Notes under the pieces: generated by a model | Databases searched by the model: none | The model's input: only the letters and a program-made list of their open reading frames with translations | Told to the model about the DNA's origin: nothing | Assembly: GCF_023055435.1 (NCBI RefSeq) | Contig: NW_025964372.1 | Coordinates: 45,570,001-45,634,000 of the forward strand | DNA length: 64,000 nucleotides | Source: Haliotis rufescens | Taxonomy: Eukaryota | Direction of reading: 5' to 3' | Position numbers and translations under genes: made by a program | In this document: one piece after another, positions 1 to 64,000 of the stretch | How positions within the stretch are numbered: the first letter of the stretch is position 1 | Layout: every line of letters starts with the position of its first letter

Positions 1-563
1 CCAAAAAGGAGGATCAGGCTCCAAAGTTTAGTTTTACATTATAATGTTTAACCAACCTGTTTTTTAGGTAACCTACCGACCCAATGTTTCACTGTTTTTT
101 TCTATTTTACATTCGAAAAAAACTGTGGATGTTTCTGCATATCTCATCAAATGGAAGGCTCTAACTATTTTGACATAGAATTCGAAAAGTGTTGCAACTA
201 ACATCAGGTGTGTATTAAATATCATCTTAAAAAATATTAAATAATTAAAAATATTTACCCACTACATAGCTGAAGAGTCATTTGCCAATTAGGACAAAAT
301 CACTATTTTGTTCAATATTGAGATATATTTTATGGTCTCTTCCTCTATATTGGTCCTGTTATCAGTGAAATACACTATGAAGTTACCTCTACAAAGCCAT
401 ATTAGTTACAACGTATATGAATTAGGAAATGTCTCATTCCAATTCAGGAACTTTTAGTGACATTTGCTGAAGAGGCCTAATATCGGCCTCTGAGGTGGTG
501 TAGATATATCTCTGCTGAAATATAAGTATATTACATTTTGGCCCGATTAAAACTTTTGCATAC

Positions 564-878
564 CTGTCAGGAATATTGCTGCGTCTCCACTACTGACATT
601 CCGCTTCAAGAGCGTGTTTATCGCCATACAGCGGAGGATTCCAATATTGGTCCTGTTTATAGTGAGAACCAGCTTCATGGAGTACTGTGCACTCAGCCCC
701 GTGGCGTCGTAGTCTCCGTAGGACGCCGTTACCTGCTCCCCGCCCCAGAACTCCTGGCCATTCAGATCCCAGTACACTTTAGGATAGGGGGCGCTGGAAC
801 CTGTGATGCACTCAAACGTCACAGACGCGTTGACTTCTACGCGAACTGATACAGGGCTGAGCTGGAACTTGTTGATAT
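564..878 (-). CDS. Ig-domain exon of an immunoglobulin-superfamily cell-surface protein (gene continues beyond the left edge)
   Basis: Phase 1-1 exon (tttacag|AT...ACAG|gtatgc, 315 nt) encoding INKFQLSPVSVRVEVNASVTFECITGSSAPYPKVYW...IGILRCMAIN, with the Ig Cys-Trp-Cys pattern; joins in frame to exon 2813-3079. Confidence 0.85.
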
Positions 879-1383
879 CTGTAAATACAAACACAACCTC
901 TCGGAACTTACATCACCGATATGATTCAGACCAGTTTCGTGACAAGGGATGGTATTTGTAACAAAGTCAGGGGTACATTTAAGCAACTTAATTTAACTTG
1001 CACCAAGTGCATGCTGACATAAAAACCAAGTTGCACCAAGTGCATATTCAAATAAGTGAGTGAATGAGTTTATGCTTTACGTCACATCGGCAATATTTCA
1101 GCCATATTGTGACGATTATATTTAAATGAAAACCTACTTGCACCAGACAATACCATGTTGCACCCTTGTCACATAAATTTATCAAAGTTGAATCACAGGC
1201 TGCCAGTGTTACATATATTAATGACGCATTGCTGTGAAATGTAATGGGAACGTGCACATAATCTTGTAGTACCCACAGTAAGTATGATACATCACACATT
1301 ATATAGGGACGAGTGATGTAGTATGGTAAACACACCTTAGAGGTACTGAGTGTCAGATGATCAATTTTGTGCGGAGACAAGTA

Positions 1384-1530
1384 AGTGAGTGAGTATGGTT
1401 TTACGCCGCTTTTAGCAATATTCAAGCAATATCACAGCGGGTGACACCAGAAAAGGGCCTCACACAGTGTACCCATGTCAGGAATCGAACCCGGGTCTTC
1501 AGCGTGGCGTGCGAACGCTTTAACCACTCA
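1384..1530 (-). mobile_element. tRNA-derived SINE family A
   Basis: Reverse complement of GTGGTTAAAGCGTTCG...GGTTCGATTCC head with (ACTC)n tail; many near-identical copies in window. Confidence 0.85.
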
Positions 1531-1738
1531 GCAGAGACAAGTAAGGTTTAGTCATGAAATATGAATGTTTTTACATGCACTTATATGCCAGTTAGCCCCA
1601 TGAAGATCCGGGTTAGAATTGGCCCTCACACGGATCTTCATGGGGGTAACTGGCATATGTATGTAAATGTACAGTTTGAATAAACATACATCCAGAGTTT
1701 TAGAGTGTGTCCTACTGGAAGTCATAATCTCGTCGTAG

Positions 1739-2747
1739 TCAGATCGTTTACTCTGGTAAGATACCTCTCTGCGTGAAGATCTGAAGACACAAACCTCAGG
1801 TGACCCTTAGTGACCATGATCTCCCATTCTAATCGAAGAAAGCATGGGTTCTTGTTCCAAATCAGTTGTCAATGCCAGCTTTCCAAAACGATTTGATTAG
1901 ATCTTCTATGATCTTCACCATAGCGATTTCGAAAATTTGAATTTCACAAAAGAAAACCCACACAGAACACAAATTAGTAAAATCTAAATATTTTTTAAAT
2001 TTAAATACTTATCCAGCATTACTATGTCTAATGCATTAAGGTAGCAATGCAGGAAAAGTTAAAAAATTACTCTTTCAGCAGAACTCCTGTTTTGGTGTAG
2101 ATACTAAGGCGGCTAAAATGGGCAGGGATTCTAAAATTTACACAAAAACGTAATGGTCAGAACTCCAGATAAGTTTTTGTGGAATTGAGTTTTTACTCTA
2201 GGGTTTCGATTTTAATTGAGTAATTACATTTTTCATTGGGAGACCAATATTTTTTCACTCATCTATTCACTCTTTTGAGTTTTTCCCACAATTTGTAATC
2301 ATTTTAAGATTTAAAAAAAATGAAATAATGTTTTAGATGTATATAAATGTTCTAAATATATAGGCTTGACTCGGAAAGTAAATTAGCTCGTAATTGTGTT
2401 TCGGAAATTAGCTCCTTTGTAGGCATGCTGAAAAAGCTTCATTGGGTATTTACGCGTGCTGATTTTATACATTTGACTTTTTCATTTAATACATGCATTT
2501 TTGTACGCAAGTTAATTGAAAGTAATTGGGTTTTTAACATTTTGGGGGGTATTTTACCGAAATACGCTGCTTATCTGTAGCTCTGATGGTGCTGTGAACA
2601 TCGTGTAAAATCGGAAAAGGATGTTTAAGTTTGTTTTCGAGATACAGAAATCAGATGGTATGTATGCTCTGCTCATCATCCCGAGAATTTAGAAGCCTTT
2701 AGATCCTCAGATCTTTGCAGGTCTTATCAGAGTAAAAGGTCTGATTT
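1739..2747. mobile_element. Degenerate non-autonomous TIR element (same family as 46089-46589) with a nested MITE
   Basis: Ends tcagatcgtttactctggtaagatacct...gaagatctga and tcagatctttgcaggtcttatcagagtaaaaggtctga are imperfect inverted repeats; homologous ends at 46089/46589. Confidence 0.45.
2158..2585. mobile_element. MITE with CAGAGCTCCAGATAAG-type TIRs
   Basis: CAGAACTCCAGATAAG ... CTTATCTGTAGCTCTG, flanked by ATGGT direct repeat. Confidence 0.7.
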
Positions 2748-2812
2748 TAGTGAGATTGGTTTTGTCACAGCAAGTTCACATCAATCCCAGCAAATATACA
2801 TGTAATACTTAC

Positions 2813-3079
2813 AAGCCAAAATGACTGTTGCAGTTTCTGAGACAGATGAAACATTTCTTGAGCTTGAGATGACACAATCGTAACGACCAATATCAGAGGA
2901 TGAAAACTGTGGTATCAGCAGAGAATTATTTCCAAATACTGCAGATTTTGTCTGTATCTGGCTGTCATTGAACCTCCATTCATAGACCAGAGTTGTCCCC
3001 CCTGAGTCCTGGGCCCGACAGTCGAGGCGGACATCGCGTCCCGCTATCACAGCCTTGCTCTGAGGACGGCTCAACCATT
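2813..3079 (-). CDS. Ig (I-set-like) domain exon of the same IgSF gene
   Basis: Phase 1-1 exon (tttttgtcaag|AA...GCTT|gtaagt, 267 nt): WLSRPQSKAVIAGRDVRLDC...YEWRFND...SLLIPQFSSSDIGRYDC, with the canonical DxGxYxC motif. Confidence 0.88.
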
Positions 3080-3271
3080 CTTGACAAAAAGGAAAATAAA
3101 CATTGGTTCAAAATTAATATTCCAATCCAAGGAAGTTTTCCACTTTTATCAACAGATGTGACAAATAAAAGCAACAGAAAGTTTTATTTGTAGTTCTATC
3201 TTAGTTAATTGGTTAGCCAAAAATCTGTAAACCAGAAAATATACTCACTGCTAAAAGTAACGCGAACCATA

Positions 3272-3515
3272 GAGTGAGTGAGTGAGCTGGGTTTAATGCC
3301 GCTTTTAACATTATTCCAGTTATATCACGGTGTGTCAGCTAAATGTGGGAGGAAAGCCTGAAGTGATGCAGGTCTCAGACGTTTACCACTTAGGTGAAAC
3401 CCACGAGCACGGCTATGGTGCTGACAAACCTAGAAACATAACAGGGGCAAATCAGGATTCAAATCCACAATCATAGATTTCTGGCGTGCCCAAGGGACAC
3501 AACTCTGCACAGCGA
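3272..3515 (-). mobile_element. SINE family C (tRNA head, V-domain/RUDI-like 3' part)
   Basis: Reverse complement of the family C consensus seen intact at 51233-51509. Confidence 0.8.
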
Positions 3516-3681
3516 ATCTGAGCATCTCTTCCAACAACATAACGGTATGTTCGTTTGTGCATTGAAACAATCTAATGTCTCTTGAATATGAGTAAGTCTT
3601 CATATATTAACCAACATGTATGGTATTCGCGTTTCTTTTGGCAGTGAGTATATAACACATGCATCAACTTTTGACGGTCTT

Positions 3682-4117
3682 GTTTGTTGTTGTTGTTTAA
3701 TGCCACACTCAGCAATATTCCAGCTTCATGACAGCAGTATGTAAATAATTCGAACCAGACAATCAAGTGATTGATATTGTGAGCAACGATCCACGCAGTC
3801 AGGGTACAATGACACGCAATCAACCAAGTCACCAAGCAGTATGTAAATAATCAACCCAGACAATCAAGTGATTGATATTGTGAGCAATGATCCACGCAGT
3901 CGGGGTAAAATGACACGCAATCAACCAAGTCACCAAGCAGTATGTAAATAATCGACCCAGACAATCGAATGATTGATATTGTGAGCAACGATCCACGCAG
4001 TCAGGGTGCAATGACACGCAATCAACCAAGACCCCAAGTCTGACTATCCGATCCATTTGGTCGCTTCTAAAAACCAGCACAGCTTGCTGGCTACCTGTTC
4101 TAACCCGGAATCCCAAC
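3682..4117 (-). mobile_element. SINE-like family B copy with an internal ~101-bp segment triplicated
   Basis: Matches family B; gcagtatgtaaataat...caatcaaccaag occurs three times in tandem. Confidence 0.75.
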
Positions 4118-4512
4118 AAGGGACTCCTGATGGTAACTGACCTATCTGAGAGGAAACGGCTGGCAGCAGCAGCAGCAGACACAATAATGCTGACCGTAGA
4201 TTCATCCTCGTTTTACAACCAGGCAGTCTGTAACCAACAACAAAGAACAATCAGTCAAGGAGGTAATTATCAAAGATTCAGAATCAAGTGCCCTTGGCAG
4301 ACAAATTGGGATGACTCTGTTATTTTGTTCAAAATTGGGATTTCTTAAAGTCGTTATTATCTAATAACATACAGTATTCTTAGAGTTTTGGACATAGCAT
4401 TCAATGCAATCTTGTAAAATTATGCATTAAAGCTTCTTCATTTAAATTGGTCCTGTTATCAGTGAAATGTAAGTCACCTCATCCAGGCCATATTAGTTAT
4501 GACTTTAATAAT

Positions 4513-4766
4513 GAGTGAGAGAGTTATGTTTTACGCTGCTTTTAACAGCATTCCAGTTATATCACGGCGTGTCATCTTAATGTGGGAGGAAAGCCTGAAG
4601 TGATGCAGGTCTCAGACGTTTACCACTTTGGTGAAACCCATGAGCACGGGTATGGTTTTGACAAACCTAAAAACAAATTCAGGGTGAACCAGGATTTGAA
4701 CCCACAATCATAAGTTTTTGCACAGCGAATTGCGGCGCCTTAGATGACTGGGCCACCCGTGCCCCC
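4513..4766 (-). mobile_element. SINE family C
   Basis: Matches 51233-51509 in reverse. Confidence 0.8.
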
Positions 4767-4971
4767 TTATGACTTTAATAACATGAAGTAGGATGTTTCT
4801 AATTCCCATTTGGGAATCATGAATTGACAACTGGTGCAGACTTTGGGTCCTAATATTAGCCAGTCAGCAGGTCTGTACATGCCAGACAAATCCCGGTAAT
4901 GGCCAGCAAGGTATTTAGTGTAAGAAATTAAGACACAAGCTTCATTTACCATGCATGCTAACACAAAGTAA

Positions 4972-5597
4972 AACAAGAGTCATCCGAAGATAACATATCC
5001 CCTCGACATAGCATGTTGGTAAACTGTGTGTACCTTCAAATGTATTTAGATTGGCAAGGAAATCTTTTTATAAAATTCTAAAAATCTCTAAATAGCAATA
5101 GGCACTTCTACTGAGCCTGATTGTTAAGTGTACCAAGTTTTGGGAAGCTAGGTTGTACGGTTTAGGAAATATGCTCAAGACAAGAGCACTACCCTCAATT
5201 TTCCTAAATTAATAATAGTTCCATGGAAACGACAAAAATATAAAATTCTAAAAATCTCTAAATAGCAAAAGGCACTTCTACTGAGCCTGATTGTTAAGTG
5301 TACCAAGTTTTGGGAAGCTAGGTTGTAAGGTTTAGGAAATATGCTCCGGACAAGAGCACTACCCTCAAATTTCTTAAGTTCATAATAGTTCGATGGAAAC
5401 GACAAAAATAAAAAATTCTTAAAATCTCTAAATAGCAAAAGGCACTACTACTGAGCCTGATTGGTGAGTGTACCAAGTTTTGTGAAGCTAGGTTGTATGG
5501 TTTAGGAAATATGCTCCGGACAAACAATGATTACAGACGGACAGACAGACATACTGATGGCTATATCCCCCCGTCATTATATGTCAGGGGGATAATA
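4972..5597 (-). mobile_element. Helentron-associated (HINE / pearl-like) non-autonomous element with internal 170-bp tandem repeats
   Basis: AACAAGAG at one end, ~2.7 copies of a 170-bp unit, ACGG/ACAG microsatellite, and terminal hairpin ATCCCCC...GGGGGAT followed by AATAAAAA. Confidence 0.65.
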
Positions 5598-7739
5598 AAA
5601 AAGTAACTCTCATTTGGTTTCGTTTACTACAACATATACTAATAATCATCCAAAATGTCCTGAGAAGCTTGCTCATGAAATGAAGGATTGACCTATCAAA
5701 AGTTGAGAAAATTATGAAAATGTCCCAGAGCCACTTGTCCCTAACTAAATCACTAGACGATGATAGAATGTCAACAATCTGTGCCAGTGTTACAAGCTAA
5801 ATGTCAATCAATGAATTGCGGAACTTACAATTGACTGTTAATCAGGCTCCATCTGGCCATCTGCCATGGAGCCGATACTTCTCCTCTCCTTAATGATTCA
5901 TAAGAACATCTGCCCAGGAAATTAATTACACAAGTCCGAGTTCCATCATGCATCAATAATTCAGCATCACTAGGTGTGTTATGCCAACAGGGGAAGATGA
6001 GGGAACAATCAAAGCACAGTAGGATCTTCACAGTTCTAACACAATATGCATAATTCTGATACTATTTCCTCGTAGTTCACATATTTCCTATTAAGTAGGA
6101 AATATACACTTGAGAATTACTGGAAAATAGTAGTCATTTGACAAAAGCATTCCACATAATGTTAAATGTATCTGTAAGGCAAATATAAGATTCCTATTCA
6201 TAACAGTGTGTCTATGTTATCATTACTCTGCTACTGCTGAGAAAAAATAGTCTTCAACAAATTATTATTTTTTTACTTCTAAAGGACAATTTCTGGAAAT
6301 CTCATAATGATCTTCACTTTCTTAATGATACATGATTGGATATTTAATTGCATGATTGAATAATAGACATATGAGAACATAATCAATTAAAATGTAAAAA
6401 TATATTTTCCAACTGAAATAATTATTTTATAATTAATGGAAAGGATTTCTTACGGCAGAAACAAAATGTATTTTTAGTGAAAATAAGCCAATCTAATATT
6501 TAATCACGACTTTATAATTCAAAATAGCACCTTAACATATTCATAGCCTTTACTTATATACAAATGCACAATGAAAAATGAAAATACTGTCATGAACCGT
6601 CATTCACCTTTTAAATGCCATGCAAGCTTCAATCATGAGTCGCCAAATTACCAGACATGTAATTAAACTCTAATTACATTACCAACAGATAACATGCTAT
6701 GTTTCCTTTAATCTAAAGATGCCGGTTGAAGCAGTTTGCTCGTTCCTCATTCAAATAAAATCATTTACACATGGTACACACATTTAAGTGCACGATGAAA
6801 CAGACCCTCCCCCTAAATCAACCAATCCAATCAATATAAGGAAGACATGCACAGGTGAACCTACGAATGACAGATACCTACCAGTATGCACATGCATGAT
6901 AGTCACATCAACATGTTCAGACTGTCGTCTTGTTTACAATGTCCATCAACCAGAATATGTCGTTTCTATGACGACAGTTATTCTGTAGATGATCTATATA
7001 ATCCGGTTTCGGTACCATGTGTGATGTATTTTGGTACCGCCTTCCTTGTGTATCACGTGATATATTCACAATACGCAAAATTTGTGACGTTTTGTGTCAG
7101 TTTTCGTTCATACTCCTTCCCTAACGAATGCTTCAACGGTTTAGTAATGTAGTGTTATTCTAATATAATTAATTACAGGCGAGCAGCAGGAATAATTCGT
7201 GGCCAGCACAAAAAAATGGTACACCTCATCCAATTCCTCGAGTATGATATCGTCTCTTAGACACAACGAGAAATCATACACAAGGTTTCGTAAATATTAT
7301 TTTATTCATATGGTTCAAGGTTGTCGAGTTGAAAGATGGCGTTATTACCCAAGTGTGTTTAGCGTACATAGTTTAAGAATTATGTTTATATTCCAACAGC
7401 GAGAGCCTGAATTGTTACACTAGTTTCGTAAAATCAGTAGATCTAGTAAGATTCACAAACAAATGTAATACAGTCATTGTAGCTGGAATATTGCGGAGTG
7501 CGGCGTTAAGGAACAAACAAACAAATGTAATACTTTCTGGATTGTCCTCACTTACAAATAAGCTGTACATAGTCAACTTGTGTATTCCAGTAATGCATTG
7601 AAAACAGGGTCAACACGATGTGAACAATTATTTGATGTCTAACTATACGTGACGCATTGTTAAACATCAACAATGCCTGTATTACGTCAATATCAGAGTG
7701 CAGAACTACTGACGGAGCCCTACTTACCCCCAAGTGTTG

Positions 7740-8003
7740 GTTGGTTGGTTTGTTGTTTTACGCCGCACTCAGCAATATTCCAGCTATATGACGGCGGTCT
7801 GTAAATAATCGAGTCTGGACCAGACAATCCAGTGATTGATATCATGAGCATCGATCCACGCAATTGGGATCGATGACATGCATCAACCAAGTCAGGGAGC
7901 CTGACCACCCGATCCCATTAGTCGCCTTTTACGACAAGCAGAGTCACCTTTTACGGCAAGCATGGGTTGCTGAAGACCTTTTCTACCCCGGAATCTTCAC
8001 GAG
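7740..8003 (-). mobile_element. SINE-like family B
   Basis: Reverse complement of CCCGTGAAGATCCGG...TGTCGTAAAAGGCGACTAA...GCTGGAATATTGCTGAGTGCGGCG-(AAAC)n. Confidence 0.8.
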
Positions 8004-8228
8004 TCTAACCACCAAATGAGCCCGTACGTGTACCGTCAGTAAAAATCAAAGATTGTTGTTACTGACCTAGATGAGACCTTTTCCAACACTCACTTCACAT
8101 ATTTCACATGAAAATTCTGGAACAGAAATTCGTTATTCGACACTGTTTTTATATCAATAATTGTGATATGCAAGGACATTAATTTTTAAAGAAATCACGT
8201 TCGTGACTATAAATATTATAGAGTAGTG

Positions 8229-8734
8229 CAGAGCTCCAGATAAGCTTTTGGTGTTGTGGGTATTTTACCCATGCATTTTAAAATCATTGGGTATCAGTAA
8301 TTCTATCTGCGTATTCAAATTTCTGTTACCCACTAGTTTTTACACATGTGGGTATTTAAGTTAAATATTTAAAAACACTATTCATCTAGTCCCTGCAAAC
8401 TGGTGTCGTGTGGGTTCGAGAGCTTTATAGGACTAAAAAATACCACGATACTTCCACAAGAAAGTGTGATGGCAAATGATCATGATGTAACTGTCATCGT
8501 GGAGTTTGGCAAGGTTGACGGAATGCCCGTTTATAATTTCAAAATAAGTTGCTGATTTGCTAATCGAATACGCAGGGTTACTTCACAATATTTTGATGAT
8601 ACACACAAGTTTTATTTTTGTAGCGTATCTGTAATGTTCGTTGCGTATTTGATACGCTTGGATTATATTTTACTGTGTATTTCTGTATTTCTGATGCGTA
8701 TTTCACGCAGATACGCAGCTTATCCGGAGCTCTG
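8229..8734. mobile_element. MITE with CAGAGCTCCAGATAAGC TIRs and 6-bp TSD
   Basis: CAGAGCTCCAGATAAGC ... GCTTATCCGGAGCTCTG flanked by GTAGTG on both sides. Confidence 0.75.
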
Positions 8735-9581
8735 GTAGTGGACGAAGGAGGGTAGCTGACAGGCCTAGGGCTTCTGCAAATGATAATGCCCTGACAAATA
8801 TAGTTGCCGTTATTATAGCTAACGTGGATTGAATTTGTAGCTAACCCCCCAAGGAACACTGCAACAAGCAGCAGCATACATTTAGTGGCTGTTATAATAG
8901 CTCACAACGGAGATAGAGAATATTTCATGTGTCGAGTGAAATATCATGTTTCTGTCATCGAGTTACAATATAAACAAAAGTATCGAAAAATATTTAGGGT
9001 CTCGAAAATTCTTCATTATACATTTAGAAAAGATACAAAATCAACAAAAATATTCTTGAAAACTAGGAGACCACTGTTTGAAGCGAAAGGACACACGCTG
9101 GTCAAGAAACGAAAATGGCGCTTTTTGAAAGTCTCGATTGACGAGTTAAATGAAAAATTTACAGTTTATAACGAAACATTTTCGAGTGAATAACACACGG
9201 AAAGACGTGATATTAACTCCACATTTATATATATATTAATTGTGTCCTGGCTAGACACTTTACAAGCTCCTCAGAGCGATATCCCGTTCGCGCAGCTCTC
9301 TATACACTCTCCTACCCAGAGTTCCATGCGACCAGCATATAGTACCTCTGCCACAGGCCAGCGCCATGTGACGATTCGTCACATCTTACACCGTCCATTC
9401 AAGATATTGTATATGTTTTTCATCTGTTTCATTTTTGACAAGTCTACATATCTAGATAAACATATGTCATAGAATGGTTTACTTTCATTGAGAAAATATC
9501 CTCAATCGTGAAATACTATTAAAGCGCCCCTAAATACTTACATTAGTCCGTTCTATTCTGATTTCTGAAAAAGCGCGTTTA

Positions 9582-9892
9582 TACGGAACCGTAGAGGGGA
9601 CATCGGATGAGAAAATAAATATCAATAGTAAGGCGTGGCCACGAGATAATAAGTCGAGGCCACGAGATAATAAGTCGTGGCCACGAGATAATAAGGCGTG
9701 GCCACGATATAATAAGTCGAGGCCACGAGATAATAAGTCGTGGCCACGAGATAATAAGGCGTGGCCACGAGATAACAAGTCGTGGCCACGATATAATAAG
9801 TCGAGGCCACGAGATGAATAAGGCGTGGCCACGATATAATAAGTCGAGGCCACGAGATAAATAAGGCGTGGCCACGACATAATTTAGCCAAT
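9582..9892 (+). repeat. Left TIR with 12 x 21-bp tandem units
   Basis: Unit AATAAG(T/G)CG(T/A)GGCCACGAGAT containing palindrome CGTGGCCACG; ends in TAATTTAGCCAAT. Confidence 0.92.
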
Positions 9893-9925
9893 GAAAACTC
9901 AGGTTACGTATTTTCGAATTTTAGG

Positions 9926-10000
9926 ATGGAGGACCTCGAGCGTTTTCTCACAGACAGGGGAGTTCCTAGCGAAAACGTTCAGCTACTTGTTGCTGACAAG
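9926..10000 (+). CDS. Transposon-borne SAM-like + HECT E3 ubiquitin ligase (692 aa), exon 1 of 8
   Basis: ATG GAG GAC...GAC AAG|gtaaaa, 25 codons MEDLERFLTDRGVPSENVQLLVADK; phase 0; with exon 2 gives a SAM-like N-terminus. Confidence 0.7.
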
Positions 10001-10772
10001 GTAAAAAGACGATAAGGTTTTCGTGTAAAACGTACTCTTCAGGTTTGCATGTAAAAATCACATTTATTACTGTATTTTCACGGTAAACGGTTGACTTGGC
10101 CAAGGTGTATGTACCATTAGGTGATGAAGAAGTAAGCTCTGCTTTTAAGCGATTTTGTACCATATTTATGAATCTTGACCATTTCCCACGAAGACCTAGA
10201 GACGAAGTTCAGTGTTTTCGTGCAACTCAAGTTTTGAACGGGCGAATCTTGAATATTACTGATATACATTGCAATAATCATTGTAATGCTATCCTACATA
10301 CAAAATCTTTTTGACATCATCAGACAACCAAATATATTGCTGTTCTCTTTGAGTTTTGTTTTTAACAAAACCCAATAAACAAATATAGAAATATAATGAA
10401 ACAAACAAACTATTAAACAAAATTGGATGTGCTTAAATAGTTTCATAGCCTAAATGTAATAATGTGCACAACATGCATTGGCAACATTTATCAGTAAAGA
10501 GCGAAGTAATAAGATATATCGTGAATATTGAAATAATCATTTGTGCTGACAATTAGCATCGATTTTCGTAGCTTATTTTCGATTTTGAACAGGCTTAAAG
10601 TTCTGGGATACAGTCCTTACCATTAGATTGTTAAATGATTTAGAATTAAATTATAAGATAAATAACAGGTAACATTAAGATGAGTTGAGAATTATTACTA
10701 TTATTCATGTGATTTAAAATATAAGCTTTGATGTGATTAAACCACTGACGAGATACAAATATTTATGTTAAG

Positions 10773-11390
10773 ATCGATCCAAGCCTTATCCTTGAGATGA
10801 AGGATGAAGAGCTTTCTAGATATATTCCTACATACGGGGACAGGCTTGCGACGGTAGTCTGGTGCAAGTCAAGGCAATTGGAAAACCCAGAAAAACAGAC
10901 CAAATCAAGCGGATTGTTCGACAGAATTCGAGAAAAAATGTCAAATCGAAGAAAGAGGGGTCAGAAAGATTTTGACTTTCTGCAAGGTAACAAAAACGCA
11001 AGAAAAACATCTCGGCGAATTGAAGTTGGGTGGATGGATTTTGACACGAAGGTTAATGCCTTTAAGCAAGTGCGGAGTCAAAACGGGGGTGGGACAAGAC
11101 ATTTATCAGTTTATAGGGATGCTGGACAAGCAGATATTCTGGCAGTAGCCAAACAACTGTTCTTTACCGATGGTGAAAGCAAAAGGGGAAACGAGGCGCA
11201 ATTCACTTTCTCCATCAAAGATTTTAAAGGGGAAGAAATGGGCCAAAAAACAGTGGCTAATGTATATGAGGAAACTAAAGTAAAGATTATTCGTTTCTAC
11301 ATGTACACAAAGAAAAAAGAGAATGAGCAAGATCTGTCAACTGACGTGGTCCAACACCAGTCTAACAATGAATCGGCGAGTCAAAAAAAG
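10773..11390 (+). CDS. HECT ligase exon 2 (SAM-like C-half plus middle domain)
   Basis: ag|ATC GAT CCA...AAA AAG|gtaaaa; IDPSLILEMKDEELSRYIPTYGDRL...GGGTRHLSV...AKQLFF; 618 nt, phase 0-0. Confidence 0.8.
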
Positions 11391-11845
11391 GTAAAACCAT
11401 ATTTTGATATCAGGTAAAAGTAAAATTGATTTTTTTGCCATACAACATAAATAAGGTTGGAATAAACCTTCTCTGAGATGTCTAGTTTCTAGAAGCCTCA
11501 CACCTCAGCGCCATAAAATAACATTGGTAATACCATCACATCGAACGCTTTCATCAAACAGTCAAGTGGAGAATGGACTTTTCTTGCATATACATACAGA
11601 CGAATATACATGCATCTTTCACAGTGTAAAGGCAGGGGTCAATATTGTTGGATGCAAAATCTGCGAGAAGGAGCGTCACACTTAAACATACGAAAATATG
11701 TGTATTGCATGCGATTAGAAATTTGATTTATCTTAATATATGCAGTTGTATGAAATCCCTTAGATTTGTTCTATTGGAGATTATAGACATTGTTGTTTTT
11801 ACCCCTAAATAATCTGGACAATGGAGATTGATGACGGCACTCCAA

Positions 11846-12080
11846 TTGCTTCTACGGGAACGCCTACTGCTTCTCCTGGGACGCCTACTATTTCTACTGG
11901 GATGCCCACTGCTTCTACCAGGACGCCCACTGCTTCTACCGGGACGTTTACTGCTTCTACCGGGACGTCTACTGCTTCTACCGGGACGTCTACTGCTTCT
12001 ACTGGGACGTCTACTGCTTCTACCGGGACGTCTACTGCTTCTACCGGGACGACTACTGCTTCTACGGGGACGCCGACTGT
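11846..12080 (+). repeat. 21-bp tandem repeat (ACTGCTTCTACCGGGACGTCT, TASTGTS in frame) in ligase intron 2
   Basis: About 11 imperfect units; open reading frame. Confidence 0.85.
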
Positions 12081-12141
12081 TGTTTTCAACTCGGGCAGTG
12101 TACGTATAAGCATTAAACACGTGGAGTATCATACTTACAGA

Positions 12142-12396
12142 CCCGTGAAGATCCGGGATAGAATTGGTCTTCAGTAACCCATCCGTGTCGTAAGAGGCGA
12201 CTAACGGGATTGGGTGGTCAGGCTCGCTGACTTGGTTGACACATGTCATCGTATCCCAATTGCGTTGACCGATGCTCATGCTGTTGATCCCTGGATGGTC
12301 TTGTCCAGACTCGATTATTTACAGACCGCCGCCTTATAGTTGGAATATTGCTGACTGATGCGTAAAAATAAACTCACTCACTCACTCACTCACTCA
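12142..12396 (+). mobile_element. SINE-like family B copy nested in ligase intron 2
   Basis: CCCGTGAAGATCCGGG...TGTCGTAAGAGGCGACTAACGGG...(ACTC)n. Confidence 0.8.
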
Positions 12397-13004
12397 TAAT
12401 TACAATTGAAATGAATGCCTAGACTTCTTGACACCGTAGTGCTTTGTTTTAAATCAACTCCTGACGAAAACAAGTGATGTGTTCCAACAAATGGGTTATA
12501 CATTTTTTGGGTTTACAATAGAAAAAAAGCAATATGATGAATAATGACGTCATCCTTGTACGGTCATTCGGTAGAGATAAACTAGATTTCACAGTATATT
12601 GTCAAATAAAGCGTACAAGAAATAACATATTATATGATACAGTCAGTATAATCAAATATCTTGTAAAGTGAAAAAAATAGATATTTCACTCATCGCTATG
12701 CTACTTGGGAAAATATCTCCACTCGATAAGAGACAATTGCTATGTCATTGCAAACATCTAGTATCCACTATTACTATTTTCACAATGTCTCTTGTAAACG
12801 TCACAAGACATGACGTCAAACGTCACACAATCGATGATATACCTCTTCTGAACATTGTGATTTGAATTTTGGTTGGGAAAAATCAAGGTCAATGTCAATT
12901 GGATATTTATTACTTTTATCAACTTGTGTGGATATATTTTATATCGGAAGGCACTCGGTTGTGGTTCTTTATATTTTATACTTCATTGTTTCGTCTCCTT
13001 GCAG

Positions 13005-13267
13005 GCAATGCAGTCAATTTCAACTGATGATTCACTACCAGATCTAGACACTGTTTCATCAGAAGGCGGGGAAGCCGAACTTGGTGTTGAAGACCAAAAT
13101 GGTGAAACTGTAGACAGCACGGTCACATACAATGACGTGGATTCAAGTGAAGGAAGTGACTTGGCAGTATTTGACATACCAAGGCAGTCCAACAGGAACC
13201 TTGTGTATACCCGGAGTGACCAGCCACTCCCCCTTCAGCCTCCACCCCTTAGACTTGAGGCCGTGCG
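13005..13267 (+). CDS. HECT ligase exon 3 (acidic/Ser-rich linker)
   Basis: ctccttgcag|GCA ATG...GTG CG|gtgaga; 263 nt, phase 0-2, fits both neighbours. Confidence 0.7.
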
Positions 13268-13725
13268 GTGAGAGAATTATTTATGTGATTCAAACATAAG
13301 GGAAAACACAGTTTCATCAGTAAATTGAAATAACCTAAATCAGCCATGCATAAAACGTTTGTCATTTTCCCATTTGAGTTGCAGCTTATTAAAAATTCAA
13401 GTAGATATCGTCAATTTGTATCTTGAAAGTACTTTGCAATTATTTGTCATATGTTTATGCAAACATAAATCTTAGATGTAAAGTATAAGGTCAATTGTAT
13501 TTCCTATAGGTTTTATCGAGTGGATTCTTTCATATCCATAACAAAACGGAAAAAGTAACATTAAAGTTATGTTACAAACTGTTAAAATAATTTGGTCTGA
13601 GTTCAGAATTGAAGTAAGACGAGTTCTATGGATGAACAACTTCTTTATTACAATTAGTGCGACGTTTCGGTGTAGATCCTAACACCTTTTTCATGCAAGT
13701 GATGAATTGTTTTCTTGTTTTATAG

Positions 13726-14018
13726 ACATTCAGAAAATCTTCACGAGATATTGACCAGACTCGCGTCAGTGATCAATAAAGAACGACGGAACATTGTTAA
13801 TGTCACAAGACGTAATGTAATGTCAGGTGGCATCAGAGCTTTCAACAGGCCATCTTTCAACCCTGAAAATGGCTTGTCTGTTAAGTTTGCTGGGGAATAT
13901 GCAATAGACGATGGCGGGCCAAGCAGGGAGTTTTTAAGATTGCTCATGAAAGAAATATCTTCTCTCCCCATATTTACCGGTGACGAGACAAAAAAGATGC
14001 TGGATTTGAATTACACTG
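13726..14018 (+). CDS. HECT ligase exon 4 (HECT N-lobe start)
   Basis: ttttatag|A CAT...ACT G|gtaaga; LSVKFAGEYAIDDGGPSREFLRLLM is the HECT E-x-x-x-D-x-GG-x-x-REF motif. Confidence 0.9.
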
Positions 14019-14299
14019 GTAAGAACTTGCATGTTTTGTGAAGTGTATTGATTTTTGCATAACCATTTGTTTACCTTGAACTGAAGTTTACTGATAGACC
14101 TTGGGGGTATTTGACTTGAACTGGACGGGATTATAGTGCTATTCAATATTTTGTATAATGATAGATTTAGCTCTTTGACATATTTATACCATTTGAGTAT
14201 CATCACTAGATATATTGATACATATGTCAAGCTGTATCCCAGAAGGTAAAAGGTAGAATACACCCATAAAGTAGTATCGAAACAAATTATGTTTAAAGG

Positions 14300-15210
14300 T
14301 TTCAGGTGTCAGGAAATATAGCTACATGTACATCACAATTTTTATTGGTTCTGGTCAGTTTGCAACAGCTGACAGTAAACCTTTAAAGAAATATTCCGAG
14401 ATCCAGATATGTGGGTGCTGGACTTCCTCATTGACAATAATTTTGTCAAGTTTGGGGATAGAACATTTCGCCAAACGGTTGGAATCCCCATGGGTAGTAA
14501 CTGTGCTCCACTTCTAGCTGACCTTTTTCTCTTTGAATATGAGTCTGAGTGTTTAACAAATCTTGTTAAATCCAAGAAACGTTACCTTGCTAAAAAGTTT
14601 AATCTCAGTTTCAGGTACATTGATGACATTATTTCACACCAAGATAAATGAATTTCTGGATTTGATATATCCACCAGAATTAGAAATTAAAGAAACCACT
14701 GAGAGCCAATGCTGGGTTTCCTATCTCGACTTATGCATTGAGATTGACAATAATGACAGCATTTCTACTAAGCTATATATGACAAGAGGGATGATTTTAA
14801 TTTTGCCATCGTCAACTTTCCTTACTTGTGTAGCAACATCCCCTCAGCTCCCGCCTATGGTGTCTGCATTTCACAATTGCTTCTGTACTTAAGAGCATGT
14901 ACCTTTTACTCAGACTTCAAAAAAAGACATGCGCTACTAACAAATAAGCTCTTCAAGCAAGGTTACACTATCCAGGGCCTTGTCAGGTCTTTCCAAAAAT
15001 TATATGGCAGACATTCGGAAGCCTGCACTAAATATGACAAGTCACACTTCATATGATGTGATGCCATCCCATTTAATGACATTCATGTTGAGTTTTCTAA
15101 ACTCACGGCAAATTGGCATTTAATATTTTCTTGAAATTTTGTGAACGACGGGTGCTACCGGTAGGGCAGGAGAAGCTTACCATTTCGCGAACACCTTATC
15201 TCATCACAAG
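14300..15210 (+). pseudogene. 5'-truncated, frameshifted Penelope-like element reverse transcriptase fragment in ligase intron 4
   Basis: QTVGIPMGSNCAPLLADLFL, RYIDD, SYLDL, DKRDDFNFAIVNFPYLCSNIPSAPAYG motifs spread over several frames. Confidence 0.8.
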
Positions 15211-15353
15211 TCGGTGATTCATTCAAAATCTTTCAACACGATTTTGCCTTTCATGTCCAATGGAATCTGTTTCGACAGATATCGAGTTTGATTGTTCTTT
15301 GGCGTTGACGTTATTAATTTATCCATTCACTGATGTAAGTTTTCTTGTTTTAG

Positions 15354-15532
15354 CCCTACAAAGCGGTCTCTACTTGACAGCGGGGAAGATGATAGCATAT
15401 TCTGTCGTACACAATGGACCTCTTCCACGGTTTTTCAGTCCACTGCTGTTCAGTACGCTTGTTGGCGACAGCCAAATTCAGCCAAAGATTGATGACATCC
15501 AAGATGTCGCACAGAGGGAAAGTCTACTGAAG
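15354..15532 (+). CDS. HECT ligase exon 5
   Basis: tgttttag|CC CTA...CTG AAG|gtcgat; YLTAGKMIAYSVVHNGPLPRFFSPLLF; phase 1-0. Confidence 0.85.
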
Positions 15533-15988
15533 GTCGATTCAAACTCAATTCCCTAATTAGGTTTACATGATGCGTTACAAGATGCGTAACTGCCTTATCA
15601 ACATTTGTGTGGTCCTATAGTGTCATATATGTTTCATATATTCAAAAGCAAATGTATCAACTAGAATTATACTTCAGAAATATGTACTGTTTCAACACTG
15701 CTATATTTGGAATAGCACTATATGTAATAGTAACGATTCTAGTACTTTGTGGTTGAGTGCCATTCGGGCTTTGAACCCACACCATAAGAATCAGGCACCA
15801 ATTTGCCAGCATTGAAACTTCCACCATGTACCACCTCAACCACTTGGCATCGAAGCGATTTGTTATTAAAAAAATAACATGTTTGCCTTTGTTCATCAAT
15901 TAAATTGCATGAATTAACTGTTTGTATTAATTCTATAACTTCTTTTGTCTGAATTGTTAAAACTATAGAAATATGTAATGTTTTCCAG

Positions 15989-16161
15989 ATACGAAATGCA
16001 GAGGATATGTCTTCGTTCCTGGATGCCGTAGGTGGTGCTGATCAACTTATCCAACTTGCTGGATGTTACTCTCTTACTCTCTCCTTAGCAAAGAAGGAAG
16101 AACTTTGTGATGCCTTGATCCATTTTATTGTGCTTGGCAGAATCAAAGAGTGCCTAGATCA
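15989..16161 (+). CDS. HECT ligase exon 6
   Basis: ttttccag|ATA CGA...GAT CA|gtatgt; AGCYSLTLSLAKKEELCDALIHFIVLGRIKECLDQ; phase 0-2. Confidence 0.85.
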
Positions 16162-16608
16162 GTATGTACTGCTACCAAGCTTTTCAACGAATGTTTGACC
16201 GTTCACTGTCTTGTTAAATCCTTCCAAATGTTTTATGGTAGACAGAATGATATTTCTACCAAATATGACAGGCCGCTTGCAATATATGTGCATGGTGGGT
16301 GCTACCGGTAGAGCAGGACACGTTCCCCCTTTTCGCGAACACCTGGTGTCATTCCGATTTGTAATCAGTAATCCATGCATATATTGTTCTCTTTACATCG
16401 CCACAAATGCCCCATTGAATCTGTTTCGGCAGATATGATAAATCACAGCCCTAAGGCGTTGACGTTTACTATTAAATATCATTAATAAGTGCAATCGGGT
16501 TCGTTAGTGTTGCTGTTGCTGAATGGTGTCATAGTGCAGTAATGGTTAAAGTAATTTTAGTATCTGCGACAATTTAATACGCAAGAGTTAATAAAAAACA
16601 ACAACATA

Positions 16609-17712
16609 CACTCTCTCAAAAAAGAAACGCAACCCCTATATTTTCAAGATGTTTATCTCAATATGCAAGTTATTATAACACATTTAATATTGAAGACAAC
16701 AATATGACATTTGGCATGGTGGCAGTACAGTTATGCATCTTTAAGTCCAGACTTCGACAGTTCTCTCACTAAGATTGACTTGACGCAATGGGGCGTCTCT
16801 GATCTTTGGTTGTAAGACATGGCTCCCCACATCATGACGTTCCCTCCTCCAAATCTGTCGACCTGCCGAACACAGTTCGGGGAAAAACGTTCGTTTCCTC
16901 TTCTATAGACACGCTGTCTTCCGTCACGGCGTTGTAAGAGAAAACGTGATTCGTCACTAAACCAGACGCGCCTCCAGTTTCTCAGGGTCCATATCCGAAC
17001 GTTGGTGCACCACCTGATGTTGGTGGCGTAAAACAGGTCCAATAAGTGGTCTTCTTGCACGTAGACCGGCCTCTAGTAGACGGTTCCTAATTGTTTGTGC
17101 GGACACTCTTCTCAAACCTGGCACCTGTGTTGCAGTGACGGTAGGTGTGGCTAGCCGATTACGTAGGTGGGTGACCCGGATGAATCGATCCTGAGGTTGT
17201 GTGGTAACCCTTGGCCTACCATTTCTGGGGCGATCGACAGTTGCATGAAACTGGGTGTATCGGCTCCAAAGTCGGGAAATCGTTGTTTTATGAACATTGA
17301 GGTGCCGGGCAACGTTTCCAAAGCTTTGTCCGGCCTCAATACGACCAATGGCGATATTTCGATCTGCAGCACTCAACCGTAGCATATTCGACCTTGTCTT
17401 TCGGTGAAAATGATAGAGTGAATCTCTAATCAACGCGTGCTTTTATAAGCCCATACTTCTACTGCTCTTTCCATGAATTGCACGTGCATGAGGCTTTTGG
17501 CATGGGCCACGTGAAAACTGTGCTCACTATGATGAAAGAAACAATAAAATGCCCTTGTGCACGAAAATTGGTGTGTTTGGGCGCTTACGTTAATAAACAG
17601 TGTACATGGTATAAGTGCATATCAGAAAAATTGTATTTACAATCAATATTTTTTCTTCTGGGGGTTTTCTCACATTTTCAGACTGGGGTTGCGTTTCTTT
17701 TTTGAGAGAGTG
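16609..17712 (-). mobile_element. Internally deleted Tc1/mariner element nested in ligase intron 6
   Basis: TIRs CACTCTCTCAAAAAAGAAACGCAACCCC / GGGGTTGCGTTTCTTTTTTGAGAGAGTG with TA TSD on both sides. Confidence 0.92.
16795..17385 (-). pseudogene. Defective Tc1 transposase
   Basis: MLRLS...paired-type HTH, GRPR, then a frameshift near 17010 into WRRVWFSDESRF...GGGNVMMWGAM; second D and E region missing. Confidence 0.88.
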
Positions 17713-18049
17713 TATTTGGAATGTTTTCACAGTTAATTCAGTTATTATTCATAACAACGATCTGACCGATGCACAATTATACACATGAATTTTGACATCT
17801 GAGAATTGATCGTTAATGGGATAAAGTATGAAACCGTCTTTAGGATAACGTTCCAATGAAACAAACACATGCAACAAAAAATTTATCAAACTCAAATTTA
17901 TTTTATAAAGTGGGTATTGTTCGAGTTAAGGTGCATAGTCTTATCTGTTTCCTTACACAAACTACTTTAAGATAACTAAAGTAAATGTCTTCTGGGTTTT
18001 ATGACATCCATGTCTATTGCATATTAGCACAAGATATTTTCAATTCTAG

Positions 18050-18270
18050 ATTCCAAAAAGGACTGGCCACTTTGGGAGTGCTTGCAGAAATGCGTGTTCA
18101 CATCAAAGAAGTAAGGGAACTTTTCTGTTTCGATGAAAAGTATGAATTGAACGCTTCTGTGCTTGAAATGGTGTTCAGTGAACCATCCTTCTCCGAACCT
18201 GGGAGCAACAGGCGCAGAATGGAAGAAGAGACAGTCAGTTATTGGATGGACTATCTTCTGGACGTAGCAG
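18050..18270 (+). CDS. HECT ligase exon 7
   Basis: ttctag|A TTC CAA...GCA G|gtaatg; QFQKGLATLGVL...FSEPGSNRRRMEEETVSYWMDYL; phase 2-1. Confidence 0.88.
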
Positions 18271-18609
18271 GTAATGAGATAAGAAAAACAGTCGGACGTT
18301 AGTGTGTTTATAATAACTGTCATGGTGAACAAAGAATATTTATAACAGCAAATTACATGGGGATATCCATATGTAAAGCTAGAACGTGTTTGAGAGTCCA
18401 GATAACCAGACACGATCAGGACTGAGAACATGGTCCCTCTTGTGTGTGTCTCTATCACCTGTTAAGATCTAACTGCATTCGCAAATATGTGTCATGATGT
18501 ATTGTCAAATGAGTGAATATGGTCGGTGAGTTAATGTGGTTGGGTACATATTGTTTAGTGAGTTCCTATGTTTGGGTACTTTCTTTATTTGACAAAACTG
18601 TATTTTCAG

Positions 18610-18866
18610 AGGGCACAGAATCAGTCACCCTGAGTGACATATTGGTTTTTGCGACTGGCGCGGGATCCATTCCTCCCCTTGGTCTCCATCCACAGCCGCA
18701 GCTGACATTCCACACTGCAATTGAACTCAACCCTGAGAACAGAGAGAACTTCCCTCGAGCTAACACATGTGCAAATGTATTAGACATTCCAATGATCAGT
18801 AATTATAACCTGTTCAAGAAAAACATGAATGCAGCAATCAGTGTGAATATCTTCACTTCCGAGTGA
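18610..18866 (+). CDS. HECT ligase exon 8 (C-lobe with catalytic Cys, stop)
   Basis: ttttcag|AG GGC; ILVFATGAGSIPPLG...FPRANTCANVLDIP...NIFTSE*; Cys is the 32nd residue from the end, Phe at -4. Confidence 0.92.
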
Positions 18867-20496
18867 AAAGACGGGCATGACTGTTTGTCATGAATTGTCT
18901 TCCCCCTTTAAGTTTTGTTTTGCATTTGTTTCACTTTTACAGAACTGTTCTGCTATAATCGATTGAGCTTTTAGTCTAATTTTATTGAATCTGTTACTAC
19001 CAAATAGGTTAATTGGTACTGACATCTGATTGTTTAAGAAGATTTTATTTACACCTGTTCAAAACATTTTTAGACGAATGTCCTATCGTATTATTTCTAA
19101 TATACAAACCAGGTGTTGAATTTTTAATGGTTTGATGAGGTATGTTATTAAAGTTTAGTTTAAAGGAATTGCATGCTTTGATATCAACATGACAATACCG
19201 TGTTCCCTGTAGGGTCAGAAGAGGGGTCGTTTGAATCATTTTACATTTTGTGCTTTTGGTACAAGAGAAACCTTAAATTACTATGACCCGTTTAAATGTG
19301 TCTCTTAATGTGAAAATTAAGCGGAATTTGTTTTTGGAGTTTTTGTTGAGACAAAGAAATATTAGCTCATAGGTTTGTGGCATATAGTAAACGTGTTATT
19401 TTGTAAGCCTGTAAAGAACGTTTATTGTAATGAAACGAAGAAGGATGCAGATATGTTCTTTCTTTAAAACCCCAAATACGTTTAAATGACCATTGTAAGC
19501 AAGTTTTTTTGCAGTCAACATGTTTATGTTGTAATGGAAATTAAAAAAATATTGATGTTGTTGGTTAAGAATTACTAAGTTTGGGTACAGAAGGTTTAAA
19601 ACTTACAAATATCGCATCTGTTAACATTTTGATTTATTTGGATTGCATATTATGAACATCTTGTTATGTTTTGAACAGACAGAATAAATCCTGTTTAATT
19701 GATAAAAGTTAATGGAAGTCACTCTACCCCAGATATCCTGTTTTTTTCCCGGTGTGGATTACACCGTTAGCATTATAGTTTCTTGAAGTATTGTATTAAA
19801 TTTGCAGTCATTTTAAAAAGCTGTCACACAACACAATAAAGAGCCATCAGTTAACAGCTTAACAGGCTATTTTATGTCATTCTTTTAATGTTAATTCGTG
19901 AACATTCATTTGTTTCATGTATCTACCTAGACTGATAGTTTTGGAGTACAACGTTCAAAGTACATAATTTGCGTTGCGAACTGATATAAAACTTATTATC
20001 ATAGCAAATAGTCATCTGATAATCTTTACTTATATTACCACCAGGGCTTGTAATTCAACAATTTAAGCAATTGTTCCAAAGGTCTGCGACTACAGAATTA
20101 TAACATTTTACGAATGACGTGTCAGCTTTCTGTAATTCGGACATTATGTTAATCATGCACTAAACAAGTCAACTAAGCTTATGCAAGTTATTGTATGCAC
20201 ATAAATTTATTGTAGGGTTGCGGCTTTTGTATCAGCAAACATTTGTCAGAAGTGCAATCAGTTGGAAGTTTTGCTTATACTTCTTGTAAAACATCAGATC
20301 TAGAGTGAATCAATGTTAAATTTGGGAAATGGTTTATGTCTGAAACATTAAACGAAAGTTTGTACTGGCATTTATACCTGCTTTAGTTGCAAAACACTAA
20401 TGTTAATCATAACCATCAATAGGAATACGTGCCTCGTGGAAGGAGGCAACGAGTTACATTTGGTAGGATCATAAAACAGATGTATATTAGACTTTA

Positions 20497-20820
20497 CTAC
20501 AGGACTTCGTAGATTTCTTGTCGGAGATGTATATACAGATCAGCTGCTTCTTGAGCATTCGTTGCCGGTTGTAGGTTGTCTCTCCCCATGACTTTAGTAC
20601 ATATTTCATAAACGTCTTCATCACAGGGGATTGTTGAGCGAATCACGGCTTCCTCAAGGCAGGTAGAGACGTCTTCGTCGGACACAACACAGAGTTGATC
20701 TTCAGTTTCCCATAGAGCTGGAGCACTGTACATTTGCTCTGGATGACCACTTGCAATATTGTTTCTTGAGGGTCTAATGCAATGGTTGTCCCAAACGGCA
20801 GCCACGGAATCCAGATCATC
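20497..20820 (-). CDS. IS3EU-like transposase exon 2
   Basis: catttttag|GAT GAT CTG; DDLDSVAAVWDNHCIRPSRN...GHPEQMY...LYIHLRQEIYEVL*. Confidence 0.85.
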   Translation of the reverse strand, partial: DDLDSVAAVWDNHCIRPSRNNIASGHPEQMYSAPALWETEDQLCVVSDEDVSTCLEEAVIRSTIPCDEDVYEICTKVMGRDNLQPATNAQEAADLYIHLRQEIYEVL

Positions 20821-21050
20821 CTAAAAATGTTAATGTTAAAGAATTGTTTCCAACCGATTTATCTGGTGTAGATTAGGACATGAAAACAGCAAAAACCTGT
20901 TTTATATTGTATTGATCATTGTAGGTAACAGTAACATATTTTATAGTAAAGAGAAATATAAAATATATGTCGAAGAAAGTTTACATGTATGAAGTCGTTA
21001 CTTTATGTATGAACAGTTCTACTTGCATGACATAATACAATAAAGTGTAC

Positions 21051-21902
21051 CTGAACAATAGCCATGAAACAAAACTGGATAAGGTTTTTGTCCAAGAAAT
21101 CTCCCCTGAAATCTCCATTTTCCTCGAGACCTTTGAACGTTTCAATCCAAAACTGTGTACATTCCTTTCTTAGAAATGACCACCAGACTTCGATTCTTTG
21201 ATTTGATGTACTGGAACCATCAATGAAGCATCTTCCGGCTTGTGGATCTGTATTGTCACGTCGAAGATACTGTTGATACACTCGGACGTGTACATTTTCT
21301 GTACCATGGTCAGCCCTTACAATGCGTGGGCAACCTCTGTGGGTCCTAACGGCCTCTAAAAAGTATCCACCAATTACCTTTGGATTGTTGTTGGTATTGT
21401 AGACCTTGATCCATATTACTTTTCTTGAAAATCCACAAACACAAGCGTGGATACAAAGTCCAAATGGTTTAAGTTTATCATATCCATCTACATGCCAAAC
21501 AAAATTTGGCCCTTTGGCATAATAGGAACGCCGACGTAGTCGCCGAACTCTCCTTGATGCAACTCCCACTGGATCTAGATGACGCAAAATAAGTCGAACG
21601 TCTTCCATTCTAGCCTTTACACCACTTTGTTGACATCTAGCGTACATGATACGGTAGCCACACAGTTGTCCTGAAGCTGATAGTTGATCCTGTATAAAAC
21701 TCACAACATCCACGAGAGGGCTGAATCTACGACGACTCAGATTCATAGTCCTCAGAATTCTCTTAAGGTGCCGCACACTTAGTTTGAATCCATAGATGTT
21801 GTCAAGAATGTACACAATATCCTTGTAATTGATTCCAAGATGGAAATAATGTGATATTACTTCACTGCGAAGGTCTTGATTCATAATATGACCAAGTTTC
21901 AT
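21051..21902 (-). CDS. IS3EU-like DDE (integrase-core) transposase exon 1; 391 aa in total
   Basis: N-terminal HTH-like region, RRLRRRSYYAKGPNFVWHVDG, RADHGTEN, NQRIE (DD39E); donor CAG|gtacac, phase 0. Confidence 0.9.
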
Positions 21903-21955
21903 AAGTAATGGAATGATGAAAAGTATATAAAATGGCCGACCAAAACAGCAATTCT

Positions 21956-22243
21956 ATTGGTTAAATTATCTCATGGCCACGACTTATTATCTCGTGGCCA
22001 CGACTTATTATTTTGTGGCCACGCCTTATAATCTCGTGGCCACGCCTTATTATCTCGTGGCCACGCCTTATTATCTCGTGGCCTCGACTTATTATGTCGT
22101 GGCCACGCCTTATTATCTCGTGGCCTCGACTTATTATGTCGTGGCCACGCCTTATTATCTCGTGGCCTCGACTTATTATCTCGTGGCCACGCCTTACTAT
22201 TGATATTTATTTTCTCATCCGATGTCCCCTCTACGGTTCCGTA
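21956..22243 (-). repeat. Right TIR with 11 x 21-bp tandem units
   Basis: Reverse complement of left TIR; ends inward with TAATTTAACCAAT. Confidence 0.92.
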
Positions 22244-23094
22244 CGTTTATTTACAAACAAGAGAAAATTTTGAAGTCCGGCCACGTGATATGCAAGTTAG
22301 CCTGTGGCACTGCGAGCTTGAGACGATAAAGGGAGGCAATTTAAGGGGAGGTAACTCTTGTGTGACAATAGTTCCGTCAAAGTGTTTTGTTCACACAGAG
22401 ACCGTATGACCTCTGGTTCACAGCAGTGAAAGACAAAGTGTTATGTTCACTGCAAAGAAAATATCACTTTTCACACTAAAGTATATAATAAATTACAGAA
22501 TTTACAAATAGCGACGTCATGGAACATAATATAGGTTGACGTCACAAACAAGAAACGTGACGCCAATAACGTCATATAACAATATAATAGATAGCATCCC
22601 GTCGTTAGGGAAAAACAAGCTGCTATCACGTTACTTGTGAAAAAAATAACTAGTCTGAATAATATTGCTCCTTTTGCATGGTGTGTAGCTACAACAATGG
22701 CATTAATAAGTGATACACGTAAGAGAGAGAATTTTATGGATGTCAACTTCTTTATTATCATTTATGAGTAACACGCCTCGGAGTATATTCTTACTCCATC
22801 AGGCGTTTGAATGCTTTGATTGAAGCCAACAGTTAATTAGCGCTGATTGGTGATTAGCAATGGACAAATGAAAGACAGGATAAATACTGTATTTGCAGCT
22901 GCAGGCATTTAACAGATAGAGCTGCCTCCCTTGTTACTACTGTTCACATAGACCTTACATGCAGGTGATAATGATAATAAGCGCAAAATCCACATCACTG
23001 ATGGACACGCCCATGGCGCAAATTCAGCATATGTAGATATATAGAACAGAGAGGGGACATTAAGATAATAATAATATACACATTCAGTTGTAGC

Positions 23095-23490
23095 ATTCCA
23101 AAAGGTATGTTTTGAGTCCTGACTTAAACACAGTGATACTAGCCGCACCTTGAGGCTGAAGGGAAGGGAGTTCCATAGAGAGGAACCAGCATAAGAGAAG
23201 GGTCGAGCAACAAAGGACTTAAGTCTGAATTTTGGTACAAACAGGAGAAGTAGGTCATTTGATCGGAGATTTCTGGTTGATTTGAATGAAGAAACATTTC
23301 TTGAGATAGGCAGGGCCAGTGTTATGGAGAGACTGGTAGACAAGAGAGAGTATTTTAAAATCAATCCTCTCGCGGATTCGCTGCCAATGTAGTGACTTCA
23401 AGATGGATGAGATACGTGACTAAAGCTTTGTTCTTAAAAGTTGTCACTATTCGGGCAACTCCATTCTGTATCTTCTGCACATTACATTAT
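23095..23490 (-). pseudogene. Degenerate 3' end of a CR1/L2-type LINE ORF2
   Basis: RNLRS...LLFVPKFRLKSFVARPFSYAGSSLWNSLP motif typical of CR1-group LINE C-termini; frameshifts upstream. Confidence 0.7.
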
Positions 23491-24367
23491 TAAGATATCC
23501 GGAAATATCTACAAAAAGGAAATGAATTTTAACATGAATAACATTCAAATAGGTTGCATATTGTAACCAAGTTAATGAAAAATATTACCGGTATTTGATT
23601 TTACATGACTATGTGAATCTTGGTAATCAACAAGTTTGAATGTAATTAACAAATATTACTGGCATCAATGCATGTATAGAAAGTATTTCTTGATTCATGA
23701 AATCAACTTTTCACCCGAAAGAGATTCATTAACAATCCTGAGTTTGGTGTATTAGTAATGTTTACTGGTGTGTGCATTTTCATCAACGATTTATGATTAT
23801 TCGCATCGCCAGGAATTAAATCTTTATCCGATATCAGTTGACACAACTGTTAGGGTATTTCGAAAAGATCAAACGATAAAGAATGAATTAATCTAATAGA
23901 ATTTAATATCAACCAATTAAATCCCCAGAAGTAGATGCAGAAGTTGATGGCACTCCCAAGAAAGAAAATGAAAGACAAAACTGAACAATCCTGTCTTTTC
24001 ATCTTCCCAAAGCAAGGAGGGACTTTTCAAGTCTGTTAACTCCCTTGCCTCAGGAAGATGGTGCCTGATGCATGAAACCGATATATGACATATGATGATA
24101 TATGATCTGCACATAAATTATATCTCCAATTCACATCATATCATGCAAATAAAACCGAACAATGTGAGTAACAAAACAGATGAAAAATAAAAACACTACT
24201 TAATTTGGTTGCAGACAGGAATGTTTGTTTTTACAGTGCTGGTACAGTCTACAGTGTTGACATTAGCTAGTCCAGGGTAGTTTATGTTTGTTTCAAATAA
24301 AATGCTCACTTTATTGCATCTTATTGTACAGTTCTGTTGTTCTTTGTATGACTGACCCGTGAAGATC

Positions 24368-25620
24368 TATGGGCGGCCATTCGGTCAAAAACTACAAAGT
24401 TTATAAAAAGGACAAAAATATGCAATTAAGGTCAAATATTACGAATAAAGAACTAAATGTTACTTCTAAAGGACAAAATACAATATTAATAGTCAAATGT
24501 TTCCGAAAAGACGTCATAAGAAAAGAAAGAACAATGTGTACAAAAGGACGTTTTCAATAAAGAACGTCAGTGAGCACGAAAGGACGTTTTCAATAAAGAA
24601 CGTCAGTGAACCCGAAAGAACGTTGACAATAAAGACACAGTTTCCGAAAAGCTGTTAAAAATCAAACAAATTCTCGCACAACGATCACTTTTCAGATGAA
24701 AATGTGCGTCTGAAACAAAACTCGGCATCATAGCACCCTAGTGTTGCACCAAGCATGAACAGTTATTGGATCATTGTAGATGAATCCTAGGGCGCGTTGC
24801 AAGCCACGAATCGCTCAGAGAAAGCAAATTAATCGCTCATCCTGATGTCTGCAACAGTTCGAAGCGCTTGCCCACTCTTCCAAAATGGCGGCGCAACTAG
24901 CGCTTGGTTGCTTTGACGTAATGAAGAACGTAATAGAAGAGGCTCGATGACGAACTGATGGAATTTATGACTACTTTGAAGATGTAGAGCAGGCTGAGGA
25001 TGATGGGGTCTTCGCTCCTTTGCTGATTTCCTCGTTGATCCACTCAAGAACAGTGCGCTAACTTTCAGCCGCTTGCAAGCGAAACAATCGCTGGCTGAGG
25101 TCGCTTCGTTCTCAAACCAAAATGGCGGCTTACTTTGACAGCGGGATGTTGGATTACACAGTATACTGTATTTGTGAAAAGGCCCTTTAGCGGTGACAAA
25201 GCTAAATGTTTATACACAATGTGTTCATTATACAATATAAATACTTTTATATATATGTGTGACGTCAGACGGTGAGTGCAAGAGGAATGACGTAATACAT
25301 TGTGCACCTCGGAATGCATTTATCATATACACGGCGGAACAAGCCGATTAAACTCGGAATGTTTTGCAAATTGCAGCGCCATCTGGCGTTCTTTATTGTC
25401 AACGTCCTTTCGTGCTCACTGACGTTCTTTATTGAAAACGTCCTTTCGTACACATTGTTCTTTCTTTTCTTATGACGTCTTTTCGTAACATTTGACTATT
25501 AATATTGTATTTTGACCTTTAGTAGTAACATTTCGTTCTCTATTCGTAATATTTGACCTTAATTGCATATTTTTGTCCTTTTTTTAAACTTTGTATTTTT
25601 TGACCGAATGGCCGCCCATA
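24368..25620. mobile_element. Non-autonomous TAT...ATA element with long TIRs and 6-bp TSD (IS3EU-like ends), inserted in a family B SINE
   Basis: TATGGGCGGCCATTCGGTCAAAAA ... TTTTTGACCGAATGGCCGCCCATA; ~230-bp imperfect TIRs; TSD AAGATC. Confidence 0.88.
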
Positions 25621-25875
25621 AAGATCCGGGTAGAGAATAGGTCTTCAGCAACCCACGCTTACCGTAACAGGCGACTATGCTTGTCGTAAGAGGCGACTAA
25701 CGGGATCGAGTGGTCAGGCTCTCTGACTTGGTTGATGAATGTCATCGTATCCCATTTGCGTGGACCGATGCTCATGATGTCAATCACTGGATTGTCTGAT
25801 CCAGACTCGCTTATTTAGAGACCATCGTTATATAGCTTGAATATTGCTGAGTGCGGTGTTAAATAACAAACAAAC
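25621..25875 (+). mobile_element. SINE-like family B, 3' part (5' CCCGTGAAGATC at 24356-24367)
   Basis: Continues the family B consensus across the inserted element. Confidence 0.85.
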
Positions 25876-26489
25876 TTAGTATGTTGGTTTTTTTTTAGCA
25901 AAATGGTGATTGAAAATATATATAACGCATTTAATGATGCCCTTGTAGAGATATATCACCCTAAAATGCAGTCAAGTTAACAACAGCAACAATGAATGGC
26001 ATCAACCAGTGTGCCTACACAATATATACTCAGCATATCCCATGTGCACCCCTAACCCCACCCCTATTAGTACACTGGAAAACATTGGCCTAATGTTGGT
26101 ACACTGTTGGACTATTGTCACGTTGACAACATTGGACCAACATGAAAACACTCTGCAAATATTAAATTGGACCAAATATCATCTTCTAACATTGGACCAA
26201 TTGTAATATTCGTCAACATAATCCAATATCGCTGTTTGCTAGGAATGACTGATCGGCTCGCAGTCGGTATATATATTCGGGTGTAGGCTAAAACGGCACC
26301 TCAGCAAAATGTCACCGATTTCTCACATATATTCATACAGATTCTGTCTGTGTGGGCTATCTCTGCGGAACTTCTGCATTGATTCCCAGTAGGATAGGAC
26401 TATAAAAAAGCGCAATATTCTTGAACGCGACGACCCCGTTTCACGACCCTTTCTTTTTGACAATAAATAGTTGTAAGGAACATACTATA

Positions 26490-26622
26490 TGAAACCGGAA
26501 CTGGAAATCGACGAGTTAACATGGCAGCTTTACCCACGTGCGATTTCTTCATGTGTTGACATTTTTCACGAAATGCCTGTTAGAATATAATAACTGCCGC
26601 TTTAGCGGCTTCTCGCACACAG
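26490..26622 (+). promoter_or_regulatory. Probable SURF6 promoter and 5' UTR exon
   Basis: ETS-like ACCGGAA, YY1-like AACATGGC, strong donor CAG|gtgagg at 26622/26623 upstream of the SURF6 acceptor at 30178. Confidence 0.45.
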
Positions 26623-27181
26623 GTGAGGACAATACGTACTGGGAATCATTAGTGTTTGTACTTTTGGAATGCTGAATGCTAAATAATTATTTTACGGACT
26701 CCTCTGGCCCGCGCTTCGGCTTGCCTTGTAATGTTTAAGTATTTCGCTTGTTTCAATTTTCGTTCAATTTCGTCGTCACTTTAAGGGTATGGGATGCGCT
26801 CAGTCGTTTAATGAATGAAATAGTGTTTGTGACTTGTAGCTCCAGTGAGTCAGATATTGTCCACATAAATAGAAGTGGAGTACATTGGGCGGTCTTATTG
26901 AGCGCTACATCTGTTCTAGCGGAGAGCAGCGATAGGGTGCGACAGTCAAGACATGATCCTACATCACTTAGGGCCATGTCTTGACTGTCGGACCTCATCG
27001 TGGCATTTGGCTAGCGGCATCTATGTTCTTAAAATAAATCACTTGTTTTAGACAAGAGTGTTAGGAAGTAAGTACAATGTTTCTGAAGAGGTAGTTGTGC
27101 ATGGTAATACAGATGTGTACCCCAGGTACGTTTGTGTAGTCAGAAATGTACCCTAGCCAAAATCAGAATACAGATAGGTAC

Positions 27182-27603
27182 TAGGGCTGGGACGAGTCCA
27201 AATTTACTGCCCGGGTACCCACCCCCCTATTACCCGACCCTACCCGGGTACCCACTGTAGGTCTCAGGAGATGTCTCAAAATGTCCGATTGGGAACATGT
27301 TAAGAATAGCCCTGGCAAAACGTATTTAGATACATGTATTTAAACATGCTGGTCATTCATACACTGAAGTTTAATTAAGTTATATCTTTATTCAACCATA
27401 TGAAAAATCAGAAGGAATGGATGCATTGTCAGAAAGAAATGCAAACATTAGTGACTTGTAGTGTAACTGTAGAGTTTTAGATAACTTTTGTCAATCAACA
27501 ATATATCACGTGACTAACCACGGGTCCGGGCAGTCCTGTGGGTACCAGGGTCCTACTTAGTACCCACCCAACCTGGGTACCCGAGTTACCCGTCCCAGCC
27601 CTA
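27182..27603. mobile_element. hAT-like MITE
   Basis: TIRs TAGGGCTGGGACG / CGTCCCAGCCCTA, subterminal GGGTACCC motifs, ATAGGTAC on both sides (offset by 8 nt on the right). Confidence 0.65.
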
Positions 27604-28619
27604 ATCTGCTAATAGGTACCCAGTACACTAAATGGCGGACGAGTCCATATACCTCAACCAGAAATCCAAACCTTTTTATGTTGACATTTGTTGTAGTTCC
27701 GGGTCGCCTGCTGACGAGTGCATGCTGGATAATGCTGTGCTTCGTGAAATATTACGTCACTGTGTATGCTCGTTTTTTAATATATGTGGGTTTCTAAATC
27801 CTGCATGAAATAATTTCAGAGTGTGACGTCTAATGCCTGATTCAATTCTCAAACCAAACCACAAGAGCTCTGCACAGTGAAGCCAATGACGCAAGCGCTG
27901 GACAGAGTAAACTAGCTTCAGTCTTGTTTTTTACTAGAGGCAAACTGAAGAGAAAGCTTGGTTTTTTTCATACGGATGAGTTTCAAAAGACTGATTGCCA
28001 CCTTGCTTATATTAGAAGCTAGTGTTTATCAAAGACTTATTAATATCAAAGGTTACAATATTAAATTGCCTTGGTCGTATGAAGTCACTCTCCTTGCAGT
28101 CAGTCGAGTACGTCTCACTTCGTCACATCTTACACAGTCCATTCATGTGTTTTTCATGTATCATTTTGGACAAGTCTACACATTTAGATAAGCAGACTGT
28201 CATGAAACGTTTAACTTTCATTGAGAAAACATCCTAAAATGTGAAAAACTATTTCCATTTGCATATTTATCCTCTACTACTTCTCATCAAAGCCCAACGG
28301 ATAGGTAGCGATGTACGTCACTTTGATGAAAGGTATATTGTGTCATGCACCTCAATTTTTATACCCGTGCTGATTAACAATATGAATATGCAGAACAATA
28401 CCAAACACTATCATTCATACCAATGCTTGTTGATTTCACCAAAGTGGTATACAGCTAAAATCCTAATTATTTCATACCTTCCTCTAATATGAAGCTGACA
28501 TGCAGTGATAACGGAAACACTGTTCCAAGCTGCAATAAACAAAGATCACTCACTCACAGACAGTCGTGGCTTGCCCACTTGGCATAAGTGTGTGTCTGTG
28601 ACTGTATGTTTGAGTTAAT

Positions 28620-30171
28620 AGATGCTGAACACTTTATTTGACTGTAAGTTTGAATTGAAAGACACAACAGTGTATTTTTGATGTAATGCCAGTAGGCACT
28701 GAACAGTGTTAGTTTGATTTGAAAGACACACCGCTGTGTTTTTGATGTGATGCTAATAGGCACTGAACACTGTTAGTTTGATTTGAAAGGCACAACAGTG
28801 TATTTTGGATGTAATAGGTACTGAACACTGTTAGTTTGATTTGAAAGACACAACAGTGTATTTTGGATGTAATAGGTACTGAACACTGTTAGTTTGATTT
28901 GAAAGACACAACAGTGTATTTTGGATGTAATAGGTACTGAACACTGTTAGTTTGATTTGAAAGACACAACAGTGTATTTTGGATGTAATAGGCACTGAAC
29001 ACTGTAAGTTTGATTTGAAAGACACAACAGTGTATTTTGGATGTAATAGGTACTGAACACTGTAAGTTTGATTTGAAAGACACAACAGTGTATTTTGGAT
29101 GTAATAGGTACTGAACACTGTAAGTTTGATTTGAAAGACACAACAGTGTATTTTGGATGTAATAGGTACTGAACACTGTTAGTTTGATTTGAAAGGCACA
29201 ACAGTGTATTTTGGATGTAATAGGTACTGAACACTGTTAGTTTGATTTGAAAGACAACAGTGTATTTTGGATGTAATAGGCACTGAACACTGTAAGTTTG
29301 ATTTGAAAGACACAACATTGTATTTTGGATGTAATAGGCACTGAACACTGTAAGTTTGATTTGAAAGACACAACAGTGTATTTTGGATGTAATAGGCACT
29401 GAACACTGTAAGTTTGATTTGAAAGACACAGCAGTGTATTTTGGAAGTAATAGGTACTGAACACTGTAAGTTTGATTTGAAAGACACAACAGTGTATTTT
29501 GGATGTAATAGGCACTGAACACTGTAAGTTTGATTTGAAAGACACAACAGTGTATTTTGGATGTAATAGGCACTGAACACTGTTAGTTTGATTTGAAAGA
29601 CACAACAGTGTATTTTGGATGTAATAGGTACTGAACACTGTTAGTTTGATTTGAAAGACACAACAGTTTATTTTGGATGTAATAGGCACTGAACACTGTA
29701 AGTTTGATTTGAAAGACACAACAGTGTATTTTGGATGTAATAGGCACTGAACACTGTTAGTTTGATTTGAAAGACACAACATTGTATTTTGGATGTAATA
29801 GGTACTGAACACTGTTAGTTTGATTTGAAAGACACAACAGTTTATTTTGGATGTAATAGGCACTGAACACTGTAAGTTTGATTTGAAAGACACAACAGTG
29901 TATTTTGGATGTTATAGGCACTGAACACTGTAAGTTTGATTTGAAAGACACAACAGTGTATTTTGGATGTAATAGGTACTGAACACTGTAAGTTTGATTT
30001 GAAAGACAACAGTGTATTTTGGATGTAATCATGCTAATAGGTACTTAACCCTGTAAGTTTGATTTGAAAGACACAACAGTGTATTATGGATGTAATAGAA
30101 CACTGTTAGTTTGTTTTGAAAGACACAACAGTGTATTTTGGATGGAATAGGTACTGAACACTGTTTGATTT
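28620..30171. repeat. 58-bp tandem satellite (~27 copies)
   Basis: Unit TTAGTTTGATTTGAAAGACACAACAGTGTATTTTGGATGTAATAGGTACTGAACACTG. Confidence 0.95.
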
Positions 30172-30206
30172 GTTACAGAGTTCAGCAACTGTTTGAACTT
30201 GGCATC

Positions 30207-30357
30207 ATGGCTGGGAGTTCTATGGACAGTTTTGATCAAGACAACAAGTTCTTTAAGGGCTTGTTGGACATGGTACCAGCACGAGTTCTCTTTGATGAAG
30301 AAACAAAGAGGAAGATAAGGGGGGAGGACGAGGAGGAAGAAGACTCCGGCCAGCATG
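30207..30357 (+). CDS. SURF6: Surfeit locus protein 6 (nucleolar, Rrp14 family), coding exon 1
   Basis: MAGSSMDSFDQDNKFFKGLLDMVPARVLF (Rrp14-N-like F-x-x-LLD-x-x-PA); donor G|gtcagt, phase 1. Confidence 0.75.
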
Positions 30358-30424
30358 GTCAGTATGGTTGTGTAATATAAGACTACATATCGTGGGGATT
30401 CATGGGCAGAATAGGTCACTCAGT

Positions 30425-30675
30425 GTCTATTTGTTGTTTTGTTGAATGTGAACTCAACAATATTCAAGCTATATGATGGTGGTCTGTAAAGAATTAAGTC
30501 TGGATCAGATAATCCAGTGTTTGACATCATGAGCATCGATCTATGCAATTGGGATGTGATGACATGCATCAACCAAGTCAGCGAGCCTGACCACCCAATC
30601 ATGTACGTCACATCTTACAACAGCGCAGTCGCCTGTTACAGCAAGCAAAGGTTGCTGAAAATTGATTCTAACCCA
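30425..30675 (-). mobile_element. SINE-like family B (degenerate)
   Basis: Reverse match to family B. Confidence 0.7.
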
Positions 30676-31491
30676 TGGCTGGTGCCCTGATTGCCTTGTT
30701 GTTGTCAGACTGAGACGATGAACATGACAACATAATCTACAAAGGACCTAGTTGTAACAACGGCTGTTTCTTTGCAAGTTACACTGTTTTTATTGACAAA
30801 AGATCAGGACATGTGTGGCCAAGATGTCGTGGGTGAAAAGATTAAACAGTTCATTTGTCAAGACTTGCCTCCCTTAGCTGTGTCAGGATCTGCTGATCAT
30901 GGGATGAAATACTATCTTTGCATCCATTTATATCCTTGGGCCTGCTCTAGCCCATCACCAGTGCTCATGGGATGAAATACTATCTTTGCATCCATTTATA
31001 TCCTTGGGCCTGCTCTAGCCCATCACCGGTGCTCATGCGTTTCACGTCAAGTTGTACATGTCTGCGACCAGAAGTGCTTGAGGTTTGCTAACCCCAGTAG
31101 CAAGGATGCCCACCATTATGATCTTGGTCTATTAGTTACCATGGTTACAATTATGAGGCTACGTTTTTTCTCATTCTTTTCCAAAGTTATTAACATGCAT
31201 TAAAATAAATATCACAGAGAACAAATTGTAAATGCACAAGCGACATGAGGCATTCAACAGCAAAACTGTACTGACCAATGAGAGCCATGCTTTCAATTGA
31301 CATGGTGTTGAAATGTCCATTATACAGTAATATGAGGTCTCCGATTGGTAGCAATGTTAAAGGACACTCAAGTCATTATATTTAGGGAAGGCATCTCTGC
31401 AAAAGGCTTATACATATAACTGATAATGCTGTTGAAAGAGACTGAATTATAGAAAGTTGAATGTCTTTGTAAATTTCACGTTCTATTGCAG

Positions 31492-31605
31492 GCTCAAAAA
31501 AGAAAGGGAAACAGGAAAAAAGAAAAAAAACAAAATTTGATCCGTTGCAGAGAAAGACTGTGACCCAGCTCCAGGAAGAACTGGAACAGAGAGAAGGACA
31601 GTCTT
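31492..31605 (+). CDS. SURF6: SURF6 coding exon 2
   Basis: tattgcag|GC TCA...TCT T|gtaaga; KKTKFDPLQRKTVTQLQ; phase 1-1. Confidence 0.8.
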
Positions 31606-32060
31606 GTAAGAGTTACTCCCCTTGTCCCACAATGCTTTCACATATTCTTAGGGATTGTTGAGAAGGAATTTATGGAGGAGTTTGAGAGTAATCATGTTGG
31701 AACACAATCATGACAATAAGTCTTGACACTGACAGATTTAGACACGGCCAAAATTCGATGAATTGCCTTTACTATTGTTACTATATCATCTACCGAAAAT
31801 GTCACAAGTTTTTGCAGTCGGGTTTCTTCATTTGTTTTGGCGTGTATGCAGATTAAAATGCCTACTGAAAATGATTTTGAAGAAAAATATTGCTGTTTTG
31901 CAAAATGGTTAATTTTCCAGAACACGCTGCTGATGTTTAAAAGTTTATTACTCCAGAATTGTTTTGGGATGAACATTATGAAGTTTTATTATTTCTTGAA
32001 TTATGAGTTGGTGAAGTTCTCTTTAGTCTAAGGTTTTATTTGCTTAAATCTATTTTGCAG

Positions 32061-32186
32061 TCACTCAGCTAAAAAAGAGTAAACACAAGAAGAAGCAAGC
32101 AGGTGCTGAACAAAAAATCCGCAGCATCACCCACGACCTCGAGGAGCTGAGGTCACGTCTGCAGGCTCGCATCTCCGAACTCTCAG
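32061..32186 (+). CDS. SURF6: SURF6 coding exon 3
   Basis: ttttgcag|TC ACT...TCA G|gtagag; LEELRSRLQARISELSG; phase 1-1. Confidence 0.82.
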
Positions 32187-32928
32187 GTAGAGCATCCCTG
32201 TATGGCAGAGTCAGGGGTAGAGCATCCCTGTAGGGCAGAGTCAGGGGTAGAGCATCCCTGTAGGGCAGAGTCAGGGGTAGAGCATCCCAGTAGGGCAGAG
32301 TCAGGGGTAGAGCATCCCTGTAGGGCAGAGTCAGGGGTAGAGCATCCCTGTAGGGTAGAGTCAGGGGTAGAGCATCCCTGTAGGGTAGAGTCAGGGATAG
32401 AGCATCCCTGTAGGGTAGAGTCAGGGGTAGAGCATCCCTGTAGGGCAGAGTCAGGGGTAGAGCATCCCTGTAGGGCAGAGTCAGGGGTAGAGCATCCCTG
32501 TAGGGCAGAGTCAGGGGTAGAGCATCCCTGTAGGGTAGAGTCAGGGGTAGAGCATCCCTGTAGGGCAGAGTCAGGGGTAGAGCATCCCTGAAGGGCAGAG
32601 TCAGGGGTAAAGCAGCCCAGCAGGGCAGAGTCAGGGATAGAGCATCCCTGTAGGGTAGAGTCAGGGGTAGAGCATCCCAGTAGGGCAGAGTCAGGGGTAG
32701 AGCATCCCTGTAGGGCAGAGTCAGGGGTAGAGCATCCCTGTAGGGTAGAGTCAGGGGTAGAGCATCCCTGTAGGGTAGAGTCAGGGATAGAGCATCCCTG
32801 TAGGGCAGAGTCAGGGATAGAGCATCCCTGTAGGGTAGAGTCACGGGTAGAGCAGCCCAGCAGGGCAGAGTCAGGGGTAGAGCATCCCTGTAGGGCAGAG
32901 TCAGGGATAGAGCATCCCTGTATGGCAG
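32187..32928. repeat. 30-bp minisatellite (~25 copies)
   Basis: Unit GTAGAGCATCCCTGTAGGGCAGAGTCAGGG. Confidence 0.95.
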
Positions 32929-33196
32929 ACCGCCTCCGTGGTCTAGTGGTCTAGTGGTAGAGTGTCTGCCCGGAGAGCAAGGTCTGGGGTTCGATCCCAG
33001 CCGCGTCATATAAAAAGACATTAAAAGATGGTACTTGTTGTTACCCTGTCTGGTGCTCGGCATTAAGGGGCTAAAACAGGGATTGGTCGTCTCAGAGTCA
33101 GTATACTGTGTCTGAGTGGGGTATTCATGTTAAACTGCGGCATGGTATCTCAGTGAGCTAGCACTATAAATTGGCATCAGTCCAGACTAGTACAAG
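32929..33196 (+). mobile_element. tRNA-headed SINE family D
   Basis: GGTTCGATCCC B-box then GTCATA..AAAGAC..TAAAAGATGGTACTTG; same as 62052-62380. Confidence 0.8.
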
Positions 33197-34180
33197 AGGT
33201 TAGGGGCAGAATACTGTCCTTGTTGTAGGGAGTCAGGGTCAGAGGTTAGGGGCAGAATACTGTCCTTGTAGGGTGTAAGGGTTAGAGGTTAGGTGCAGAG
33301 TACTGTCCTTGTTGTAGGGAGTCAGGGTTAGAGGTTAGGGGCAGAGTACTGTCCTTGTTGTAGGGAGTCAGGGTTAGAGGTTAGGGGCAGAGTACCGTCC
33401 TTGTTGTAGGGAGTCAGGGTTAGAGGTTAGGGGCAGAGTACTGTCCTTGTTGTAGGGGGTTAGAGGTTAGGGACAGAATAATGTCCTTGTTGTAGGGAGT
33501 CAGGGTCAGAGGTTAGGGGCAGAATTCTGTCCTTGTAGGGAGTCAGGGTTAGAGGTTAGGGTCAGAGTACTGTCCTTGTTGTAGGAAGTCAGGGTTAGAG
33601 GTTAGGGGCAGAGTACTGTCCTTGTTGTAGGGAGTCAGGGTTAGAGGTTAGGGGCAGAGTACTGTCCTTGTTGTAGGGAGTTAGGGTTAGAGGTTAGAGA
33701 CAGAGTACTGTCCTTGTTGTAGGGAGTTAGGGTTAGAGGTTAGAGACAGAGTACTGTCCTTGTTGTAGGGAGTCAGGGTTAGAGGTTAGGGGCAGAGTAC
33801 TGTCCTTGTTGTAGGGAGTCAGGGTTAGAGGTTAGAGACAGAGTACTGTCCTTGTTGTAGGGAGTTAGGGTTAGAGGTTAGAGACAGAGTACTGTCCTTG
33901 TTGTAGGGAGTCAGGGTTAGAGGTTAGAGACAGAGTACTGTCCTTGTTGTAGGGAGTCAGGGTTAGAGGTTAGAGACAGAGTACTGTCCTTGTTGTAGGG
34001 AGTCAGGGTTAGAGGTTAGAGGCAGAGTAGTTTTCCTTGTTGTAGGGAGTCAGGGTTAGAGGTTAGGGGCAGAGTACTGTCCTTGTTGTAGGGAGTCTGG
34101 GTTAGAGGTTAGAGGCAGAGTAGTTTTCCTTGTTGTAGGGAGTCGAGGTTGGAAGTTAGCGGCAGAGTAGTGTCCTTGTA
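33195..34180. repeat. 46-bp G-rich minisatellite
   Basis: Unit AGAGGTTAGGGGCAGAGTACTGTCCTTGTTGTAGGGAGTCAGGGTT. Confidence 0.93.
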
Positions 34181-34772
34181 CACCATGCTGTTGGGACTCC
34201 AAGATCAAGATGAAGGTTCAGGGTCAGGGGTTTATACATTAACAATGTATATACAGAACACTGATTGCTAAATATTCAGTCGAAAATTTCTATTGATACT
34301 TGTTGAATTATCTGGTGTTCCTGACCCTGCAATAAACTTTCAAAGAGTCAACTTTTCGAGTGTCCCAGGCATGAAAACAGGCGTTTGTGACCTTCCATAT
34401 ATCTTCAGGCTGTCTGTGTATGCTTCAACTGATCTAGATTTTATAGTAGTATAGCGCCACCTGTAAGCATGGCAGAACACGCAGATGTGGCCACTGAGGA
34501 CACCTCTTACCTTTGATAATGATCCCTTCATTTAAAACAGTTTTGTTCTTGCAGTTTACTTTTTAAACGTTTTTGAGATAACAATAGATGTATGAAGCAA
34601 GAGATTTTAGAGCTGTATTTCAGTGAGTTCTTCATTTCTTTCTATTTGTATCGTGGTACAAATGGTATTGTCAGTCTGTTTTGTGATACGAATTGTATTG
34701 CAAGATACCAGGTGATACTCAGCTCTAGATACAAACATACATAATTTTGTGTCCATTCTCAATCACTCTGCA

Positions 34773-34952
34773 GGGGCGGTCGGGTAGCCTAGTGGTTAAA
34801 GCGTTCGCTCGTCACGCCGAAGACCCGGGTTCGATTCCCGACATGGGTACAATGTGTGAAGCCCATTTCTGGTGTCCCCCGCCGTGATGTTGCTGGAATA
34901 TTGCTAAAAACGGCGTAAAACCATACTCACTCACTCACTCACTCACTCACTC
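34773..34952 (+). mobile_element. tRNA-derived SINE family A
   Basis: A/B boxes (TAGCCTAGTGG, GGTTCGATTCC), (ACTC)n tail, imperfect TSD TCAATC..TCTGCA. Confidence 0.88.
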
Positions 34953-35069
34953 AATCTTTCTGCATAAGGGAAGCACTATTTTGCCTCTGGGGAAATCCTG
35001 ACCAGACCCTGTGATATATACAGCAGCACTTCCTACTTATATAGTGACTTTGTTGTCTTGTTTCCACAG

Positions 35070-35713
35070 GAAAGAAGAGTAAGCTGACTGACAGGGAATC
35101 GAAGGAGAAGATCAGGCTGATGAAGAAGAATAAGAAGTTGAAGCTTAAGTTACGCGGTGCACAGAAGCAGAATAAACACAAGGGTGAACACGGACAGCAG
35201 ACAAACGCTGACGATTCCCCATCTCCGTCGGAGCCGTTAATGGTCTCCGAGAAACCTGTGTATAACAAGGAAGGCAAGCTTGTCTTCAGTAAGTTTGATT
35301 TCACGGATTCGGGGGAGGTTGAAAAACCAAAGACAGATTTACGGGGCAAAAATTACAAAAGACTGTTAGAAAAATTAGAAAAACGGAAAAAGAAGGCTGA
35401 AGAAGTGCGCGAGAAGAGTGTTGATGCTGCGCAAAAGTTGGAGGACAAGACAACGTGGAAAACTGCTTTGTTGAAGGCAGAGGGAGAGAAAGTTAAGGAC
35501 AATGAGAATCTGCTGAAGAAAGCAGTGAAACGGAAAGAAAAAGATAAAAAAAAGCGTCAGAAATCGTGGGAGTCCCGCACACAGCAAGTGGATCAGGACC
35601 AGAAAAAGAGGCAAGACAAGAGGAAGTTCAATTTGGATGCAAGGAAGAAACAAAAGCTAGATAAGAAAAAGAAAAAGGCGGTTAAAAAGGGGAGGCTCAT
35701 TCCAGGGTTTTGA
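35070..35713 (+). CDS. SURF6: SURF6 terminal coding exon (SURF6 domain); total protein 344 aa
   Basis: tttccacag|GA AAG; LVFSKFDF...KNYKRLLEKLEK...WKTALLKAEGEKVKD..LLKKAVKRKEK...W...RQDKRKFNL...KKGRLIPGF*; AATAAA follows at ~35737. Confidence 0.95.
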
Positions 35714-35814
35714 TATTGAATCTATTTGTACAGGAAAATAAAATAAAGTTGTACATATTCAGTTTGGCTTTATTTGATTTGTTTTATATTAGTCTTTTGT
35801 CTGTTAATCTGTGT

Positions 35815-36900
35815 GGGGGTATTGGTGGCCCAGTCGTCTAAGGCGCCACATTTTGCTGGGCTGAAACATATGATAGTTTGTTCGAATTCTCCTTCACCCC
35901 GATTATTTCTAAGTTTGTCAGCACCATGCCCATGCTCATGGATTTCTCCAACACTGTAAACGTCTGAGACCTGCATCACTTTGGGCTTTCCTGCTACATT
36001 AAGCTGACATGCTGTGATATTAGTGGAATACTGTTCAAAGCAGCGTTAAGCTATGGTGGGGCGGTCGTGTAGCCTAGTGGTTAAAGCGTTCGCTCGTCAC
36101 GCCGAAGACCCGGGTTCGATTCCTGACATGGGTACAATGTGTGAAGCCCATTTCTGGTGTCCTGGCAGTGTCATACCACTAGATGTTGAATGATGTTACT
36201 TGTAACCCCGCCTGCGGCTGGAGCTAAGGGGCTAAAACAAGGCTCTGAGTCTAGTCTGAGACCTGCATCACTTCGGGTTTTCCTCCCACATTAAGCTGAC
36301 ACACCATCATATGACTGGAATGCTGTTAAAAGCTCTGAGTCTGTATACTGTATCTAAGTGGAGTATTCATGTTAAACTGCTGATGGAATCTCGGCAGGCT
36401 ACACTATTAAAAGGGTATTTGTTCAGATTAGTACAAGTTTTTTGTTTGTTTGTTTTGTTGTTTAACGCCGCACTCAGCAATATTCCAGCTATATGTCGGC
36501 GGTCTGTAAATAATCGAGTCTGGACCAGACAATCCTGTGATTGATATCATGAGCATCGATCCACGTAATTGGGATCGATGACATGCGCACAACAAACTTA
36601 TAAAGAGAATGTGCATGAACAGAGCTATATGTAAGTGCAATAATCTTGAAAGCAATGTTAAACTTCATTGCACTCCATTGAGTTTCGCCCTGTGGTAGAA
36701 TAGGTCTTCAGCAACCCATGCTTGCTGTAAAAGGTGTCTATGCCTGTCGTAAGAGGCGACTAACGGATCGGGTGGTCAGGCTCGCTGACTTGGTTGATGC
36801 ATGTCATTGTAACCCAAGTGGGATCGATGCTCATGATATCAATAACTGGATTGTCTGGTCCAGACTCGATTATTTACAGACCACCGTCACATTACTCAGC
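35815..36900. mobile_element. Cluster of nested/fragmented SINEs (families C, A, D, B)
   Basis: Consecutive matches to the four SINE consensuses in both orientations. Confidence 0.7.
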
Positions 36901-37741
36901 GGCATTTAACAAAAAATATGCAAACAAAATCATTGAACTTCATTTAAACTTCATTCTCGAGGCGAATACCTGCAAGGTTGCTGATACAGCAATAATCACT
37001 CTCACTTCACCTCAAGACGTTCGAATCTCTCTCTCCAACATACATTTCAAAATGGAATGAAATTTGAAAAATGTGTAGTTAGTAGCGCGGCTCAACATAT
37101 ATGTTCTATTTTGCCATGTTTTAAATTTTGACCTTTGCCCTCGACCACGCGGTTTGGTAGCCTTGTGGTTAAAGCATTCGCTCGTCACCCGGGTTCGATT
37201 CCTGACGTGGGTACAATTTGTGGAGCCTATTTCAGGTTTCCCCCACCGTGATATTGCTTGAATATTGCTAAAAGCGGCGTAGTACCATACTCACTCAACC
37301 ACGCCGAAAGCTGAAACTCCCTGTGTCCATTATAGTCAGACATTTCTTTTCAGAAATAAAATTTGGTACATATATGTGTAGTTTTTAGAAGAGCTCCACA
37401 TATACTACTATGTTCCATTTATCACAATATTATCAATTATCACCTTCAAAGGAGTATGGCAAACTATTGTTTCAAGTTTGCCTGTTCTAAATGTTCCTGG
37501 CCAAATCTGATGGCCCGAGGTGTTAGACACTTTCATGTCATACATCAATTATTTGTTTCTCTTTCAAAATCCCTTAACGTAACTGAAAGTATAATGAAAG
37601 AAGTAACATTATTTTAACTTGTTCACCTATATTTTATCCAAGTAAAGATCTTGTTAAGATATTCTTGTCTTGGTTAGCAATGTGTCTGCTGAGAACATTG
37701 TTTGAAAACAAGGTGGCCTTGTACACAAATCAGACAATTTT

Positions 37742-37912
37742 GAGTGAGTGAGTGAGTGAGCATGGTTTTACGCCGCTTTTAGCAATATTCCAGCAATATC
37801 ACGGCGGGGGACACCAGAAATAGGCTTCACACATTGTACCCATGTCGGGAATCGAACCCGGGTCTTCGGCGAGACGAGCGAACGCTTTAACCACTAGGCT
37901 ACCCGACCGCCC
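37742..37912 (-). mobile_element. SINE family A
   Basis: Near-identical reverse copy of 38411-38575. Confidence 0.88.
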
Positions 37913-38410
37913 CTCTGGCAATTTGGAAATGTACGTTTCCATTGTTTTGGGTCTTGGTCCATGCTGTGGTCGGATATATATATAGTTGTAGCTATACAAA
38001 TCTGAGGATATGATGTCCAATAATTGCAGGCCTTGAGTAACCATTGTAAGGGTTTGCCTGAACCAGATTCATTTTCATTTTACCGTTTGAAATATTTGGA
38101 AAAAAACGGTCACTTGTCAGGGTAAATCCTATTGTGAATGTCTGTTCTTCAAGAGATGTATCATGTCTATTGTTGGAATTACTGAAGTTATGATAACGTA
38201 TTTGGAGATACATAAATTATTCTCCTGTTGTATACTGCTTTATATCAAGTATTATCTTCGTTTTCCTTAATCCTTAACGTACATTTCCATACATGTTCCC
38301 TCGGAAGCATACCCCTAAACTTTGAATGCTAATCCTGAGCTAATAATACAACGTATCCTGAAACCCAGTGATATACATACACAATATGCATAATGCTTCT
38401 AAACCAAACA

Positions 38411-38575
38411 GGGGCGGTCGGGTAGCCTAGTGGTTAAAGCGTTCGCTCGTCACGCCGAAGACCCGGGTTCGATTCCCAACATGGGTACAATGTGTGAAGC
38501 CCATTTCTGGTGTCCCCCCGCCGTGATATTGTTGGAATATTGCTAAAAGCGGCGTAAAACCATACTCACTCACTC
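38411..38575 (+). mobile_element. SINE family A with 13-bp TSD
   Basis: TSD TCTAAACCAAACA on both sides. Confidence 0.9.
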
Positions 38576-39845
38576 TAAACCAAACAAGTTACATGTGTGC
38601 TCTATTTAGTTCATTTGTGTGAAAGTTTGGGGTCAAATGGCTCTTCTTATTGAACGTGAGTGACTATGTATGTTCAGATCTTGGTTATATGTTAAACTTT
38701 GACCATGCTCTTCAATTCTCTCAAAAAGCAAGACATAACACAACATCCATCTCACACACGTCAAAGGGTTGATCAACGCAGCTTTGCTAGAATCACACCA
38801 GAGGTATGGCAAGGGGCTGAAGATCACGTTTGGAAATAGAACGTCAGTTCCGCAAACGTGACGGCGTAGATATAGAGAATCTCACCCGAGTGTCTTTTGA
38901 TATCAAATATATCAACACGAGTTGATTAAAGTGGAAAAAATCCAAGGCTTGCTGAGGATTTTTGCCACTTTTATCAACGAGTGTTGATATATTTGATGTC
39001 AAAAGACACGAGGGTGAGATTTTATTTATCATCCAGCATCATTCTTCCAACTTTTTCAATTTGTAGACAGTAATAAGCAGTGTCTTCAGTGTAAAAATTA
39101 CTGCTAACAGCTTCAGTAGCAGAGCTATTAGTTATGTCATTTGATTGTGACGTCATGGTAACCAGTGATGTCACAATGGTCTACAAAGCATTGTGATGTA
39201 ATTCATTCCAGCGATATCTACAGTGTAGATATCGCTTGATCTTATCCAAGCGATATCTCCTGTGGGAGCCAGTTTTGGATGATTAATAAGCCTTGTGTTG
39301 CACTAGTTATAATACCTTTCGGTGATAGACAGATCCAGATACGTCAACAGCAGAGTCCGATGCTGGAGAAAGCAACCGTCTGTAGAACAACAAATACTTC
39401 TAGACTCAAACCCCCAATCTTCCAATACTCATCCCGTTTTCATAGCTTTTAAGTATTCTATCATTTCCCCAAGCAAATATAAAACTTACGTATCTTAATT
39501 GCTACCCCGTGAACGCATATCTTAATCAAGTAAAATAACAGCAATATTTTGAGACCACCCCCAATTCAGGTGACATTTGCATCTGTGAGAATGCACGGGC
39601 CAATGTGAGGTCACCTACTGAGGGCTGCAGTCTATCATTGGTTTATCTGTAAAAGTACCTTTCAAGGCTAATCACAGTGTCAGGAAGGGCTCGATTAGCC
39701 TGTAGGGATTCCAGGTTAGAATAGGTTCCCAGCATCCTGTGCAGGTGGTAAGAGGCAACTATTTGGATCGGGTGGTCAGACTCTGTGACTTTGTTGATTG
39801 AGTGTCACCGTACCCTGATGGGGTGGATCATTACTCACAATATTG

Positions 39846-40012
39846 GGGGGCAGTGGGGTAGCCTAGTGGTTAAAGCGTTCGCTCGTCACGCCGAAGAACC
39901 GGGTTCGATTCCCCACATGGGCAAAATATGGGGGGCCCATTTATGGTGTCCCCCGCCGTGATATTGCTGGAATATTGCTAAAAGCGGCGTAAAAACATAC
40001 TCACTCACTCAC
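39846..40012 (+). mobile_element. SINE family A
   Basis: Matches family A consensus. Confidence 0.85.
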
Positions 40013-40164
40013 TTCCTTTGCGTGGGTGGCCTAGTGGTCTTACGCGCCGTAGTTCGCCGTGCAGATTTGTTTTCTTTTGGCGTGTCAGAACCCTGTTTAT
40101 GTTTCTTGGTTTGTCGGCACCATATCCGTGCTCGTGGTTTTCACTAAAGTAGTAAACGTCCAAG

Positions 40165-40463
40165 GTGAGGTTGGGTGAAATTGGGTTTAACGTCGCGTCC
40201 AAGATTATTGCGCTTATATAGCGACGTGCATGCACGTGTGTGTGTGGCTGCTTGTACTAGTCCGGACTGATGCCGATTTATAGTGCTAGCTCACTGAGAT
40301 ACCATGCCGCAGTTTCACATGAATACCCCACTCAGACACAGTATACTGACTCCGAGGCGACCAGTCCTTGTTTGAGCCCCTTAATGCCGAGCGCCAGACA
40401 GGGTAACAACAAGTACCATCTTTTAACGTCTTTTGGTATGACGCGGTCGGGGATCGAACCCCG
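40165..40463 (-). mobile_element. SINE family D inserted into a family C copy
   Basis: TSD GTAAACGTCCAAG; flanks continue the family C sequence. Confidence 0.85.
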
Positions 40464-41100
40464 GTAAACGTCCAAGATCTGCATCACTTCGGGCTTTCCT
40501 CCCACATCAAGCTGACACGCCGTGATATAACCGAAATACTGCAAAGCAACAGTCTTTTCTCTCAAATAATTAACGTAGAATTATATATATGAGTAATATA
40601 TTATTTTATTGAGTTCGTACAAAAGTATTGTCTATACATATATTCATTGGAAATGGGGATTTACCAGAACAAAATAACATTAAAAAAATGTAAACTATTT
40701 TTCTTACTGTTCACTAATCTTCCTATTCTTTTCTTGCCTTCTGTTGTAAATCAGTTGTGTAAATATCTGGGAGTAGGTATCCTAAGTTGGAGAACTTGAA
40801 CCTAATCCAATTCACATTTTGTTAATAAAATATGTTTTAACCAAACATATATTCACAATACAAATGCAATGATAGGAAGTTATTTACAAAATGTTGGTCG
40901 GGTATTAATATTTAAGATGTTAAATGTTGAAACACTGCGCAGCATAGTTCATGGAATTGGACAACTATTTTCACACTAGTCGAAACCACCCATTGAAAAC
41001 TATAACGGCATGTTTTACTGATACACCTCGTGTTATTAGTTATCCATGACGAGACCAAGACGACCCCCGCTTTTACTTCCGGTACCAGCGGGCCAGGTGT

Positions 41101-41367
41101 CCCGTGAAGATCCGGGGTAGAATAGGCCTTCAGCAGCCCATTCTTGCTTGGAAAGGCGACTATGCTTGTCGCAAGAGGCGACTAACGGGATCGGGTGGTC
41201 AAGCTCGCTGATTTGCTTGATGCATGTCATCGAGTTCCAATTGCATGGATCGATGCTCATGATGTCAATCACTGGATTGTCTGGTCCTGACTTAATTATT
41301 TACAGACCGCCGTCATATAGCTTGAATATTGCTGAGTCGGACGTTAAACAACAAACAAACAAATAAA
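41101..41367 (+). mobile_element. SINE-like family B
   Basis: Full match to family B consensus. Confidence 0.85.
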
Positions 41368-41379
41368 CAGCAGTCCATG

Positions 41380-41948
41380 CAGGTTGTTCCCCGGCAGGTA
41401 GACCCCACACCAGGTCGTTCCCCGTCAGGTAGACCCCCACACCAGGTTGTTCCCCGTCAGGTAGACCCCACACCAGGTCGTTCCCCGTCAGGTAGACCCC
41501 CAAACCAGGTCGTTCCCCGGCAGGTGGACCCCAAACCAGGTCGTTCCCCGTCAGGTAGACCCCCACACCAGGTTGTTCCCCGTCAGGTAGACCCCCCAAA
41601 CCAGGTCGTTCCCCGGCAGGTAGACCCCCCAAACCAGGTCGTTCCCCGGCAGGTAGACCTTAAACCAGATAATTCCGCGGCAGGTAGACCCCACACCAGG
41701 TCGTTCCCCGTCAGGTAGACCCCCAAACCAGGTCGTTCCCCGGCAGGTGGACCCCAAACCAGGTCGTTCCCCGGCAGGTAGACCCCCAAACCAGGTTGTT
41801 TTCCGGCAGATGGACCCCAAACCAAGTCGTTCCCCGGCAGGTAGCCCCCAAATCAGGTTGTTTTCCGGCAGATGGACCCCAGACCAGGTTGTTCCGCGGC
41901 AGGTAGACCCCAAACCAGGTCGTTCCCCGGCAGGTAGACCCCCAAACC
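41380..41948. repeat. ~32-bp minisatellite
   Basis: Unit CCAGGTCGTTCCCCGGCAGGTAGACCCCCAAA, ~18 copies. Confidence 0.92.
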
Positions 41949-43414
41949 AGAGCAATTGTAAAACTGTAATCTTTGTCGTATAAATGTACTACAGCATTTC
42001 GAATGTATCCAGCTTATCACATCGGGAATGAAGATTCATGTAAGTAATCAGCAGCTACGACTTTCTATGTTCCAGCATTGCCGTCACTAGGTTAAATACT
42101 ATGTACATATTTACATGGCAAAATGGATGCTCCCTCAAACAGTTAATGCACACAATATACAAGGAGAGCCCATCTCAACAATATCAGAATGTTGAATCGT
42201 ACGTGGTTGTTTCTGGAATCTTACAGCAGTTTCATCTCATGCGATTATTGGCACCGTATTTCAAGGCCCCCACGGGATCATGTCGATAAGAAGGACACTC
42301 TGGGCCCATTTGAAGGGCAAGGTTCATTGAAGGAACAACGTTGACATCGGTATCCTTCACATGGGTGCCTTTCTTCACCATCCACACGTTTAGACGAACC
42401 GTCGCCTTTTACACCATGAGCGAATCCTCTTGGCGCGACCTAGTTCATTTGGAGCTAGTTTCGGTGGTCGTGTATGTTAATAATTGTTCAAACTGTTTCC
42501 ATTTTCTTGTGTTCAGATCAAGGTGTATGCCTATTTTTAGGTATCACGGAATAATCTCGCTTCAAGAAACAGGCGTCACGTTATACGAACTACAGGATCA
42601 GGCGTTACACGGTTTACCTTGAAGTCATGCAATATATCAACGCAAGGTAACGTAGGTAACGGAATAATAGACTCGAGTGGACCCGAGAGCACGACATCGT
42701 GCCATGACACCGTGATCTGAGATGAGGTCTTTATCCAATGTCTTTACCGTTTATCACAAAAACAAACGCTCAGTTTTGTAATGTAACGCTTTTCTGAAAC
42801 GTCTTAATCCACACAATTTGACACAATATAACCGTACTGTTTTACTTACTTACGCAGCCAGTCTAAAACTCAGGAAAACATGCAAAACGTTTTCCGATTT
42901 TCTCTCTCGAAATCTCAATGATTTCAATGACGTTTCAGTGTCGTTTGCGTCTCTTCATCATAACACAGTCAAGGGAGATAACCCTTTAAGCTCTGTCTCG
43001 CGTATATAGCTGCCAGCTCGTTGATGCTCGGATTTCTTCTCTTGAAGGGAATTCAAATGTAGATTATCCACTGAGTCGCTTCTCGGGCGTTGGGACTGCT
43101 ATTCGAATTATCACAATGTCGTTGACGACGGTACACGTACAAGAGATAAGAAACATCAAGTCAGTGCGTGATAAACTTCGACCCTACTGAACACTGTCCG
43201 TAGCTGCCTAAATGTGACTTTATATTAAGATTAACAGTTGGTATACTTTCACAGAATATCAGAACGAAACGGGCAACATAGTGACGACATGGTGAGTGAG
43301 TTGTGTTTATCGCCGCTTTGATCAGTCATATCACGGCGTGTCAGCTTGAGGATCTCAGACGTTTGTAACCCACGAACATGGGTATGTGCTGACAAACCTA
43401 GAAACGTGATCGGG

Positions 43415-43682
43415 GCCCAGTCGTCTAAGTTGCCGCTATTCGCTGTGCAAAGTTGCGTCCCTTGGGCACGCCAGAAACCTATGTGTGTGGGTTCGAATCC
43501 TGGTTCGCCCCGATTATGGTTCTAGGTTTGTCAGCACCATACCCGTACTCGTTGGTTTCACCGAAATGGTAAACGTCTGAGACCTGCATGACTTCGGGCT
43601 TTCCTCCCACATTAAGCTGACACGCCGCGATATAACTGTAATACTGTTAAAAGCGGCGTTAAACCCAACTCACTCACTCACA
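43415..43682 (+). mobile_element. SINE family C
   Basis: Matches 51233-51509; preceded by an inverted fragment of the same family. Confidence 0.82.
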
Positions 43683-44070
43683 CTCACGCACGTCTAAGGG
43701 ACGCAACTCTGCGGAGCGAATTGCGGCACCTGATCGACCTCACCAACCATGTTATTAGTCTGTTATTTCAGCAGGCAAAACTAGTTTATAAATTTGAAAA
43801 ATAAATAGTCATGGTCATGACAGATTAAATATAGCCGTATGAAAATATCGGGTCCTTAACGTTTTTTGAGGTAGTATATAAAGGTTTTATCACTGTTTGA
43901 ATTGATTTTCTTTCTTTTTTAAATATTTCTACATTTAACTTTAAAACAATATAGCGAAATTAAAATTCAAATCCACAGGCAGACAGCTTAGGTTCATGTT
44001 TTAGTGAGGCGCTATGAACGATGATGTCAGCTGAGAATATTTACACACGACATGAGGTTGTATATTGGCA

Positions 44071-44227
44071 TCAAACAGATTTGATAGAATCGTCGTTAAC
44101 CTTGTCCGATTCTTTGGATTTTTTAGACGACTGAGAACTGCACGATCCGCTCTTGGACAAATGGCCATTGGTCAGTGGTTGGGAGAGCTCAGGAGCTACC
44201 GGGGCCGCAGAGGCTAGAGAGTGGACC
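44071..44227 (-). CDS. Small single-pass membrane protein, terminal exon (cytoplasmic tail)
   Basis: ctctatgtttcag|G GTC CAC; RVHSLASAAPVAPELSQPLTNGHLSKSGSCSSQSSKKSKESDKVNDDSIKSV*; phase 2 matches the upstream exon. Confidence 0.62.
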
Positions 44228-44597
44228 CTGAAACATAGAGTGAGTGAGTGAGTGAGTGAGCGAGTTGGGTTTTATGTTATTTCACGGCGTGTCATTTTAA
44301 TCTGGATGAAAGAGACCAAAATGACTCATTCATCGACGTGTACCACGTTGGTGGCGCCCACTTGCACTGGTATGGTGCAGTCAAACCTACATACATAATC
44401 AAGGCGAATCGGGAATCGAACCTGTGTCTTTATTTCGCGCATGTTCAGACACATCTAAGAAAGGTTTTAGCCTCTACATATCGATTGACCGTTTAATTTC
44501 ATGGAATATGAGAGCAAAATCAGCGACATAAAAGACGACATACTGACATAGTTTCTATGTGATATAACCTGAAGCCGTTTCCTTAATTCCGTATTCT

Positions 44598-44991
44598 AAT
44601 AAGCCTTTTTGTGAAAAAAATCCAAAAACATATTAAAGCATATCAAAATGTAATGCGTGTTCTGATACCATCTGTGAAAGGTATCTTTCCGACTGATTAC
44701 GTTGTCGACGGCGTGGAACTATCAACACGGGGAGGACGGTGCGCAGTTGATGACGACATGGGCGTTGGTGTGAGAGGATGTCATTGTGTTTACACAATAA
44801 GCCTTTTTGTGAAAAAACAAACAAAACATATTCATGCATATCAAAATGTAATGCGTGTTCTGACACCATCTGTGAAAGGTATCTTTCCGACTGATTACGT
44901 TGTCGTCGGCGTGGAACTATCAACACGGGGAGGACGGTGCGCAGTTGATGACGACGTGGGCGTTGGTGTGAGAGGACGTCATTGTGTTTAC
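44598..44991. repeat. 198-bp direct tandem duplication
   Basis: aataagcctttttgtgaaaaaa...cattgtgtttaca repeated at 44598 and 44796. Confidence 0.85.
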
Positions 44992-45384
44992 ATCTCGGCA
45001 GGTTCGTATAACATTCCACCAGGAGGCACTTACGGTAGTAATTGATACTTCCTAGACGCCTTTCCGGAGGATCCAAAATCCTCGTTTTTATAACATTTTA
45101 GCAGACAGACAGACTTTAGGGTTCATTGGTATTTCTGATCATTATATTGAGTGAGAGAGTGAATTTTGTTATGCAAGCGGGCCATTAACATTTCCCGATA
45201 ACCCCGAGATGACCCTCAGCCCTCATTGTACCTGAACTTGTGATCACCACCAAGGGCAGATCCAGCAGTCCAAGAGAGGGGTCCAAAATATCAATATCCT
45301 CTCTGAAATAATTTAAACTGCCTGGACCACCCTCTATGATCACATGCCCCCCTCCATTCACAAAAAGCTGCATTGGCGTTTAGC

Positions 45385-45903
45385 CCCACCCCCACGCCCC
45401 GTCCCCTTTCACCACGCCCCGTTCCCCTCTCACCACGCCCCGTTCCCCGCTCACCACGCCCCGTCTCCTCTCACCACGCCCCTTCACATCACATCACACC
45501 CCGTCCCTTCTCACCACGCCTCCTTCCATCTGACCTCGCCCCCTCCCCTCTCACCAAGCCCCGCCCCCGACGCCTATTCCCCTATCACCACGCCCCTCCC
45601 CTTTTCACCACGCCCCGTCCCCTCTCACAATGCCCCGCCCCCCACACCCAGTCCCCTCTCACCACACTCCCTCCCCTTTTCACCACGCCCCGCCCCCTCT
45701 CACCACGCCCCATCCCCTCTCACCACGCCCTGTCCCCTCTCACAACGCCCCGTCCCCTCTCACCACGCCCTGTCCCCTCTCACCACGCCCCGCCACCTCT
45801 CACCACGCCCTGTCCCCTCTCACCACGCCCCGCCACCTCTTACCACGCCCTGTCCCCTCTCACCACGCCCTGTCCCCTCTCACCACGCCCCGCCCCCTCT
45901 CAC
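45385..45903. repeat. C-rich ~20-bp minisatellite
   Basis: Unit CACCACGCCCTGTCCCCTCT. Confidence 0.9.
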
Positions 45904-46066
45904 CTGTACAGGTATTCCCTCTGTCTCCAGTAGCCCTTGTCCCTCCGGCTGATCATGTTGACCCTGATCCGGAGGAAGCACATGATGGACATGACGACGA
46001 CAGGGAAGAGGAAGATGAGGATGATGATGTAGTTGGCGACGGCGGTGGGTTTGTTGAAGTCGGACA
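45904..46066 (-). CDS. Small single-pass membrane protein, transmembrane exon
   Basis: gattccag|TG TCC...TAC AG|gtgaga; SDFNKPTAVANYIIILIFLFPVVVMSIMCFLRIRVNMISRRDKGYWRQREYLY; strong C-ending codon bias, hydrophobic stretch followed by basic residues. Confidence 0.75.
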
Positions 46067-46088
46067 CTGGAATCAAATCATACAGACA

Positions 46089-46589
46089 AAATCAGAATGT
46101 TTTACTCCGACAAGATGCCTCTCTGCGCGAGGACCTGGCGACCCCATTGAAGGTAATAGCAGGTCACGTCGGGTGAACCCAGGCGAGATTTACTGCCAAA
46201 TGTAAATGAAGAATGTATTCTTGAGCCAATCAGCTTTCTAAAACGATTCAACTTGATTTCTTTAGAAAATTTCGACTTTAACGCAAAATCCCATATGGAA
46301 CTAAAATCATCTTTCGATTGTGCTGCCTTTGGGTGAAGATGTCATGGCGCTCAGAAACGACAAGGTTTATAAATTATGCGAAACAATTTAAATGCGCGCC
46401 ATTTGATATTTACATTCGGGACTGGTCGGTCAAAACATCAAATATGGTGTTGTGAAAGATCAGCTCAATCGTACCGAGAATTAAGAAGCCTTGACGCTGA
46501 TTGGCTGATTAGAAAGTTCACCTAGACGCGAACTTTGAAGATGTCCTCAGATCTTTGCTCAGAGAGGTATCGTAAAATATCTGATTTTT
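46089..46589. mobile_element. Non-autonomous TIR element
   Basis: AAAATCAGA...GATGCCTCTCTG / CAGAGAGGTATC...TCTGATTTT imperfect inverted ends; related to 1739-2747. Confidence 0.5.
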
Positions 46590-47261
46590 ATTACTTTCAT
46601 CACACATAAAGCGGAAATAGGCAATCGATGTCTCAGAAATAGTGTTTGTAAATAATACAACCTAAGTAGCTTCTAGGTCTCTGGGGTAGCTTAGTGGTTA
46701 AAGCGTTCGCTCGTCACTTCAAAGGCCTAGGTTCGATTCTCCAAATTGGTACAATGTGTGAAACTCAATTTAGGTGTTGTGATATTGCTTGATCAAAGCA
46801 GCGTAACCATCCTTACTCAAGTCTCAGGGTATGAATCAATATAATGGCGCGGCCTTTATTACTAACATTCGGGCCTGGTCGGTCAAGAAATTAGATATTC
46901 TGTTCTGAATGATTCGCTCACTCGCACGGAGGAATCAGAAGGCTCGATGCTGATTGGATGAAATTTAGGCTTGCAGGATACATGGAGTATAATTTCACTG
47001 TTTGCTCTGTTGTAATAGTTTGACTTGACACTGATGAAATCTTGGCCCATCAAAGCTGTTATTTGTAAAATAACTCCGTCCCACAGCGCAATGCCATGCG
47101 TACTTGTGAAAAAAGGTGGAAATATAATATTTGTTGGATGGTTAAAATGGGACCTGATTATGCATGTTCCGTGACGTTGAGATTGAAGTAGGTCAACTGG
47201 ACAGTATTCCAGTTATTTTACGACGTGGCAGCTTAGTGTGGGAGGAAAGCCCCCAGTAATG

Positions 47262-47400
47262 NNNNNNNNNNNNNNNNNNNNNNNNNNNNNNNNNNNNNNN
47301 NNNNNNNNNNNNNNNNNNNNNNNNNNNNNNNNNNNNNNNNNNNNNNNNNNNNNNNNNNNNNNNNNNNNNNNNNNNNNNNNNNNNNNNNNNNNNNNNNNNN
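47262..47400. other. Assembly gap
   Basis: Run of N. Confidence 0.99.
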
Positions 47401-47772
47401 AATATATACTTATTTTATTTGGCGAAGGAATGACAATGAAATTACCACTGAATAAGTTGTCCGTATATGTCACACGTACAATAACATGCATTAAACATTA
47501 GACACAGAAATATATACAGGAGATCCGATAATGGAGATAATATTTGCATACTGTACACATATTATAACAGAACTACTCTGGATATATCATACACTGCGGA
47601 CGACTCAGTGATTGTGCTGTGTAGATAGATACACATGAACTGTTTTGACAATACTGTTTTATATTTTCCCTATACCACATTACCTATAACGGCCCCAAAG
47701 GTTGGCACACACTTATATTGTCTGAATATATCTTTTTGTCATGTAATTCAATGTGAAAATATACGACAAATA

Positions 47773-47939
47773 GTGAGTGAATGAGTGTGGTTTTAAGCCG
47801 TGTTTAGCAATATTCAAGCAATATCACGGCGGGGGACACCAAAAAATGGACTTCACACATTGTACCCACGTCGGGAATCGAACCTGGGTTTTCGGCGTGA
47901 CGAGCGAATGCTTTAACTTCTAGGCTAACCCATCGCCCC
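47773..47939 (-). mobile_element. SINE family A
   Basis: Reverse match to family A. Confidence 0.82.
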
Positions 47940-48671
47940 TGAGAAATAGAAATTGTATTAATTTTATACACTAATAGTTAATTGGTTTATGTCCTCTTTG
48001 TATATATTCGTATATATCTTTTTATTTTGATGTCTCTCATAAATTGATGACCGATTGGTTGTGAAGACATTATTTTTCATTTTAATATGATGTATTTATT
48101 AAATCAGTCTAAACGTCTATAAATTATTGATTAATTTGGGAGAACCCGCTACTAATAGCCTATGCAATATTCCATCCATATGACGGTGGTCCGTTATCAG
48201 ACAATCCGGTGATTGACATCATGAGCATCGATCTACGCTATTGGGATGATGACATGCATCAACCAAGTCTGACCGCCCGATCCCGTTAGTCGCCTCTTAC
48301 GACAAGCATGGGTTGCTGAAGACCAGTTGTTACCCGGATCTTCACGAGGGATTAAGTTATACCTACGTGTAAATGATGACTGATTTCCACGACCATCCCC
48401 TGAAAACAAAAACAGATGTGCAGTAAAGTTAATTTTGAATTTTTTAAAATTAAAACAATTAAAATGATGCCACATTTAATTAACTATTTTTTCTTCGACC
48501 ATAACCTGTATCACATAATATTCTTTTTAAATGTGTAGCTACTTCTACATCAATATCACTTTTCAATGACGAATGTATCCGGTCAACAGAAGTAGTGAAT
48601 AAACAGTTCACTGTGTGAACTCGAATACTACTATGGCACAGTGTTAAGATATTTGCTCCTTTTCAGGAGGT

Positions 48672-48933
48672 GGCACGGGTGGCCCAGTCGTCTGAGGTGC
48701 CGCGATTCGCTGTGCAGGGTCGCGTCACTTGGGCACGCCAGAAACCTATGATTGTGGGTTCGAATCCCGGTTCGCTCCGATTATGTTTCTAGGTTTGTCA
48801 GCACCATACCCGTGCTCATGGGTTTCACCGAAGTGGTAAACGTCTAAGACCTGCATCACTTCGGGCTTTCCTCACACATTAAGCTGACACGCCGTGATAT
48901 GACTGAAAACTGTTAAAAGCGGCGTTAAACCCA
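48672..48933 (+). mobile_element. SINE family C
   Basis: Near-identical to 51233-51509. Confidence 0.87.
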
Positions 48934-49537
48934 ATATATATTAATATATTAATATATATTGTTGCAAGGAACGGAACCGCTGAAGTATTCAACAGTTCCT
49001 GTATATCGCCGCCTCCGCACCAGAATCTCGGCACCGATCAATACAGTCCCTCACAGAATACGACCTCCGCTGATGTCAAGTTCCTGACTAGGTCAAACTA
49101 TCATGATTCCGCCGAGTAAAATGCAAACAACTGTGTGGCTCTGAAATCTCGACCCTGCTTCCGTATAAAGCTTTGATTGTTGCTCTAACGTGTGATACGT
49201 TTAGTTTGGATGTTGACGTGGCCTTCGTGATGCATCAGAACAAGTCCCTGGGTGCCCCTGCTTGCTTAGAAAGAACACATGGTCTATGAGGAATTCAGTA
49301 TTATCGAGTGGAGTAGGTCAGGGGTCTTGACACCATTGATTGAACTGGTTTTGCTTCAACCACGATATGCATAAAGAAACGTCTTAAATAAATCGGTACT
49401 TCAATGTGCACACACGGACCTGTTAATCGTGCCAGAATGCAGGGATTAGGCGTTCGAATCCTAAATAGCATTGGTTATGATTCTTAGTTTGTTAGCACCG
49501 TGCTGGTGGGTTTCAAAAAGTGGTAAAAGTCTTAGTA

Positions 49538-49815
49538 AGTGAGTGAGTTGGTTTTAACGCCGCTTTTAACAGTATTCCGGTTACATCACGGCGTGTCAGC
49601 TTAATGTGGGAGGAAAGCCCGAAGTGATGCAGGTCTCAGACGTTTACCACTTCGGTGAAACCCACGAGCACGGGTATGGTGCTGACAAACCTAGAAACAT
49701 AATCGGGGCGGACAGGGATTCGAACCCACAATCATAGGTTCTGGCGATTCGAACCAACGGGTATTCTGGGACGAAAGTCTCTCACCACATTGCGGCACCG
49801 TAAACGACTGAGCCA
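49538..49815 (-). mobile_element. SINE family C
   Basis: Reverse match. Confidence 0.8.
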
Positions 49816-51232
49816 TCCTCATTGGCGCACTGTATTATAATGCTGAGAACAAATTACATAGTCACACATGAAAGGCCAATCACAAGACAGCGGAGACTTA
49901 AAGACCGTTAAGAAGCTCCATGACTACAGGACACTTCATCGGTAAGAACTACTGTTAATTAAAGACTAATGTATGATGGATGCATGTGGACCGAAGGCTA
50001 ATGTCGAGTACGTTAGGAACTACTGCTAATTAAAGACTCAGTCAAAGATAGTTAAATATGAAGACGACGGTAATCTGGAATCAGCCAAAGATAGTTAATT
50101 AACGAAAGATCAATTGGAAAGAGTTCAAAGATAGAGAACTATGTAATTGGCGGTAACTCGGAAGCAATCTGTTAAAAGATTGTTAAAGAGTCATGAATTG
50201 TTTCGAAGATGGTTAAGAAATGATCAAAGAAGATTGTGGACAAGCGATTGAGAAAGTTGTTGAAATATTTGTGTACCTAGTTATTTCATTTATTCAATTC
50301 ATGTTAACTTTAACAATATATCCAAACAATATATATCAATAATATATTTAATGGACATTGTTTAATCGCAATGAAATAAAATGGTATCAGTAATAAACAA
50401 CAAACAGGTTTTGTTTCACTCGCTCAAGATCTATACAAGAGCCGTAGTCAGAAAGTGAATAACAATTTCTGGTTTTTATCAAGATATCCGAAGTACCAGT
50501 GCCTGGAAGAGCCTTGTCCAAACGCTGGATAATTTACTTGACCCATCGTAAAGACACAGATGTCCCACCTAATTTACAAGGACGTGGATAAGCACTTTGG
50601 ATCGATAGGGTTAATTATTTAGACGCGTGAAGGGGAAGCTTGAAGATCGGCACGACGTTTTCTCAAAGGGTGGCTGTACCATGTAGATGGATGAATTATT
50701 TGTATCGTTGAAAGGCTGTGGTAGGAGTAATGTTGGAGGCTGTATGATCACATTACCTGTCATATTCTCCCGAAGAGACGGAATAATTATTCCTGTTAAC
50801 ATGGACTTCTGTATGTTTAACGTTCGTCAGACAGCCCCCGCCGCTACAGCATATCAAAATGTGATGGTGTATAATAAGGGATATTATGGAAATTAGATAG
50901 TGTTTCAGCTACCACTACAACATTAAGACGTCGAAATATTTGTTTTAAGAAAGACACCTTGCATCAATGTACTTTTTTTGGTGGCAGGCAATTTCTGTTT
51001 TTCAACAGACTGAAGCATATTCTCTGGGGCGATATAATTTTTTTCGACATCCCCCCCCCCCCCGATCAGCCGGGCGAAAAGGACGAAAAACAAGGGGGCT
51101 TTGTAATATTGTCAGTGTTAATATAAGAAATGTAGATGGCCCCATTATAGCTAGAACTCAGCAAGCTCGCTGTGCATTTCAGACTTATTCACTTGCTCAA
51201 ACCATTTGAACAATTCTTTCTTTATACAATTG

Positions 51233-51509
51233 GGGGCACGGGTGGCCAAGTCGTCTAAGGCGCCGCGATTCGCTGTGCAGAGTTGCGTCCCTTGGACATG
51301 CCAGAAACCTATGATTGTGGGTTCGAATCCCGGTTCGCCCTGATTATGTTTCTAGGTTTGTCAGCACCATACCCGTGCTCGTGGGTTTCACCGAAGTGGT
51401 AAACGTCTGAGACCTGCATCACTTCGGGCTTTCCTCCAACATTAAGCTGACACGCCGTGATCTAACTGGAATACTGTTAAAAGCGGCGTTAAACCCAACT
51501 CACTCTCTC
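51233..51509 (+). mobile_element. SINE family C, full length
   Basis: tRNA-like head (TGGCCAAGTCG, GGTTCGAATCC), GGGCTTTCCTCC, tail CGCCGTGAT..AACTGGAATACTGTTAAAAGCGGCGTTAAAC; TSD TCTTTATACAATT. Confidence 0.9.
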
Positions 51510-53011
51510 TTTATACAATTGTGATCAGGGTGTTTATTTCATCTACTTCCAAGGGTATGTTAACACTGAAAGAGAAAGAGAATGAAAATACATTGTTAAT
51601 ATACAAATTTCAAATTTGTGAACTGTTTTCCAGCGAAAAGGAAAGAACCCAAGCGTTGCTGCATCAAGTACTTCAACGTATCCAAACACACGTCACATAC
51701 GTATTGCAGAGTGTGAATATTCGCAGAATAGCTGCCAACATAATTATCGGCACAATAACACTAAGTATGAATAATTGATGTCGTATGACCTTACACAATT
51801 AGATAACTTACTTACTAAATAAGTAGATCCTAAATACACTCTGTGTGACAACATGTCGATCGTTAAATGTCACTGGCGGTCCAGTTACAGCATGTACGCT
51901 GTGAGAATGTCATGCATATTTGGGATTGTTAACGGTACTCATGGCTACTGACAGCCAACTTTCATATTAATAATGATTATACACCATAGACTTTATTCCA
52001 TATTTCTACATAGTACTGTTCATGGGACCCGGATAGGACAAGGTATTATTGGTCGTAAGAGGATCCTTAATTCAGTCTACTTGGTTGAATGCTGTCGTAC
52101 CACAAACGCATGCTCATAATATCAACTCCGAGTTTGTCTGGTCCAGCCTCGACTCGTCCGCCATGATGTAGCTAGAATGTTGCAGACATCAGCGTTAAAC
52201 AAGAAATACACTCATACTGTTCACTGGCCTCATCCCATTATGACATGTTTCTGACTGATGTACAACGCACGATGGACACATATAAACCAATCAAGGCTCT
52301 CTTCTTGTAAGAACCGCCCACTCAGTTTAAAACAGCGCCATGAAATGAATAATTCGCATTTCCTCACTCACTCACTCAGACACGCACTTCACTCACTCAC
52401 TCACTCACTCACTCACCCAGCCTTTATTCTTCATCTCGTATCACTCTGATGTCAACGTAAAGGAGTAAGACTGAGGCGATATCACCTAGGGTACCACAGA
52501 TATAAGGGTAGAACTACCGAGTGTATAAAACATGTGGAGGTAGAGCTACCCGAATACAAAAAATGTGAAGGTAGAACTACCCGGGGTATCTGGTGAGGTG
52601 AGGTAAGGTAACATGGCATGTAACGTCGCGTTCGAGATGATTGAACATTTTTGCGACGTGCAAGCATGTTCGAACTAATTCTGATTTTTTTAGTCCTTAC
52701 CCACTGAGATACCATGTCGCAGTTTACCATGGATACCCGACTCAGACACAGTATATTGACTCCGAGACGACCAGTCATTCTATCCCCTGAATGCAGACCG
52801 CCAGGCAGGGCAACAACAAGTACCATATTTTAAGTCTTAAAGTATATCGCGACCGGGGATGGAACCACCGACCCTCCGTTCTCCGGGTAGATGCTGATGC
52901 TTTATCCACTAAACTACGGAGTAGGTCCCGAGATTATCAAAATTATGGAGGTAAATTAGATCTATCTGGGGTAGTTAAGAGATGAAGGTAAAACTACCCA
53001 GTGTATAAACA

Positions 53012-53177
53012 GTGAGTGAGTGAGCGTTGTTTTACGCCGCATTTAGCAATATTCAAGCAATATCACGACAGGGGACACCACAAATGGGCTTCACACATTG
53101 TACCCATATGGGAAATCGAACCCGGGTCTTCGGCTTGACGAGCGAACACTTTAACCACTAGGCTACCCAATCGCCCC
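53012..53177 (-). mobile_element. SINE family A
   Basis: Reverse match; AGTGTATAAA flanking duplication. Confidence 0.82.
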
Positions 53178-53915
53178 GAGTGTATAAATAGATATGGTTG
53201 TCAAGCTACCCAGGATACCACAGACAAGACGAAACTACCCAGGGTACAACAGCAAGGATGAAGAGGCCGTATCTGTGTCTCCTAGTAACCACGTAACTGC
53301 CACCAGTCGTATTTGGCCTGTGAGAATAGCACTATCCACAAAAGCCTACCTCAACACTGACGGTCAATCTCATTAATAGAGAAGCCAAACTAATTCTGCG
53401 AAATACACCGCTGTCTTTGAGAATCATTGAACCGACTGTGAGCAAAGCTGGAAACAGACGAGCTTTGCTCTGCAACTAAGCTGGTGTAATCACCCTGAGT
53501 ATTGGCCCCCGAGACAGGCAAGCCACATCGCACCATTCACAAAAGGAACATGGACGCCCGCCGCTACTCGTGACTTTCAGGATTTTTACTTCTGTCCTAT
53601 ATTCAATTTTTGTCCCCGACCTTGCGTGTCTGGAATGTAGGCCATGATTCTGTTAGAGTCAGTCGGCGGTATGTGCTGTTTCCACTCTGCGTGGATGAAG
53701 AGATCAACTAGATTGTCGTGCTGTCGATCAGATGCCAACCCTGTGGTTGGCCTCTTCATCACATTGAGCAGGATTATTGGAATTAGTTAAGCATCGGTTT
53801 GAAGTCGTGTGATGTCAACATCGTGTTATTTATGAAACAAATTCAGACTTGAGGTGCACATGTGAAAGTTACCAGGATCTGTGAACGTTTCTTTTACGTT
53901 GTCACAACGTTGTAT

Positions 53916-54170
53916 GAGTGAGTGAGTTGGGTTTAACGCCGTTTTTAACAGTATTCCAGTTATATCACGGCGTGTCAGCTTAATGTGGGAGGAAAGTCCC
54001 AAGTGATGCAGGTCTCAGACGTTTACCACTTCGGTGAAACCCTCGAGCACGGGTATGGTGCTGACAAACCTAGAAACATAATCGGGGCGAACCGGGATTC
54101 GAACCCACAATCATAGGTTTCTGGCGTGCCCAAGGGACGCAACTCTGCACCACTGGGCCACCCGTGCCCC
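53916..54170 (-). mobile_element. SINE family C inserted in a 52-bp tandem array
   Basis: TSD CAACGTTGTATGA. Confidence 0.87.
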
Positions 54171-54540
54171 CAACGTTGTATGAACGTTATCAGTATGTGT
54201 GAACGTCTCCATAACGTTGTCGCGTCGTTATATGAATGTTATCAAGATGTGTGGACCTCTATTACGCTGTCAAAACGTTGTATGAACGTTATCCGATTGT
54301 GTGAATGTCTCTATTACGGTGTTACAACGTTGTATGAACGTTATCCGATTGTGTGAATGTCTCTATTACGGTGTTACAACGTTGTATGAACGTTATCCGA
54401 TTGTGTGAATGTCTCTATTACGGTGTTACAAAGTTGTACGAACGTTATCCGGTTATTGACGTTTCTATTACGTTGTCACAACGTTGTGTGAACGTTACCC
54501 GGTTGTAAACGTTTTCCGGAACGTTGTCAAATGCTACGTT
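54171..54540. repeat. 52-bp tandem repeat with ACAACGTTGT palindromes
   Basis: Unit ACAACGTTGTATGAACGTTATCCGATTGTGTGAATGTCTCTATTACGGTGTT. Confidence 0.85.
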
Positions 54541-55055
54541 GTATCTTCATGTATCTTCCATGAGCTGAATATGTTCATCTGGATATTATGTCTGTTAATT
54601 GTTTATCGACACCCCCAACGCTATGGGATATGATGGCCCGGGCCGAGTCCCAGAGCCTGACCGCCAAAACCATTTAGTCGCTCTCACCACAAGCATGGGT
54701 GCTGCGCATTTTCAACTGATTTGTTCTGTTTGTTTGCTTAACAAACAAATTGTTTAACGCCGCACTCAGTAATATTCAAACTCTATGACGTTGGCCTGTG
54801 AGCAATAGAGTCTGGATCAAGGGATTGACATCAAGAACAACGATCCATGTTGTTGGGGTACCAAGTCACCGAGCTTGACCATTCGCCTCTTACCATCACA
54901 TACGTTTATTAGTTTTCTTTTCGTTGCGCTGCATTCGGTACACGGTCATCTTTCAATTGAATGAGAGACCGGTCCAATGGCGGCGACACTACGGTTCAAA
55001 CAGTTTAGCCCTTAATTTATGAAGATTCATGCTCATGAGAGTAGGAACCAACACA

Positions 55056-55322
55056 CGTGACGATCAGGGGTAGAATAGGTCTTCAGCAACCCATGCTTGT
55101 CGTAAAAGTCGACTATGCCTATCGCAAGAGGGGACTAACGGGATCGGGTGGTCAGGCTCGTTGACTTGGTTGATTCATGTCATCGACATCCAACTGCGTT
55201 GATCGATGCTCATGACGTCAAACACTGTATTGTCTGGTCTAGAGTCAATTATTTACAGACCGACGTCATATCGCAGGAATATTGTTGAGTGCGGCGTTAA
55301 ACAAACAAACAAACAAACAAAC
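55056..55322 (+). mobile_element. SINE-like family B
   Basis: Matches family B; (AAAC)n tail. Confidence 0.82.
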
Positions 55323-55629
55323 ATAAATAAATTCGCTAGTGGACTTCACTAAACCCGGCGATTATGGAACACTATATTTGCTGGCAGATGACAGTCGATG
55401 CAGCAAACATATATGTCAGGGGTTCACTTAATATCATCTGTATTGATTTCCGTTCTAGAAACAATCTTTATCTTATATGTTCATGAATAAAACAAATAAC
55501 ATTGGCTATTGTGGACCCGCGATGCCATCCAAAATGGAATATCATATTAAGTCAATGTCATTTACGAGGGATTTCAAATTACGATCATATTACTCATCGA
55601 TGGTATTTTATGTATATTGTTACTGATTT

Positions 55630-57093
55630 AACATTAATCCCCGACACAAAATCCACTTACGAAAAAGCCCTTGAGACAATAACCCCAGACACATTAATCC
55701 TTGACATAATCCCGACACAATTAGCTTGACACATTAACTCCCGACACAATAGCCCTTGTGACAACAAGCCCCGACACAACAGGCCTTGACATATAACCGC
55801 GAACGTAATTATCCTTGACATGACACAATAACTTTCACCCGACACAATATTCCTTGAGTCAATTGGACCCAACACAATATCCCTTGACAGAATAACCCCC
55901 GGAACAATAATCCTTGACGTGAAAACCTTGACACAACAACGCCTTGACACCAATAGTCCTTGACACAATCACCTCAAACACAATAGCCCTTGACATTACA
56001 ACCCCGACACAATAGCCCTTAACATTACAACCCCGACACAATAGCTCTTGACATTGCAACCCCGACACAATAGCTCTTGACATCACAAACCCGCCACATT
56101 AGCCCTTGACATAACAAACCTTGACACAATAACCCTTCACGTTACAACCCCGACACAATAAGCCTTGACATTACATTCCCGACACAATAACCCTTCACGT
56201 TAGAACCCCGACGAAATAGCTCTTGACATTGCAACCCCGACACAATTAGGAGATAAATATTTCGTTTTGTAAGAAACACAAACCCGCCACAATAGCCCTT
56301 GAGATAACAACTCCCGACACAATAGCCTTAGTGTTTACAACCCCGACACAATAGCCCTTGACTACTCCCGACTTAATAGCCCTAGAGATTGCAACCCCGA
56401 CACAATAGCCCTTGACTACTCCCGACACAATAGCTCTTGACATTACAACCCAGACACAATAGCCCTTGAGATAACAACTCCCGACACAATAAGCCTTGGC
56501 ATTGCAACCCCGACACAATAGCCCTTAACATTACAAACCCCGACACAGTAGCCCTTAACATTACAACCCCGACACAATAGCTCTTGACATTGCAACCCCG
56601 ACACAATAGCCCTTGACATTACAACTCCCGACACAATAGCCCTTGACACAATCACTTCCAACACAATAGCCTTGAAAAACATTACAACCCCGACACAATA
56701 AGCTTTTACATTACAAACCCCGACACAATAGCTCTTGACTACTCCCGACACAATAGCTCTTGACATCGCAACCCCGACACAATATAGCCCTTGACATTAC
56801 AACCCCGACACAGTAGCTCTTAACATTACAACCCCGACACAATAGCTCTTGACTACTCCCGACACAATAGCTCTTGACATTACAACCCCGACACAGTAGC
56901 TCTTAACATTACAACACCGACACAATAACCCTTCACGTTACAACCCCGACACAATAGGTCTTGACATTGCAACCCCGACACAATATAGTAATTGACATTA
57001 CAACCCCGACACAATAGCTCTTGACATTGCAACCCCGACACAATAGCCCTTGAGATTACAGCCCCGACACAATAACCCTTGACATTACAAACC
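55630..57093. repeat. ~29-bp minisatellite
   Basis: Unit ACCCCGACACAATAGCCCTTGACATTACA. Confidence 0.93.
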
Positions 57094-57289
57094 CTTACAG
57101 AGTGTCCATTCTACCGAGGTTTCACTGTATACAAAAACAATAATGGTTCTTTGTAACATTTATATTAAGGAACATGATACTGACACTGACCTTGAGTTGG
57201 TTTGATTTAGGCATATCTCCTTACACTTACGCAACAGAACTATCTTGATAAACATGAAGCTAAATCATATCAGTTAGATATTCACTTAC

Positions 57290-57371
57290 CGCTTTTTCCG
57301 TTTATAAATCCGAGAATATCCAAGTACGCCACTGTCAAGTTCGCGTTCCACGACGACGAGTTGACACTCAT
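57290..57371 (-). CDS. Small single-pass membrane protein, N-terminal (or internal) exon
   Basis: ACC ATG AGT GTC...AAA AGC G|gtaagt; MSVNSSSWNANLTVAYLDILGFINGKS, two N-glycosylation sequons; phase 1 matches the TM exon. Confidence 0.55.
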
Positions 57372-58739
57372 GGTACTGGCACCCTTATTGAAGGAGCACA
57401 AATCTAAACACAACCGTCACATTTCCCTTTTCCCAGTCACCCGCCAGTCCCAACACCAAGCATAATCTGCCATTGGTACAAACACTCCAGACAACCTACC
57501 ACTACAACCTGTTCGCCTGGTACTCCTGCAGACCACAGTGATCAAGTGCTGAGAGAAGCCTGGCTGGCGGAGGAGATCTGTCGCCTTCTCTACCGCAATG
57601 TTTCCCAGCCTATCAACTTACCGGCTCTCTACAAGCAAATGTTCTGTTGAGTCAATTATCTCGTTTGGACCCAGGATTGATTTTCCGAGTATTATGAGCT
57701 GGGGGAGAAGTGTAAGGACATCGGAGAGAAACAATTAGCAGCTACAGATGTATGTGCTGGCGACAGTAGCCGAGTATTGCCGAGTCACCGGTCTGTCGCA
57801 GATTGTCACCGGGGGGTTCCGCGGGGTGATGAAACCTATAGAGATTGTTACTTACAGGACGGTAATCATGGCACTAATCAATGTTACTATAATTGTAACT
57901 ATTTCTTCAATGATAGACTTGCACAAGTCTCTAAGGCAATATTTATTAGTTTAAATCATAATTTCGAGATTATGTAAATAATACGAACAAGTTTTCCCTA
58001 TAAGAGACTGGAGTCATAACTATCCACACATGTAGACTTGCCTAGAATTACTACACATCCATGACTTTCTCTAGTTCAGCCTTGGAGCAAGGCTAGTTCA
58101 ATGACAGCAGCCAATGTTGCTGATGCTACTTCCACTGTAACTACCGTTTCAACGTTAGATGCTACGACGGTCACTACAAGTTTCTATTGCTTCAGCTAAA
58201 GGGGGGCACGGGTGGCCCAGTTGTCTATGGCGACGCAATTCGCTGTGCAGAGCTGCATCCTTGGGACACGCAAAACACTTATGAGTTTGGGTTCGAATCG
58301 AATGGGTTGAGTTTCACCAAAGTTAAACTTCGGGCTTCCCTCCCACATTAAGCTGACACGCCGCGATATAACGGGAATACTGTTCAAAGCGGCGTTAAAC
58401 CCAATTCACTCACTCACTCAAAGCTGTCACATTTGCAGTGGTTGTGTGCAGCTACTGTTTGTGTCAAGGTTGCTTTGTTTACTAAAATGTCAGCTGCTTC
58501 GATCAAACCTACTGAAATCTGTTCCGATATAGCTTCGTCGCGATATGGCTGAAGTATTTCCGATGTGACATTAAATTTTAAGTCACTCTGATACAGCTAC
58601 TGTATAACTTTCTGATATATTAGTAACAGCAACAACTTTCAGTAAAGCTGGTTTGGTTTCTACTATAGCTACTGTTTCTGTCAAAGCTGCTGCGGTTACT
58701 GCTAATTTAGCTACTGTTTCTGTCAAAGTGGTAGGCGAC

Positions 58740-59000
58740 CCGTGAAGATCCGGTGTAAAATAGGTCTTCAGCAACCCAGCTTGCCGTAAAAGGTGACTAT
58801 GCTTGTCGTAAAAGGCGACTAACGGGATCGGGTGGTCAGGCTCACTGACTTGGATGATGCATGTCATCGTATCCCAATTGCGTGGATCGATGCTCATGAT
58901 GTCAATCACTGGATTGTCTGGTCCAGACACGAGTATTTACAGACCGCCGTCATATAGCTGGAATATTGCTGCGTGCGGCGTTAAACAACAAACAAACAAA
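58740..59000 (+). mobile_element. SINE-like family B, full length
   Basis: CCCGTGAAGATCCGG...GCGGCGTTAAACAACAAACAAAC. Confidence 0.87.
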
Positions 59001-59074
59001 CCAAAAAGTGATTGGCAATGCCTCTGCAAAGACGTCAAAGCTGTAGCTACTACTCCTGTATGATAATCATTAAG

Positions 59075-59246
59075 CGGGGCGGTCGGGTAGCCTAGTGGTT
59101 AAAGCGTTCGCTCGTAACGCCGAAGACTCGGGTTCGATATCCGACATCGGTACAGTGTGTTAAGCCCATTGCTGGTGTCCCCCGCCGTGATATTGCTGGA
59201 ATATTGCTAAAAACGGCGTAAAACCATACTCACTCACTCACTCACT
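59075..59246 (+). mobile_element. SINE family A
   Basis: Matches family A. Confidence 0.87.
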
Positions 59247-59827
59247 GATCATTATGCTGTTACCCCACTGTGGTAATAACTATGCTGATACTCCACTATA
59301 GTGATAACTTCTGCGTTCAAAACTCTCACGAAACCGTGACGTTGGAACAGTGACAACATACGACTTAGAAGGCAACGGAATCTTCAAGGTAATGAACATT
59401 ACAGTAACCATGGTTATTACATAATGCGGCAACTGATGGTAACAGAGGTGAGGGACAAAAGTAGATCTAATCGAAGATCTTGCATGATTCAATGACACTG
59501 CGGTCGAGTGATTGAGTATTGAGTATCGGTGACAGATGTAAGCTGTATTGAATATATGGGGAAAACAATGAGTCATTTTGTCATATTAACTGAGACATAT
59601 TATGTTTTTTAATACCAAGGAAGAAAAAAAAAAAATGTTTCCAAAACTCAAAATTTAAACTAGTATCATGACACATAATTCAGCTCATTTTAAATGAATT
59701 CATCTAATATATTAATAATTTATTTCGCCCATGGGTTGCGTTTGCTGAGAACTCTATTTAAAAACTCAAACCATGTATGTATAAATACAACTGATTTTAT
59801 CTTAATTTAACTTATTTGTAGACTGAT

Positions 59828-60020
59828 TNNNNNNNNNNNNNNNNNNNNNNNNNNNNNNNNNNNNNNNNNNNNNNNNNNNNNNNNNNNNNNNNNNNNNNNN
59901 NNNNNNNNNNNNNNNNNNNNNNNNNNNNNNNNNNNNNNNNNNNNNNNNNNNNNNNNNNNNNNNNNNNNNNNNNNNNNNNNNNNNNNNNNNNNNNNNNNNN
60001 NNNNNNNNNNNNNNNNNNNN
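59828..60020. other. Assembly gap
   Basis: Run of N. Confidence 0.99.
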
Positions 60021-60514
60021 TGACGTATCTGCGTTTACCCAATGACGATGTGAACTCGTAGGAACCCATGCACAGATCACCCAATATTGATACATCATGG
60101 AAAGTTGACGCAATTTCTCGTTTCTCTGAACATTCAAATCTGGTTAATTTGGTTAATACCATCGGCAATATGTTCTCGGCCGAACATGTGTTCATGGTGT
60201 TGGGTAGATATCCCCAGAACATGGAATCAGTGTGAATTGGAATTGCATTCTCACCTCCCCGGGAAGTATACCACCAAAGTTGTGAGATTTTGGATTTACA
60301 TTGCCATCTGAACCTACCGGGTACCCGTTCGCTGTTTCGTCAACATAGGCACATTTCGAAATAAAAAGCTTAAGTGGACACCGTATTTATCACTGAATCT
60401 CATTTGGCTGCACCCTGGAGCGAATAGGATGGTTTTATGCTGCTTTAGCAATATTCCAGCAGGATCAAGGCGGGTGACACACAAATTGGTTTCACATTGT
60501 ACATGGGAAATCGA

Positions 60515-60518
<4 letters not shown>

Positions 60519-60568
<50 letters not shown>

Positions 60569-60722
60569 CTGCTTGTACTAGTCCGGATTGATGCCTTATA
60601 GTGCTAGCACACTGAGATACCATGCCGCAGCTTAACATGAATACCCCACTCAGACACAGTATACTGACTCCGAGCCGACCAGTCCTTGTTTTAGCCCCTG
60701 AATGCCGAGAGCCAGACAGGGT
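60519..60722 (-). mobile_element. SINE family D fragment with expanded (CA)n
   Basis: (GT)n at 60519-60566 followed by reverse match to family D. Confidence 0.78.
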
Positions 60723-60804
60723 AAGGGGCAGTAGTAAACCTTACATGGTTGTCAGCTTGCATTTGTTCAAATCAAAGTGTACACCTAATATCATCCCTAA
60801 TTGG

Positions 60805-60967
60805 AGTGAGTGAGTAAGGTCTTGCGCCGCTTTTAGCAATATTCCAGCAATATCACGGCGGGGGACACCAGAAATGGGCTTCACACATTGTACCCATGTC
60901 GGGATTCAAACCCGGATCTTCGGCGTGACGAATGAACGCTTTAACCACTAGGCTACCCCACCGCCCC
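60805..60967 (-). mobile_element. SINE family A
   Basis: Reverse match. Confidence 0.85.
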
Positions 60968-62051
60968 ATATAACTAATCGGAAAGCACAGGATGGAGGGA
61001 TACGGTTTACATGGAATGACTGAAATATCACTACGCCATTGCTGCCCGAGGTGGGTAACGGAAGTACTCTATAATTACGCGCGTCCCGGTGTGCTGAGAA
61101 AGGTCCTTTTAATACATTAGTAGAAGGAGGGTTATGAAGGACATTCACATAACATTTATTTGTCCATTATGTTCATCAAAATGAGACAACTATTGTCACT
61201 GCGTCTGTTGTACGTGTCCATTGTAAATTTATTACCTTCGATCAAACTGCAATACAAGGCATAATGTGTGTCAGCATCGATTTGTTTTATGGCCTCGATA
61301 TAACTGACTGTTTTGTATGACGAATATGTTGCCATCGACTGCACGCACCATTGTCGACTATCCAGTGAATCTGACTCCTCCATCGTGTTAAAGACGCGGA
61401 CAAATCAACTTCTTAAGGTTTTCGTATTTCGATTTGATACACAGTAATATGGTTTCTCGTTAATCCGAAAACCCCCCTTTCCGGGCACTTGCTACTGGAA
61501 CAGCTTCCATGTTTACAAAGTTACTGTTACTAGTCAAACTTGTCTTAAATAACGACACAGACTTGAAACTTAACATATTTTTATTTAAGAGATCGATTAA
61601 AGAGCTGTTGGAAAAGCTTACATCAAATGAATACTCAAACTCATCTCCAACAGCAACTGAATTACGTTACCTCATGATCATGTCCGGATTATTTGTTAAT
61701 CCGGACGATTTCACTGAGGACGGTGCTTTACGGATTGACGGGGTTAAACTGTATATGATATGGTTGTGCAGCCAGTGTGTTGAAGGACAAGGCCGACGAT
61801 CACTTATTCATATCACATATTTATCTATAAAACAAGATCACAAAGTAGACACAATTTATGGATAATAACTTCTATATTTTACTGTGATGGCGACGTTTCG
61901 GTATAGATCTTTACACCGTTGTTTGACGACGGTATAAGGATCTAAGGATTTAAGGATCTGTGGTATAAGGATCTATACCGAAACGTCGCCATTGCAGTAA
62001 AACAAGCAGTTGTTATCCATACAGTGTGTCTACTTTATCATCCGTCAACTA

Positions 62052-62380
62052 GCGTCCGCCCGGAGAGCGGAAGGTCCAGGGTTCGATCCCGGGCCGCGTC
62101 ATACAAAAAGACGTTAAAAGATTGTACTTGTTGTTACCCTGTCTGGCGCTCGGCATTAAGGGGCTAAAACAAGGACTGGTCGGCTCGGAGTCAGTATACT
62201 GTGTCTGAGTGGGGTATTCATGTTAAACTGCGGCATGGTATCTCAGTGAGCTAGCACTATAAATCGGCATCAGTCCGGACTAGTACAAGCAGCCACACAC
62301 ACACACATACACGTGCATGCACGTCGCTATATAAGTGCAATAATCTTGGACGCGACGTTAAACCCAATTTCACCTCACCT
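62052..62380 (+). mobile_element. SINE family D with 14-bp TSD
   Basis: TSD TCATCCGTCAACTA; B box GGTTCGATCCC. Confidence 0.88.
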
Positions 62381-63788
62381 CATCCGTCAACTAATAGTTA
62401 TGCCTATCAAACACCTGAAAACAATCGCTTCAATCTGATACAGTTAAGTCAACGGTCGTATATGGGTAACATTGTTATTTACGGTTAATTAAGAATATTT
62501 TTTGCGTTTATGGAGGTATGCAGTAGGCAGTGAGTACTCCAGTTTTCGCGGTTTTACTTTACAAAATGCAAAACATATTGAAGTCAGTTATAATAAATTA
62601 GTCATCATACATAACTTCACAGACTGCTTACCCAATCTTTAACACAGCGCTGTTGACAACAGTACGAAATCAGTGACATCATACAGGGCAAAAGTGCAAC
62701 ACAAGCCCCGCCCACCCTATTATTAGCCAATCAGGAAGCAGTACTTAGACCGATAGTGGGCGTGGCTTATTTGGTTTCGGTTTATGGAAACATAAGCGCA
62801 AAAATTGCTTTGTTGGCCAATCAATGCCATGGAAACAATTGTAACTAAGATCCGGAGAAGAATAGGTCTTCAGCTATATTCTTGTCGTGAGAGGCGACTG
62901 ACGGGATGGGGTGGTCAAGCTCGCTGACTTGGTTGATGGAGAAATTTATTGCTATATAAAAAAGATGACAAAAATAACTTTAACAAATAATGGTCACTTT
63001 CATACTCAGCATTTGATCCTTAGCTCTCTGTTGATAGAAGCTATGTTTGAATCTGATTGTGTGAGAATACTTTCACTGGCGAGGCATGACCTGGTTTACT
63101 TTTTATGGCGATGTGAAAAACATCTTTTATTCGAAATAACTCATCTCAAGAATCGTCTGAACGATGTAACCGTGCACTCCTGGCATATCCCCTATCGACA
63201 TTGCTGTCCGCATGTCTCGATCCACGAAAGGATGGCACATACTCGATGTTCCCAGGCCCTCGAGTTAACAAGGTTGTTGTGTGTATATCACCCGCCATGG
63301 AATATAAGTCAAATCAGAGACAGCCTTTAATAAGACGATGTTGCCTGATGTCATCTTTCCAAGATATATTCATTCGGCTCGGCCATTGTAACCAGTCCAT
63401 CCATATTGTAGCTATTGAGACAGACACGGGGTATTGGAAGTCTGTTCTGTGGTACCTTCAAAAGAGCTCATGAAGTATATCGATATGACAGAGCTGTTCC
63501 ATGTTCCAAAGGCTACGGCCTGGGTGCCGTTGTACAAAACAACTTTAGCGCTACGACTGTCGTAAGCCGATGTTAAGGTAATGGGCGTTACGATCACCTC
63601 AGCGCTAAGATCGCTTTGTAGAACGGCACCAAGTTCTACGATGGCTGACGCTACTGTGATCACAACGTGAATTAGCGCACAGATGCCGCGACATATGTAC
63701 GTGATATTGTTCTCGCAGTCTGCAGAGAGTGGATATATGAAGTGTCTCTTCAAATATCTGTCCTTAACCCAAATGCGATAAAAGTGTT

Positions 63789-63828
<40 letters not shown>

Positions 63829-63995
63829 TGTGTGTGTATGTGCGTGCGCGCGCGTCTGTGTGTATATGTCTGTGTGAGTGTGTGTGTATGTCTGTGTGTG
63901 AGTGTGTGTGCGTCTGTCTGTGTGTGTGAGTGTGTCTGTGTATGTGAGTGTCTGTCTGTGTGTGCGTGTATGTGCGTCTCTGTGTGTGTGTGTGT
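63789..63995. repeat. Compound (GT)n microsatellite
   Basis: Direct inspection. Confidence 0.95.
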
Positions 63996-64000
63996 CATTG

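Follow-up and report, generated by a model that had tools for sequence, protein, structure and literature searches.

Positions 9582-22243 of the window (the whole stretch of 64,000 nt of Haliotis rufescens DNA that was analyzed, to which all positions refer) raise the question of whether a cut-and-paste DNA transposon encodes, besides its transposase, a HECT-type E3 ubiquitin ligase as a gene of its own, or whether a cellular gene has come to lie between or beside transposon ends.

Boundaries, copies, and mobility of the element

The complete element occupies 9582-22243 (~12.7 kb) and has the ends TACGG..CCGTA. At its left boundary GCG CGTTTA is followed by TACGGAACCG, and at its right boundary CGGTTCCGTA is followed by CGTTTA TTT; both the TAC...GTA termini and the perfect 6-bp CGTTTA duplication of the original prediction are therefore read at the element boundaries. 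The terminal features are:

9576..9581, no strand: target-site duplication, left copy CGTTTA (6 bp); 729 paralogous sites lacking the insertion have the hexamer once, as CGTTTA or CGTTTG
9582..9815, plus strand: left terminal inverted repeat, with TACGG-N10-GGGACAT at its start, followed inward by the subterminal 21-bp array at 9625-9883
22010..22243, minus strand: right terminal inverted repeat, finishing in CCGTA, with the 21-bp array at 21965-22200
22244..22249, no strand: target-site duplication, right copy CGTTTA, from the boundary sequence and the paralogous empty sites

The terminal inverted repeats measure 234 nt per arm and are 93% complementary (9582-9815 vs. 22010-22243), with 100% identity between the left and right ends over the outermost 79 bases. 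The left array holds 12.2 copies of the 21-bp subterminal unit, and the right array 11.2. The terminal motif TACGG-N10-GGGACAT is common to a second Haliotis family, family B, and to five metagenome loci.

Full copies with paired ends were found four times in the genome, each at a different site and with unrelated flanks. All four align collinearly over 12.6 kb (99-99.96% identity), and the homology among them is bounded exactly by TAC and GTA; between the window copy and two of the others there are 5 and 14 base differences over this length. Perfect duplications, all different, flank three of the four copies (CGTTTA, CTTTGG, and GTCTTC), whereas the fourth copy, C1, has the imperfect flanks AGCTTC and GCTATT. 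As expected for a ligase gene that belongs to the element, all four full copies carry it. Empty sites with a single CGTTTA, which had also been anticipated, exist as paralogs: a reconstructed 29-base junction pattern has 729 occurrences in the genome, and the reversed control pattern has 0. Each 200-bp flank of the window copy is part of a high-copy repeat, and since the uninterrupted target is found 729 times elsewhere, the window copy was inserted within another repeat. Judged by its sequence, the element appears to have been active very recently and, since several nearly identical copies are present, it is probably still active.

The earlier analysis had itself raised, a priori, the possibility of a chance arrangement, in which two unrelated MITE ends enclose a host gene together with an inactive transposase. 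Nothing further was found in its favor, and the four collinear copies, whose flanks are unrelated and whose duplications differ, together with the 729 precise paralogous empty sites, rule it out; we regard such a coincidence as practically impossible.

Organization of the transposase and ligase genes

The transposase gene lies on the minus strand:

21051..21902, minus strand: transposase exon 1 (284 aa), integrase-type core with the D139/D198/E238 triad; Pfam rva_4 E 9.7e-25; 1100 homologs
20821..21050, minus strand: transposase intron (230 nt), GT..AG, phase 0
20497..20820, minus strand: transposase exon 2 (107 aa and the stop codon), covered by homologs

The gene model, with one intron, gives 284 + 107 = 391 aa. 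The triad D139, D198, and E238 is unchanged across 25 homologs, and 39 residues separate the second D from E; the 391-aa DD39E transposase predicted on this strand is confirmed by the GT..AG model and the invariant triad. The best Pfam family is rva_4 ('integrase core'), and the match to rve (E 1.6e-4) is under the cut-off of that family. No HHCC zinc-finger pattern was visible on direct reading of the 138 residues ahead of the first D, and phmmer comparison of the transposase with solved structures yielded no meaningful match. Transposase homologs were found in Danio, Oryzias, and bivalves, the same taxa for which GingerRoot hits have been published (PMC6839031). Splicing of the transposase intron was not seen in the four read runs; the family B copy at C568 is free of this intron and has a single open frame of 411 aa.

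The ligase gene was located on the plus strand, convergent to the transposase, as originally described, and each of the four copies keeps its coding segments open. It comprises the following exons:

10752..11390, plus strand: N-terminal module, in the open frame 10749-11414; ends approximate, candidate donor 11390
13005..13267, plus strand: acidic, probably disordered linker, in the open frame 12861-13268; ends are phase-consistent GT..AG candidates
13726..14018, plus strand: start of the HECT N-lobe, matching residues 345-420 of the starfish relative P0164; ends are candidates
15354..15532, plus strand: HECT N-lobe, with a weak Pfam HECT score and matches to P0164 and the metagenome; ends are candidates
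15989..16161, plus strand: ligase exon; donor 16161 backed by a spliced contig, acceptor a candidate
18050..18297, plus strand: HECT domain; acceptor 18050 backed by the spliced contig, donor a candidate
18559..18866, plus strand: last exon, HECT C-lobe and stop codon, catalytic Cys in ANTC; acceptor candidate 18559 or 18610; Pfam HECT E 6.9e-10

Pfam and fold searches of both genes were run exon by exon. With Pfam HECT (PF00632), the C-lobe exon reaches 39.5 bits (cut-off 23.9), and the catalytic Cys of its ANTC motif is aligned in 22 of 23 relatives; in HECT ligases this residue is expected some 30-35 positions ahead of the C-terminus. The N-lobe exons, which give a weak Pfam score alone, align to homologs with a detected HECT domain, and diverged copies of the N-lobe start exon are present both in the Haliotis genome and at metagenome loci. 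The linker exon (13005..13267) showed no homology in Pfam or in the metagenome comparison. The predicted ligase, for which 692 aa and eight exons had been proposed, has an estimated length of ~700 aa plus a putative short upstream exon; homologs reach ~25 aa further upstream of the N-terminal exon.

Direct checks cover two of the eight introns: the sequence itself confirms that of the transposase, and a spliced contig supports ligase intron 16162-18049. The joint of the latter, 16161/18050, has GT..AG ends and is in phase; it comes from one low-depth contig of run X8, the RNA status of which is guessed, and it ranks first among the candidate junctions. The other three read runs cover introns and spacers and behave like DNA, and the remaining ligase junctions are phase-consistent GT..AG candidates. 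Changes among the copies comprise 9 synonymous and 6 non-synonymous ones, compared with the ~1:3 ratio expected without constraint (binomial P about 0.004, calculated by hand).

Several nested sequences were identified in the ligase introns:

11847..12079, no strand: 21-bp minisatellite in intron 1, variable between copies, with extra units in copy C201
14409..15056, plus strand: degenerate reverse-transcriptase fragment (RVT_1 E 6.6e-4, under the Pfam cut-off), common to the four copies
16731..17433, minus strand: Tc1/mariner-type transposase fragment in intron 16162-18049 (HTH_38 E 7e-8, HTH_Tnp_Tc3_2 E 1e-6), common to the four copies

By fold prediction, the N-terminal exon would encode a ubiquitin-like beta-grasp preceded by the latter half of a SAM-like helical part; the module matched no Pfam family. 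The exon matches 1065 representative protein clusters. Of the 20 full-length relatives checked, 14 end in HECT under the E-value limits applied, 9 with scores over the Pfam cut-off, and in the relative P0201 the same N-terminal module is followed by a protein kinase in place of HECT. Related proteins came from cave fish, starfish, sea urchin, and pearl oyster, and matches in the protein Atlas are eukaryotic clusters without names. For P0164 the closest solved HECT structure is AREL1 (E 1.7e-11), and a homologue search with this protein returned 3 proteins. The expected automatic annotation as 'G2E3-like' was not borne out: the relatives bear the names 'uncharacterized protein' and 'HECT-type E3 ubiquitin transferase,' and the architecture is devoid of PHD or RING-like fingers, no zinc-finger family being matched by any exon. 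In Astyanax, the relatives are annotated as ordinary genes. A complex prediction for transposase exon 1 and the ligase N-terminal module returned a score of 0.00, which speaks neither for nor against an interaction.

Linkage of ligase and transposase across lineages

The pairing of the two genes extends beyond the four near-identical copies. Nine other loci of the Haliotis genome contain transposases 36-50% identical to that of the window, convergent to equally diverged ligase exons. In family B (C224, C357, C568, and C591), the transposase is ~47% and the convergent HECT exons are ~43% identical, and the HECT-transposase spacing at C357 and C568 is equal within 3 bp. The transposase-side end of this family reads TACGG, and its terminal probe matched more than 1200 MITE-like copies, 40 of which were scored. 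At C79, C614, C2, C124, and C68, matches to the N-terminal exon adjoin further diverged transposases. No HECT match was found in family C (C583, C556, and C1:21.1 Mb). Conversely, several HECT matches have no transposase near them (C90:10.13 Mb, C68:34.58 Mb, C605, and C101); such matches mostly hold stop codons and may be decayed elements.

Metagenome contigs were chosen by the transposase alone. Where 3 kb or more follow the transposase, 14 of 19 contigs encode the ligase on the opposite strand, and where 6 kb or more follow it, all seven contigs do so. At four of the 19 loci no HECT ligase was found, and at the fifth ligase-free locus a LINE insertion is in place. Locus L144 holds an entire element of 9.4 kb that has the ends TACGG..CCGTA and an inverted repeat of 102 nt (97%), is flanked by the duplication GATTGT, and encloses both genes within its repeats; L102 retains an intact open frame of 665 aa with the N-terminal module and HECT. 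Transposase identity and HECT C-lobe identity, compared over 19 loci, are correlated (Mantel r 0.44, P about 6e-4). One locus, L111, is discordant, with its transposase in one clade and its HECT in the other, which implies that the ligase gene can be exchanged. The co-occurrence expected beyond this family was thus observed, with a convergent ligase at nine loci of the same genome and in 14/19 metagenome contigs.

These data bear on two further explanations. If HECT genes were a multi-copy host family beside which the elements insert by preference, the several HECT-only matches and the ordinary gene annotation of the Astyanax relatives would be accounted for. In family A and in L144, however, the ligase sits between the inverted repeats and has moved with them, the distance from HECT to transposase is the same within 3 bp at two family B loci that are unrelated to each other, and the HECT-only matches are mostly interrupted by stop codons. 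We therefore reject this explanation as very unlikely.

According to the other explanation, the family took up a host HECT gene once, by transduplication as in Pack-MULEs or fragment-bearing GingerRoot elements, and carries it as a passive passenger. Captured gene fragments are indeed frequent in GingerRoot elements (PMC6839031), the ligase has host-like spliceosomal introns, two of them with nested TE fragments, a detectable ligase is absent from some relatives, and L111 suggests exchange of the gene. Against these points stand the pairing in lineages whose transposases are 36-58% identical, in the same genome as well as in foreign contigs, the same orientation and correlated divergence across these lineages, the complete foreign element L144 with both genes, the maintenance of the catalytic Cys and open frames, and the excess of synonymous changes among the copies. 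A recent one-off capture is largely refuted by the recurrent pairing, L144, and the constraint, and we consider the passenger explanation improbable. A single ancient capture of the ligase with subsequent retention is no rival and forms part of the main explanation.

The ligase lies inside the mobile unit, moves along with it, and stays open, and its association with this transposase lineage has persisted over deep divergence and in several hosts. Because distantly related elements, in Haliotis and elsewhere, show the same pairing, the ligase seems to have belonged to the transposon for a long time and not to be a borrowed host gene. Its presence in every full copy, beside diverged transposases, and in L144 agrees with the original prediction of a fixed second gene of the element. 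Taken together, the locus very probably represents an autonomous, very recently active two-gene IS3EU/GingerRoot element, the HECT ligase of which would be targeted by its N-terminal module and benefit the element.

Proposed function and comparison with known systems

Presumably, the 391-aa transposase (IS3/IS481/integrase type) attaches to the subterminal arrays of 21-bp units and cleaves at the conserved TACGG-N10-GGGACAT ends, with integration proceeding through a staggered cut of 6 bp. The ligase of ~700 aa would consist, in this order, of the SAM-like part, the ubiquitin-like beta-grasp, the acidic linker, and the HECT domain with its catalytic Cys. The N-terminal module may aim the enzyme at a protein target, which the HECT domain would ubiquitinate to the benefit of the element. 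The target could well be a factor through which the host restricts or silences the element; it might also be the transposase or transpososome, for turnover or disassembly after strand transfer, or, less probably, something else, e.g., a factor steering the repair of the excision break. Roles proposed earlier, such as degrading silencing factors, remodeling chromatin, or turning over the transpososome, are likewise speculation. More broadly, and tentatively, an ancient and widespread animal clade of IS3EU/GingerRoot elements may need, or strongly benefit from, its own HECT ligase, whose SAM/ubiquitin-like module can also bear a kinase.

Accessory functions known in transposons include DNA-binding helpers and proteases removing ubiquitin-like modifiers. 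Demethylating dioxygenases are found in fungal transposons (PMC12730594). An E3 ligase conserved with the transposase over deep divergence would constitute a new kind of accessory function and, if this assignment is true, the first transposon-encoded E3 ligase; to our knowledge, no transposon-encoded HECT ligase has been described. Viruses and bacterial pathogens rewire host protein stability with the same kind of tool. The ~1000 protein clusters sharing the N-terminal module, many of which are annotated as host genes, are probably transposon genes. If the broader reading is true, many of the multi-copy genes annotated as 'HECT domain' in fish and invertebrates would belong to transposons as well. 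With near-identical copies, clear ends, two apparently intact genes, and probably continuing activity, the element would offer a tractable system.

Two-gene DNA transposons are represented by PIF/Harbinger (transposase and a Myb-like protein) and CACTA/En-Spm, which likewise have a second element-encoded protein conserved with the transposase; their accessory proteins are non-enzymatic DNA-binding or recruiting factors, whereas that of the present element is a predicted enzyme of the ubiquitin system. Enzymes of the ubiquitin/SUMO system are carried by other DNA transposons: the ULP1/SENP domain is known from MULEs (KI-MULEs) as well as from certain further DNA transposons, and certain Helitrons have an OTU domain. 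These enzymes take the modifier off, while the HECT ligase would attach it. The cellular ligases AREL1 and G2E3 share the HECT domain with a C-terminal catalytic Cys. G2E3 has PHD/RING-like fingers, unlike the element ligase, which further differs from both in its predicted SAM-like and ubiquitin-like N-terminus outside Pfam, its multiple copies, and its location within a mobile element.

The IS3EU superfamily is defined by TA..TA ends, a 6-bp duplication, and an integrase-type DDE transposase without the HHCC finger (PMC10045372, PMC12730594, PMC6839031); inverted repeats exceed 30 bp in IS3EU/GingerRoot and measure 100-150 bp in GingerRoot. The present element shares with IS3EU/GingerRoot the ends, the 6-bp duplication, long inverted repeats, the integrase/IS3/IS481-type transposase without HHCC (2019, PMC6839031; Kojima and Bao 2023, PMC10045372), and the range of hosts, i.e., fish, molluscs, cnidarians, and other aquatic animals. 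The earlier assignment to IS3EU is upheld by TACGG..CCGTA in the four copies and L144, the 6-bp duplications, and the rva_4 transposase without HHCC. The published accounts of these elements that were consulted, in contrast, give the transposase only, plus captured fragments in GingerRoot; the open literature searched holds no mention of a HECT or ubiquitin ligase in IS3EU/GingerRoot, although Repbase or Dfam may already record the pairing.

The closest parallel in gene arrangement is provided by fungal IS3EU families, which have TAYGG..CCRTA ends and a 6-bp duplication and carry a second gene for a protein-modifying enzyme opposite the transposase (PMC12730594). In their fungal hosts the extra genes encode an alpha-kinase, opposite the transposase, and a TET/JBP dioxygenase instead of an E3 ligase (Kojima 2025, PMC12730594), and these enzymes have been proposed to aid against host silencing (PMC12730594). 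Because P0201 has a kinase behind the module and fungal IS3EU carry an alpha-kinase gene, the comparison suggests that the N-terminal part is a targeting module combined with an exchangeable protein-modifying enzyme. If so, IS3EU elements would be carriers of exchangeable protein-modifying enzymes, employed against host control or in running the transposition cycle.

Boundaries, copies and mobility of the element

The family A element, a 12.7-kb IS3EU-like unit with a transposase gene and a HECT ligase gene (window 9582-22243), is mobile and has transposed in recent times. Its terminal 79 bases, identical in the two arms, served as the query against the own assembly (1.33 Gb, 615 contigs), where four paired-end copies were found.

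Paired-end copies of family A (contig:positions)
C594:45579582-45592243, the window element
C201:2800526-2813737
C112:5046742-5059382
C1:41839652-41852226

When the copies are aligned, homology is bounded exactly by TAC at the start and GTA at the end, and the flanks are unrelated. Against the C112 copy, the window copy shows 5 differences in 12,641 aligned bases, and against the C1 copy 14 in 12,571; the difference to the C201 copy, in which there are additional insertions and the transposase is broken, is ~0.7%. C90 carries a single unpaired end, and on C368 there is an end with 87% identity; these copies are older, being 87-95% identical and having undergone deletions or large insertions. 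The original prediction had called for further paired copies with differing 6-bp target duplications, and such copies were indeed recovered (CGTTTA, CTTTGG, and GTCTTC), the C1 copy having imperfect flanks (AGCTTC and GCTATT).

The left boundary of the element reads GCG-CGTTTA followed by TACGGAACCGTAGAGGGGACAT, and the right one ATGTCCCCTCTACGGTTCCGTA followed by CGTTTA-TTT. The two arms, at 9582-9815 and 22010-22243, are inverted repeats of 234 nt with 93% complementarity, each consisting of a unique terminal stretch of ~43 nt and then an array of 21-bp units (12.2 copies in the left arm, 11.2 in the right one). Direct reading of both arrays shows CCAAT at the inner edge, pointing inward.

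The window element sits inside another high-copy repeat (flanks 9382-9581 and 22244-22322, >900-1600 candidate copies). A 29-base empty-site pattern, in which a single CGTTTA connects the left flank to the right one, has 729 genomic matches, 4 of them exact, compared with 0 for the reversed pattern used as a control. These matches are precise paralogous empty sites; the original prediction had proposed looking for empty-site haplotypes with a single CGTTTA. The alternative that two MITE ends flank a host gene by chance is excluded by the paired copies with unrelated flanks and by the 729 empty sites versus 0 in the control.

A second, different repeat begins ~80 bp to the right of the element (window 22323-22443, >2000 candidates). 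Elsewhere, the window contains six minisatellites, several of which have a strong G/C strand skew that explains the composition spikes in the window profile.

Minisatellites in the window
28641-30164, period 58 bp
32186-32929, period 30 bp
33195-34179, period 46 bp
41380-41950, period 31 bp
45392-45904, period 20 bp
55978-57094, period 29 bp

Transposase and ligase genes

Homology searches for both genes were run exon by exon. A 299-aa open frame on the minus strand (21902-21003) matches the Pfam integrase core family rva_4 (E 9.7e-25) and, weakly, rve. The predicted product of 391 aa was reproduced by a two-exon model read from the minus strand, in accord with full-length homologs of 383-390 aa.

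Transposase gene
ends at 21051, minus strand, exon 1 (284 codons)
21050-20821, minus strand, intron (GT..AG, phase 0)
20820 to the stop at 20497, minus strand, exon 2 (107 codons)

An alignment of 25 homologs shows no variation at D139, D198, or E238; 39 residues separate D198 from E238. At least 1100 transposase homologs were found in sea urchin, pearl oyster, freshwater mussel, many teleosts, and many further assemblies.

Ligase gene, open coding segments (approximate positions)
~10752-11390, plus strand
~13005-13267, plus strand
~13726-14018, plus strand
~15354-15532, plus strand
~15989-16161, plus strand
~18050-18297, plus strand
~18559-18866, plus strand

The last of these segments matches Pfam HECT (39.5 bits versus a cut-off of 23.9) and contains the catalytic Cys in the motif ANTC, aligned in 22/23 C-lobes. 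Homologs reach ~25 residues upstream of 10752, which points to a short first exon beyond the located segments. Every ligase segment tested is open in all four copies, and the substitutions among copies in ligase codons (9 synonymous, 6 non-synonymous) depart from the neutral ratio of ~1:3 (binomial P ~0.004, hand calculation); this synonymous excess suggests that the ligase was under constraint during diversification of the family.

In contigs of the public sequencing run X8, which is taken for RNA only by conjecture, 16161 is followed directly by 18050, and the 1888 bases in between, which have GT..AG ends, are left out. This joint is in phase with the frames on both sides (hand arithmetic) and obtained the top score in a blind enumeration of candidates. 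The other runs are DNA-like, covering introns and spacers, so that expression has thin support.

Two ligase introns harbor nested transposon debris common to all four copies, in one case from a reverse transcriptase and in the other from a Tc1-type transposase. Window position 16798 is a breakpoint within the latter, where the C90 copy is ~400 bases longer and where contigs of three runs diverge. Between 17900 and 21950, 32-41% of words are present in several differently labelled organisms (runs X1-X14, organisms A-F), and run X1 contains a version diverged by ~3%; together, these observations indicate that the family is present in related taxa or strains.

Linkage of the two genes

A search of the own genome with the transposase exon and four ligase exons, reported as coordinates, identified a diverged second family (family B), with a transposase ~47% identical to that of family A and collinear, convergent HECT exons (~43% identical) at four loci.

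Family B loci
C224: HECT 5467484-5471413, plus strand; transposase 5476936-5477460, minus strand
C357: HECT 65885-68047, plus strand; transposase 72527-73367, minus strand
C568: transposase 1273389-1274225, plus strand; HECT 1278690-1280868, minus strand
C591: HECT 402332-403028, plus strand; transposase 406721-407050, minus strand

The family B loci compared in DNA share 88-98% mutual identity. At C357 and C568, nearly equal distances (7482 and 7479 bp, respectively) separate the N-lobe exon from the far end of the matching transposase stretch, so the ligase and the transposase of family B are parts of a single repeated unit. For 70 transposase and 17 C-lobe matches in 1.33 Gb, ~0.03 co-localizations within 15 kb are expected by chance, versus four seen outside family A. 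Matches to the N-terminal ligase exon (30-41% identity) also lie 2-10 kb from further diverged transposases (36-44% identity), on the opposite strand, on contigs C79, C614, C2, C124, and C68. For a third family, C (C583, C556, and C1:21.1 Mb), the own-genome search gave no match to the ligase exons.

The transposase-side end of family B is TACGGTGGCCCATAAGGGACAT, and the sequence before it is unrelated. An end of this family (TACGGTGGCCC..., ends like those at the own-genome locus L029:1091-1200) has >1200 candidate matches at ~95% identity in the own genome, probably representing a large MITE family mobilized by the two-gene family B element. In addition, a piece of the family B transposase gene (residues ~12-216) has been made into a head-to-tail tandem array of ~10 repeats with a period of ~1009 bp (C1:41329345-41339271; loci L033, L036, L041-L046, L052, and L053).

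Scanning of metagenome contigs with a transposase profile yielded 80 loci, in all of which the plus strand is taken as that of the transposase. Collinear minus-strand ligase matches follow the transposase in all seven loci with at least 6 kb downstream (tblastn, single window exons). With full-length relatives as added tblastn queries, a ligase was found in 14 of the 19 loci that have 3 kb or more of downstream sequence and was not detected in the remaining five, one of which has an L1-like LINE there. In locus L132, an intact-looking 1270-aa L1-type ORF2 (endonuclease, RT, and zf-RVT; 2967-6776, minus strand) occupies the ligase's expected place downstream of the IS3EU transposase, with an ORF1-like frame at 7112-7825.

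Metagenome locus L144 is a complete 9.4-kb element: its ends are TACGG..CCGTA, its inverted repeat spans 102 nt (97%), and its duplication, GATTGT, is perfect.

Genes of the L144 element
3631-4440, plus strand, transposase
6964-11020, minus strand, ligase

A 22-nt end motif, TACGG-N10-GGGACAT, is common to families A and B and to loci L066, L126, L135, L142, and L144; its occurrences stand in the expected place and orientation, with ~0.07 expected by chance in the sequence examined.

Pairwise identities of the transposase and the HECT C-lobe are correlated across 19 loci (Spearman 0.44, Mantel P ~6e-4), and both matrices contain two clades. One metagenome contig, L111 (8945 bp), is discordant, its transposase grouping with one clade and its HECT domain with the other, which suggests that the accessory gene is occasionally exchanged between lineages. 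The element copy on this contig is compact, and its ligase gene (5148-8467, minus strand) has almost no introns. Set against a host gene, the alternative named in the original prediction, the linkage in both the own genome and the metagenomes favors the ligase as a gene of the element.

Accessory protein, classification and proposed mechanism

The N-terminal ligase exon was folded with a 72-sequence alignment (mean pLDDT 85). In the predicted fold, three helices that represent the visible half of a SAM-like part precede a compact alpha/beta domain whose nearest solved folds are ubiquitin-like beta-grasp domains (SATB1 N-terminal domain, Ring1B RAWUL domain, UFM1, and SUMO), with weak Foldseek scores (best E 3e-4, TM ~0.3-0.6 normalized by target). 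No Pfam family covers this domain, and its Atlas matches are solely unnamed eukaryotic clusters. The following exon is acidic, and no homology was found for it.

An independent search with the N-terminal exon matched 1065 clusters among 1.84 billion protein representatives. A C-terminal HECT domain was detected in 14 of 20 full-length members (565-770 aa) tested against Pfam at the E-value limits used, nine of them exceeding Pfam's cut-off; the Ptychodera protein P0121 had no Pfam match. HECT-ending relatives include proteins from Patiria, Astyanax (many loci), and Salminus, and among solved structures AREL1 is nearest to the starfish relative in its HECT domain. Annotated genomes with both protein families, PF24764 transposases and relatives of the N-terminal module, include those of teleosts (such as Astyanax, Danio, and Phoxinus), Patiria, Lytechinus, Pinctada, and Ptychodera. 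The module and HECT also stand in one uninterrupted 665-aa frame in locus L102. The expectation that such ligases would pass as 'G2E3-like' was not supported, as the architecture is not G2E3-like and the relatives seen carry other names.

The element shows every tested defining feature of IS3EU/GingerRoot (PMC10045372, PMC6839031, PMC12730594) and is assigned by these features. It moves as one unit, generating a 6-bp duplication, and its two genes are conserved and linked. The observation behind the original prediction is confirmed and its main interpretation supported: very probably, the element represents a lineage of IS3EU/GingerRoot in which a HECT ligase is conserved as the second gene. 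HECT and ubiquitin are absent from the papers on GingerRoot, IS481EU, and fungal IS3EU and from a broad DDE survey, and full-text searches of the literature, as distinct from the Repbase/Dfam records with their 45 IS3EU and GingerRoot families as of 2022, returned nothing relevant on a ubiquitin ligase in IS3EU or on HECT together with a transposase.

As to mechanism, the transposase would recognize the conserved end motif as well as the arrays of 21-bp units, and the N-terminal module may aim the accessory protein, which would ubiquitinate a protein to the element's advantage. The protein so modified could be a host factor that acts in restriction or silencing, the transposase or the transpososome, or a repair factor at the excision break.

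In one relative, P0201 (750 aa, ENA assembly), the N-terminal module is joined to a kinase domain (Pkinase, E 2.5e-46) that replaces HECT. This arrangement recalls the fungal IS3EU elements, in which an alpha-kinase gene is reported opposite the transposase (PMC12730594).

Follow-up and report, generated by a model that had tools for sequence, protein, structure and literature searches.

A HECT ligase gene inside an abalone IS3EU/GingerRoot DNA transposon, possibly aimed at host silencing proteins

What does a ubiquitin ligase do inside a DNA transposon? The window analysed here, a stretch of 64,000 nucleotides from Haliotis rufescens, holds an IS3EU/GingerRoot element of 12,662 bp, in which a HECT ligase gene and a convergent DDE transposase gene lie between terminal inverted repeats (TIRs; Table 1). 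An earlier note on this DNA had taken the ligase for transposon cargo; its gene does lie inside a TIR-bounded element, and the pairing recurs in metagenome families. Our tentative answer is that this second gene of the element encodes a likely active HECT ligase with predicted SAM and ubiquitin-like (Ubl) domains, possibly aimed at host nuclear silencing proteins.

The assignment of the element rests on its ends and its transposase. The termini follow the TA..TA pattern of IS3EU (TAYGG..CCRTA), a 6-bp target-site duplication flanks either end, and the TIRs measure about 300 bp, where IS3EU requires more than 30 bp. The first 76 of 76 bases agree between the left and right TIRs, which marks the element, from its sequence, as a young copy that inserted recently. 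The transposase matches Pfam rva_4 (87.9 bits, 9e-25) and, in a by-eye comparison with a published alignment, shares motifs including WHxDGYDKLKP with IS3EU-1_DR, -1_CGi and -4_CGi; a Cys replaces one near-invariant Asp outside the catalytic triad. The viral contigs searched for this transposase gave no match. Intact TIRs, the target duplication, an open transposase frame and identical copies point to an element that may still be mobile.

Table 1. Features of the element and its surroundings, in window coordinates.
Feature	Position	Strand	Remarks
IS3EU/GingerRoot DNA transposon	9582..22243	.	ends TACGG...CCGTA; defining features in PMC10045372, PMC12730594
Left target-site duplication	9576..9581	+	CGTTTA
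Right target-site duplication	22244..22249	+	CGTTTA
Left TIR	9582..9895	+	21-bp unit (12-bp palindromic core) repeated ~12 times
Right TIR	21952..22243	-	~11 copies of the 21-bp unit of the left TIR
Ligase exon 1	9926..10000	+	SAM helices 1-2, aa 1-25
Ligase exon 2	10773..11390	+	SAM remainder to 10883; basic helix and linker 10884-11006; Ubl domain 11007-11321
Extra ligase exon	11827..12099	+	91 aa, Thr/Ser-rich 7-residue repeat; from RefSeq models P0001, P0020, P0029
Ligase exon	13005..13267	+	acidic linker, modelled with low confidence and probably disordered
Ligase exon	13726..14018	+	HECT N-lobe start, DDGGPSREF
Decayed reverse-transcriptase (RT) fragment in ligase intron	14379..15056	+	RVT_1 4.7e-4, below cut-off
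Ligase exon, HECT	15354..15532	+	
Ligase exon, HECT	15989..16161	+	
Tc1/mariner element in ligase intron	16606..17715	-	31-bp inverted ends, broken transposase
Ligase exon, HECT	18050..18270	+	joined to exon 18610 in run X1
Ligase exon, HECT C-lobe	18610..18866	+	Cys codon 18768-18770; -4 Phe; stop; Pfam HECT 6e-10
Likely 3' UTR	18867..19861	+	X1 and X3 contigs stop near AATAAA ~19835
DDE transposase	20497..21884	-	exons 21884-21051, 20820-20497; 385 aa; open; splicing predicted

The eight ligase exons first proposed join into 2,079 nt and 692 aa with a single, terminal stop, and 7/7 introns are GT-AG. That model overlooked a ninth exon: the H. rufescens RefSeq protein P0001 (783 aa) equals the eight-exon protein plus the 91 aa of the extra exon. 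This exon is flanked by AG..GT and consists of a 21-nt repeat coding for Thr, Ser, Ala and Gly; it is present in the H. rufescens models P0020 and P0029 and absent from the H. rubra model P0012. At a stop frequency of 0.076 per codon, estimated from three intron stretches, the open frame has a chance probability of about 1e-24, a figure that ignores the choice of exons for their openness. Since the exons were picked to be open, it falls to the RefSeq match and to the reads to test the gene model.

Two public runs that are presumed RNA, X1 and X3, cover ligase exons, in a mapped stretch that takes in the exons from 13005 onwards. A contig of X1 joins 18270 directly to 18610, bearing out one predicted junction; among the intron positions listed, 13432, 13445 and 14263-14366 have zero depth in X1, and a contig of depth 5.4 covers exons 13005-13267 and 13726-14018 at the positions listed. 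In X3, unspliced pieces span intron borders. As judged from these presumed-RNA runs, the gene is transcribed. The transposase end has zero depth in 6/6 bins in both, which does not amount to absence, as contigs drop rare RNAs. The small-RNA run X19 gives a single read in the mapped stretch, inside the Tc1 insert. Selection on the protein, which the open frame had suggested, is weakly favoured: five of the seven exon differences listed for run X15 (40 of 301 rows) are synonymous.

The model of the N-terminal region (pLDDT 90.6) comprises a five-helix SAM domain (residues 1-62) and a ubiquitin-like beta-grasp (104-208). A SAM-like N-terminus, already suspected, agrees with a fold search that returns solved SAM domains, among them those of Tankyrase-1 (Z 7.3, rmsd 2.6, 61/63 residues aligned) and BICC1 (Z 7.2). 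Sequence matches are weak (ANKS4B, E 0.56; Tankyrase SAM, E 1.6), and Pfam gives no SAM match for P0001, the best value, still below cut-off, being SAM_2 (E 0.19) in the homologue P0008. Atlas features for SAM, at 0.78-0.81, are a lead only. Pfam on single exons missed both SAM and Ubl. A prediction of the SAM homodimer, made without the alignment, gave no verdict at a score of 0.00. The basic helix and linker that follow (residues 63-103) contain 13 K/R in 41 residues.

The middle segment, earlier left unassigned with a guess at a beta-grasp, can now be assigned with a confident model to the ubiquitin-like fold: 48 of 50 fold-search rows cover residues ~88-212, those with names being ubiquitin-fold domains. 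Its core is beta-beta-alpha-beta-beta, and solved Ubl domains match at Z 8-9.3 and rmsd 2.3-2.9 over about 80 residues. The domain lacks a C-terminal Gly-Gly; since it ends in YMYTKKK and its GGG (residues 130-132) is internal, within a long basic hairpin, it is an integral domain and not a conjugatable modifier. The Polycomb RAWUL/ULD leads one fold search (Z 9.3, by 0.9 Z) and ties with ubiquitin, UFM1 and RA domains in the second (Z 8.3-8.9); no RAWUL chain appeared in sequence searches with E values of up to 10. As modelled, the fold singles out no chromatin family. A SUMO-targeted ligase was considered and rejected, the linker of the abalone protein having no SUMO-interacting or UIM pattern; the strict SUMO-interacting pattern occurs in 4/45 linkers, the abalone one not among them, against 0.6 in shuffled sequences.

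The HECT domain is complete, as first read: it scores 62.9 bits against a Pfam cut-off of 23.9 and spans profile positions 11-298 of 306. The motifs DDGGPSREF, FATG and PRANTC are all found, with the Cys 32nd from the end, where HECT ligases have it ~32-36 residues before the end, and the -4 Phe. This residue, Cys752, aligns with the HTC motif of E6AP. To call the Phe necessary for ubiquitin transfer was an overstatement: in E6AP (852 residues, catalytic C820), the F849A mutant still forms the thioester and di-ubiquitin, with altered linkage specificity (PMC6463701). A model of a 91%-identical H. rubra copy, built from a 10-row alignment, has the bilobal HECT fold (Foldseek E 1e-13, SMURF2 HECT), at a different lobe angle (rmsd 8-18 to its matches). 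Pfam finds no WW, RCC1-like or PHD/RING modules in P0001, as the earlier note had it, nor the C2-WW combination that, with RCC1-like domains, is the hallmark of NEDD4 and HERC ligases. The catalytic Cys motif occurs in 32 of the 35 HECT rows checked and was not found in the two lizard G2E3 proteins. Given these residues, the ligase is quite probably catalytically active.

By its HECT domain, the protein shares a clade with G2E3 of vertebrates, set off at 100/100 from the other subtype. The RefSeq label 'G2E3-like' does not make it G2E3: the PHD/RING-like zinc fingers present in lizard G2E3 (P0025) are absent from P0001. Relatives of the same HECT type carry other N-termini, such as THAP. A nesting of G2E3 among mobile-type HECTs appears under LG+G4 (97/95), where excluding G2E3 from this group, named post hoc, gives an AU p of 0.007, but it is not resolved under a mixture model and was not retained.

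The N-terminal module is widespread, with 1,794 relatives (50% clusters), including fish, beetles and starfish; Pfam matches are all below cut-off in this large family. Near-invariant residues are G47, D48, R49, R106, W112, Q124, the GGG, R134 and FF. Since the module is mostly joined to a HECT subtype other than that of abalone (43 versus 1), N-terminal modules and HECT domains have likely been swapped. The N-module tree is mostly without resolution, and the two type-A carriers group in 0% of 200 bootstraps. A profile search with HECT alignment A3, working on 8,000 crowded candidates, recovered only the three abalone proteins. Four accessions of identical or near-identical RefSeq proteins lie on more than one long contig, and near-identical multi-locus families occur in Astyanax, Cyprinodon, Tribolium, Brachyhypopomus, Misgurnus and Notolabrus.

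Among metagenome transposase loci, the 14 of 37 with at least 2 kb downstream (nine families) were assessed. Ligase sequence lies beside the transposase in 8/14 loci and 5/9 families, faintly so in L025; in the other four families none was found within 2.8-5.3 kb. It faces the transposase in four of the five positive families and lies on the same strand in L022. In the family L029-L032, matching ends of the TACGA type enclose a HECT and the Ubl portion of the module. None of the positive loci is seen as a complete element with target duplication. The ligase is very probably a standing accessory gene of the element.

How might such a gene serve it? The basic stretch at residues 63-103 would bring the ligase into the nucleus, and the SAM domain would oligomerise it. 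The basic, strongly conserved Ubl surface may bind a partner or chromatin. Across the long disordered linker, the HECT domain would take ubiquitin from a host E2 on Cys752 and hand it to the partner, whose ubiquitylation would loosen silencing of the element. As its target we favour, with reserve, the silencing or chromatin machinery of the host; the transposase and other proteins are the alternatives. In X1 and X3 the ligase is covered and the transposase is not, a weak hint that the target lies elsewhere than in the transposase.

It is also possible, if somewhat unlikely, that the ligase acts on its own transposase or transpososome, limiting its level or removing the complex once strand transfer is done, comparable to the action of ClpX on MuA and to the RING ligase that RAG1 itself bears. 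The strict convergent layout of the two genes in several families would suit this, as would the conserved 20-23-bp TIR arrays, which could assemble a large protein complex; besides the zero transposase coverage, a weak point against it, the N-termini vary while the transposase is conserved, a pattern that changing host targets would fit better. Less likely, the ligase helps cells to outlive the DNA breaks of transposition by steering host proteins of DNA repair, the cell cycle or cell death. Its HECT falls with that of G2E3, its C-lobe weakly matches that of UBR5, and both proteins are tied to DNA-damage responses (PMC9700323, PMC3673628); G2E3 activity, however, resides in the PHD/RING fingers, and the HECT of G2E3 does not function (PMC3673628), so that this kinship reveals little of what the ligase modifies. 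A ligase used by the host, for instance in immunity, that chances to remain within the element is very unlikely: the gene is transcribed, and the G2E3-like NHRE3 can regulate fish antiviral immunity (PMC13623101), but the intact, apparently still-mobile element stands against it. Least likely is the accidental capture of a host gene that travels as a passenger and is open merely because the insertion is young, as the matching TIR ends and the host gene fragments in 22 of 77 clubmoss GingerRoot elements (PMC6839031) might suggest: the gene is whole, with nine exons, its frame has stayed open despite Tc1, RT and SINE-like elements nested in the gene, each of them within an intron, most listed exon differences are synonymous, and the module also occurs in IS3EU loci of other samples and in fish, beetles and starfish.

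Little is known of animal DNA-transposon enzymes that handle host defence. The proposed action on silencing proteins is directly testable, as the gene is intact, transcribed and multi-copy and has a single catalytic Cys. Invertebrate and fish genes under the label 'G2/M phase-specific E3 ligase-like' can belong to transposons; in a sea-cucumber study, 20 'G2E3' copies were read as a deep-sea DNA-repair adaptation (PMC9700323). A broader and quite improbable view would give animal IS3EU transposons a modular counter-silencing weapon that recruits and ubiquitylates host silencing complexes, its Polycomb-like SAM and RAWUL-like bait being joined to a HECT engine open to exchange; the dead HECT of vertebrate G2E3 would come from the same mobile pool, and many reported 'G2E3 expansions' would be transposon copies.

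The element shares its ends, 6-bp duplication and integrase-like DDE transposase with WHxDGYDKLKP with described IS3EU/GingerRoot elements (Repbase; PMC10045372, PMC6839031, PMC12730594) and differs in its second gene, the SAM-Ubl-HECT ligase. 'HECT' and 'ubiquitin' have no occurrence in the main text of the four IS3EU/GingerRoot papers searched, these three among them. A search for IS3EU with HECT matched 'trophectoderm', a false hit. Names such as IS3EU-1_CGi_2p imply a second protein annotated in Repbase; we found no transposon-borne HECT in the literature searched, and Repbase Reports or bioRxiv supplements may describe that protein. In fungal IS3EU, an alpha-kinase gene is likewise a second gene opposite to the transposase, and TET/JBP genes are a precedent for accessory anti-silencing genes (PMC12730594).

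With G2E3, and possibly with the G2E3-like GL-Metazoa ligases of class IV (PMC3673628, PMC2837046), the ligase has in common the divergent HECT of the G2E3 clade; it differs in lacking PHD/RING, in retaining the catalytic Cys motif and in being mobile and multi-copy, and 'transpos' does not occur in the available text of PMC3673628. The fish NHR-HECT ligase NHRE3, initially annotated as G2E3-like and reported active, is by description alike in joining a G2E3-like HECT to a non-G2E3 N-terminus; it has NHR instead of SAM-Ubl, is cytoplasmic and degrades ISG15, and 'transpos' is absent from the available part of its report (PMC13623101). Since NHRE3 is cytoplasmic, this HECT type can do non-nuclear work. 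The SAM of Tankyrase and BICC1, the Polycomb RAWUL/ULD and the ULD of SATB1 resemble the abalone module in predicted fold, at ≤20% identity and below Pfam cut-offs. A further precedent comes from Arabidopsis, where VANDAL transposons encode VANC anti-silencing proteins (PMC5735166); as described there, these are also accessory gene products with conserved domains and a tandem-repeat variable region, in elements with tandem motif arrays. VANC binds DNA and acts on methylation, whereas the abalone protein is a predicted E3 ligase; the likeness is one of organization and claims no homology.

In the window lies a recently inserted IS3EU copy whose second gene, the ligase, is spliced and has intact HECT motifs. 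The element ends in TACGG..CCGTA, and is flanked on both sides by a CGTTTA duplication. Its inverted repeats measure about 300 bp, and their terminal 76 bases match at 76/76 positions between the two ends. It also encodes a transposase convergent with the ligase, with two exons and an open frame of 385 aa (Pfam rva_4, 9e-25). These features correspond to published IS3EU/GingerRoot marks, as given in the available portions of PMC10045372, PMC12730594 and PMC6839031, and the element belongs to IS3EU by every feature tested. The D, D, E triad of the transposase, judged by eye, is present. Close to it, a Cys in the (I/V)DG(F/Y)SR motif (21450-21470, minus strand) stands in place of an Asp that related loci keep in 29 of their 32 intact motifs; since this residue is near-universal, the transposase of the window copy may be impaired. 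Insertions of Tc1, RT and SINE-like type are confined to introns. Contigs of the public sequencing run X15, from a related genome, include some copies with deletions of a HECT exon (window 15166-15618) or of part of the transposase (20755-21164), with uninterrupted transposase contigs beside them. Several short interspersed repeats, each in many copies, are found across the window.

Features of the window and their positions
Feature	Position	Strand	Remarks
Ig-domain exons (two), host	547-912 and 2781-3107	minus	
IS3EU/GingerRoot element, 12,662 bp	9582-22243		mostly occupied by ligase gene
TIR repeat arrays, 21-bp period	9625-9883 and 21965-22200		two helical turns, palindromic cores
Large minisatellite arrays	28638-30153, 32036-34179, 41317-41943, 45383-45917, 55640-57114		58, 30, 46, 31-32, 20 and 29-bp units
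SURF6 exon, host	35048-35713	plus	

Joining the eight exons proposed in the earlier note gives 2,079 nt and 692 aa with one stop, at the end, which bears out the open frame; all seven introns have GT-AG borders. Every motif that the note quoted is present in the joined protein, and the Cys lies 32nd from the end with a Phe at -4, as it had stated. The RefSeq model of the ligase, P0001 (783 aa, Haliotis rufescens, named G2/M phase-specific E3 ligase-like; 100% identical with exon 2 as query), retains the eight exons and is otherwise the same, except for a 91-aa exon at 11827-12099 that the proposed set had missed, a 21-nt repeat encoding a Thr-rich 7-mer. Two accessions of P0001 lie on two contigs and a third P0001-like model, one repeat unit shorter, on a 79.7-Mb contig; they may be haplotype duplicates. 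Splicing is seen at one junction, where a contig of run X1 goes directly from exon end 18270 to exon start 18610; because this join is intron-less, X1 is taken as RNA. A second X1 contig spans the exons at 13005 and 13726 without listed positions of the intervening intron, and unspliced ligase pieces occur in run X3. The read-covered region leaves out exons 1 and 2 and the extra exon. Synonymous changes make up five of the seven exon differences listed for X15, which hints at selection on the ligase.

A profile from 8 aligned N-termini, searched among 50%-identity cluster representatives, recovers 1,794 relatives of the SAM-Ubl module at E up to 0.001 (1,001 at 1e-10). We modelled the N-terminal structure (mean pLDDT 90.6) on an alignment of 109 rows, made up of the query plus 108 of the best 150 listed relatives. 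The model has five helices at 2-62 and a further one at 72-86, followed at 105-206 by a beta-grasp arrangement. The SAM-like N-terminus suggested previously is supported in this predicted model by VIA-align, which matches residues 1-62 to the SAM of Tankyrase-1 (Z 7.3, rmsd 2.6, 61 aligned) and of BICC1 (Z 7.2). The guess of a beta-grasp fold likewise agrees with the model, whose residues ~100-209 match ubiquitin-fold domains, with the Polycomb ULD at the top (Z 9.3, rmsd 2.3, 79 aligned). On repeating the comparison, ubiquitin, RING1B, UFM1 and RA domains tie, so that the predicted Ubl fold is secure and its subtype is not. The top Foldseek match is the SATB1 N-terminal domain (1.8e-4). By sequence, the module gives no Pfam SAM or Ubl match at cut-off, and its PDB SAM matches are weak (E 0.56 and 1.6). 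The best-conserved Ubl residues, R106, Q124, R126, GGG, R134 and R199, are mostly basic or glycine, which suggests that through them the Ubl may contact nucleic acid or an acidic partner. The linker has an acidic, Ser/Thr-rich composition, and its confidence is low in the model made for the H. rubra copy. An acidic-LPxL motif (window ~13020-13045), a pattern picked after viewing the window's own ligase, occurs in 8 of 45 family linkers vs 0.5 in shuffles (0/1000). The HECT domain scores above the Pfam cut-off, covering profile positions 11-298 of 306, and resembles HECT domains of known structure in both sequence and fold.

A HECT is detectable in 44 of the best 150 module relatives: 43 are of the ..MD(V/I)V subtype and one, the starfish protein P0068, is G2E3-like as in the abalone ligase. 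Trees split the two subtypes at 100/100 support, and the nearest HECT relatives of the abalone protein bear different N-termini, including THAP. Since the module joins two HECT subtypes and the nearest HECTs bear other N-termini, module and HECT have likely been exchanged between proteins. The 10 relatives looked up include ones from fish, beetles and a starfish, with several near-identical loci each in Astyanax, Cyprinodon, Tribolium and Brachyhypopomus. In three fish genera (salmonids, Umbra), SAM-Ubl stands behind a coiled-coil N-terminus without a HECT (P0016, P0017, P0018), possibly as a domesticated derivative of the module. Other partners to which the module is joined are a protein kinase, LRRs, C2H2 fingers and a piggyBac-type transposase fragment (P0164, P0061, P0078, P0063); these joins may be gene-model fusions, and that with the kinase resembles the alpha-kinase cargo of fungal IS3EU. 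The fish G2E3-like ligases P0021 and P0022 have a UIM-like motif upstream of the HECT, and P0021 additionally a SIM-like motif.

The transposase matches 37 metagenome loci. The pairing count covers the 14 of them, in 9 families at 90% DNA identity, that have 2 kb or more downstream, and omits the 23 short ones. Ligase sequence occurs in 8/14 loci and 5/9 families: with a G2E3-like HECT in families L002/3 and L004/5, as the Ubl part of the module plus the other HECT subtype, enclosed by matching ends, in L029-32, as faint sequence in L025, and as the module on the transposase strand in L022. None was found within the 2.8-5.3 kb of flank examined in the other 4/9 families. TIR arrays of 20-23-bp period, again with palindromic cores, recur in L002/3, L004/5, L009, L011, L025, L031, L032 and L034. 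Elements with a G2E3-like HECT have the ..GAGATAATA unit in common, and the unit of L009/L011/L025/L031-34 differs from it. The arrays are probably binding sites of the transposase.

The ligase is a real observation with a well-supported structure; its function is putative. The basic stretch would serve nuclear import, the predicted SAM oligomerisation, the Ubl partner binding and Cys752 ubiquitin transfer. As substrate we favour host silencing or chromatin proteins, with a confidence just short of even, given the accessory-gene precedents of VANC and TET/JBP, N-termini that change while the transposase stays constant and, weakly, two runs that yield contigs for the ligase and none for the transposase. 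Alternatively, the ligase might control the transposase, or steer repair or cell death. It might also be a neutral passenger of the element, or a gene domesticated by the host.

By every feature tested, the protein is a HECT ligase. Identity with G2E3 was rejected, as the protein retains the Cys and has no zinc fingers. Its probable place is among the G2E3-like class IV HECTs of PMC3673628, the available part of which mentions no transposon link for them. In trees, the G2E3 HECT shares a clade with transposon-borne HECTs, within which the branching order is ambiguous. A mobile origin of G2E3's HECT is conceivable because G2E3 is dated after the chordate/echinoderm split (PMC2837046, in the part available). 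Our literature search found no description of a HECT gene in IS3EU; Repbase, outside that search, may list one. The window contributes two things: a widespread SAM-Ubl module is assigned, and there is evidence that it was swapped between HECT subtypes.
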